Notes: generated by a model from the letters alone, not told the origin. Shown: positions 1 through 64,000, counted from the stretch's first letter. The stretch is DNA of 64,000 bases from Macrostomum lignano (GCA_002269645.1 NIVC01000571.1:1-64000); one strand, 5' to 3'. Program-made: numbers and translations.

Positions 1-195
1 CTCACAAAAGACTTGGAATTAAAACTTTGATTTTTACCGACACTCGGTACATTCTCGATACAACTCGCGTCTTCCTTTTCCTTCCTTTTATTTGCTAACT
101 GCCCTTTATTATACAGCACTTTGTAGTCTAGGCTCTCTTAGCCATAGACAAGTTTTCGTGGCATACGAAGCCACTAACATAGGCGTTGGGTGCGA

Positions 196-324
196 CTGCA
201 GATCCCCATTAGCTCATAGGGATGCTGGGCTTAGCTGCAGATCCCCATCAGCTCATAGGGATGCTGGGCTTAGGCTGCAGATCCCCATCAGCTCATAGGG
301 ATGCTGGGCTTAGCTGCAGATCCC
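196..324. repeat. Short tandem array, ~39-bp unit (GCAGATCCCCATCAGCTCATAGGGATGCTGGGCTTAGCT), ~3.3 copies
   Basis: Direct reading: GCAGATCCC recurs at ~198, 237, 276 and 316. Confidence 0.9.
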
Positions 325-367
325 GATGTGGGCCCTAAACTCTAAAAATCCACCCGGCCAAACCCAC

Positions 368-1203
368 CTGCAGGTCGTCGATCTCGTCCCACTCCACCCT
401 CCGCCAGTGCCGCCTCCCGCCCTGACCGCCGCAACCTGCGGCCTCCGCCTCGGCAGTCGAAGCCTCCGCAGCAGCGGCGGCGCCAAAAGTTTCAAGCCGC
501 CGGCGTGCCAGCCTCGCCAGGAGGTCGAGCCGGCCAGCGGTCTCGCTGGTCTCCGCAGCCGCGGCTGCCGCTTCGCAGCCTTCGGCCAGCAGGCGGAGCT
601 CGCGAAACTCCGGCGGCAGGCGAAGCAGCTCCTGGAACGGCTCGGCAAGCCAAGCATTCAGCGTCACCAGCAGCGCCGCGCGCAGCCGCTCCGAGTTCAC
701 CCGGCCGCTGCTGCCGTTGCGGAGCCTGGGAGAAAAATCCACCGATGTACTACTACTGATTTGAATAATAAGTATTCAGCATATAACGTATTGAGTCTTG
801 ACCACTTGCAGCACATGAGCAAACTCACTTGTCAAATACGATCTGCAGCAGCTCCTCGGTGCTAGCAAAAGCCGGATAGGTGGTGAGCAGAATGTTCATG
901 TGCAGGCAGTCCACCTTGTCCTCCAGGTGGTCCGGTGGCGCCAGGCCTTCCACGATGGCCTCAAGAGAGCCGGCCATGAAAATGCAGGCTCGATCTTCTG
1001 GAGGCTGTTCCAGCTGTCGATGCTGTGGTGTTTATTTGGGTAGCTTAATATTTGGGTAATGTATAGGGCATAATGATATAGTTGGGCTACAGATACTATG
1101 TACTGCTTACCAGAGAACCAGTTGCAGAAACAAACTGCTTTTTCATCTTCATAGTGTAGACAGCATAGCCCTCTTCCACAATTTCTGTTGGTGGAGAGTC
1201 TTC
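368..1203 (-). CDS. RGL1: RalGDS/RGL-like Ras-family GEF, partial: exons 1203-1111, 1022-829 and 749(752/755)-368. The gene continues beyond the left window edge and its 5' exons are unresolved.
   Basis: Manual splice with consistent phases 0/2/0 gives EDSPPTEIVEEGYAVYTMKMKK...CIFMAGSLEAIVEGL...MNILLTTYPAFASTEELLQIVFD...LLVTLNAWLAEPFQELLRLPPEFRELRLL. This matches, from memory, the RGL1/RalGDS N-terminus (EEVEEGAVYHVTLKR) and REM domain (KAGTLEKLVE..FLSTYRGFAST..WLDQ..EDF..PP.F). The symbol is family-level, not a strict orthology call. Confidence 0.8.
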
Positions 1204-3165
1204 CTAGAAAAAGCATTGTTTAATTAATCAAAAGTAACAAATAAAATTGCTTTCTTAACCACAGAGCATGAAATTGTATATTGTTGCTCTAAAGAATAAT
1301 ATGAATTATGAGTACAAATTAGAAAATATTTTTAAATAAGTTTCTTTAAAATTTTATTATCCCTGCTTATATGTATTAGAAATATCAAATTGTGTCAAAT
1401 AAATGCAGTAAAAGTATTTAATATTAGCTTTAAAAAGTAGGAATACTGAAATCAAAAGTAAAAAACAAGTAAAAGCTGCCTTGTTGGAATTCGACTGCTC
1501 GAACTATATTCTCAGAACCTGCTGCATTATATTTGAAAAAAATAAATTAATTGTTGCAATAGCTGAAGTGAAATAATACTAGTAGCAGAATGCATTTTTA
1601 AGCATAGAATTTCAATCTTTTAAAAAGCTTAGACTTCTTTCGAAACGAAAACCCTGTCTGTTTTTTGGAAAGAATCAGACAGAAAATAACAATAGCTTAC
1701 AAGATCCACATAAAATTTTGACTCGAAGATGCTGAAAGTGACATATTAAGAATTTGAGAAAATTATTGTAACTTAAAGGAGTCACCAGAAGAAACCAAAA
1801 ACCGACTTAATAAGGTTCCATATCAACCAAAAAGGAGGAAGCTTGGTAATCTTCTGGCATTTTCTCCGAAACTTAGGAAGAGATCATGTTTCTAGTATAA
1901 TTCCTGTATTTCTGATCCGTACCAGCCAATTTAAAATTTGGATCAAAAATTTGTTTTAGAAAGTAAGCCAACAACAGTTATTTATATATATAACGGTCAA
2001 TTAACTGCAGGATTGCGCCTTAGCAAAAATTGGTAATAAAGTTAAAAAACTATTTTGTTAAACTGTGCTAAAAGCCGTAAAGACTTTACCTTAGTTTTAC
2101 CAATAGTCTTTTAGACACAAATTTTAGACACTTTAAGAGTTTTTAATCAGTATCGATCACATTAGCAAGAAAAAAGCTGTCAAAAATACTCTCTGCATCT
2201 TGATGACCAAGAATGTATTTCCACTTGATTCCGATCCAATGAGTTACAGCTTAATTACCTTCAGGACAAGCTGTTCTCGGTCCGATCGTGTACCCAGCAG
2301 AATTATAAACGGAAAAGACTTCTGGGCTTACCAGATACTAGAAATAGTATAGTATACTATACTATATAGTACCACATTTAGCACTACCAGACAGTTTTAA
2401 CCATGAACAGTTCACAATGTACACTATGTGTGCAAGGAATACATACATGTAGTTCGAGGTTTACGCAAAAATTGATAGAGTTGTTTCTAAAACTCTGAAT
2501 ACTCGTAATGTTATGTTGTATTATTTTTATTTTCACATGCAAGAGCTCCAGTGAGAATATCAAGCTATACTATATGTATGTTCAAATTTCATACAGACTA
2601 GTCAGATGTTCATATTTTTAATGCTCAAATGTTACGATCCCGGAGGTTTTACTCGTACAGACACAATTTGTACTTGAAGTATTACGAATAAAACTAGAAC
2701 TTAAAGCCGACAAAGAAAATCGGCTGTAAAGTTAAAAAGAATTTTTTATAATAAAACCGTGAAAATGACAAAGCAAATTAGCTTTTGGAATAGTGGAACA
2801 GGTGTTACAAATACATTAATGGCTCACTGATGCCTCGTTTATTTAATTATAGTCATAAAAATGCAGACAGCACAACAGCAACAATTGCCTTGTAACACTC
2901 CTTAATAAAATTGGATCCGAGGAACTTGTACAATTGGCTACAATTGTGGCTAACTTATTCTTCCGAGTCTCAGCATGGATGACACGCCAGAGCAACAAAC
3001 AACAAACTAGGGAGCGGGGGAAAAATCGGAACAGATAGGATTGAGGGCCGCGATACGCTTAGCAACAAACACAAGGCCAGTTCTAGCGATACTCGTTATT
3101 ATTACGTGTCTGCAGCTATACGAGCTAAAAGTACAAATAAAATAGGTTACGCAGCTCAGGTCAAC

Positions 3166-5827
3166 TCAGGTCACGGACTTCTGCCCGCTGGCATCCATTT
3201 TGGCCCGCTTCTTGTTGATGGCGTCTTCAACGGCCTTCAGCTGCTCCAACAGCTGCTCCTTGCGAGACAGCGCCGTGGAGGACCGCTTCTTGCCAGAGGC
3301 CTCCGTGCCGGAATCTTTGCTGGGCGTTGGACGCGACGGCCGCGGCTCCCGAGAGTCGTGTGTCCGGGCTGCGGGTGGCAGAGGCAAAAACGAACGGGTT
3401 TGAGTAAGTTAAAAAATCGTGTCTAATGCCTGGCTGAACTGCTTCAATTACATGATTTATTATACATTATTCTCATCACCCAGGCCATTATTATCACATG
3501 ATTGTTAGCTTGCAGAGACGCAAGTAGTCATTATCTATTCCCAGAGCAGGCACACAGGGTGTACGGCACAGACTTTCTTTCCGTTAGGCCTGTACATACT
3601 CTGTGAGGTTCGCCCTATGGGTGAGAGTTGCACGCCAAATATTTGTGCACGAGATCAAAGTTGTACGAGTCAGGCTCACTACTAAGATTCTGCATCACTA
3701 CTAAGCTAAAGAAAACAGGCCAATTTAGAGTTTAGCAAAGCCCGGACAAGGCGGGGGTCTCACATTTTCTAGACTCGCTTGGCTCCGCAGGCCGCTGGCG
3801 CTTCCCCGCCTCAGCCACCTCAGAGGAGCTCGGCCGGCGCTTCCGTTGCTGCTCTAGCGGCGGCCTCCTTTGATCTGGCGGTGGCCTCCTTTGATCTGGC
3901 GGTGGCACAGCGGTCGATGACGGAGGCGGCGGCGGAAGGACAGCGTGCGAGCGGAGCTTCCCGCCCACGTGGCCAGCAATGGCGGGCGGTTGGCCGTCGG
4001 CATGCGGCGTTGCCGGCTTCTGCTTCTGACGCCGCTGCTCGCCGTCGCTGTTCTCTGCAGAGGACGACGAGGAATCAGCGGAGCTGGACGAGGAGCCGCC
4101 AGATGAAGACGACGATGACGAGGACGAGGATGAGCTAGAAGACGCAGAGCTGGCCGAGTCCGTGCGGCGGCGTGACGGTGGCATCGGCCGTTCTGCGCCG
4201 TCAGTTGCTGCAGCCGTCTCAGCGGCATTGCCGACGGCGCCGTCTCTGTAGGCAGCCGGCAGCGGGCGACGCTCTGGTTGAGCCGACGCGGGCGGCGGCG
4301 GCCGTTCTTTCCAGCGTTGCGGGCCGCGGCCCCGCTCGGAGGAGGCCGCCGACGAGGAGGAAGAGGAGGAGCCGGAGGAGGAGGAAGAGGAGGACGAGGA
4401 GCGGCGGGAGCGCGAGGACGAGGAGGAGCCGCTGCTGGAGTCCGAGGAGGCGCCCTGGCGACGCCGGCGCTGCTGAGCGGCGCGGTTGCGGTCCCAGGGG
4501 TCCACCCAGGCCGCTGGTCCTCCGCCAGAGTCTCCTGGAGGCCGCGGACGACCACGCCGTTGCCAGCCAGACTCCGGCGGTGGGCCGGTGCCGTCGTGAC
4601 CGTCACCGTTCTCACCGCGGCGGTGTCGCCTGTGCGGTGGCTGCTGCGGCTGGCGGTGGTGGCGGCCACCGGTCGGCGCTCCTGAAGCAGCGGCATCCGG
4701 GCCGCCAGATGCTTCAGCGCGGGCGCTGGCGGCAGCAGCGGCGGCTTCTCGCTGCCGCTTCTCCATTTCACGGCGCCACCGCCGGGTCTCCTGGACTTCG
4801 CGGAACACGTCTCTATAGTACTCGATGTCCTCCTCCTGCGGAAGCGGGTCGTGAAAGCGGGCAATAAGATCGATCTTATAAAAATGAAGGTCAGCAACTC
4901 TGGCCAGCAGTATTAATTCAGCTCCTTGCACTTCTACAGTTTGCCTATAGGTGCGGCTGTTTTTGACACAGATCCAGCGAAATGGGGCCTCACCTTCTCC
5001 TCAGCAGCTGCCAGTGCAGCGGCAGCACCGGCAGCGGCCTCGGCTGCGGCAGAGTCCCCGTTGTCCTCACCGACATCGTCGATGTCTCTGGGTAGGAAGC
5101 GTTTCCGCTTGAGGTCCTCGGCAGCGGCCTGGTAGTACTCACAGAACATGGGCTCCGGCTCCGGCCGGGCCACCAGTGCGGTCGGCAGGCGCGGCGCGGG
5201 CTTCTTTTTTGAGGCTGGCGGCGCCTTCTGCTGCGGAGGCTGCGGAGGAGCCGGCGGCGGTGGTGCCGGCTTCGGCTTCGGTGTCAAGGTGGTGGCGGCC
5301 GACAGCTGCTTGGCCAGGGCTTCATCTCTGGCTGCCGGCAGGTTCAGCTTCTTCTCCTTGAAGGCCTCCGCCTCCATGGCACGCCGCTCCTGCGCCTTGG
5401 CGCGGCGCTCGCGAGCAATGCGCAGCGCCTTCTCCCATGGTGTCTCCGGCTTCGAGGCCTCTGCCGACTCGGCCGTCGCAGCAGCGTCTGCGGCCACCGG
5501 CGCCACCTCCTCCTCCTCCACCGCGGCGGCAGCCGAGGCAGCAGCAGCAGCGGCGGCGGCCGCCTCGTCCTCAGACAGCACCTCGCCCTCCTCGAAGTCC
5601 TTGGAGCCGTCACCGCGGACTTCGCCTTCCTCGTCGCTGGTGCGAACTTCGCCATCGCTGACGCTCGAGTCGGACGCCTCGCCGTCGTCTTCCGCGACTT
5701 GGACAGCCGCTGGCGCCGCTTGCGGAGCCTCCCGGGGCACGTCATCGACAAAGTCCAGCTGCTCTTCTTCATCGTCGCCGTCTGGGGGATGCCCGGCCGC
5801 AGCCTGGGCGAGCGTTGGCAAGGACAT
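3166..5827 (-). CDS. ZC3H18: ZC3H18-like nuclear RNA-surveillance adaptor, join(5827-4994, 4874-3764, 3368-3166), ~715 aa if Met 5827 is the start
   Basis: Phase-consistent introns (GTGAGG..TTTTATAAG, phase 0; GTGAGA..CCCGCAG, phase 1). Motifs resemble human ZC3H18 in the same order: acidic EEGEV repeats, ETPWEKALRIARE (cf. ESAWERGLRHAKE), WVDPWDR (cf. WKDPWRR), Ser-rich tracts, and C-terminal SRKEQLLEQLKAVEDAINKKRAKM (cf. SRREELLKQLKAVEDAIARKRAKI). Confidence 0.8.
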
Positions 5828-6435
5828 TGGCGGGCTGGGAGCGGCAGGTAGCTGCGGTGCAGTTCGAAATGCATTACTTGTGTTTAGGTCAGGTTAAGTC
5901 AGAAAGCAACACAGTCCTACTCGAGCACACATTCAATTTAATTGAAGGCATAAAAATTCACTGATCTACAGATTACTATCGATTGATCATATACATGGGT
6001 TCTGATTATGTATCCAGTATTTTTTTACATTAAAATGCCAAAATGATCTGACACTTTATGGATAAAAATTGAATTCTTTATTAAATATAAATTTATAATA
6101 AATGAATAGTTCTATAAAAGTATTCTACCAGGTTGTCTAGAAGGTTATTGCACTTTGCCTTTGGTTTAATAACTTTTGCTGGGTAAAAATAGAAATTTTT
6201 AGATCTTAAATAAAAAGTTATTAATCTAATAAATACTAAGATAGTATAAGATCTCAAATGAACTTTTATGGGTAGGTCTAACAAACTAAATACTTTAATA
6301 AAAAATCTATATTTATTTAGATTAATTGTATGTTCAAGAATTTATAACTACACTTTTTTAGGTTTTTATTGTTCTTAATAAGTTGATCCTATTCAACCCT
6401 TGAGACGATAGTAAGACAAAATAGACCATTATAAT

Positions 6436-6701
6436 CATACATGCGCAACCCCCCTGATTTACACTGGCCATGCGACTTACTTTTTGACCAAAAATGCGAC
6501 TTACCTGTGAAAGAAACCCTAACGCAATTTTGGGTAAACGGCAGGAGTAACTATGACTGTCTTATAAGGGCTAAATGCCTCGTCATCTAATTAGTACTAC
6601 GTCTGTATTCTATAGGCTGGGCATTTTTGCGACTTACCCCTGGTCCACCACAATTTACGGTGGCCAGATCGGCCAGGTCGGCCAGCAGTTGCGCATGTAT
6701 G
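6436..6701 (+). mobile_element. hAT-type MITE, 266 bp, containing a 28S rRNA-derived segment (6532-6595)
   Basis: 14-bp TIR CATACATGCGCAAC...GTTGCGCATGTATG, perfect 8-bp TSD ATTATAAT (6428-6435 / 6702-6709), three subterminal TGCGACTTAC motifs. A second copy lies at 30604-30887. Confidence 0.9.
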
Positions 6702-7799
6702 ATTATAATGATATTTAGGTAAATGTTATTTACTTTTAAACCAAAAAATTATTTTATCAATTTAAAATATTGATAGAAATAAACAACATAACATTAAAAA
6801 TTTAATAATACTTTTTATCAAATAGGTATACTATCAAGATTTTTTTCTTCTATAACCTAGAAGAAAAAAATATTTAATAAAAAAATTATACTTTCATTTC
6901 TCTAAAGAAAATATGGACCTAAAATTATTTATCAAATGATATCTTAAGAAAAATGCTAAAAAACTTGATTTTGCTTAAAAAGATTTAAAATGTGCATAGG
7001 GACCCTATAGTCAAGAAGGTAGCCTTTGCCAAGGAAACTAGTATATGCATATATAAAGAGTATTTTAAAACAAAATCAATACTTATATATTAAATTTCTA
7101 CAAGTACATATATAAGTGTCACTATATAGATTAGGGCCATGGTTAGGAAGATGGCATATACCAGAATAATTTTTGAACAATCTATGTGCCATTAAAAAGT
7201 TTTTAAACCCTTCCTTAAATTTTTAATGAAGGAATTTGAGATTTCTTGTGTTAAAAAATGTCAAAATATTATCTTGAATCTTATTTAGTCAAGATCTTGT
7301 GACACTTCTAATAATATTTAGACTTGCTTAGGGCCTATATTGCTATATAATATATATACCATAAATTTTAAATTGAACAATAGAATATTAACAAAAATTT
7401 TATTGCAAGCTATGTCTATATTTTAAAATAAAGTTAATAAAAATGAAAGAGACAAAATTGATAAAATTAGCTTTTTAAATTATACTACATTGCATTAACA
7501 AACTAAAGCAATTTTTAATTGCAATTAAGGCAAATTAATTTAGTTTATTTAGTTTTTGATTTAGGCCTTAGTCTAATTAATATACTGTAGCAAACAAGTG
7601 CAAGTGCACCTAAAAATAGCCATTTAGGATAGGTGCCCCTGCACCCACCTCTCATCACGCCACATCTATGTACCACTAACCCTAGAGAGGAGTTTATCCA
7701 CCTACCTTGATCTACATAGGAGTTAGGTTGATTAACTAATAGGTTGGCCTATTTAACCTGATTGTGTGGACACACTTGTAATAACTTTTTGCTTTTTGC

Positions 7800-7996
7800 C
7801 AGTTGTGCAACCAGAATTTTTTTTAGGGGGGAAGGGCAGATTTTGGAGGGTAAAGTCCCTAGATGGGAGGCAGAGGGGTGGCTCTGTTTATGGCAAAAAT
7901 TCACTTGGTCCCCCTTTGATTTTTATTTGGGTCTCCAATCTCCATCTAACATTCTAAGGGGGGCAACCACCTCCCACCCCCCTGATTGTGCCACTG
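7800..7996. mobile_element. Degenerate hAT-like MITE
   Basis: Imperfect TIR CAGTTGTGCAACCAG / CTGATTGTGCCACTG; flanks CTTTTTGC / CTCTCTGC (6/8 match). Confidence 0.5.
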
Positions 7997-8801
7997 CTCT
8001 CTGCAAATACAATTTTAAGTCTGCAGGCAGTAGCCAGTAGTTATTGCCTACTTTAATAATAATAAAAAATGTTTATCCATTATTAATAGATGAAGGAAAT
8101 AGACAGTGATGACATCCAAATCCCATACCTGGGACCTTAGTGTACTATATGATTATATGCCTAGTCAATTATTACATTATCAATAGGGACCCTTATATGC
8201 TAGAATTTTCTATGGCAAAGGCTAGGCCTGCCCTACCTTATGCCTATGCATAGGCATAATAATTCTGTAATTTCTAACAGAATTAGAAAGTAGATAAGTA
8301 AATAAGTAAATAAAAACCAGGCAACTGAGCTATTTTGAAGTCATGGCAGTATGTGAATGTGTTAGGGCACAGAAACAACACACAGATGGCATTGGCATAC
8401 AGTACAGATTGTCCTCCTAAATTTGTTTTCTAATGCATACTATGCCACTTTAAATATGGTCAGGAATAGACCTACCAGGCTTTTTTCTAATGCCAATAAA
8501 ACTACTACAAAATGACTGAAATCGTGCTCATACTCATAGGAATAGATAGCAAATAGTTAAAGCGTTCATTGAAGGCTGAAGCCCCTACCCTACCTAGGCT
8601 AGTCTAAATAATTAGTTAAGGCTTCCACAGATTCTAAATTATTACAGTTGGATTTTTGGTAATGCAAAGCAAAATTTACAGCAAATAGATTTTTAAATTA
8701 GCTTTCCCAGTAACAACTCGAGCGCCTTTATAGGATATTCAAATCTTATGAATTAATGGCTGATTCGAATTTCGTGAAAAAAACTCGTCTACTAACACTT
8801 A

Positions 8802-9137
8802 TGTAATAGTGCTCAATTTGCGTGCGCGTGCACTTCTAGTGTTTTCTCCGTATTTCTTTCTGCGTCACCCCACCCCTGCGTATAGCCTTTTCTAGAAATT
8901 TCTTTTTGTTTCTGATTGGCTGAAAACGCGTGAATAACGAGCCCCAACCAATAGAGTGCTTAGTGCCTACCCTATCGACGAAATCCGATTGGTTAGGATT
9001 TTCTAAGCTGCGTTTTTCACCCTGCCCTCCCCCATCTCGGTCAGTCTATTTAATCAAGCAAGCTGGAACGCAAATAAATCAAGTTTTCTCTGACTAAAGA
9101 AGTCCCGGCAGCCCAAACTCAAGAATACGCGGCTACA
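8802..9137 (+). repeat. 5' LTR, 336 bp
   Basis: TGTAATAG...GGCTACA, identical to 14698-15033 by eye. Confidence 0.95.
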
Positions 9138-9161
9138 TTGGCGACCACGCCAGTTTTCCAC

Positions 9162-10286
9162 ATGTGGAATAACGACGACTACCTGGAACTACGTGGACGT
9201 CTCGTCGAGCGACGGCGCAACGCAGGCGACGAGGCAGCTTCCGTTTCTACAGAGTCTACGAACGCGTCCAACCCCTTCGTGTCGATGTCCACAGTCAGCG
9301 AAGCCACAAATCCCTTCCTCGTTGCCAACGACCTTCAGAGGGCACACCCGGCGGAAGTCTCAACCAACCCGTTCCTTGAAGACATCGACCAAGCGTCAGG
9401 GCAGGCCTCAGCAATTCAGCAGTACGCCTATCCTCCAGCTCATGGATACGCAGCGCTGCCAGACTACAATCCCGGACCGGCTCTTCCGCCAGTACCTAAG
9501 CCTGCACCGTACAACGGTCGGGAGGATTTCGACGACTTTCTCATCAGGATCAGCGCCTATATTAGCCGGTTCCCAGGCATTCGAGACGCCGACAAGATCA
9601 ACACCCTGACTGCGTTCCTCGGACCGGCCTTTGCAACGTACACCACCTGGCTGGCGATCCAGTGTGCCTACGTCGGACTGCCACCGGGGACAACCCTGGA
9701 CCAGCTACCTGGTGTCCGCTATGAGGGCCTCGTTGAACACCTCCGGTCTCGTCACGGCGGGGCCAAGAGTGCAGCGCTACTTCGCCGCGAGTTCCGTGCT
9801 CGGCAGCGTCGACCAGAGGAGAGCTTCGAAACGTACCTGACGGAGCTTCAACGGCTAGCTGCAAGGGCATACCCGGACCCAAGAGCTCAGGCTTACGTCC
9901 AACAGACAGTTAGCGAGCAGTTCATGCATGGTCTCAATGACGGCTACGTCACCGAGCGACTACTGAATCAACCAACACCACCAAGCACGGTGGAGCAGGT
10001 TCTACGAATAGCCCAGCAGCTTCGAGAAACCCGGGCCTACATGGATGCTGGCCGTGGCGAAATCCAGCCCCAGCAACCGAGACCACCACAGAGCCAAATT
10101 TCAGCGCCACCGAAACCACTAATGCCTCAGCAGCCTGCCTCATCTGGCGGTCGAGGACAGCAACGACAGCAATCACCGGCTAGTTCCAACTGTTTCGGCT
10201 GCGGTCAGCCGGGCCACATCCGACGCAATTGCCCAAACGCCGAGGGGGCTGGTTCACGAGGCCAGCACCGGCCCTCTCAGCACTAA
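9162..10286 (+). CDS. gag: Gypsy Gag with CCHC zinc knuckle
   Basis: Open ORF from ATG 9162 just after the PBS, with a capsid-like region and CFGCGQPGHIRRNC. Confidence 0.9.
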   Translation: MWNNDDYLELRGRLVERRRNAGDEAASVSTESTNASNPFVSMSTVSEATNPFLVANDLQRAHPAEVSTNPFLEDIDQASGQASAIQQYAYPPAHGYAALPDYNPGPALPPVPKPAPYNGREDFDDFLIRISAYISRFPGIRDADKINTLTAFLGPAFATYTTWLAIQCAYVGLPPGTTLDQLPGVRYEGLVEHLRSRHGGAKSAALLRREFRARQRRPEESFETYLTELQRLAARAYPDPRAQAYVQQTVSEQFMHGLNDGYVTERLLNQPTPPSTVEQVLRIAQQLRETRAYMDAGRGEIQPQQPRPPQSQISAPPKPLMPQQPASSGGRGQQRQQSPASSNCFGCGQPGHIRRNCPNAEGAGSRGQHRPSQH

Positions 10287-13200
10287 CGCATTCGGCCTCA
10301 ACACCACGCCTCAGCAGCTGCCAGCCTGGCCAGGTGCGCTTCGTCACAGCGCGCATCCTTAGACGACGGCGCCACTGTCTGATCGACACCGGGGCAGAGG
10401 TGTCCTGCATCAGCGATGACATATGTAAGAAAGCTAGGCGGCGGCTGCAGCCCAGCAGCATCATCGTAAGAGGCGTGGATGGCAACCTACAGTCTGTGCT
10501 GGGCGAGACTACTTTGGCAGTGACTCTGGGAACCGTACAAGTCCATCATCGTTTCGTCGTACTCGAGAAGCTTCACCCGACGTCCGTCATCCTGGGCTGT
10601 GACTTCCTCAGTGAACACGACGTCTCGGTCCATCTCCAAGCCGGTTGCATCACTTTCAACAGCCTAGGCGTGTCGATTCCAGCTCGAAAAAGTAAAGAGG
10701 CAGCACAGACCTGCAAGCTCGTATCAGCGGCCTCCGTGCAGCTGCAGCCAGGGGAGCGCTGGATAATCCCCGTTAAACCAGCAAAGTCGGCCTCGTGGAC
10801 GCGATCGGAGTGTCCAGGAGTCGTCACCGGCACAAGATCACAGGGGCTCCTTGTGGGTCGTTGTGTTGCCAAGCTGGTCGAGAGAGGCATGGGCCTAGCA
10901 GTCATCAACGTCGACGACCACACGGTCAACATCAGCGACGGCGACATTGTTGGCATCTTTTCCCCGTTAGGAAGTCAGCCATTCGTTCAGCAATCGGGTG
11001 CCGCTGGCAGCACGGCGGCGACGGCCGCTGGCAGCACGGCGGCGACGGCCGCTGGCAGCACGGCGGCGACGGCCGCTGGCAGCACGGCGGCGACGGCCAC
11101 TGGCAGCACGGCGGCGACGGCCGCTGGCAGCACGGCGGCGACAGCCGCTGGCAGCACGGCGGCGACGGCCGCTGGCAGCACGGCGGCGACGGCCGCTGGC
11201 AGCACGGCGGCGACGGCCGCTGGCAGCACGGCGGCGACGGCCGCTGGCAGCACGGCGGCGACGGCCATTGGCAGCACGATGGCGACGGTCGCGGCAGCAC
11301 GGCTACATCAACAACAGCTTTAGCGACAGAGTTACCTCGCACCGACTGGTTGAACGACGTGCACATCGAAAGCTCCATCTCCGTCGAAGAGCAACAGTCG
11401 GTCAAGGATCTGCTGTTAGAGTTCAGCACCGTTTTTGCATCCCCTGGCAACGCTGGTCGAACTGCAGTCCTGCAGCATCGCATCGACACCGGCGGGGCAA
11501 GGCCGATCCGGCAGGGTTTGCGGCGTGCAGCGCGTCCAGTCATCGACAAGCAGGCCGAATTGATCGACGACATGCTGACCAAGGAGTAATCCGGCCGTCT
11601 TCATCGCCTTGGGCTTCGCCAATCGTGCTTGTTCGTAAGAAGGACGGGACAGCGCGCTTTTGCTTAGACTATCGACTGCTCAATGAGGTCACCAAGCCGG
11701 ACGCTTTTCCAATTCCGAGGATCGACGACACACTCGATGCGCTGCAAGGCAACGCCTACTTTCGGCACTCGATCTGGAAAGTGGCTACTGGCAGGTTGAG
11801 GTCGAGGAGCGCGACAAAGAAAAAACTGCCTTCATCTGCCATCAAGGCCTCTTCGAGTTCAACGTCATGCCGTTTGGTCTGCGCAATGCCCCGGCAACCT
11901 TTCAACGCCTCATGCAGCTGGTGCTCCAAGGCCTGACCTGGCAAGCGTGCCTGGTCTTCATCGACGACGTTATTGTCATGGGCCGGACTATCGAGGAGCA
12001 CAACTATCGGCTGCGGGCGGTGTTCGAGCGGCTGCGGGACGCGAACCTACGTTTGAAGCCATCTAAATGCCATTTCGCCAACACCACGATGATCGTCTTG
12101 GGCCATCGAGTTTCCAAGTCGGGTATCACCGTCGACGAGTCAAAGACTGCTGCGATCCGAGACTGGCCTACACCCCGAACTTCCAAGGAGGTCAAGAGCT
12201 TCCTAGGTCTCGCAGCCTACTATAGACGGTTCATTCGGGATTATTCAAAGATCGCCGAGCCGCTACGACGCCTGACGGTTCCGACAGAAAGGTTTCAGTG
12301 GACGCCCAAGGCCCAAGAAGCATTCGACCAACTGAAGGCAGCACTGACCTCTGCTCCGATTCTCGCCTTCCCGGATACTAGTGCGACCAGCTCGGAGTTC
12401 ATTCTGGACACTGACGCCAGCGACTGCGCCATTGGTGCGGTACTCTCTCAACTGCAGGCGGGCGAAGAACGAGTCATCGCGTACTCCAGCAGAGCACTAA
12501 CGAAAGCCGAGCGCAACTATTGTGTAACGAGGCGGGAGCTGCTGTCCGTCGTTGAGCATGTCAGGAAGTTCCGGAATTACCTGCTGCCTCGGAAGTTCAC
12601 CGTGCGGGTCGATCATCAGTCTCTAACGCACCTGCTGACATTCAAGGAGCCCGAAGGCCAACTCGCGCGGTGGCTGCAGACGCTAGACGAGTTCGACTTC
12701 AGAGTACTCTATCGGCCGGGCCGTCAACACAACAACGCCGATGCGCTGTCCCGTCAGCAGCAGCGCTGTACCAACCAGTGTCGGGTGTGTCGACCAACAA
12801 ATGAGACCACCAGCAGGACGACATCCTCGGTTGCCTGCCAGACCGACGCAAACAGTGATGCCGCCGCTGCCGCCCAGATCAACGCAGCGACCATCAAGCT
12901 AGTGTCGACGGCTACCGACGAAGCTGTTCAGACCGACAATGTGCATGTCTGCGTCAGCACTGTGCCATCAAGGCGCAAGCAAATCCATCAGCCCCGGTCG
13001 GACGACAGCGAAGAAAACAGCAGCAGCGAGGACGACACCAACGAAGATGAATCCGCAGCGCCAGCGGCAGACAACAGGCCACCGACGCTACGTGTGCTTC
13101 AGCTGCAGGATCCGGTTATCAGTCCGGTGTTCCGACTGCTGGCCGACGGCAAGACTAGGTTTACCGACCGACAACGCGACCGAGTACCGCCGGAGAGCCT

Positions 13201-14433
13201 GGTGCTGGCGCAGAAGGTGCATGACTTGTGTTTCGTGAACGGTGCACTGCACAGGCTGGTCAACACAAAGCCAGTACCCGTCATTCCCCGCTGCCGACAA
13301 CGCGAATTTGTCGACGAGATTCACAACGTCGGCCACCTGGGCGAAGTCAAGACGCTGGCCAGCCTGAAGACGCGTTGCTACTGGCCAAAAATGTCGGAGA
13401 GCGTCCGGTTGGCCGTTCGGTCATGCCAGGTTTGCCAGCGGGCAAAGACTCCGGTTATCAAGCGGGCGCCGCTACAGTCCATCACTGCAGGGTTTCCAAT
13501 GCAGCGTGTCGGGTTCGACATTGTCAAGGTCGGCGCTTCCAGAAACGGCAACGATCGGATCCTGAGCATCGTCGACTACTTCAGCAAGTGGACGGAGCTG
13601 GTGCCGATTCCGGACGAGAAGGCGACGACAATTGCCAAGGCCCTCTTCAACAACTGGATCTCCAGGTGGGGTGCTCCGCATATTCTCCACTCCGACCGCG
13701 GCAAGAGCATCGATGGCCGCATTATTCGCAGTCTCTGTACACTATTGGGGGTCGACAAGACTCGGACGTCGGGTTATCATCCTCAATGTGACGGCCTCGT
13801 GGAGAGATTTCATCGGACACTCCATCAGATGTTGCGCTGCCACCTTCAAACTGTCGATCCGCTGGACTGGGAGGACGCCCTGCCGTACTGTCTCCTAGCC
13901 TATCGAAGCAGCATCAGCGCGACGACCGGATTTTCCCCACATTTCCTGATGACGGGCCGGGAGGTGGTTCTGCCATTGGACGTTGTCTATCGGTCCCCAG
14001 AGCCTCCATCCGTCGTCGGCCAGTACGCAGTAGAGACCATTCAACGACTGCAGGACGCCTTTGACACTGTGCGGAGGTCAACTGGCGCGGCTCAACGACG
14101 GCAGAAGCGGTACTACAATCTGAAAGCCCAGAAGCGCAAGTTTCGCACCGGCGACCTCGTGTGGCTGTTCGTTCCGCCTGCGTGCTGTCCAGGACCAACT
14201 GTCTGCCTCCGAAGCATCAATCACCGTGGACAGGCCCATTTAAAGTCATGCGCAAGACATCACCTGTCAACTACTTGGTGCGGCCGATCAATTACACGGA
14301 CGGGGAGATCAAAGGGCGCGTCGTGCATGTCAACAAGTTGAAGCGAGCGTGTCTGCAACGGACCCAGTCTGCTCAACGCTCTGATCAGGACGCCAGTGAC
14401 GATGAAGGGCAACTTGTTGACGCTGAGGACTGA
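10229..14433 (+). pseudogene. pol: Gypsy Pol (protease, RT, RNase H, integrase with GPY/F tail), interrupted by four single-base frameshifts as assembled (~11292, ~11585, ~11761, ~14180)
   Basis: LIDTGAEVS (PR); SPWASPIVLVRKKDG..RFCLDYRLLN, MPFGLRNAPATFQR, FIDDVIV (RT); LDTDASDCAIGAVL, NYCVTRRELL (RH); H..GHLG..C..C, VGFDIV, HSDRG, GLVERFHRTL (IN); WTGPFKV (GPY/F). Confidence 0.93.
11000..11303 (+). repeat. 24-bp in-frame minisatellite (GSTAATAA x ~12.5) in the PR-RT spacer of pol
   Basis: GGCAGCACGGCGGCGACGGCCGCT repeated. Confidence 0.95.
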
Positions 14434-14697
14434 CTGACACAGATTGAGGGCTGACTGACTGGTATTAGCCAACAATTTTGCTTTATATACTCGTAGGTCG
14501 TACGTCTAGGACTTTTTAATAGCGTTAATCTATTAGCTTGGCAATCCTGATTTAGGTTTAATTGTTCGAAACCCGGTTATCTCGATTTGTTCTATTAGCT
14601 ATCAGCTGGTTCTGTTCTTCCCTATAGCAGTAGCTTTCATCTGTCGTTCCACCCCTTGGGTTTAATGAGGACATTAAACTGTTGAAAGGGGAGCTTT

Positions 14698-15033
14698 TGT
14701 AATAGTGCTCAATTTGCGTGCGCGTGCACTTCTAGTGTTTTCTCCGTATTTCTTTCTGCGTCACCCCACCCCTGCGTATAGCCTTTTCTAGAAATTTCTT
14801 TTTGTTTCTGATTGGCTGAAAACGCGTGAATAACGAGCCCCAACCAATAGAGTGCTTAGTGCCTACCCTATCGACGAAATCCGATTGGTTAGGATTTTCT
14901 AAGCTGCGTTTTTCACCCTGCCCTCCCCCATCTCGGTCAGTCTATTTAATCAAGCAAGCTGGAACGCAAATAAATCAAGTTTTCTCTGACTAAAGAAGTC
15001 CCGGCAGCCCAAACTCAAGAATACGCGGCTACA
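14698..15033 (+). repeat. 3' LTR, 336 bp
   Basis: Identical to the 5' LTR, preceded by the PPT and followed by TSD CTTA. Confidence 0.95.
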
Positions 15034-16905
15034 CTTATTAAATTTAAAATATATCAGTATATTCTAATAAAAATATCTTTGCCTATCAAGCAATTTCTTC
15101 ATATACGGATACGTGATAACCAACAAACAAACGTTATATTTTTGTAAAGGACCTAAAGTAAAAAAGTAAACTTATCTAGAATTCGTTGAAAAAGCATCTG
15201 TGCTCATACCGTTAGCTTAGGTGTCTAAAATACTATCTCGATAGTTACATTATGTAGCTGCCATAACAGAATTAGACAGTAGATAAGTAGATAAGTAAAT
15301 AAAAACCAGGCAACTGAGCTATTTTGAAGTCATCGAGCTTTTTCTTGCAAATTTGCAATCTTACTGAGATGCTGACACCCATAGATTCAGTTATACAGTA
15401 GTATGCCGCATTAGATTCAGTTGCAAATAACCTGGAAAAACAGCAAGTTGCAAGTAGGTACATGTATTTCAGTAAAAGTATAGCATTTTGACTTAAGCAG
15501 CCGCATAAATTAACCCACTCTGAAAAAAGTACGAGTAAATGTTCATGTAAACAACATTAATTCTGCAATTCCTTCATCTTTAACTGCATAGAAGCCAGGT
15601 CAGGTGTATTTCTGGTAGCCAATGGCAGTCAACAAAGGATAGGATTTCCGCTCTAAAACACAGCACTGACACAAATGCAGCCGCTGGATTCTGACAACAA
15701 AAGCAAAAATAGAAATAGCAGCCAGACAAAATGAAACCAAAACGCTGTCTCTTGAAATTCAAAACAGATACGAAAAAGCACACCCAAATAGACCGCAATT
15801 CTAGCTAAAATGTAATCAAATCTAAATATACTAATCCTATACTAAATACGAGTAAAACCACACAAACCTTATTTAGATAGATTGTTCATCTTCCGATTAC
15901 ACTGAATTATTGAAATGCGCTTTAGACATTACCCGGAAAGCGCTTGCATTGGGAAACTGATTAAAAGACACTGATTGCAAAGACGGCAGGATTTAGTTGG
16001 CAATGAGCAGTAAAATAAGCTGAGCCGGGCAAGTGCGCACTCTCACAAAATAACAGCAGACTGAACACGAAAGCTTTCCTAGATGGACATTCAATACACC
16101 AGCTAATGTCAAAGCCGAAGCAACCCATTACGTTTTAAAGGAGTTTTGCCTGGAGAGGAAACACTGGGAGGAGGCAGCGCACCGGCTGCACTGTCGATTC
16201 GCGCTAAAACTCTGAGTAAATCTTAAGACATCGGCGCACAAATGGCATCATGAAGGCCAGCTGGAATGACACTGGGCGCAGGTAGCTACTCATAGTAAGT
16301 AGGTAACAGTGATACTCGCATAAGCCAACATCATGTGTGGCCAGAGTGGGCAGTCGCACAAAGCAGCACAAGAAAAAACAGCATGCGTACATAGACATCA
16401 GTGTAAGCAGGTTTAGACAGTTAAAATACATCTGAGAAACAGTCAACCGCATATTTGTGAAACAAACTACAACAGCAACAGCTAAAACAAAAAAATCTGA
16501 TCTGATAAAATTCACGAGTGAACACGCGGCAAAGACAGAAACGAGACAGCCGACAGCTGAGCAGAGCATACTGTTTACCTGCTTCATTATAACAGAATAG
16601 TTATAAATCTCGCTTACCTGAACTGGACAGGACAGGTAGGCACACCCGCGCATCCATCCCAATTCAAGCAATCACAGGCCAGCTTCATCAACTGTTAATC
16701 ACAGCTGCAAAATGCAGAATCATAGTTTTTCATTTGCCACCTGCCCTGTCTAGTAGGAACAAAGTAAGCTGGGTGGAGGGATAAAATATTTTTTCAAGAT
16801 TTTTAGGCTTAAAAAGCTTCAACTGTCAACAAAGCGCAAAAATTATTCATTCGTCACTGCACTACTCAACTCCTCCGATTGAGTCGGGTCGAAAAACTGC
16901 GCGCC

Positions 16906-19900
16906 TCACCCCCTGGCCGGCTGCTGCAGCCGGTAGACGAAGGCGGCGAACGCCAGCGTTAGCAGAAACACCAGCACGGAGGTCAGGCTGGGCAGCAGGC
17001 CGCCCAGGCTGCGCGGCTCCGAGGCTGCAGCGGCATCGCCGGCTGCGAGGGCGGCGCCGCGGCCCGGCAGGCCGTACAGCGGGCGCATGCAGGAGCGCAG
17101 GCTGGCGTACAGGTCGGGGAACTGGCACTCCTGCTCGGCCAGTAGCTGCTTGACCCGGAACCGCTCGGTCGGTGTCCGGAAGCAGGCCGGACAGTTGTCC
17201 GGAATGACGGGCAGACCGGCCAGGTCGGCGAACTCTCTGGTGCTGCTCTCGCGGACGTACACGAAGGGCCGGATGACGCGAAGGTCGCCCGTCTCCACGG
17301 TGTAATTGGCTTTCATCGTGCGCAGGCAGCCGTTGTGGAAGGCGGACATCAGGAAGCTCTCGGCCAGGTCGTCCAGGTGCTGCCCCATCGCCAGCACGTT
17401 GTAGCCGTGGCGCCTGGCCGTGGCGTACAGGCGGCCGCGCTTCATGCGGGCGCAGTAGGCGCAGATGGAGTCGCAGTCCACCCTGCAGTTGTGGGGGTCG
17501 CCAAGAATGATCAGTTAAGCCTGTGGGGACTCTGGGGTGCTCTAAAAACTCTGTTGATCTGAGGAGTCTGGGGTGCTCTGAGGACTCTGGGGTGCTCTGA
17601 GGAGTCTGGGGTGATCTGAGGACTCTGGGGTGCTCTGAGGACTCTGGGGTGCTCTGAGGACTCTGGGGTGCTCTGAGGAGTCTGGGGTGCTCTGAGGACT
17701 CTGGGGTGCTCTGAGGAGTCTGGGGTGATCTGAGGACTCTGGGGTGCTCTGAGGACTCTGGGGTGCTCTGAGGAGTCTGGGGTGATCTGAGGACTCTGGG
17801 GTGCTCTGAGGACTCTGGGGTGCTCTGAGGAGTCTGGGGTGATCTGAGGACTCTGGGGTGCTCTGAGGACTCTGGGGTGCTCTGAGGACTCTGGGGTGCT
17901 CTGAGGAGTCTGGGGTGCTCTGAGGACTCTGGGGTGCTCTGAGGAGTCTGGGGTGATCTGAGGACTCTGGGGTGCTCTGAGGACTCTGGGGTGCTCTGAG
18001 GACTCTGTGGTGATCTGAGAAGTCTGGGGTGCTCTGAGGACTCTGGGGTGCTCTGAGGACTCTGTGGTGATCTGAGAAGTCTCGGGTGCTCTGAGGACTC
18101 TGGGGTGCTCTGAGGACTCTGTGGTGATCTGAGAAGTCTGGGGTGCTCTGAGGACTCTGGGGTGCTCTGAGGACTCTGTGGTGATCTGAGAAGTCTGGGT
18201 GCTCTGAGGACTCTGGGGTGCTCTGAGGACTCTGTGGTGATCTGAGAAGTCTGGGGTGCTCTGAGGACTCTGGGGTGCTCTGAGGACTCTGTGGTGATCT
18301 GAGAAGTCTGGGTGCTCTGAGGAATCTCCAGGGTGCTCTGAGGACTCTGGGGTGCTCTGAGGACTCTGTGGTGATCTGAGAAGTCTGGGGTGCTCTGAGG
18401 ACTCTGGGGTGAACTGAGAAGTCTGGGGTGCTCTGAGGACTCTGGGGTGCTCTGAGGACTCTGTGGTGAAATGAGAAGTCTGGGGTGCTTTGAGGACTCT
18501 GGGGTGCTCTGAGGACTCTGGGGTGCTCTGAGGACTCTGTGGTGATCTGAGAAGTGTCGGGTGCTCTGAGGACTCTGGGGTGCTCTGAGGACTCTGGGGT
18601 GCTCTGAGGACTCTGTGGTGATCTGAGAAGTCTGGGTGCTCTGAGGACTCTCCAGGGTGCTCTGAGGACTCTGGGGTGCTCTGAGGACTCTGTGGTGCTC
18701 TGAGGACTCTGTGGTGATCTGAGAAGTCTGGGGTGCTCTGAGGACTCTGGGGTGATCTGAGAAGTCTGGGGTGCTCTGAGGACTCTGGGGTGCTCTGAGA
18801 AGTCTGGGTGCTCTGAGGACTCTGTGGTGATCTGAGAAGTCTGGGGTGCTCTGAGGACTCTGCAGGGTGCTCTGAGGACTCTGGGGTGCTCTGAGGACTC
18901 TGTGGTGAACTGAGAAGTCTGGGGTGCTCTGAGGACTCTGGGGTGCTCTGAGGACTCTGGGGTGCTCTGAGGACTCTGTGGTGATCTGAGAAGTCTGGGG
19001 TGCTCTGAGGACTCTGCAGGGTGCTCTGAGGACTCTGGGGTGCTCTGAGGACTCTGTGGTGAACTGAGAAGTCTGGGGTGCTCTGAGGACTCTGGGGTGC
19101 TCTGAGGACTCTGTGGTGATCTGAGAAGTCTCGGGTGCTCTGAGGACTCTGGGGTGCTCTGAGGACTCTGGGGTGCTCTGAGGTGAGGAGTCTGGGGTAA
19201 TCTGAGGACCTGGGATGCTCTGAGGACTCTGTGATGCGCATTACACCTTCGCACCGATTTCAACTGCAGCTAGTTGAAATTTACAGGTGATCTAATGGGT
19301 GAGCTAATGGGTGAGCTACACATGTAATAAACAAAAACACGATAGAAAATTCGAGCCGAACTCACTTAGCCGCCTCCTCCATGATGCACTGCCGCTCAAA
19401 GTAGTAGGTAACGCCCAGGCGCTCCAGGTAGCCAATCAGAGGCGAGGGGTCGTACGAGTTGCTGACGGGGTCCACGGTGCACGCGGCCAGCTGGAAGCGC
19501 GGACCCGAAGTCCGGTCAGCGTAGGCCTGGAACTGATGCAGCGCGTGCAGCAGGCTGAGCGAGTCCTTGCCGCCCGACAGGCAGATGAGCACCCGGTCGC
19601 CGTCCCGGATCATCTCGAACTCCTCCATGGCCTCCAGGAAAGGCCGGAAGATATTGCGGGGCGGCGAGCGCCACAGCGTGCCCGGCTTGCAGAATTTCTT
19701 GCGGCGCTTCTCCAACAGCTGCTGCTGGCTCAGCTGTGGCTTCTGCTTTTTCTGCTGTTGCGTCTGCTTCTCCGGTGACCGCGGCTGTTGGCGCCGGTTG
19801 CGGAGGCCGCAGGCGGGGGCGGAGGCGGCGGTGGAGGCGGCGGCAGAGGACGGCGGAGGCAGAGGAGGCGTCGGCGGCGGCAGCTCGGAGTCGGCTGCGG

Positions 19901-22900
19901 CGGGGAAGACGGGCAGGAGGCGGCCGGGCTGCACCGGACAGGCGGCAGCGGTGGCGTCCACCGCGGGTTGCTGAGGGGCGTCGCCGGCCAAAGCATTCTC
20001 GGCCTCGCAGGGCAGGAGGAACCAGCGCAGGCGGCCGGACTCCTCGTCGAACATCTGCGTGGCGTCCGGGTGGCGCCGGCTGCCCCGATGCGACAGCGAG
20101 CGGCGCACCAGCTCGTCGGCCTCGGCCATCAGCTGGGCAAAGTCCAGCGACCTGCGGCAGCGGCCGTGGGGAGGGCGGAAACAGGTGTTGTGCAAAATTT
20201 AAAATAACACCTAAAATTATTAACAATCTGAATTTTCAGAGGATCGGGGCGGTCTTGCTTTAATGCTGCCGATTATAATATCCGGTGGCCTTGCGTTTCT
20301 TCATTAAGACGCAATATATGACGTGGGATGCAGCGTTTCCCCTATTATTACACCAAACTAGCAGCGCTACTAAATCTGTTAAAAACTGCTGCGACAAAGA
20401 CCTGGATGAAGACTGCCGCCGCCGCTGCCGGCCTCCTCCGGCGCCGCCAGACGCAGAGGCCGGGTAGGTCATCTGGCCGCTGGCGTAGGAGACGCGGCTC
20501 AGCCACAGGCGCTCAGGGAACGGGTCGTGTCCGATGGCCCGCCACTCGGCCGTCTCCGGGTTCACCTTGTACAGCGGCAGCAGCTTCCAGCCGTGCTCGC
20601 CGACCCAGCGCAGGCAGCGGAGAACAAAGACGGCCTCCTGGTCGGGCATGAAGAACGGCAGGTTGATGCGGACAAAGCCGGGCCGCAGCAGCTCCCTGTG
20701 CGGGTAGTCAAAATACTTGCTGCGCACGAACTGCCCCATGCCGCTGCGCCCAACCAGAGCCGCCTCCAGGCGGGCTGCCACCGGCTCGCTGATTCCCAGC
20801 AAGTCCATCGCGTACGGCCCGGCGCAGGCGCAGCCGCTGCGTGCCTGGATGCCGAACAGGTCGTTCAGCAGCGTGGCCACGAACTGCGGGCGGGGATGGC
20901 CCCTTGGGGTGAGTCCGAGGCCTGTGTGGCATGGATGCAGCACTGAGTGAGTCTGTGTGGCATGGATGCAGCACTGAGTGAGTCTGTGTGGCATGGATGC
21001 AGCACTGAGTGAGTCTGTGTGGCATGGATGCAGCACTGAGTGAGTCTGTGGCATGGATGCAGCACTGAGTGAGTCTGTGTGGCATGGATGCAGCACTGAG
21101 TGAGTCTGTGTGGCATGGATGCAGCACTGAGTGAGTCTGTGGCATGGATGCAGCACTGAGTGAGTCTGTGGCATGGATGCAGCACTGAGTGAGTCTGTGT
21201 GGCATGGATGCAGCACTGAGTGAGTCTGTGTGGCATGGATGCAGCACTGAGTGAGTCTGTGTGGCATGGATGCAGCACTGAGTGAGTCTGTGGCATGGAT
21301 GCAGCACTGAGTGAGTCTGTGTGGCATGGATGCAGCACTGAGTGAGTCTGTGTGGCATGGATGCAGCACTGAGTGAGTCTGTGTGGCATGGATGCAGCAC
21401 TGAGTGAGTCTGTGTGGCATGGATGCAGCACTGAGTGAGTCTGTGTGGCATGGATGCAGCACTGAGTCGGTGGCAAGGATGCAGCACTGAGTGAGTCTGT
21501 GTGGCATGGATGCAGCACTGAGTGAGTCTGTGTGGCATGGATGCAGCACTGAGTGAGTCTGTGTGGCATGGATGCAGCACTGAGTGAGTCTGTGTGGCAT
21601 GGATGCAGCACTGAGTGAGTCTGTGGCATGGATGCAGCACTGAGTGAGTCTGTGTGGCATGGATGCAGCACTGAGTGAGTCCTAATTCACAACAAATCCT
21701 AAAAAAGCAGCACTGATTTGCAAAATCCGTCAAAATCATCGCTAAGAAAATTTGAAAGAAAAATTTTTAGATCAAAGGAAAAATTGAAGCAAAGCAGCAG
21801 CCAGCAGGCGCTGGGAACAAGGCTAGCATGGGGTGTCGAATATCTCAGCAGCTGCTCCCAGCCCAATGCCCTAATTACCATATGATGGAGCAGCAGGCCC
21901 GAGGCCGGATGCCGCACCACGAAGCTGAACAGCGGCAGGCGCTGCAGCTCGCGCCCGCCCAGCACAGAGATGCCCTCGGCGCCGTGCAGCTCACGCCAGG
22001 TCAGGTCGCACAGATGGCGCTCCCGCTTGGCCAGCAGGTCCTGGCCGACCGTCCGCTTCAGCTGCAGCACCAGGCCGGCCCGGATGCTCTCCACGATAGC
22101 CGGCGTGCCGCCCTCCTCCCGGTGCTCCGCCTCGTCCAGGAAGATTCGGCGCTCCCGGCGCACGAAGAAGACGGTGCCGCCGCCCACGCCGTCTGGCACG
22201 GGGCTGCTGAGGAGCGCCCGCTTCACGATCAGCACGCCGGGGGTCTGCACTCCGCCAACGAACTTGTGGCAGGAGAAGTACACGGCGTCCTTGTAGGACA
22301 GGCCGGCGTCTTCCACGGGGTTCATGTCGATGGGCACGTAGGGCGCCGCGGCAGCGTAGTCGAAGAAGGCGAGGGCGCCGTGGCGGTGCAGCAAGCAGGC
22401 GAGACGCACCGTGTCGCTCAGCACGCCGGTGATGTTGGAGGCCGCGGCGAAGCAGCCGATGACGCGACGGTCGGGGTTGGCGCCGGGCTCAGCCGCAGCC
22501 TCCTTGAGCAGCCGCTCCAGCTGGTCCAGGTTCACCGCCCCCTCGGGAGTGGGCTCGATGCGAATCACCTCGGCAGCCACCTCCTGCCACGGCAGCAGGT
22601 TCGAGTGGTGCTCGTAGGGCCCGACGAATACCAGCTGGGGGTGACGGAGGGATCGGCAGAGTTAGCAGTAGCAACCAGGGTCCAGTCTGGAAACCAGCTG
22701 TCCTGAATATTGCAATCAGCTGTCCTGAATATCCCAACAAGCTGTCCTGAATATCCCAACCAGCTGTCCTGAATATTCCAACCAGCTGTCCTGAATATTC
22801 CAACCAGCTGTCCTGAATATTCCAACCAGCTGTCCTGAATATTCCTACCAGCTGTCCTGAATATTCCTACCAGCTGTCCTGAATATTCCAACCAGCTGTC

Positions 22901-24004
22901 CTGAATATTCCAACCAGCTGTCCTGAATATTCCAACCAGCTGTCCTGAATATTCCAACCAGCTGTCCTGAATATTCCAACCAGCTGTCCTGAATATTCCA
23001 ACCAGCTGTCCTGAATATTCCTACCAGATGTCCTGAATATTCCTACCAGCTGTCCTGAATATTCCTACCAGCTGTCCTGAATATTCCTACCAGATGTCCT
23101 GAATATTCCTACCAGCTGTCCTGAATATTCCTACCAGCTGTCCTGAATATTCCTACCAGCTGTCCTGAATATTTTATCTTCAGTCCAAAGGACCTCAGCA
23201 CTACAATTAACTTTATATTTAGAACTCACCGGAGGCACCTTGAGCTGCAGGTTGTGGATGAGCTTGTGCACAGCGCCGGTGCAGCCGCTCCCAGTGAAGA
23301 TGACGGCGTCCAGGTCGCTGGCCCGGCAGCAGTTCCTCACAATGTCCCTGGCCTCGTCCCGGAACATGGTGGTCTGCAGCGAGGTGACCCCTGTGGTGGT
23401 GTGCGTGTTGCCGTAGTGGGTCAGCACCTCATCGCGGATGTAGTCCTCGATGAAGCTGAGAGCCCTGCCGGAGGCTGTGTAGTCGCAGTAAACCAGGTGC
23501 CGCTGACCGAACGGCCCATTGAAAGGCATGTAGGAGCCGATGACGGACCTGCGTGGGGTTTTTTTAATGGTGAATCCCGGTGGTAAATTGAAGTTGCTGG
23601 GTTCGATTTCTCGTGTAGTCAAATTAAATCTGGCGTTTACTTTTAAGATTTACAAGTCATGAGGGCATGCTATACACTCTATGAGTCATGAGTGCCATGA
23701 GTATAAATCTATGGGTATATGGGAACAAACATATCTACTTGCCTCCTTGACTGGCTATGGGTCAGCTGTCTCCAGAAGCCCCAATGTGACTAACCAAACC
23801 TAAACAGGAAAATATGCTGTAAAACAAGTAAAGAATCTATGCAACAAACCTATTGATGTAGTCTAGCAGAGCATGCCCAGCTGGTTCCTCATTCTCTGCT
23901 GGCTGCTGGCTGTCCTGTCTTGGGATTTCATAGAATTTCCGAGGCTGGTGCTCTGTCTTGGCTGGAGAATCTGGTGCCACCTGCTGCTGCTGTTCTTGGC
24001 TCAT
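16906..24004 (-). CDS. Cysteine desulfurase (aminotransferase class V)-TtcA-like tRNA 2-thiolase fusion with C-terminal TM helix, join(24004-23850, 23548-23230, 22634-21879, 20883-20402, 20151-19366, 17482-16906), ~1024 aa
   Basis: All five introns are GT-AG with matching phases (2,0,0,2,2) and the CDS totals 3075 nt. Desulfurase: YCDYTASG, VIFTGSGCT, EHHSNLLPW, FDYAAAAP, SCHKF (PLP Lys), EGGTP, RSGCACAG (persulfide Cys). TtcA: CLSGGKDS (PP-loop), CAYCARMKRG, GQHLDD, VIRPF, NCPAC. Tail: LLPSLTSVLVFLLTLAFAAFVY. Confidence 0.9.
17520..19235. repeat. Intronic minisatellite, ~18-bp unit (CTCTGGGGTGCTCTGAGGA and variants), ~1.7 kb
   Basis: Direct reading. It fills most of the last intron of the fusion gene and produces the spurious 576/573-aa ORFs. 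Confidence 0.97.
20922..21681. repeat. Intronic minisatellite, 31-bp unit (CACTGAGTGAGTCTGTGTGGCATGGATGCAG) with 29-bp variants
   Basis: Direct reading. Confidence 0.97.
22695..23172. repeat. Intronic minisatellite, 22-bp unit (CAACCAGCTGTCCTGAATATTC)
   Basis: Direct reading. Confidence 0.97.
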
Positions 24005-25450
24005 TGCAATAAAAAACAAGCTTTAGGACATGAATTAAAATAGTAATCCAATCCATTAACTTTGTCTATAATTAAGTACAAATATATAAATTATAAAAAA
24101 TTATAAGTTCATTTTACACTTAACAAACTGACAATTCTAGTGCTCAACAAAGTTTAAAATGCTAAGACTAGCCTAAGCCCAATATACTATCTCTAAGTAA
24201 TAATTACTTAGACATAGGCATATAATGACCTCAGTTTAGGTTAGTATTTAAATTGAAACTTTAGAAGATTAACTTTGATGACTTTGAGAACAATCATAAA
24301 ACATGAAACTAGCCAAATAAGACCTACAAAAATAATTTCTCTATGGCTATAGTCTATATCATGCAATATATACACATTATTTATATATATATAATAAATA
24401 GAAATATTAAAGCACTCATATGTGATATTGATTATATGTTTCTAACTTATAGTCAGTTGAAGAGTTTTAATTTATATATATCTAAAGGGTTATTGACCAT
24501 ATTGCAATAGATAAAAATAAATAGACAAACAAGTAGCCTAGATTTGTTACCATATATCTATGCTAATAAGCCAATATATTGCTACAACTAATCAATAATA
24601 CATTGCTTGCTAGTTTCCAAAAAATATTTTATTTAACTTATGTGGTATTGTACCCTAAATTTTTTTATTAAAGGATATAAAAAACATAAAAATTATTTAT
24701 AAAGCAAAATTATTTATAGGCAGGCTTATTCATAGGTAGGCTTTATACCTAGCTCACCTAGGCCCCTGATAATAAGAGATATCATTGTCAACATTTGTTT
24801 ACTTTTGTATATATTGATTGAAGTGAAACGAAGGCACCGTTAGCAAGAGGATGTAAGAAATCAGCCGACACGCGCATGATGCGTGAACAAGCATCCAGCC
24901 TTGGCAGCAACTCCCCAGATGCACAAGATCTACATGCCTAAAAATAGTCTTGATGATCGGCAAGCAAGAAGCCTAGCCATGCGACCCTCGCGTGATGCAT
25001 GCACAACCTCTGACCAACACTGCCTATTGGGCCTCGAAATCCCACTCTCTCTCCCTACTGCTCCTATTCCTCGTTGCTCGCGTACAATCTGTTAACTTAT
25101 AAAATATACTGATTGAAGAGGAAAGATCCTTGCCTGAAGTTTGAGAATGTGACTCTAGAGATCACAAAGAGAAAGTTACCATCAGGTCCATTGTTCATTG
25201 TCTTCCTGAACTGTTGGCAGAAGGAAACGATAATATGGGAAAAACCCATATAAATTGTCGTTTCAATATTGTATATCTACCTATCTATCTATTTTATTGA
25301 ATGATTGACAAAATAAATGCAGGGCTGTCCCGGAGGGGACACAGCGGGAAGGTGCAGGCACCCATTCTGCTAGATTGACAAAATAAGAATTCAGCTATTA
25401 TTAGTAGCCCATATAAAAACATAGTGTCATTGATGTTAAATACTTTTTAG

Positions 25451-25822
25451 CAGTGGCATAATTAGGGATTTCAATTAGGGGGGGAGGGGGCGGGTTGGCC
25501 TGGCTGGCCAGCCTTTTGCCATTGCCATTATTGGTGCCATAGGTACTCATTTTGAAGCACTCATTTTGGCGCCGCAGGCACTTATTTTGGTGCCACAGGT
25601 ACTCATTTTAGCACCACAGGCACTCATTTTGGCGCTGCAAGTACTTATTTTGGCACTGCAGGCACTCATTTTGGCGCCACAGCCATAGGCACTTATTTTA
25701 TCACCGCAGGCACTCAATTGCTTCATGGTTTTTGGTACCCGCTGCGCCCAACCCCACCCCCAAGCGATTGGGGAGGGGGGGGGGGCCGCGGCCCCCTGCC
25801 TAGCTGGCTAGCTACTCCACTG
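25451..25822. mobile_element. hAT-type MITE, 372 bp, with internal ~22-bp tandem repeats
   Basis: TIR CAGTGGCATA / TACTCCACTG, perfect 8-bp TSD CTTTTTAG (25443-25450 / 25823-25830), internal GGCACTCATTTTGGCGCCGCA-like repeats. Confidence 0.85.
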
Positions 25823-27088
25823 CTTTTTAGGCTATTTTGCTCTTCTTGGTCACTTTATAATTGTATATGACGAAATGGAGTATGATGATCTGACGAGCAA
25901 ACAATGCACCACATTATTAATTAGTACACTCTAGGAATCGAACTATATTTCTTGTGATTTGATATAGAATATAAAATCGAATTACGTCTAGCTAGGTTCT
26001 ATATAATTAATTTAGTTTTTTTAGTTCCACATTATGGGTATCTATCAAGCTGAAATTTACTGTCTATGTTACTCTTAAAAACTTATATATTGACATAGTT
26101 GGCAACCTGTGTAAAAATCAAACGAATCAAATGCATTATGACCGGTTTTTTAGTTCCAGTTCCCCAGTTCCTACATCATTTTCCTAAGTTATATACTTCG
26201 TGGAATAAATTCAAACTTAAATTTGATTATTCCTTTGCAAATGTTAAACCAAAATTTACGCTTTTATCGAAAAGGAAATATGCACTTAGATAGGTTTGTA
26301 GTTTAAAAATAATAAAAGCATTTTTTCTTTTTAATTTTAAAATTTACAGCAACATATAGAATATTTAGAGAACTTCGTTTGAAGGTAAAGAAAGTGACTA
26401 ATTTACTCCAACGTGTCGTAGAAAATATTATCAGTAGTTTTTTTCCAGTCTTATTAGGCTAGGCCTATACGCTCGTAGCCTCGTACATCAGTACCAAAAA
26501 CTTGCCATGTTGTACAACCTAGTCCTAGTTATTCGTCCCTATTGTAGAATATTAGAAACAACATGCTTTTGTTCACTGTTTTTTATATTAGGCCCTATAT
26601 TAATTTAATATTAGTATTAATATAAGTTGCTATTATCAAGTTGCTCAATTGCATGCTCAGTGTCATCTTTGTTAATTGGCTAGCATAATTTATTTCAACT
26701 TTCATTATCAACAGACAACAAGACAAAACCAAATGAATTCTAGAAGTAGTCATTTTTTTAGAGAACTAACAACTATTTGTACTATGAAATATTGTTGAGC
26801 TAATATTAATAATAAATGCAATTGCTATTTTCATAACAAAATTGTTTTTTATTGTCAATGCATAAAATGGTTTCGTAACATATTACAAAAAAGACATCTC
26901 ATTCTCATTATACATTAAAACTTTGCATGACTTTTAGCAGATAAACTGATAGCGCACCTATAAAAATATGCTTGAACCATTTGAACATTCTAGGCTTATA
27001 TAGGCCTTAAGTTTTAACTATATAAATATTAAAACTGTTAGTTTTAGTCATCTCATATTATAGGCTTATAAAAAGCAAAATGGCTATG

Positions 27089-27902
27089 ACAAGTATAACT
27101 ATAACTTTGGCTGTCAACTTTTCCGTTAACTTTTCCGTCAACTTTTCCGTCAAGTATTCTGTCAAATTTTCCGTCAACAATTTATTGTTCTGAAAAAACA
27201 TATGTGACTTTCTCAAATAGGATCATCATGCGAGTAGCTCTGATCATTTATTGTGCTTGCATGCTTATATATATCAATGAAAAAACAAGCCTGCGTTAGT
27301 AACAACGTACATCTTTTCCATTTTCCCTAGTACCAGCGCTTTATTTCACAAAGATAAATCGATGAACAAGTGCAGATGTTATAGTGCAGGTAGTGCAGCA
27401 ATACCAATTAAATTCTAGAACATGTCGTGCTAGAAATTTTTGCATGTGTTTTTTATTTCTAATTTATACATGTACATTGTGTATATACTCAACAAATTTA
27501 AAGCATGTATAAAAAATTGCTACGGAAACTGCACTTATGCAAAAAATTAACACTTTCCATTCAGAGTACACTAAAAATTTGATAGAATATATTTTACGGA
27601 CTTGCATAAATGTTGATGAAATAGTTAACGGAAAAGTGATGAGATATTTGGCAGAAAAGTTAACGGAATAGTAAACGGAAATGTTGACGGAAGAGTTAAT
27701 GGAAAAATTTATCAGAATACTTGACAGAATAGTTAATGGAAAAGTTAACGGAAAAGTTGATGGAAAAGTTGACGGAATAATTATCGGAAAAAAGTTATTT
27801 ATCCTACTAACACGAAAAGTTGACAGAATAGTTGACGGAATAGTTAATGGAAAAGTTAACAGAAAAGTTGATGGAAAAGTTGACAGCCAAAGTTATACTC
27901 GT
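27089..27902. mobile_element. Non-autonomous foldback-like TIR element, ~814 bp, with modular 12-bp subterminal arrays
   Basis: Inverted ends ACAAGTATAACT(ATAACT)TTGGCTGTCAACTTTTCC / GGAAAAGTTGACAGCCAAAGTTATACTCGT, 8-bp TSD TGGCTATG (27081-27088 / 27903-27910), and GTTGACGGAAAA-type repeats in opposite orientation at each end. Confidence 0.8.
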
Positions 27903-30222
27903 TGGCTATGAATATTTTATAGTCATGAGAAAAAAAAATAGTTATATTAATGGTTAAAAATTAGAAGGGGTATATTTAATAAGCTAGCTAAGGTTTATAA
28001 CAAGAACCACAAAAAGTTACCATTGTATTAATATATCTTTAAAATTTAGTAAGACTTCTCTTAGTCTTATTATTAGCATTGTAAGTTAGCTATTTAATTT
28101 AGATAATATTTGTTTTATATGTTAACCATTCAAAACCATTTTGCTATTTATGTAGTCATTATAACAATAAAGGCCTAACAACTACAAATAATAAAATTAA
28201 AATAAATCAAAATATATTAAGGCTCATACCTAGTCTTAAACCATATTTAAAGGGCTTTGTAATTATATAGTATAGCTTTGGTTTTTCTACATGCTTTACA
28301 TAATTATATATATATATAATAATTTAGAAATTATTTTCCTTTCTTAGCTTTTTTTAGTTTTTGTATTATATATATATATATATATGTATATATATTTATT
28401 TGATTTTAAATGTTTTGTTGTACATTTTATATTTGCCTTATGTTTTTGGGTGCCTAGTTGATCAATTTTTAAGATATGTCTTGGTGATTATGCTATTATC
28501 TTGATTATACTAGCTAGGTTAGGTCTAGCGAAGTCAAATATTGCTGTATTATTCATATATAGGCCCTAATTGTTTAGTGACAATTTTTTTATACTTTTGT
28601 AAATTTCAAAAATAGATTTTAACTTAATATTAATTTAATGTTGAAATAGGGCATTCAATCTTTCATCCTAAGATATAGTTTATCCTTAAATATATATAGC
28701 TTATTTTAGGCTATAATTAATTTATTTAACTTTGTTATTAATTCTGCCAAGTTGCATTTAATAGTTAATATAATCAGTCAATATTTTCAAAATCAATCAA
28801 TCAAAATCAAATCAATTAACTCAATATAGTCAATATTTAATTTAGATTAAAATCTAGATCTAGATTTGCATGTAGATTTTCATATATTTAAAAGGAAAGC
28901 TAAAATGTGTTGATCATAAGTTAAAATAATTTAAGTCAATTTTATTAATTAATAGGTATACTATAAATTATAATTTCCATCTGCATTATCTCCCAGGGTT
29001 CCTTTATAAAAAATTATACCTAGTTAAGTTAAATAAGAGAATTTTGCTATCATGCTATTTTAAAAGTAACTTAGTTTAATTTTGGTAAGGAAAAAGCAGT
29101 AACTAACTTATACAATCAATATAAGGTGACAAACTAGTTAATATATCAAACTAATTAATATTGAAATGTAATTAATAGTTTGTTTAGTATATATTATATA
29201 AAATATTACATCTATAGAAAGAAAATCAAAGGCATATATAGATGAGCATTATTTTGCTACAAGTGATACCCAAAATTATATTGAATGTTTATTTATAAAC
29301 ACAAAAAATATCAAGTTTTATTGAAATCTTTGTTGAATTCTATTAGCCTTTTTGGATATGTACTTAGCCTAGTTGTCAATGTATGGTTTACTTACTTTTT
29401 TCAAACAGGCTTTGACAATATGGCTTTTGGTTATAAAATGTACAATTTTTAAACTTCAATATTAAGTTCCTATAAAACTTTTTAGAATGTTTTTGAAATT
29501 TATGCTCAAGGATAAAAACCAATTAAAGCTTGAACTCATAGCTTTGGATCTTTGATTCTTTGTCCCAATTGCAGAGAAAATTATTTTTATATATGACAAT
29601 ATTAACAAAGCAAAAATCATATATGGCTATTATGATTTTTACAATTATAAAGATTTAGATAAGAATAAATACTTGTTTTTCTTCTTAATTATTATATATA
29701 GAAGGCAGAAGAAAGGCAAGAAGGAAGAAGAACTTTAACCAGTTTAACACTTGAATATATATGTAAGTGATTAGGGTTATAAGTAGTAGTTTACAAGATT
29801 AAGAATCATTAGACATATTGTATTTTTGAAGATAAACTAAAAGTTGGTGTAAAATTTCTGACATTTCAATATCAATTTGGTTTTTAATCTGTTTATTTAA
29901 TGTTTATTAATGTTAATATTATATCTTACTAATATTGATTATATTATATTTCACACCATGGAAATAGATGTCAGTAGAGGTACATTTAATTTTTGCCATA
30001 AATTGGTTACTTTAAATTGTTTCATATTAATTCATCAAAAAGATAAAAATCATTGCTGTTTTAAAGCTTGTTTTAAGTCCTAGTAATTGTGCAATAATTC
30101 TGTCTAATAAGCATTAGCAATCACTAAACTACCTGTAGTGAGCACAAAATGAAACCAAGCACAAAATGCAAATTGAACTCAGAAAATCCCCTTTCAGTCC
30201 AGCCTGCACCGCCTGTCCCAGC

Positions 30223-33200
30223 ATGATTTCTGAGGCGTCCGCTCAGCGCTTTGCTGAGCTGGAGCTCGAGTGCAGCTCGGCAGGCAGTCTGTTTGCCAAC
30301 CTGGTGTGCGACATGAAGACTGGCATTCCCCTCTATGAGGAGCTCATCAACAAGGCTCAGAAGCTTAATGGCGCTTTCAAGTAAGCTCAGTTGGGACTCA
30401 ATGCTGCTCACATAATTCCAGAATCAACAGCGGGGGATAGCGAGTCATTTCCCCTGTTCCTATTGCCAAGTGGGGGGCATTTCAGGTCACGAAATTCTCC
30501 TAACAGCAGTTGAGACGGTTAGCTTGCTGGGGGGGGGGCATTGCTGCAAACCCCACAGCCAGCGAGGGGGCCAGCATCCGCGCTCATTCCGCTGGCCCCT
30601 GAGCATACATGCGCAACAGTCGGCCGATCCGGCCGACCGATTTGGCGGCCAACCAAGGAAGTCGCAAAAATGCCCACCCAAAAAAATCCAAGTAGTAGTA
30701 CTAATTAGCTGACGAGGCATTTTGACTAAATAAGACTCATAGTTACTCTTGCCGTTTACCCAAAGTTGCGTTAATTTTGCTTAATGGTTTTCTTACATGT
30801 AAGTCGCATTTTTGGCCCAAAACTACGTCGCATTTTGTTAAAACTAAGTCGCATGGCCGACCGAATTTTGGAGGTTGCGCATGTATGCCCTTGAGCGCTT
30901 ACACAGGGTGTAATTGAGATTTTGGGTAATTCACTGGCATAGCAACGGCAGTTGTTTACTTTAGATACGGAGCTAGTGACTGAATTCTATTAATGAATTC
31001 TGAGCAACTCCTCACCATTGCAGGGTGCTGCTAACGGCGAGCTCGGCATTCCTGGACTCGTTTCAAAAGATTGCGGACCTGGCTTCCAGCACCCATGGTA
31101 AGCCCTGGCGCTCTTATCTCTGATCCCCAGGCCTTGGCCTGCCTCGCAGCTGCTGCGCTGGGCATTACGTAATAATTCCATCCCTGCCGAATCCCCTCTC
31201 TCCCTGGAAGTCCCAAATCGCCCTCTCTGTCACCTGGGCTGCGGTGTGTTTTCCATGGTTCACAGCATTTCCCGCGTCTCGGGCATTAATTGTTCCTCTG
31301 CAATGCATGTTTTTATTGCTAAAAAGCCATTTTTTCTGCTGCTTTTTGGCCTGTTTCCAGCCCGTGTTATGTAAGAGCGCATGGGCGATGCCTGCGCGCC
31401 TCCATTGCCGAAATGGCCGCTCCATGGCTACTCGCCAAACTCGCCATTGGCGCTCCTTTCTTGAGGGCCATAAAAAGACTTTTTCGCATTTGTTTACGAG
31501 TTTTTTTCTGAGACCTTTTTTCCACAATGCATGCAGTGAGCAGTGCTCTACGCGCTGTGGACTTCAGTGTTTGTAAACTCAGAGAGACCCAGCTAGCGAG
31601 AAAGGAGAGTGGAGAGCTGCTGCTGCTGCTGCTGCTGCAGAATAGCAGGAGGGAGAGGCGGCTGTGAGAGCTGCGCTGGCAGTGCCGAGGCCGGGGTCAA
31701 GTCCGCTGGGTGACCCGCTCTCGCCCAGCTGCTGCGCTATGGGGGGGGGGGGGCAGACCCTGTGGCCTTTTTGTCAAAGCCGTCTCCGAATTTTCTCTCC
31801 GCTGTTTGACAGTTCATTTTCGGTGGGGGGGGGGTCCGCCCGATATAGGAAAGCTGCAGTTTGCAAAGATGGGCAATTTCTCCCCTATTCGCTTTCAATT
31901 CATTCGCCCCGATGCCTGGGGAGGGTGCATTGCGAACTGGCACTCGGCACAGCCGCCTTGTACCCGCTATGAACTCGGTTGTGCTGCAGATTTGTATGGC
32001 GCCGCGCATTTAAAGCAACTTTCTTCAAGTTGTCAGCATTTTAATTATTGTGTTAGCGTAGCCAGTACAGGCTGGGTGCCATACAGCACTCTTTTCTGCC
32101 TTCATACTGTATTTGTCTGTAAATTAGAGTTGCTTAACTGAGTGGTCTAGCGCGTTTACCGCAGGTTAAGCTGAGTTGGCCGTGGTTAGTACGCAGCTAG
32201 GGCTGTAGGCACTGGCGCAACGCCTTCGTCGACATGACTGTAATGACTCAGGAGTCAGGCAGTGTTTGTGGCGTGCGAGAAAAAGCCTTAACCCTCCAAG
32301 TAGGGTGAGACGATATTTATATTTGGAAGCGATCTGGAATTTGGCGCTATTGTCCTTGCCGCTGAGCGTGCAGAACACCTCGTTGACTGGCTGGTCTGCA
32401 AGCTGGTCTTGCTCGGGCTGTAGCGCGTTGATCTTCGAGCGGCTGAGGCAGGCCTTGGCCAGGTGGTTGAACTTGCCGCAGTTGGTGCACCGCTTGCCTT
32501 GCGCCCTGTTGCAGCTCCTGTGGCCCGACTCGCCGCATCGGATGCACTTCGCGGATGGCTGCGGCTGGCGCGACAGTTCCGGCGGCGGGTAGCGCTGGCG
32601 GCGCACCTGCGCTACTTCCTCAGAGGCTGCCGCTGTCCTGGACATGATGGCCGCCTGCTTTTCTGCTGCCTCGTGCGTCCTGGCCAGTTGGAGGGTGTCC
32701 GCCAGGTTGATGTTGGGGATGTTCAGCAGCCGCTTCCTCAGCGACTCGCTGCGGCAGCTGGCCACAATTTGGTCCCTGACGAGCGAATAACGTAGGCTCT
32801 CGAACTGGCAGGCTTCCGAGGCGCTCCAGAGTCTGCTGTGCCAGGCGTCTATCGACTCGCCTTCGTCCTGCACGCACTGGCGGAATTGGTAGCGGAGAAA
32901 CACAATGTTGTCGCGACCTTGGAAATGCTTGGTGAACAGAGCGATCAGCTGGTCGACCGTGGGTTCGACTGTAGGTTCGCCTTCTGTTGTGTCGGTCTCT
33001 GTTGTTATGATCTCGCTATACAGGTCGCTTACTTCTTTGCCTGCCGTGTATAGGAGGATCTGGCGTTTCTGTGTCTCGTTTGTGATGCCCGTGGCCGCCA
33101 GGTAGCGTAGAAGGTTGGATGACCACTCCTGCCAGCGCTTGCTTGTGGAGTGGGGGTCGTCTCTAATGCTAAAGTTACCTGGGGCCGGCAGTTGTAGGAA

Positions 33201-36200
33201 GGCCATGGTTCAGTCTTGCGACGCCAATGTAATGACTCAGGAGTCAGGCAGTGTTTGTGGCGTGCGAGAAAAAGCCTTAACCCTCCAAGTAGGGTGAGAC
33301 GATATTTATATTTGGAAGCGATCTGATTGCAACGTGCACAATTGAGCCGCGTGCCTTACGTACATAAGTTGAGTAGCGACATGTACGTGCTAATACAATG
33401 TTCAAGCTAGTACTGGCCAGAGTGGCATTACAATGACATCGCCCAACAACCAGCGCTGAAGCAATTCTTCCCATTCCTGTGCGCATGCAAGCGCGCGGAT
33501 GCTGCACGTTGGGCTCTTATTCATACGCGCGCTCACACAGGGTGTAGATTATGCACAAAAGTTCGTGGACAGAATCTCCCTTAGTTGGCGTACTGGTTCG
33601 GCACTCATTAAACCATAATTATTAAATCCAGTTTGATTCGCATTGATTGACTCTGACGCAGCCTCATTAGCGCAGCCTCCGTAACCGCCCGCAGGCTCCA
33701 CCAAGGACATGGGCGCCTCGCTCACCCGAATCTGCCTGAAGCAGCGGACAATCGAGAGCCGCATGCGGGCCTTCAGCGGGTGAGTAGCCGGCCCAGTTCG
33801 AGGCTCCGAACTGCTCGCCGCTGTGCGGCTTTGGGCGCGGCCTGACAGCTCGGGAGAGGGAAAATCGATTTTATCCCCTTCTCCCTTACCGCTTTATTGC
33901 AACCCCCCTCTCGCCCTCTGCGCATCCGCCCAGGCTTTGATTATTACGTAATCTAGTCTCCAGCCTCTTTCCTACTCACTTCATCATCTCTCAATTGCTA
34001 GAATTTTCTCCCTTGCCCCACTTTCCCCATCGGCTGGCACCCACTCAAGGCCGCCCGCTGCCCCCAGCCTCCGCAGGCGCTAATCTCCCCCATCCCGCAT
34101 CAGCTGACTGTCCGGCATTTGAGTGGCCTGCTCTGTCTCAGACGGGTTCCCTGTTTTATGGCACCGCATTTTATTAGCCGTCTTTTAGTAGCAGCAAGCC
34201 AGGCGCATTGTCTCGGCCTAGTCAAGTGTTTTATTGCTGCCTTGGCTTTTTATGGCGGGGCCCCAGGCCCCGGGGCTGGACTCGACTGGGCCCGCGGCTG
34301 CCGAGCTTCTCCGCCGAATAATTATGGTGCTTAATGATAGCCCTGTGTGCCTACGGGGCCGCGCCGCTGGTGGCCCAGAGTGATGCGCCCTGCCAGGCTG
34401 TGCAGATTCAAATAAGAAGTTCGCGTTTTTTTCTCTTCAGACCTGCGCATGATAGATTTTCTAGGAGAAAGCAGAGAGCATTTCTTCTTTTCTGCTTTTG
34501 GTGCACCGGATACTGTCTGCTCTCTGCTCTTGCACCTGACTAGGCGGCCTCTCTTCTGTTGCCTGTGCTGCTTCTCTCTGCTAGTCTAAGACTGTCTCTA
34601 ATGAGACTCTGCGGAGGGGGCCGCTTCTGCGCTCTTTTCCTGCTGCTTACGGATGAGAGAATTTGCTCTCCGCCTGCGGTGTTTCTGCCGGATTGCTTCT
34701 TCGCTGCGGTCCTTCGCAGCTATCCATCTGAGCAAATACTCTGCTAGTTAAAGAAATGGCTTTTAGTGCTCAGAAAGTTTCTTCAATGCAAAAGAAAGCG
34801 AAAAATTGCTTTAAACATGCATGCGGACCTGTCTGCTGTCTCCAGTATGTCTGAGTTCTGTGTGCTTCAGCCGCTGCCGCTTGCCGAGCTCATTCAGTGC
34901 CTCTGTACGCGAGCAAACAGCCCCCTGCCAAAATTAAATCTGGCTTAAATAAACGCAGGAATTACGCAACACTGACTTGAGCCGGGGCTTTCGGCCCGAT
35001 CGCTCTGTGAGCGCTTCATTAGCGGGATAGGCAGCTGAGGGAGCCTGCTGTCCGAGTAATTAGCCTCTAGCCTCGTATGCTGTCCGAGTAATTAGCCTTT
35101 AGCCTTGTCTGCTGTCCGAGTAATTAGCCTCTAGCCTCGTATGCTGTCCGAGTAATTAGCCTCTAGCCTCGTATTCTGTCCGAGTAATTAGCCTCTAGCC
35201 TCGTATGCTGTCCGAGTAATTAGCCTTTAGCCTTGCCTGCTGTCCGAGTAATTAGCCTCTAGCCTCGTATGCTGTCCGAGTAATTAGCCTCTAGCCTCGT
35301 ATGCTGTCCGAGTAACTAGCCTTTAGCCTTGCCTGCTGTCCGAGTAATTAGCCTCTAGCCTCGTATGCTGTCCGAGTAACTAGCCTTTAGCCTTGCCTGC
35401 TGTCCGAGTAATTAGCCTCTAGCCTCGTATGCTGTCCGAGTAACTAGCCTTTAGCCTTGCCTGCTGTCCGAGTAATTAGCCTCTAGCCTCGTATGCTGTC
35501 CGAGTAACTAGCCTTTAGCCTCGCCTGCTGTCTGAGTAATTAGCCTCTAGCCTCGCCTGCTGTCCGAGTAATTAGCCTCTAGCCTCGCCTGCTCTCCGAG
35601 TAACTAGCCTTTAGCCTCGCCTGCTGTCTGAGTAATTAGCCTCTAGCCTCGCCTGCTCTCCGAGTAATTAGCCTCTAGCCTCGCCTGCTGTCCGAGTAAT
35701 TAGCCTCTAGCCTCGCCTGCTCTCCGAGTAATTAGCCTCTAGCCTCGCCTGCTGTCCGAGTAATTAGCCTCTAGCCTAAAAAATAATCAGAAATGGAACT
35801 GAGCAACAAAATTGAGTCTGCTAAGCTTTCCGGTTGAACAAGTGCATTCCCGGCTCGGAGGCGCTGATAAAGGCGCTTTTGAGCGCGCGCTCGCATTGCA
35901 CTCATTGTGAAGGGGGGTGTCAACTGCTTGTGTCTGTGCGTGGGAGTGGGCGGCTGCCATTGCTAAATAAGAAATCTCTCTCTGACTCTCTTATGGAGCC
36001 CTCTGCTATTTATTGTTTTACCTGCAATAATGACAGAAGAATTTCAGTGCTGAAATGTAAAAGTGCAACCATTCTGTTGTTTAAATGCGTTGATCTTCAA
36101 TAACAACTGCGGTGACGAAATGACTTTGCCTAACCTGCGCTGTGTCATGCAGAGCGGAAATCTGTGAGAATTAGAATCAGCTCATTGTATTTGCAGAGCC

Positions 36201-39200
36201 CAGGCTTGTAAGGAGATTGACCAGAGCCCTGCATCTCCCCTACCAGCCTCTTCTCACTGAGCTGTGAGTAGGGAAATTTATGCAGCATCACTCTGGGAGA
36301 AAATTGGCAACTGCGGCCGACTGTCCAGAGTGCCCGGACCCAAGTAACTGGCCAAGCTTTTTGAGCCTGTGTGCCAGAGTGCCCGGACCCAAGCAACTGG
36401 CCAAGCTTTTTGAGCCTGTGTGCCAGAGTGCCCGGACCCAAGCAACTGGCCAAGCTTTTTGAGCCTGTGTGCCAGAGTGCCCGGACCCAAGCAACTGGCC
36501 AAGCTTTTTGAGCCTGTGTGCCAGAGTGCCCGGACCCAAGCAACTAGCCAAGCTTTTTGAGCCTGTGTGCCAGAGTGCCCGGACCCAAGCAACTGGCCAA
36601 GCTTTTTGAGCCTGTGTGCCAGAGTGCCCGGACCCAAGCAACTAGCCAAGCTTTTTGAGCCTGTGTGCCAGAGTGCCCGGACCCAAGCAACTAGCCAAGC
36701 TTTTTGAGCCTGTGTGCCAGAGTGCCCGGACCCAAGCAACTAGCCAAGCTTTTTGAGCCTGTGTGCCAGAGTGCCCGGACCCAAGCAACTAGCCAAGCTT
36801 TTTGAGCCTGTGTGCCAGAGTGCCCGGACCCAAGCAACTGGCCAAGCTTTTTGAGCCTGTGTGCCAGAGTGCCCGGACCCAAGCAACTAGCCAAGCTTTT
36901 TGAGCCTGTGTGCCAGAGTGCCCGGACCCAAGCAACTGGCCAAGCTTTTTGAGCCTGTGTGCCAGAGTGCCCGGACCCAAGCAACTAGCCAAGCTTTTTG
37001 AGCCTGTGTGCCAGAGTGCCCGGACCCAAGCAACTGGCCAAGCTTTTTGAGCCTGTGTGCCAGAGTGCCCGGACCCAAGCAACTGGCCAAGCTTTTTGAG
37101 CCTGTGTGCCAGAGTGCCCGGACACAGCAACTAGCCAAGCTTTTTGAGCGATTAGCGATCAGAGAGGGACTCTTGCCCCTCCCCTCCCCCGGCAAAAGTT
37201 GTTTCACAGTGTCTGTTCTCTGTCTGTGAGGCATTAGAAATTTCTTTGTTCGCACGCCCTTGGTCTGTTTCAGTACCTGGTCACAGTTCGCTTGCAGCAA
37301 TATGGTCTCTCTATATTCCATATTGCACTCTTATGCTTTGTAATCGCCTGGCCTCAGCAGTACCCCGTTTGTCCCGGAATCTTGGTCGCTTCCGCTCCCC
37401 CAACTGGCTTGCGCCTGGACCGGCGATCTCAGAATCAGCAGCTCCCAGGCCACCCAGCAGTTGCCTGCGTGACCCGGAGCTGCGAACTGCCGACACCCCC
37501 GCAGCCTCCCTCGCCATGGCCAGCTGGACTGCCTGTCTGAGGAATCCGACCGGCGCCTCAGCACCGCCTTCCGTTTTATAAGCCCCTCCTTTCCCGCCTG
37601 GCCTCCCTGCTGCCCTCCCTACCCCCTAATCCTCCTGCCCAGAGCTGCCGCTGACTCACTTCCCCTTGAGGATATTTTTAGAAGCCTTCTCTCATGGAGA
37701 CCTGGGAGTAGCAACCCCTCCCCAAAGCCTCTCTATTTTTATACAACTGTTGGCTGGCGGCAGTTCCTTCAGTTTACACACAGGAGACACGGGAGTGTTC
37801 GCGTTATCTATTGCTGAAGGGATCAAAAATCTCCGCTTAGGAGTGATTTTCTGTCAATTTGGTCTCTTCGTAAACCGGCTGTAAGCCGCAAAAACTTCAT
37901 TTCAAAGTTCAAATTCAAGTTCAAAGTTGCTTGAAAATTTAAGGGCTTTGGGGGAAGACTTGATACTCCAGGGTCTGGGTCTCCTTGGCTCTCCCCGCGG
38001 CTTCAGTCCTGTTGTAATTTGTTTTTTTTCATTCCTTAGAAAATTGAGGGAGGAAGAAGCGAGAGGAGAGGCGTGCACTGGGGATCTGAGTGGGGCTGGG
38101 GAGTTTTCCTTCCCCTCCGAGATCTCTGAGGCTCGCGCGGCACCAGCCGGACTATTACTGAGTCTGGCGTAGCCTGAGCCCAGGCTGCCCTGATTCTCGG
38201 CTGTGCGGTGCCCAGGCCAGCGAGCTCTTGGCAGCCGGCCAGGTGGTGCAGCCGGCGCGTCTCTCCCTCCCTTCCCAGATTGCTCAGCCATTTTCCAGCC
38301 GGCCTCGCCAGTTGCTAAACCGAACTGCGCCAGACCAGAAATTGGGCAGCAAATTTGCCGAAGTTTTTTTCAATTTCGCTGCAATTGTATGGGAAAATTA
38401 TCCCAGTAATTGATATGCGTATCAGTTTGGGGATGAATTGGCTTCGGGGTGTCTGGCAGCGTCTGCGCCCCGCTTGCCAGCTGCTGCACTTTTTCACTGC
38501 TGGTGGGCAGCGGGTCTGGCTGGGCGGCCTGCCGAATTCATTCAGTCTATCGGCCGGGCTACTGACGTCTCTGTCCGCCCGGTCCCCGGCCGGGAGTAAG
38601 TGGGGCCTGGCCTGCCAGTTCTTGGCATAGGGACTAAGGGGAGGGGATAATGCTGAATGGGAGCGGGGGAAGAGAGTTCAAGGGGATTACTAGTGCGGCA
38701 GCTGGGTCTGCATGCGCCGGGTGTGAGGGCAGGGGGCTGATGAGGGAGAGAGGCTGGGTGCGGCATCGATTTCTGGCCCCCGCAGCCGCCTGTGCTAGCT
38801 GGATGAAGATGGTGCCTCCAGCCTCCCTCTTTCTCTTTTTGACTTCGCTTCGCCCTCGGCTCGGTTTCCGTGGCCCCCCAGCTACGGCTCCGAGCTCCTC
38901 CTCATCCGTGTCTCTTCTTCCTGAGCTCGGGCTGCCGTCCTATTAGTGACACCCAGCCATTAAAACATATCAGCTTGCCCCGGCCAACTTCTAATTGACC
39001 TGCCAGCCCCGGTCAAACCTGCCCGCGTCTCCGCTCTGGGATTTGTCTCAATCCCCTTTCCCACTGTGAGCTGCTTGGGGCGGCCAGGGGCCATAAATCA
39101 CGGCCTTGCCAGAGTCGATGAAGAGTAGGAGGCTGGGAATGGGAAATGTTGCCTATAGTTAGGGCGCATCAATCAGGCAAGCAATTTCTGTTATAAGTAG

Positions 39201-42200
39201 GCAGTGCAGGCCTCTGGGCTTTTGTGGCATCAATCTTCTGTACTTGGTGCATGCTTGAAGCGGTTTGTTAAAAGTACTCGCTGATGAGCAGAATGGCAGT
39301 TAATGCTGATGCTCGCCTAGTGTTTGTCGCAGCCAGCGAGTAGGCAGTCAGTTCTGCATATGCTCGTATGTACACACTCTTGGATTCCCTGACCCACCCG
39401 CTGCCCCCGCCTTCCAGGCACCTGCAGGACAGCCTGGCCACCCCCATGGCTGACAAGCTGGACGACTGGCGCCGCAGCACCGGCCAGCTGGAGAAGGACC
39501 GCCTCAAGGAGCTCAAGCGGCACCGCGCCGAGGCCAAGAAGGCCAGCAGCGAGTCCGTGCGGCTCAGCAAGAAGCGCCAGTCGGCCAGCGGCGGCCGGCG
39601 CGGCTCGGAGCTGGAGGAGCAGCTGGAGCGGGCCATGGGCGAGTCGCACCGCATGCAGGCCCGCATCCTGGACGTGGAGCAGCGCTGGCTGCGGCGGGCC
39701 CGCCACGAGGGCCGCTCCCGGCTCTGCTTCTTCCTGGCCTGCCTGAAGCCCGCGCTGGACATTCTGTGCAACCTCACTGACGAGTTTGGCCACCTGCGCG
39801 ACCTGGCCGAGCGGCTCGGACAGGAGGCCACGCCGGAGCCGCCGCCCAGCCCGCCGCCGCAGGCCGCGCGCGGCGCCAGCCGGAGCTCTAGCTCGGCGCC
39901 GAGTCCCGCGCCAAGCCTCAATTCGCTTGGTGAGCCGCGCCATCGGTTTTATATTTGTTACTCTCTATGGAACTTTATTTGAAGGCCTGTTGACAGCCCT
40001 GGGCTGCGGTAGATAAGCAGCGCGAATATCTGCGCACTGTCCCATGCAGCTCAAGTTCCTTCTTGTGCTTTACAGTGTTATTATTTTTTTACTTTGTGTG
40101 CGCAGAACTGCAGCAGTGCGCGCCTCTGCATAGCCGCTTTATTGCCCTTGCCCTGTTTTTATCAGGCGGCAGGCAGCCAGTCTGCGGGCACAGAGATAGC
40201 GGCGCCAGCCTGGCTTTAGAAGTTCCCCTCCAGGCTAGTGAATTAAGCCCATTGTCGGTTTTTTTCTCAAAAGTTTTTTCTTCTCTGCTGCACTCTGTGC
40301 CGCTATGGCGAAGGCAGCCCTCTTAGAACTGGGGACTCTTAGAACCGATTTCTTAGAACTGACTCTTAGAACCGATTTCTTAGAACTGGGGACTCTTAAA
40401 ACCGATTTCTTAGAACTGGGGACTCTTAAAACCGATTTCTTAGAACTGGGGACTCTTAAAACCGATTTCTTAGAACTGGGGACTCTTAGAACCGATTTCT
40501 TAGAACTAGGGACTCTTAAAACCGATTTCTTAGAACTGGGGACTCTTAAAACCGATTTCTTAGAACTGCGGACTCTTAGAACCGATTTCTTAGAACTGGG
40601 GACTCTTAGAACCGATTTCTTAGAACTGGGGACTCTTAAAACCGATTTCTTAGAACTGGGGACTCTTAGAACCGATATCTTAGAACTGGGGACTCTTAAA
40701 ACCGATTTCTTAGAACTGGGGACTCTTAAAACCGATTTCTTAGAACTAGGGACTCTTAAAACCGATTTCTTAGAACTGGGGACTCTTAAAACCGATTTCT
40801 TAGAACTGGGGACACTTAAAACCGATTTCTTAGAACTGCGGACTCGCGCCAGCTCTCGAACACACTGAACTGCGGCGCAGGGACAGCAGGAAGTGGTCGC
40901 ATATCTGGGCCAATTATTTTTTTACATTCTCTGGCTTCCCTCTGGGCTGGCCCTTCAAGCTAATGCTACAGCTGAAGCCTGTATGAAGAAATCGCTTTTT
41001 AAATTTGTTGCGAATTGTATCTTCCTCTCTTCTTTTGCTGCTTTTGGTCCGCCTGTTGCTTAGTTCTGCAGCTGCATCCTGTCTGTGTGTATGATGTTTT
41101 CGGCTTTTCTTTCCTCTGTTTACGCTTGAAATACTTTAGCATACCTGTGTCTCAGCGACCCTGCCGCTGTTCCTTGAGCATGGCCTGTGTGTCTCAGAGT
41201 CGCCCTTGAGCATGGCCTGTGTGTCTCAGAGTCCCTGCCGCTGTTCCTTGAGCATGGCCTGTGTGTCTCAGAGTCCCTGCCGCTGTTCCTTGAGCATGGC
41301 CTGTGTGTCTCAGAGTCCCTGCCGCTGTTCCTTGAGCATGGCCTGTGTGTCTCCGAGTCCCTGCCACTGTCCCTTGAGCATGACCTGCGTGTCTCAGAGT
41401 CCCTGCCACTGTCCCTTGAGCATGGCCTGTGTGTCTCAGCGTCCCTGCCGCTGTTCCTTGAGCATGGCCTGTGTGTCTCAGAGTCCCTGCCGCTGTTCCT
41501 TGAGCATGGCCTGTGTGTCTCCGAGTCCCTGCCACTGTCCCTTGAGCATGACCTGCGTGTCTCAGAGTCCCTGCCACTGTCCCTTGAGCATGGCCTGTGT
41601 GTCTCAGCGTCCCTGCCGCTGTTCCTTGAGCATGGCCTGTGTGTCTCAGAGTCCCTGCCGCTGTTCCTTGAGCATGGCCTGTGCGTCTCAGAGTCCCTGC
41701 CACTGTCCCTTGAGCATGGCCTGTGTGTCTCAGAGTCCCTGCCGCTGTTCCTTGAGCATGGCCTGTGCGTCTCAGAGTCCCTGCCACTGTCTCTTGAGCA
41801 TGACCTGCGTGTCTCAGAGTCCCTGCCACTGTCCCTTGAGCATGACCTGCGTGTCTCAGAGTCCCTGCCACTGTCACTTGAGCATGACCTGCGTGTCTCA
41901 GAGTCCCTGCCACTGCCCCCTGAGCATGGCCTGTGTCTCAGAGTCCCTGCCACTGTCCCTTGAGCATGGCCTGTGTCTCAGAGTCCCTGCCACTGTCACT
42001 TGAGCATGACCTGCGTGTCTCAGAGTCCCTGCCACTGCCCCTGAGCATGGCCTGTGTGTCTCCGAGTCCCTGCCGCTGTTCCTTGAGCATGACCTGCGTG
42101 TCTCAGAGTCCCTGTTTCCACTTGATCTGGCTCCCGAAGTCCCCCATCGATTGCCTTTACTCGTAATTCGCACAGCCTGAGCTGATTCGTGGACGGTCAG

Positions 42201-43546
42201 CAGCAAGTTATGGATGAATTTGATGAATGGGAGGCCGGACTGACAGGCTGCTGCCCCCCCCCCCCGGACAGCATTGCGCAACCCTTGCAGCGGCCAGTTC
42301 AGTTTTTACAATCGCGTGCAGCTCCCAGCCGCAGCTCTCCTGCACTTTGCGGCACTGGCGGCCCGCCGGCCCAAACTGTCAAACTGGCGGCAGCTCTCCC
42401 AGCCCGGGCCGGCTGATTCAATTTCGCGCAGCTCAGGCGGCCCCTGAGGCCCAATTTATATTCGCCCTGCTCTGCTCAACTGGCTGCACAGCCTCAGTGT
42501 GCTGCTGTCGCACTCAGCTGTTTATTGCCGCTTTGCATTGCTGGCCATTGTGCCGCCAGCTGGCCGCTGATGAGGCCCGGCCCCTCACTGCCCCCCCCCG
42601 TGTAGTTTGCGATGGTGGCCGCAATTTTGCTCACCAATTTTTCTCTGCTCTCTAAAACTCAATCAATCAGCCGCCTTACCCTCACCCCCTTCCCGCTAAC
42701 AGGCAGCGCTGACTCGTACTGCGCCCGCGCCCCGCCCCGGGCGCCCCTGGCGGCGTCCTGCTGCCCGGCATGCCGGCGCACACCCTGCGGCCTGGCAGCC
42801 ACGGTGCCTCCAGCGACAGCGGCTTCATCAGCCAGGAGCTGCCGGCCCCGCCGCCGCAGCAGCAACAGCAGTCACAGCAGCCGCAGGCGGTAGCGCCGCC
42901 GGCTCCACAACCACCGCCGCCGCCGCCACCCCTGCCGCCAGCTCAGGTGCCGCAGCAGCTGCAGGGCCGAAGGGAATCGCCGGTAGTCGGCGGCACTGCT
43001 GCCGGAGCCCCTGGTGGCGGCGAAACGGAGGAGAGCAGCGGCGGGGACTCCGAGGACGAGGAGGACCAGAGCCTGTACCCGGACCAGGGCCTGCCGGCGC
43101 CCGTGTACTCCAACCTCAGCGAGCTGCAGCGCACCGCCAAACGCAAATTCTCCATTACTGGCGGTGCCGCAGGCGGCCTCCTCCAGCGCAGCGCCGGCAG
43201 CGCCCCGGCCTTCCAGCAGCAGCTGCAGGAGCGCCGGGTCAGCGCCGACTACGCGGCCACCTCCGCCGCTGCTGCCGCAGTTGGCGCGGCCGCAACAACG
43301 GGCAGCGGAGGCGGCCACACGGCCACCGTGTCGGCAGCCTCGGTCCGCAGCGGCGGCGGTGGCGTTGGTCGGCCGCCGATTCCACCGGAGCTGATGATGC
43401 AGCAGCAGCTGGCCACGCACCGACAGAGCTCCTACCCCGGCCTGATGCAGCAGCAGCAGTCGGCCTACCAGCAGCCCCGCCAGCCGCAGCCGCAGCAGCA
43501 CAGCTTCAATCCGGACGACTTGCCGCCACCTCCGCCGGGATTCTGA
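30223..43546 (+). CDS. MTSS1: MTSS1/MIM-like I-BAR (IMD) protein, join(30223-30380, 31024-31097, 33695-33779, 39418-39929, 42703-43546), with one apparent -1 frameshift near 42725-42750
   Basis: Phase-consistent exons give ELECSSAGSLFANLVCDMKTGIPLYEELINKAQKL..AFLDSFQKIADLA..GSTKDMGASLTRICLKQRTIESRMRAFS..LKPALD. This is colinear with the MTSS1 IMD (EKECSALGGLFQTIISDMK..AFLDAFQKVADMA..GTREIGSALTRMCMRHRSIE). The last exon has SSDSGFISQ (cf. SHDSGFISQ). Confidence 0.88.
30604..30887 (-). mobile_element. Second copy (284 bp, opposite orientation) of the 28S-fragment hAT-type MITE, in MTSS1 intron 1
   Basis: Same 14-bp TIR, TSD CCCCTGAG / CCCTTGAG (7/8), 28S-like segment on the minus strand at 30700-30761, GTCGCA subterminal motifs. 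Confidence 0.88.
32166..33206 (-). CDS. gag: Mag-like Gag ORF (346 aa); its last ~57 codons read through the 3' LTR remnant into host intron
   Basis: KRWQEWSSNLLRYLAATGIT..KRQILLYTAG, FLRYQFRQCVQDEGESIDAW, RDQIVASC, knuckles CIRCGESGHRSC and CTNCGKFNHLAKAC. Confidence 0.85.
   Translation of the reverse strand: MAFLQLPAPGNFSIRDDPHSTSKRWQEWSSNLLRYLAATGITNETQKRQILLYTAGKEVSDLYSEIITTETDTTEGEPTVEPTVDQLIALFTKHFQGRDNIVFLRYQFRQCVQDEGESIDAWHSRLWSASEACQFESLRYSLVRDQIVASCRSESLRKRLLNIPNINLADTLQLARTHEAAEKQAAIMSRTAAASEEVAQVRRQRYPPPELSRQPQPSAKCIRCGESGHRSCNRAQGKRCTNCGKFNHLAKACLSRSKINALQPEQDQLADQPVNEVFCTLSGKDNSAKFQIASKYKYRLTLLGGLRLFLARHKHCLTPESLQSCRRRRCASAYSPSCVLTTANSA
32239..33432 (-). mobile_element. Internally deleted Gypsy (Mag-like) LTR element, 1194 bp: full 205-bp 5' LTR, PBS, gag, then only the last 98 bp of the 3' LTR
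   Basis: LTR TGTAATG..CATTACA at 33432-33228, identical 98-bp stretch at 32336-32239, 5-bp TSD ATGAC (32234-32238 / 33433-33437), PBS-like TGGCGTCGCAAGA at 33226-33214. Confidence 0.92.
35047..35777. repeat. Intronic minisatellite, 32-bp unit (CTGTCCGAGTAATTAGCCTCTAGCCTCGTATG)
   Basis: Direct reading. Confidence 0.97.
36318..37146. repeat. Intronic minisatellite, 49-bp unit (GTGTGCCAGAGTGCCCGGACCCAAGCAACTGGCCAAGCTTTTTGAGCCT)
   Basis: Direct reading. Confidence 0.97.
40320..40845. repeat. Intronic minisatellite, 30-bp unit (TAGAACTGGGGACTCTTAAAACCGATTTCT)
   Basis: Direct reading. Confidence 0.97.
41143..42115. repeat. Intronic minisatellite, 42-bp unit (GAGTCCCTGCCGCTGTTCCTTGAGCATGGCCTGTGTGTCTCA)
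   Basis: Direct reading; variant units recur in higher-order blocks. Confidence 0.97.
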
Positions 43547-44751
43547 TAGACTGATGAGGCTGATGCTGTTGCTGTCCGCTTGTTGCTAGGGGGGGGTTTG
43601 TAGTTGATTGACAATTATTTGAGGTGTTTGAGCGGCGTTCCCCTAACCCGAATCGTGTTGTTGCTGTTTCTTCTAGAAGTTAAATTTTTGCTTGCCTATG
43701 GGGGGTGAATCGGCGGTCAAGCCGCACTCTACTGTACTCTGCACTGCTCTTAGTCAGCGTGTCTTCAAGCTTAGTTCATTAATTATTATTGTTTCTCTAT
43801 TATTATCGACTGCCTCTACGGTACCAATATGAATAGTTTTTGTTTTATTTATTCCTATTCAAATTTAGTTGCAAATTTTGCTCAGTATTTTATCATCCAC
43901 GCGTGGCCCAATTTCAGTTCAGCTCAGTGTGTCGATTAATTCCACCGTTTTTTACCGCCGCTGCCTGAGTACTTAAAAACTGGCAAACTCTGTTCCATGA
44001 ACCGCCTGCTGCTCCCAGCTGCCCATTCTTCATCGAGCTTCTCCAGCTGTAGCCTCATGGCCGAGTCTTGATTCGCCAACAGAGCACCGCTTTTTTAGGC
44101 CGTTTGCCTTGCAGCCTTGAAGCTCGCTTGTCATTTGCTCTGCTTTGTTGCTATACGCGCTACAGACTACTTACAGGCGATCTGCTCAGTAGGCAAGTTG
44201 GTACTTTAATCGCATAATTAGCTTTTTTCCATTTTGCCCCGTTTTTTCTAAAAATACAAATTTTCTTGTCAAACTTTTTAGTACCCCATCTGTTGTGCTT
44301 TTTTATAAAGTTCTCTTCTTGAGTTGAGCAGCCCGCACTGAGCACCCCATTCTCAACTGATGCACCAGCCCTGTCTCAGCTGCGGTACACAAAATCGATT
44401 TTACACTCTAGACTACTCTGCCCGCTTCTGTACATTATTGCCACTATAGCTCCCGCTTCACGGACCGGCCCTGCCTCTCCCGTGTCCAGCTCTACATTTT
44501 ATGCTTATCAACTCAAACTTTACTTGCTTTTTTGCTGCCTTTTCCTGTACATCTGCATGTCCCGAGTAGCTGACCTTCGGTGTTGTGCTGTACATACAAG
44601 AAACCCTTCAGTAAACCCCGGCTTGCTGTGCACTTTTTTGCTGTTTAATTTTTTTCCTTCTAGCTTCTTTGGAGCCTGGGCGGAGAAATAATTATTCAAA
44701 TTGGACAGAATGACAATGGATTGGCTCTGTGTACACTTGACTTTGAACTCC

Positions 44752-45062
44752 CGCCAATGTACACTCGGCTCTGCAACCCCCAACCCCCACAACCGCCAGT
44801 GTACACTCGGCTCTGCAACCCCTAACCCCCTACACCCGCCAATGTACACTCGGCTCTGCAACCTCCAACCCCCACAACCGCCAGTGTACACTCGGCTCTG
44901 CAACCTCCAACCCCCACACCCGCCAATGTACACTCGGCTCTGCAACCCCCAACCCCCACACCCGCCAATGTACACTCGGCTCTGCAACCCCCAACCCCCA
45001 CACCCGCCAATGTACACTCGGCTCTGCAACCCCCAACCCCCACACCCACCAATGTACACCCA
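44752..45062. repeat. Minisatellite, 42-bp unit (CCGCCAATGTACACTCGGCTCTGCAACCCCCAACCCCCACAC)
   Basis: Direct reading. Confidence 0.95.
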
Positions 45063-46045
45063 GCTCTACAGCCCCATCAATGCTCATTCAGCTCTGCAGC
45101 ACCCAATGTGCAATGTACAATGTCCTGCCCAAGGTAAACTCGGCTCTGCCCTTATAATAGCTTCACCCCTTATAATAGCTTACACAGCCTGCTGTTCCCA
45201 CCCCCACCGATGTACAATTGACTGTACAACTCTCCCTCATGCAAATGCGCATAATGCGAGCAATGTCCGCACCGGGAACGAAGCGCATTCAGCCTCATCC
45301 ATTAATTAACTGCGTTCGCAGCTTCCCGCTTGTCCTTCCCAGGTGAGGCCTCCCCTTGATTGCTTTCGACTCAAAGCCCGCTCAGGCTCTTCTGTTTTCA
45401 GTCACCAGCAACTCTGGCTGGGCCCCTGCCCAGATTGTACTTGTTTGAGCGATTTAGTTATGACTGCACAGAAGTACTTTTAGTTGAATAATTTTTACCT
45501 GTTTGCACACCATGATGAAACTCTGTACAAATGCGTTTTGCCTGCTGCAGTCTGTAACTACGAGTTGCAGTGTATGCCGTTAGCTCCATTGCCCACCGCT
45601 TACAAGGTTTGCCTGCTATGACAGACCGTCACTGCGGTGTGCGGATTTATATAACTGTTCTTCAGTTTGCTTTCCTCCGTTCCTTTTTTGCAGCTCCTTC
45701 CCCTGACCGCCCCTGGCTGACTAGCTCTAATACAGCAGGCGAACCCTTCAGCACAGCGATTCCCCATGCTGTTTCAAAGCAAACCGCTTCTAGCCGCTGC
45801 GGCTCTGTTCTGTTTGTTATCATATTTTTTGCCTGAGATGCAAGGACAACTTAAATAACTCAGCGACTGGAAACATGGTTGAAACATAGCTAGGAATTAC
45901 CGGCATTATCGATGTCTATGGCCATACATTATTGTTGTACATGTACATGTTTAAGCAATAACGGCTTTGACAATACCATAGGCACAAGGATATAAACACA
46001 GTCTTAGGCACAAGGTCTCAGACACAAAGCCCATTGTACAAAGCC

Positions 46046-46850
46046 ATAGACACAAGGCCCATAGACACAAGGCCCTTAGTCATCACAAGGCCCATAGGCA
46101 CAAGGCCCTTAGTCATCACAAGGCCCATAGGCACAAGGCCCTTAGTCATCACAAGGCCCATAGACACAAGGCCCTTAGTCATCACAAGGCCCATAGACAC
46201 AAGGCCCTTAGTCATCACAAGGCCCATAGACACAAGGCCCTTAGTCATCACAAGGCCCATAGACACAAGGCCCTTAGTCATCACAAGGCCCATAGACACA
46301 AGGCCCTTAGTCATCACAAGGCCCATAGACACAAGGCCCTTAGTCATCACAAGGCCCATAGACACAAGGCCTTTAGTCATCACAAGGCCCATAGACACAA
46401 GGCCCTTAGTCATCACAAGGCCCATAGACACAAGGCCCATAGACACAAGGCCCATAGACACAAGGCCCATAGACACAAGGCCCTTAGTCATCACAAGGCC
46501 CTTAGTCATCACAAGGCCCATAGGCACAAGGCCCTTAGTCATCACAAGGCCCATAGACACAAGGCCCTTAGTCATCACAAGGCCCATAGACACAAGGCCC
46601 TTAGTCATCACAAGGCCCATAGACACAAGGCCTTTAGTCATCACAAGGCCCATAGACACAAGGCCCTTAGTCATCACAAGGCCCATAGACACAAGGCCCA
46701 TAGACACAAGGCCCATAGACACAAGGCCCTTAGTCATCACAAGGCCCATAGACACAAGGCCCTTAGTCATCACAAGGCCCATAGACACAAGGCCCTTAGT
46801 CATCACAAGGCCCATAGACACAAGGCCCTTAGTCATCACAAGGCCCATAA
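46046..46850. repeat. Minisatellite, 33-bp unit built from 15- and 18-bp CACAAGGCCC subunits
   Basis: Direct reading. Confidence 0.97.
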
Positions 46851-47809
46851 ACACAATGTCATAGGTGTGCTTACAAATCGTGCTTAAATTGCACCAGGCA
46901 CGTATTAGTCCTGTAGTTGAGGTGTTTGGGCTTAAAAAAATAATGTATGATGCAATTATGCTCAAAGCTCATGCAAAGAGGATCATCCATGCTGTTCATT
47001 CAGCAATGCATAGCGGGTGCTACGCTTGATAAGGGATTACATAAGATGGAGTAGAATTCCTTGCAGCAAGAGTTACATGTAGAAAGTGGAGTTGAGCCAG
47101 ACTATTGGGTAGAATACCTGAGAGTACATACAACCTTAGACTGAAGCTGTGCTGCATCATACTGTGTTTATTGAAACAGTGAACTGTCGCCTAAAAGCCG
47201 CTAGCTCGCATTTACATGGCAAATAGTGCAGACAAAAGCAGGCCACCCGAGCAGCAGTTATTTGCACTTTTCTTGTGCATCTGAGGCTCCAATCAGATGC
47301 AGATGAAGAAGCCATGTTAGACCAGCCTCCTTGCCTCATCTTTTCATTTTGCAGTCCAATTTCATAGTTGGCGGAGCTGCACTTGGCCGCGCAGTGATGA
47401 ATATTTCACACTGGGCCCCCCCCCCCCACAGCCTTTGTGCCGCTCCGTTGCTTTTCCAAGCAGCGGAGTCCGCTCGCAGCCCGCTCAAACAAAATTGATG
47501 AGGCAAGGATGGCCGGCCGGCTTGGGAGCTACCGGCGGCGGCTGAGGACGAACTGCGCAACTTTTCAACTGCCGCGTATATCGGATTCCCCAGAAACAGC
47601 GGAAAGTCTGTTCGGCTGCTATTCAGGGGCTGGCTATTGCCACACTGAGAGATCCCCAAGGGCGCTGGTGGAGCCATCGCAGCAGCCGATTGCCCGGCCA
47701 GAGCTGCCGCAGTTGACTCTGATTTTTTACGATTCCACGATGCCCCACCATAAAACTGCGAGTTGGTGCGCGGGAATCTGCGTTTATTGGCCCCCACTGT
47801 CTGACTACG

Positions 47810-48112
47810 TCTCCATCTCTCTGACCCTCCCTTCATCTCCAGTCTCTCTCCGACCACCCTTCATCTCCAGTCTCTCTCTGACCCTCCCTTCATCTCCAGT
47901 CTCTCTCTGACCCTCCCTTCATCTCCAGTCTGTCTCTGACCCTCCATTCATCTCCAGTCTCTCTCTGACCCTCCCTTCATCTCCAGTCTGTCTCTGACCC
48001 TCCATTCATCTCCAGTCTCTCTCTGACCCTCCCTTCATCTCCTGTCCCTCTCTGACCCTCCATTCATCTCCAGTCTCTCTCTGACCCTCAATTCATCTCC
48101 AGTCTCTCTCTA
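47810..48112. repeat. Pyrimidine-rich minisatellite, 29-bp unit (CTCTCTGACCCTCCCTTCATCTCCAGTCT)
   Basis: Direct reading. Confidence 0.93.
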
Positions 48113-48877
48113 ACCCAATCCCTTCGAGTCTCTGACTCGTTCCATTGATCTAAAATCTCTGACTCTTTCCTCTTATCTCTAGCCTCTCTCTGACTCTCTC
48201 TTATCATCTCAAATTTCTGTCTGACTATTGTCCTTTGTCTCGCATCTTTCTGACTTTTTCCCTTCATCTTCATCTCTCTTTACTCTCTACCTGCACTCTA
48301 GTCTGTGTCTCTCTGGTTTTCTATTTATTTGATTTCTTGTTTCCACTCAGTTGTTTGTCTTCCCTCTGGCCCAGCCGCGCTTCCTGCTTTCCTTGGTCTT
48401 CTAAAAGAGAGCGGAGGAGCTGACCCATAAAAATCCGTCAGTTGAGTCCCGAGCCGCCAGCAAGTCGAAGATTTCAAAAAATGACAAGCAGAAAATCTGC
48501 CTCTTGGTCTCGAGCGCGTGGAAGCGAAGGGGACGCGGCCGCTTCCGCGTCACATTTTGCTAAATCCGCCCCCCCAAACCCCTAAGGGACTTCGCGCCTG
48601 GCGTGGCGCCGCCCCCCCCCCCCTATTGGCCGAGGGGATTCCCAGATCCTCGGCTGCCCGCCCAGACAGACAGGCGGATAAATTTCTGCGCCCTGCTGCG
48701 GAACTCGCTGTGTTCCCCGTCTGAGCCGCCGCCGCCTGCCCCGCCTCCTCTGCTGCATCCGGAAAGTTCAGCGGGTAAGTTCAACGGGCGCCGCATCCGG
48801 GCCTCTCCTTGATTATAGCTACTATAGTACATGCATTGTCTTCCTCGATCAACACCTGTAGGGTGCACGGTCTAGAT

Positions 48878-50602
48878 TGGCTACACTAGCAATCCATGCA
48901 CTCTGCAGTTTGTTGGCTAGACTAGCAATCCATGCTATCCCACTCTGCAGTTTGTTGGCTAGACTAGCAATCCATGCTATCTCACTCTGCAGTTTGTTGG
49001 CTAGACTAGCAATCCATGCTATCCCACTCTGCAGTTTGTTGGCTACACTAGCAATCCATGCTATCCCACTCTGCAGTTTGTTGGCTAGACTAGCAATCCA
49101 TGCTATCCCACTCTGCAGTTTGTTGGCTAGACTAGCAATCCATGCTATCCCACTCTGCAGTTTGTTGGCTAGACTAGCAATCCATGCTATCTCACTCTGC
49201 AGTTTGTTGGCTAGATTAGCAATCCATGCTATCCCACTCTGCAGTTTGTTGGCTAGACTAGCAATCCATGCTATCCCACTCTGCAGTTTGTTGGCTAGAC
49301 TAGCAATCCATGCTATCCCACTCTGCAGTTTGTTGGCTAGACTAGCAATCCATGCTATCCCACTCTGCAGTTTGTTGGCTAGACTAGCAATCCATGCTAT
49401 CCCACTCTGCAGTTTGTTGGCTAGACTAGCAATCCATGCTATCCCACTCTGCAGTTTGTTGGCTACACTAGCAATCCATGCTATCCCACTCTGCAGTTTG
49501 TTGGCTAGACTAGCAATCCATGCTATCCCACTCTGCAGTTTGTTGGCTAGACTAGCAATCCATGCTATCCCACTCTGCAGTTTGTTGGCTAGACTAGCAA
49601 TCCATGCTATCTCACTCTGCAGTTTGTTGGCTAGATTAGCAATCCATGCTATCCCACTCTGCAGTTTGTTGGCTAGACTAGCAATCCATGCTATCCCACT
49701 CTGCAGTTTGTTGGCTAGACTAGCAATCCATGCTATCCCACTCTGCAGTTTGTTGGCTAGACTAGCAATCCATGCTATCCCACTCTGCAGTTTGTTGGCT
49801 AGACTAGCAATCCATGCTATCCCACTCTGCAGTTTGTTGGCTAGACTAGCAATCCATGCTATCCCACTCTGCAGTTTGTTGGCTAGACTAGCAATCCATG
49901 CTAATCCCACTCTGCAGTTCGTTGGCTAGACTAGCAATCCATGCTAATCCCACTCTGCAGTTTGTTGGCTAGACTAGCAATCCATGCTATCTCACTCTGC
50001 AGTTTGTTGGCTAGACTAGCAATCCATGCTAATCCCACTCTGCAGTTCGTTGGCTAGACTAGCAATCCATGCTAATCCCACTCTGCAGTTTGTTGGCTAG
50101 ACTAGCAATCCATGCTATCTCACTCTGCAGTTTGTTGGCTAGACTAGCAATCCATGCTAATCCACTCTGCAGTTTGTTGGCTAGACTAGCAATCCATGCT
50201 ATCCCACTCTGCAGTTTGTTGGCTAGGCTAGCAATCCATTATAATCCCCCGTCCACAGCTCAATGGCTAGGCTAGCAATCCATGCTAATCCCCTGTTCAC
50301 AGCTCAATGGCTAGGCTAGCAATCCATGCTAATCCCCTGTCTGCAGTTCAATGACTAGGCTAGCAATCCATGCTAATCCCCTGTCCACAGCTCAATGACT
50401 AGGCTAGCAATCCATGCTAATCCCCTGTCCACAGCTCAATGACTAGGCTAGCAATCCATGCTAATCCCCTGTCTGCAGTTCAATGACTAGGCTAGCAATC
50501 CATGCTAATCCCCTGTCCACAGCTCAATGACTAGGCTAGCAATCCATGCTAATCCCCTGTCCACAGCTCAATGACTAGGCTAGCAATCCATGCTAATCCC
50601 CT
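48878..50602. repeat. Minisatellite, 42-bp unit (GCTAGACTAGCAATCCATGCTATCCCACTCTGCAGTTTGTTG), switching at ~50222 to a related ~44-bp unit
   Basis: Direct reading. Confidence 0.97.
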
Positions 50603-51082
50603 GATGCTTGAATGCATTGAAATGGACTCAAAGCTCAGTTAAATTTCCCATGCTTGCGTGCATTTCCATCCCCAGTTGTACTTGGTGCTGGTGGTGGGGG
50701 GGGGGGTCAGCGGCACACGAGCTGGCAAGTTTGCGAGGCTGAGCGGCAGTTTTTAACAGCCGCAGTTGCCAGGCAGGGGGTGGCGGCCCGGCAGGCGGCC
50801 TGCCGGCTGCTCAGCGGCAGGGGGATCTGCAGCTTTCCTCCCGTCCAAAATTCGCTCCGCTTGTTTAGCGGCGCTGATCCCAATCTGGGAGGCTGTGGAG
50901 GCCGATTAAGCCATGAGCGATGATGGGGCTGTTGTCTCGGCAGGCTTATCCCGATTCCCATCCAGCCTCCAGGGCTGCATCGCGTGAGCTCTGATTATTT
51001 CCCTGCTCTGCGTGAAGAAGAATTCATTTTGGCGATTGGCCCGCAATGCGGCCCCCTAAGGTGGCGCTCGCGAGGGAATTCC

Positions 51083-51690
51083 GGCATGGCTTGCCCTGAA
51101 TCCTCATGGGGAATTTCGGGATGGCTTGCCCTGAATCCTCATGGGGAATTTCGGGATGGCTTGTCCTGAATCCTCATGGGGAATTTCAGGATGGCTTGCC
51201 CTGAATCCTCATGGGGAATTTCGGGATGGCTTGTCCTGAATCCTCATGGGGAATTTCGGGATGGCTTGCTCTGAATCCTCATGGGGAATTTCGGGATGGC
51301 TTGCTCTGAATCCTCATGGGGAATTTCGGGATGGCTTGCTCTGAATCCTCATGGGGAATTTCGGGATGGCTTGCTCTGAATCCTCATGGGGAATTTCGGG
51401 ATGACTTGCTCTGAATCCTCATGGGGAATTTCGGGATGACTTGCTCTGAACCCTAATGGGGAATTTCGGGATGGCTTGCCCTGAATCCTCATGGGGAATT
51501 TCGGGATGGCTTGCCCTGAATCCTCATGGGGAATTTCGGGATGGCTTGCCCTGAATCCTCATGGGGAATTTCGGGATGGCTTGCCCTGAATCCTCATGGG
51601 GAATTTCGGGATGATTGCCCTGAGGCTTCATGGGGAATTTCGGGATGGCTTGCACTGAGGCTTCATGGGGAATTTCGAGATGGTCTGCTT
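51083..51690. repeat. Minisatellite, 35-bp unit (ATGGCTTGCCCTGAATCCTCATGGGGAATTTCGGG)
   Basis: Direct reading. Confidence 0.96.
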
Positions 51691-52403
51691 TGTGGCCTCA
51701 TGGGGAATCTCGAGAGCTTCTCAGCTGTTCTTAGCAGCCACATACAGACTGTGGGCAAATTCCTTAAAACTGTCTGGGCCTCAAGAGCGGGCCAGCACGG
51801 CCGGCACGCAGCTGATTCAAAACTCTGCGCTCAATCGATCCTGCGCTCAGCTGCGAGTTCCGCCGCGCAGGCGGCAAGAGCACTTGAAGGCAGAGCACTG
51901 AATTCTTTCACCACTGCCTGCTGCCACTCCACGCACACCACATATACTACTCTGCTGGCAGTAGTCTAACCAGCGGCAGTCCCAGCTGCCAGTTAATCGC
52001 CCCCCCCAACAACCGAATTCCAGCCGGCAGCTGTTTAATCAGCCAGAAGAAAAGCTGCTTCCACCGGCACCTTCGGCCGCCTCCTGTCCGCAGCCGCCGC
52101 GCATCGCCCCGGCAGTTCGAACGGGCAACACACAAAGGCCTCCCGTGCTCGCCCTGCCTGCCCAGTGGAGACAGAGCGGCAGAGACGCCAGCTCAGCGCG
52201 CTCACCAGCCACCTCGGGCTCCCCTCGCTGCCTCTATTGATCCCATTCGACCTTGGACAGCCTCCCCTCCGCCGCCGCTCTGCCCCGCGCAGCCCGCCGG
52301 CCTCCCCAGCCTCAGCCAGTGCGATCCGGCCTGCGAGAGCGGGAGTTAAATTTAAACTCCGCCCGGCGATTCCCAACTGAAAAGCCCCGCCCGCCCCAAC
52401 TGC

Positions 52404-63969
<11,566 letters not shown>

Positions 63970-64000
63970 ATGGCTTTGGGAGCGAATTGCTCGGCCTGGA

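What the first reader, a model, noticed from the sequence alone, without database searches (positions are those of the whole stretch)
16906..24004. Intron-containing animal gene fusing a cysteine desulfurase to a bacterial-type TtcA tRNA thiolase
Seen: six phase-consistent exons give one ~1024-aa ORF. It has a complete PLP class-V desulfurase (SCHKF lysine, RSGCACAG cysteine), a linker, and a PP-loop domain (SGGKDS, CAYC, GQHLDD, IRPF, CPAC) colinear with E. coli TtcA. It lacks the N-terminal Zn-finger CXXC pairs of TtuA/Ncs6/CTU1. Established: in bacteria TtcA is an Fe-S enzyme making 2-thiocytidine (s2C32) in tRNA, with sulfur supplied by the separate desulfurase IscS. s2C32 is regarded as prokaryotic, while eukaryotic s2U34 uses NFS1-URM1-CTU1/2 or MTU1. 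Inference: this is a self-contained sulfur-mobilising RNA thiolation enzyme, implying an unrecognised thio-modification (s2C or another target) in an animal. I recall similar uncharacterised architectures among invertebrate predicted proteins but cannot verify this here.
Basis: partly seen in the sequence, partly recalled or inferred. Interest (0 to 1): 0.92.

Follow-up and report, generated by a model that had tools for sequence, protein, structure and literature searches.

The report
Fused cysteine desulfurase–TtcA tRNA thiolase gene
This flatworm gene really does join a sulfur-releasing enzyme to a bacterial-type tRNA-thiolating enzyme in one protein; the same fusion occurs widely in invertebrates and some protists and is the likely maker of 2-thiocytidine, a tRNA mark first reported in an animal only in a September 2026 preprint.

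Summary
Six GT-AG exons on the minus strand (24004 to 16906) give a 1024-aa ORF identical to GenBank PAA80656.1 of Macrostomum lignano. The N half is a SufS-like (type II) PLP cysteine desulfurase: PLP lysine K282, catalytic C430, and a SufS fold at TM 0.85-0.88. The C half is a PP-loop domain of the TtcA clade with SGGKDS, CAYC and CPAC and no Zn fingers. It is 54-60% identical to short TtcA proteins of betaproteobacteria and 31% to E. coli TtcA. It lies apart from TtuA/NcsA and TilS. The fusion is not animal-specific. It occurs in most invertebrate phyla, in Apicomplexa and in a stramenopile. A bioRxiv preprint of 28 Sep 2026 reports s2C32 in Aplysia tRNA-Lys(UUU) and names the orthologous fused gene as the candidate, without genetic or enzymatic proof. 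This is a new member of a just-described, still untested kind. New here: the catalytic cysteine, the separate bacterial affinities of the two domains, the wider eukaryotic spread, and a hydrophobic C-terminal tail unique to M. lignano.

The parts
23850..24004 (-). Exon 1 (ATG at 24004-24002; aa 1-52, phase-2 end). It encodes the eukaryote-specific N-terminal stretch with the conserved RKFY motif.
23230..23548 (-). Exon 2 (aa 52-158): start of the SufS-like PLP domain (YCDYTASGR, YGNTHTTT).
21879..22634 (-). Exon 3 (aa 159-410): core of the PLP domain, including EHHSN (22599-22613) and the PLP-lysine motif SCHKF (22260-22274, K282).
20402..20883 (-). Exon 4 (aa 411-571): catalytic-cysteine motif RSGCACAG (20818-20841, C430 aligns with the SufS/CsdA catalytic Cys), plus the family-specific C-terminal extension (RPGFVR, WKLLP).
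19366..20151 (-). Exon 5 (aa 571-833). It holds a conserved helical module with LRWFLLPCEA (19989-20141, confident in AF2), a disordered Pro/Ala/Gln-rich linker (19731-19919), and the first half of the PP-loop domain with SGGKDS (19560-19577).
16906..17482 (-). Exon 6 (aa 833-1024 plus TGA at 16906-16908). It holds CAYC (17452-17463), GQHLDD, IRPF, CPAC (17182-17193) and a hydrophobic C-terminal helix (16933-16998).
22692..23173 (-). Intron 2 minisatellite, 22 bp x 22 copies.
20922..21681 (-). Intron 3 minisatellite, 31 bp x 25 copies.
17527..19231 (-). Intron 5 minisatellite, 19 bp x 89 copies. This intron splits the PP-loop domain itself.

Best explanation
This is one nuclear, intron-containing gene of the flatworm Macrostomum lignano. 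It encodes a two-enzyme fusion. The N-terminal module (aa ~46-545) is a type II (SufS/CsdA-like) PLP-dependent cysteine desulfurase. It belongs to a distinct family that also exists as stand-alone proteins in bacteria. Inferred mechanism: PLP on K282 binds L-cysteine and C430 takes the sulfur as a persulfide. A conserved helical module (aa ~575-625) and a disordered linker tether this module to a C-terminal PP-loop domain (aa ~738-965) of the TtcA clade. By analogy with E. coli TtcA, that domain holds a [4Fe-4S] cluster on three cysteines (C840, C843 and C930 or C933). It adenylates C2 of cytidine 32 of a tRNA with ATP at SGGKDS. It then replaces the activated oxygen with sulfur delivered from the persulfide through the free iron site, giving 2-thiocytidine (s2C32). 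The likely substrates are cytosolic tRNAs such as tRNA-Lys(UUU). In effect the fusion supplies the thiolase with its own sulfur donor, where bacteria use the separate IscS. Shown here: the gene structure, the domain identities, the conserved catalytic residues, the clade placement, the wide distribution and the purifying selection. Inferred: desulfurase activity, Fe-S binding, direct intramolecular sulfur transfer, the s2C32 product, the tRNA targets and the cytosolic location.
For: Gene model and identity to the deposited annotation. Two copies with 9 synonymous and 1 non-synonymous differences. Domains. N module: it aligns with solved SufS structures (8d8s E 2.6e-30), with EHHSN/EHHAN, SCHK/SGHK and RSGCAC-A/RAGHHC-A in register. 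The AF2 model (pLDDT 80.5) matches SufS structures at TM 0.85-0.88 for all top 50 hits. C module: the TtcA profile is best in 25/25 orthologues. The plasmid tblastn ranking is TtcA far above TilS. It is 54-60% identical to bacterial short TtcA proteins from real bacterial genomes. CXXC and the C-terminal Cys motif align with the E. coli cysteines, three of which (the CXXC pair and the second Cys of CNLC) are essential for s2C32 and the [4Fe-4S] cluster (PMC4081106). K, both Cys of GCxCAGP, SGGKDS, CxxC and NCPxC are invariant or nearly so across 64 sequences from sponges to protists. Single mRNA: a 3161-nt Logan transcript contig carries an uninterrupted 964-aa two-domain ORF. The preprint reports even RNA-seq coverage across the Aplysia gene. 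Product: s2C32 was mapped by LC-MS/MS in Aplysia tRNA-Lys(UUU), and this fused gene is the TtcA homologue that a blastp with E. coli TtcA retrieved in that genome.
Against: No activity, cofactor or product has been measured for any member of the fused family, and none in M. lignano. The PP-loop domain scores 175-177 bits against the NCBIfam TtcA equivalog model, below its 272-bit cut-off. It is only ~31% identical to the one characterised TtcA type, and its closest bacterial relatives (224-231 bits) are themselves uncharacterised. The N module falls far below the SufS and CsdA cut-offs (120 bits against 475), and its bacterial relatives have no known function or conserved gene neighbourhood. 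Type II desulfurases normally need a dedicated acceptor (SufE, SufU or CsdE), and none is evident here. Domain docking could not be examined because no coordinates or PAE were returned. The trees are NJ on ~238 columns, not ML.
Confidence: 0.62

Rival explanations
1. The PP-loop domain belongs to a TtcA-related subfamily (the 'NCPACF type' shared with betaproteobacteria) that thiolates something other than C32 of tRNA. That could be another position, base or RNA class, or a small molecule. The fusion would then be a self-sufficient sulfur-insertion enzyme with a different product.
For: It falls below the curated TtcA equivalog cut-off. It has only ~31% identity to E. coli TtcA. No member of this subfamily has been characterised, in bacteria or eukaryotes. 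The link to Aplysia s2C32 is by homology only.
Against: TtcA is by far the best profile (about 120 bits above TilS). The clade is sister to E. coli-type TtcA (80%). All cluster-ligand and PP-loop residues are colinear. s2C32 exists in an animal in which this fused gene is the TtcA homologue retrieved by blastp with E. coli TtcA.
Confidence: 0.17
2. The N module is not the sulfur donor for the C module. It might be a selenocysteine lyase, a cysteine sulfinate desulfinase or another PLP enzyme, or it might serve only to build or repair the Fe-S cluster. Sulfur for thiolation would then come from the usual NFS1-dependent route.
For: It scores below all curated desulfurase cut-offs. Weak hits to selenocysteine lyase SclA and to CsdA (annotated as cysteine sulfinate desulfinase in E. 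coli) also appear. Stand-alone TtcA-like proteins of this clade exist in protists and bacteria without it.
Against: The catalytic Cys, PLP Lys and His are strictly conserved. The fusion persists across Metazoa, Alveolata and Stramenopila, which argues for functional coupling. The fold is SufS.
Confidence: 0.13
3. The locus is two adjacent genes (a desulfurase and a TtcA) wrongly joined, or the protein is cleaved in the linker into two polypeptides.
For: Older M. lignano models split it into a 469-aa protein that runs into intron 3 and a 404-aa protein. The linker is ~60 aa, disordered and poorly conserved. The preprint raises cleavage as a possibility.
Against: The exon 4/5 junction is phase-consistent with canonical sites. 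The deposited gene model agrees with it. The conserved, confidently folded helical module next to the junction occurs only in fused proteins. More than 120 orthologues are fused. An uninterrupted two-domain transcript contig exists. Cleavage after translation cannot be excluded.
Confidence: 0.06
4. The sequence is bacterial contamination, or a very recent horizontal transfer with no function in the animal.
For: Both domains have unusually close bacterial relatives: 44-49% identity for the N domain and 54-60% for the C domain.
Against: The gene has five spliceosomal introns. It has animal neighbours (a retroelement and a Kv channel) on a 533-kb contig. Two copies are under purifying selection. 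Orthologues occur in flukes and all major invertebrate phyla, and animals are monophyletic in the tree at 99.5%.
Confidence: 0.01

Closest known systems
Aplysia californica 'IscS-TtcA' fused gene LOC101861551 (bioRxiv 10.64898/2026.09.27.754811, 28 Sep 2026)
   Same: Same two-domain architecture (CsdA-like plus TtcA-like) and the same conserved motifs: PLP Lys, GCxCAGP, SGGKDS, CxFC and CPAC. Molluscan orthologues are ~50% identical to the M. lignano protein over its full length. It is the proposed maker of s2C32 in cytosolic tRNA.
   Different: The preprint looked only at molluscs, aligned the N domain to IscS and so could not find its catalytic cysteine. Here the N domain is SufS-type with C430 as catalytic Cys. 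The M. lignano protein is shorter (1024 against 1177 aa). It lacks the linker Cys that the preprint flagged (Aplysia C588). It ends in a hydrophobic helix instead of an acidic tail.
E. coli / Salmonella TtcA (tRNA-cytidine(32) 2-sulfurtransferase; Bouvier et al. 2014, PMC4081106)
   Same: PP-loop SGGKDS, a central CXXC, a C-terminal Cys motif, no Zn fingers, and colinearity over profile positions 24-248 of 295. The presumed chemistry is the same: a [4Fe-4S] cluster on three Cys and ATP-dependent s2C32 formation.
   Different: Identity is only ~31% and the score is below the equivalog cut-off. The C-terminal motif is NCPAC instead of PCNLC. It is fused to its own desulfurase, whereas E. coli uses separate IscS and IscU.
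Short TtcA proteins of betaproteobacteria (e.g. Parasulfuritortus cantonensis, Thiobacillaceae MAGs; 238-290 aa)
   Same: They are 54-60% identical to the M. lignano PP-loop domain. They carry the same FCAYCSRMRRG and NCPACF motifs and sit in the same clade at 91.5% bootstrap.
   Different: They are stand-alone bacterial proteins in a housekeeping context (cutA-dsbD-thioredoxin-like-ttcA) with no adjacent desulfurase. They are functionally uncharacterised.
SufS / CsdA type II cysteine desulfurases
   Same: Same fold (TM 0.85-0.88). EHH(S/A)N, S-x-HK and R-x-G-x-x-C-A-x-P motifs are in register, and the catalytic loop is short.
   Different: Identity is ~25%. There is a ~30-aa insertion after the catalytic Cys and a ~70-aa C-terminal extension, and a second invariant Cys two residues upstream (GCxC). 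It forms a separate clade (98.5%) with ~480-500-aa bacterial proteins, mostly from Actinomycetota. No SufE, SufU or CsdE partner is evident.
CTU1/Ncs6/NcsA/TtuA (group II 2-thiolases) with the NFS1-URM1 sulfur relay
   Same: Same PP-loop superfamily, with three-Cys [4Fe-4S] site equivalents.
   Different: There are no N- or C-terminal Zn-finger CXXC pairs. Identity is ~20%, the clade is separate, and no ubiquitin-like sulfur carrier is implied.

Membership tests
TtcA clade (group I PP-loop tRNA 2-thiolases) | [quoted passage not shown] | tested here: met
   aa 763-768, invariant in 64 sequences
TtcA clade (group I PP-loop tRNA 2-thiolases) | Central CXXC aligned with E. coli C122/C125 (Fe-S ligands) | tested here: met
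   C840/C843 align with E. coli C122/C125; their essentiality is shown in PMC4081106
TtcA clade (group I PP-loop tRNA 2-thiolases) | C-terminal Cys motif supplying the third ligand (E. coli CNLC) | tested here: met
   CPAC at C930/C933 aligns with CNLC (RefSeq C210/C213, which the paper numbers C219/C222)
TtcA clade (group I PP-loop tRNA 2-thiolases) | Absence of the extra Zn-finger CXXC pairs of group II (TtuA/Ncs6/CTU1) | tested here: met
   No CXXC pair before SGGKDS or after CPAC
TtcA clade (group I PP-loop tRNA 2-thiolases) | Groups with TtcA rather than TtuA/NcsA/TilS in a phylogeny | tested here: met
   NJ trees: (eukaryote + short bacterial TtcA) 91.5%; with E. coli-type TtcA 80%; TtuA/NcsA form a separate clade (93%)
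TtcA equivalog (NCBIfam NF007972, E. coli type) | Score at or above the curated cut-off of 272 bits | tested here: not met
   175-177 bits; short bacterial relatives score 224-231 and E. coli scores 514. I therefore file it as a TtcA-clade subfamily, not as an E. coli-type equivalog.
TtcA clade (group I PP-loop tRNA 2-thiolases) | [4Fe-4S]- and ATP-dependent formation of s2C32 | not testable with these tools
   Only indirect support: s2C32 in Aplysia
Type II (SufS/CsdA-like) cysteine desulfurase | Fold-type I PLP enzyme with Schiff-base Lys in S-x-H-K | tested here: met
   Aminotran_5 E 1.5e-39; K282 aligns with the SufS PLP Lys; fold TM 0.85-0.88
Type II (SufS/CsdA-like) cysteine desulfurase | Catalytic Cys on a short loop, R-x-G-x-x-C-A-x-P | tested here: met
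   RSGCACAGP aligns with RTGHHCAMP (SufS) and RAGQHCAQP (CsdA); the IscS loop is longer
Type II (SufS/CsdA-like) cysteine desulfurase | Membership of SufS or CsdA proper (curated cut-offs) | tested here: not met
   120-122 bits against 475 (SufS subfamily) and 66-68 against 494 (CsdA). It forms a separate clade with bacterial ~480-aa proteins.
Type II (SufS/CsdA-like) cysteine desulfurase | Cysteine desulfurase activity and a persulfide acceptor | not testable with these tools
   No assay was possible. No SufE/SufU-like segment was recognised by Pfam.
Type I desulfurase (IscS/NFS1) | Best match to IscS/NifS models, long flexible SSGSAC(T/S)S loop | tested here: not met
   IscS models hit only 2-3 of 25 orthologues, and weakly. 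Identity to E. coli IscS is 22%, and the loop motif is absent.
TtuA/Ncs6/CTU1 group II thiolases | Zn-finger CXXC pairs; best profile TtuA/NcsA | tested here: not met
   30-37 bits against cut-offs of 450-500, and no Zn fingers
Eukaryotic fused desulfurase-TtcA family (Aplysia LOC101861551 type) | Aminotran_5 + ATP_bind_3 in one polypeptide with conserved GCxCAGP, LRWFLLPSEA, SGGKDS and NCPACF | tested here: met
   ~50% full-length identity to more than 100 fused proteins including molluscs

The most novel reading that the evidence does not exclude
The fused protein is an old, widely retained eukaryotic system found in Metazoa, Apicomplexa and Stramenopila. It was not found among the matches examined from vertebrates, fungi, plants or nematodes. 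It mobilises sulfur from cysteine outside the mitochondrial NFS1 route and feeds it directly into a bacterial-type TtcA to make s2C32 in cytosolic tRNAs. The two halves have different bacterial affinities: an Actinomycetota-like desulfurase family of unknown function and a betaproteobacteria-like short TtcA. In M. lignano the enzyme has in addition acquired a tail anchor that would tether tRNA thiolation to a membrane.
Probability: 0.4. Interest if true: 0.8.

Novelty: new member of a known kind. Interest (0 to 1): 0.6.

Why it matters
s2C32 was regarded as a prokaryotic tRNA mark until a preprint of September 2026. If this gene makes it, a large share of animal and protist diversity carries an anticodon-loop modification, and a dedicated NFS1-independent cysteine desulfurase, that the classic model organisms seem to lack. 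That would explain why it was missed. M. lignano is genetically tractable (RNAi and transgenesis are established there, from my own knowledge). It could therefore provide the missing causal test linking the fused gene to s2C32. The presence of the fusion in Apicomplexa (Besnoitia, a gregarine) also raises the question of whether parasites use it. The N module belongs to a widespread bacterial family of unknown function, for which this fusion offers a functional clue: a sulfur donor.

Tried and rejected
1. I looked for a bacterial operon precursor of the fusion. None of the 80 best bacterial loci encoding the N-module family has a TtcA-like gene within 8 kb, and their neighbours are not conserved. 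The short bacterial TtcA genes have no desulfurase next door.

2. I asked whether the hydrophobic C-terminal helix is a family feature. It is not. Only M. lignano among 120 homologues has one.

3. I asked whether family members carry the CIA-targeting C-terminal tripeptide [LIM]-[DES]-[WF] (PMC10245660). Only 3 of 119 match strictly and 20 match a relaxed form, and M. lignano does not match. It is not a defining feature.

4. A phmmer search of 50% representatives with the PP-loop domain listed 150 hits, all at 49% identity or more, without names. It did not by itself separate eukaryotic from bacterial members. That was resolved by a further search from a stand-alone member.

5. There are no tRNA genes in the window to inspect for C32.

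6. The gene identifier Mlig012232 is not in the searchable literature. A search for TtcA in Apicomplexa returned only primer-sequence matches.

7. The sigma-70 promoter and terminator scan is irrelevant for a eukaryotic gene.

8. No solved TtcA structure exists in the PDB copy; the closest are NcsA and TtuA.

9. One bacterial sequence (L025) in the N-domain tree was probably taken in the wrong frame and should be ignored.


Full report
**Observation**

The gene lies on the minus strand. I read 16700-24300 in reverse complement and joined six exons: 24004-23850, 23548-23230, 22634-21879, 20883-20402, 20151-19366 and 17482-16906. This gives a 3075-nt CDS of 1024 codons plus TGA. All five introns have GT...AG boundaries and consistent phases. 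GC is 68% and GC3 is 88%.

The translation is identical to GenBank PAA80656.1 ('hypothetical protein BOX15_Mlig012232g2, partial', Macrostomum lignano) after the two leading residues of that record. The window maps to contig NIVC01000571.1 of assembly GCA_002269645.1. Older models in UniProt split the locus. One is a 469-aa protein that reads into intron 3 and another is a 404-aa protein.

A second genomic copy (g1, contig NIVC01001215.1) has the same six exons at 99.4-100% nucleotide identity. Ten codons differ, of which nine are synonymous. The single amino-acid change (P599S) lies in the linker. That pattern indicates purifying selection on the whole fused frame.

**Domains**

Pfam finds Aminotran_5 (aa 71-438, E 1.5e-39) and ATP_bind_3 (758-929, E 1.8e-12) and nothing else.

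Among NCBIfam models, the N half is best matched by the SufS subfamily (120-122 bits, far below its 475-bit cut-off). The C half is best matched by TtcA NF007972 (175-177 bits against a cut-off of 272). The other PP-loop models score much lower: TilS_N 55-57, TtuA 34-37 and NcsA 30-33. The same ranking holds for all 25 diverse orthologues scanned. IscS models hit only 2-3 of the 25.

**N module**

Against solved structures the best sequence matches are SufS proteins (8d8s, E 2.6e-30). EHHSN aligns with EHHAN, FSCHKF with FSGHKM, and RSGCACAGP with RAGHHCAQP.

An alignment with E. coli SufS, CsdA and IscS taken from MG1655 confirms that C430 sits at the position of the SufS/CsdA catalytic cysteine, on the short loop typical of type II enzymes. 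IscS has the longer SSGSACTSASLEP loop.

An AlphaFold2 model built on 64 sequences has mean pLDDT 80.5 and pTM 0.65. All 50 top Foldseek PDB matches are SufS-type desulfurases, with target-normalised TM of 0.81-0.88, mostly 0.85-0.88.

The module is nevertheless not SufS or CsdA proper. It is ~25% identical to them. It carries an insertion after the catalytic Cys and a C-terminal extension. It forms a 98.5%-supported clade with stand-alone ~480-500-aa bacterial proteins. The best 80 tblastn loci are 43-49% identical over 480-498 residues and come mostly from Actinomycetota.

Those bacterial genes have no TtcA-like gene within 8 kb and no conserved neighbourhood.

The 2026 preprint aligned this domain to IscS and reported that it could not find the catalytic cysteine. 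The SufS-type alignment resolves that.

**C module**

A tblastn of the domain against 72,556 plasmid records returns annotated ttcA genes at 1e-33 to 1e-29 (30-37% identity). TilS appears only at 8e-6.

I built NJ trees (Kimura distance, ~238 columns, 200-300 bootstraps). They used real sequences of E. coli TtcA, ten other bacterial TtcA-family proteins, B. subtilis TilS, and the cores of NcsA and two TtuA proteins copied from PDB alignments. The eukaryotic sequences form a clade (97%) sister to E. coli-type TtcA (81%). TtuA/NcsA lie apart (93%).

A search started from a stand-alone metagenomic member (P0152) then uncovered a large group of short (238-290 aa) bacterial TtcA proteins. These include Parasulfuritortus cantonensis and Thiobacillaceae MAGs, on contigs up to 3.4 Mb, in a cutA-dsbD-thioredoxin-like-ttcA context.

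These short proteins are 54-60% identical to the M. lignano domain. That is nearly as close as other animals are (60-68%), whereas E. coli TtcA is 31% identical. In the enlarged tree the eukaryotic and short bacterial sequences form one clade (91.5%). Animals are monophyletic (99.5%). The whole clade joins E. coli-type TtcA at 80%.

SGGKDS, C840/C843 (CAYC) and C930/C933 (CPAC) align with the E. coli PP-loop, with C122/C125, and with the CNLC motif. Bouvier et al. showed that the CXXC pair and the second Cys of CNLC are essential for s2C32 and for the [4Fe-4S] cluster (PMC4081106). Their C219/C222 correspond to C210/C213 in the RefSeq protein.

There are no Zn-finger CXXC pairs. I therefore place the domain in the TtcA clade, in a distinct 'NCPACF' subfamily. 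I do not call it an E. coli-type equivalog, because it falls below that curated cut-off.

**Between the domains and at the ends**

A block of ~50 aa (575-625, ending in LRWFLLPCEA) is conserved in all fused proteins. It is predicted as confident helices and is absent from the bacterial relatives. It is followed by ~60 disordered residues.

The first ~40 residues carry a conserved RKFY motif that the bacterial proteins lack.

Most orthologues end 55-80 aa after NCPACF, and 83 of 119 have an acidic tail. Only M. lignano ends in a hydrophobic helix (aa 995-1016, Kyte-Doolittle 2.18), which looks like a tail anchor. The strict CIA-client tripeptide is rare, at 3 of 119 (motif from PMC10245660).

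**Distribution**

All of the best 120 full-length matches have both domains. The named ones come from sponges, cnidarians, echinoderms, hemichordates, amphioxus, brachiopods, nemerteans, annelids, molluscs, flatworms, tardigrades, chelicerates, crustaceans and hemimetabolous insects. They are annotated 'uncharacterized' or automatically as TtcA.

Sampling of more distant clusters adds beetles (Diorhabda), the apicomplexans Besnoitia besnoiti and Ancora sagittata, and the stramenopile Cafeteria roenbergensis. Besnoitia and Cafeteria were confirmed by Pfam to have both domains. Ancora has both the GCACAGP and SGGKDS motifs at 1137 aa.

Stand-alone eukaryote-like versions also exist. No vertebrate, nematode, fungus or plant appeared among the named hits, but this was not an exhaustive test. 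From my own knowledge, human, fly, worm and yeast lack this architecture.

A 3161-nt Logan contig (SRR19411529) carries an uninterrupted 964-aa two-domain ORF, which shows a single mRNA in another species.

**Literature**

The only paper found that addresses the fusion is bioRxiv 10.64898/2026.09.27.754811 (28 Sep 2026). It maps s2C32 in Aplysia tRNA-Lys(UUU) and states that this is the first detection in a eukaryote. It identifies the 1177-aa 'IscS-TtcA' gene LOC101861551 and finds it fused in 28 mollusc species. It notes even RNA-seq coverage across the gene. It offers no genetic or enzymatic test.

**Mechanism and verdict**

The best-supported reading is a self-contained thiolase. PLP on K282 and C430 strip sulfur from cysteine as a persulfide. 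The TtcA-type domain, with a three-Cys [4Fe-4S] cluster, adenylates C32 and inserts that sulfur. Gene structure, domain identity, residue conservation, clade placement and selection are shown here. Activity, cofactors, intramolecular transfer, product, targets and location are inferred.

The main rival is that this TtcA subfamily has a different substrate. A second rival is that the N module is not the direct donor. Mis-joined genes and contamination are effectively excluded.

Novelty is reduced by the preprint. Even so, the case remains experimentally open, and M. lignano is a good organism in which to test it.

**Context**

The window also holds a Ty3/gypsy-like retroelement (9138-14341, + strand) and exons of a Kv-type potassium channel (52404-53822, 62683-63969). 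There are no tRNA genes.

Noticed in passing
window 22692-23173, 20922-21681, 17527-19231: Three of the five introns are almost entirely minisatellite arrays: 22 bp x 22, 31 bp x 25 and 19 bp x 89. The 19-bp unit occurs nowhere else in the window. The second gene copy has the same exons but shorter arrays. Its introns 2, 3 and 5 are 397, 794 and 947 nt, against 595, 995 and 1883 here. Introns 1 and 4 are the same length to within one base (300 vs 301 nt; 250 nt in both).
   Followed up: partly
window 16933-16998 (aa 995-1016): A hydrophobic C-terminal helix (LLPSLTSVLVFLLTLAFAAFVY, Kyte-Doolittle 2.18) looks like a tail anchor. It is present only in the M. lignano protein among 120 homologues, which mostly end in acidic tails.
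   Followed up: partly
window 9138-14341 (+): Ty3/gypsy-like LTR retroelement ORFs lie ~2.5 kb beyond the 3' end of the gene: gag with zinc knuckle, aspartyl protease, and RT-RNaseH-integrase.
   Followed up: partly
window 52404-53822 and 62683-63969 (+): Exons of a voltage-gated potassium channel: a BTB_2/T1 domain (E 1.4e-28) and an Ion_trans domain (E 9.5e-55).
   Followed up: no
window 32166-33206 (-): A 346-aa ORF with a weak zinc-knuckle hit, possibly another gag remnant.
   Followed up: no
window 21699-21878 (read-through of intron 3): The older UniProt model A0A1I8IH39 (469 aa) reads from exon 3 straight into intron 3 and ends there. This splits the gene artificially. The companion model A0A1I8G9J5 (404 aa) starts in the linker.
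   Followed up: yes
L083 5014-5949 (E. coli ttcA): The cysteine numbering in Bouvier et al. 2014 (C46, C200, C219, C222) does not match the RefSeq MG1655 protein (C45, C191, C210, C213). C122 and C125 agree. Care is needed when transferring residue numbers.
   Followed up: yes
L096-L100, gene at 8001-8789: The short betaproteobacterial TtcA genes sit directly downstream of cutA-dsbD, and in four of the five loci (L096, L098-L100) also of a thioredoxin/AhpC-like gene. This hints at a link to thiol-redox housekeeping.
   Followed up: no
P0270 (Ancora sagittata), P0195 (Besnoitia besnoiti): In the gregarine sequence the PLP lysine position reads SPHT instead of SPHK. Besnoitia has GGCLCASP instead of GCxCAGP. 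The desulfurase half may be degenerating in some apicomplexans, or the gene models may be imperfect.
   Followed up: no
aa 20-27 of the protein (window ~23925-23948): A short RKFY(x)(I/L)P motif near the N-terminus is conserved from sponges to flatworms. It is absent from the bacterial relatives, and its role is unknown.
   Followed up: no
L002-L081: In 14 of 80 bacterial loci a MOSC-domain-like ORF lies about 1.4 kb downstream of the stand-alone desulfurase-like gene. This assignment rests on my reading of the sequence, not on a profile search. The pairing recalls the NifS-like plus MOSC architecture of eukaryotic molybdenum cofactor sulfurase.
   Followed up: no
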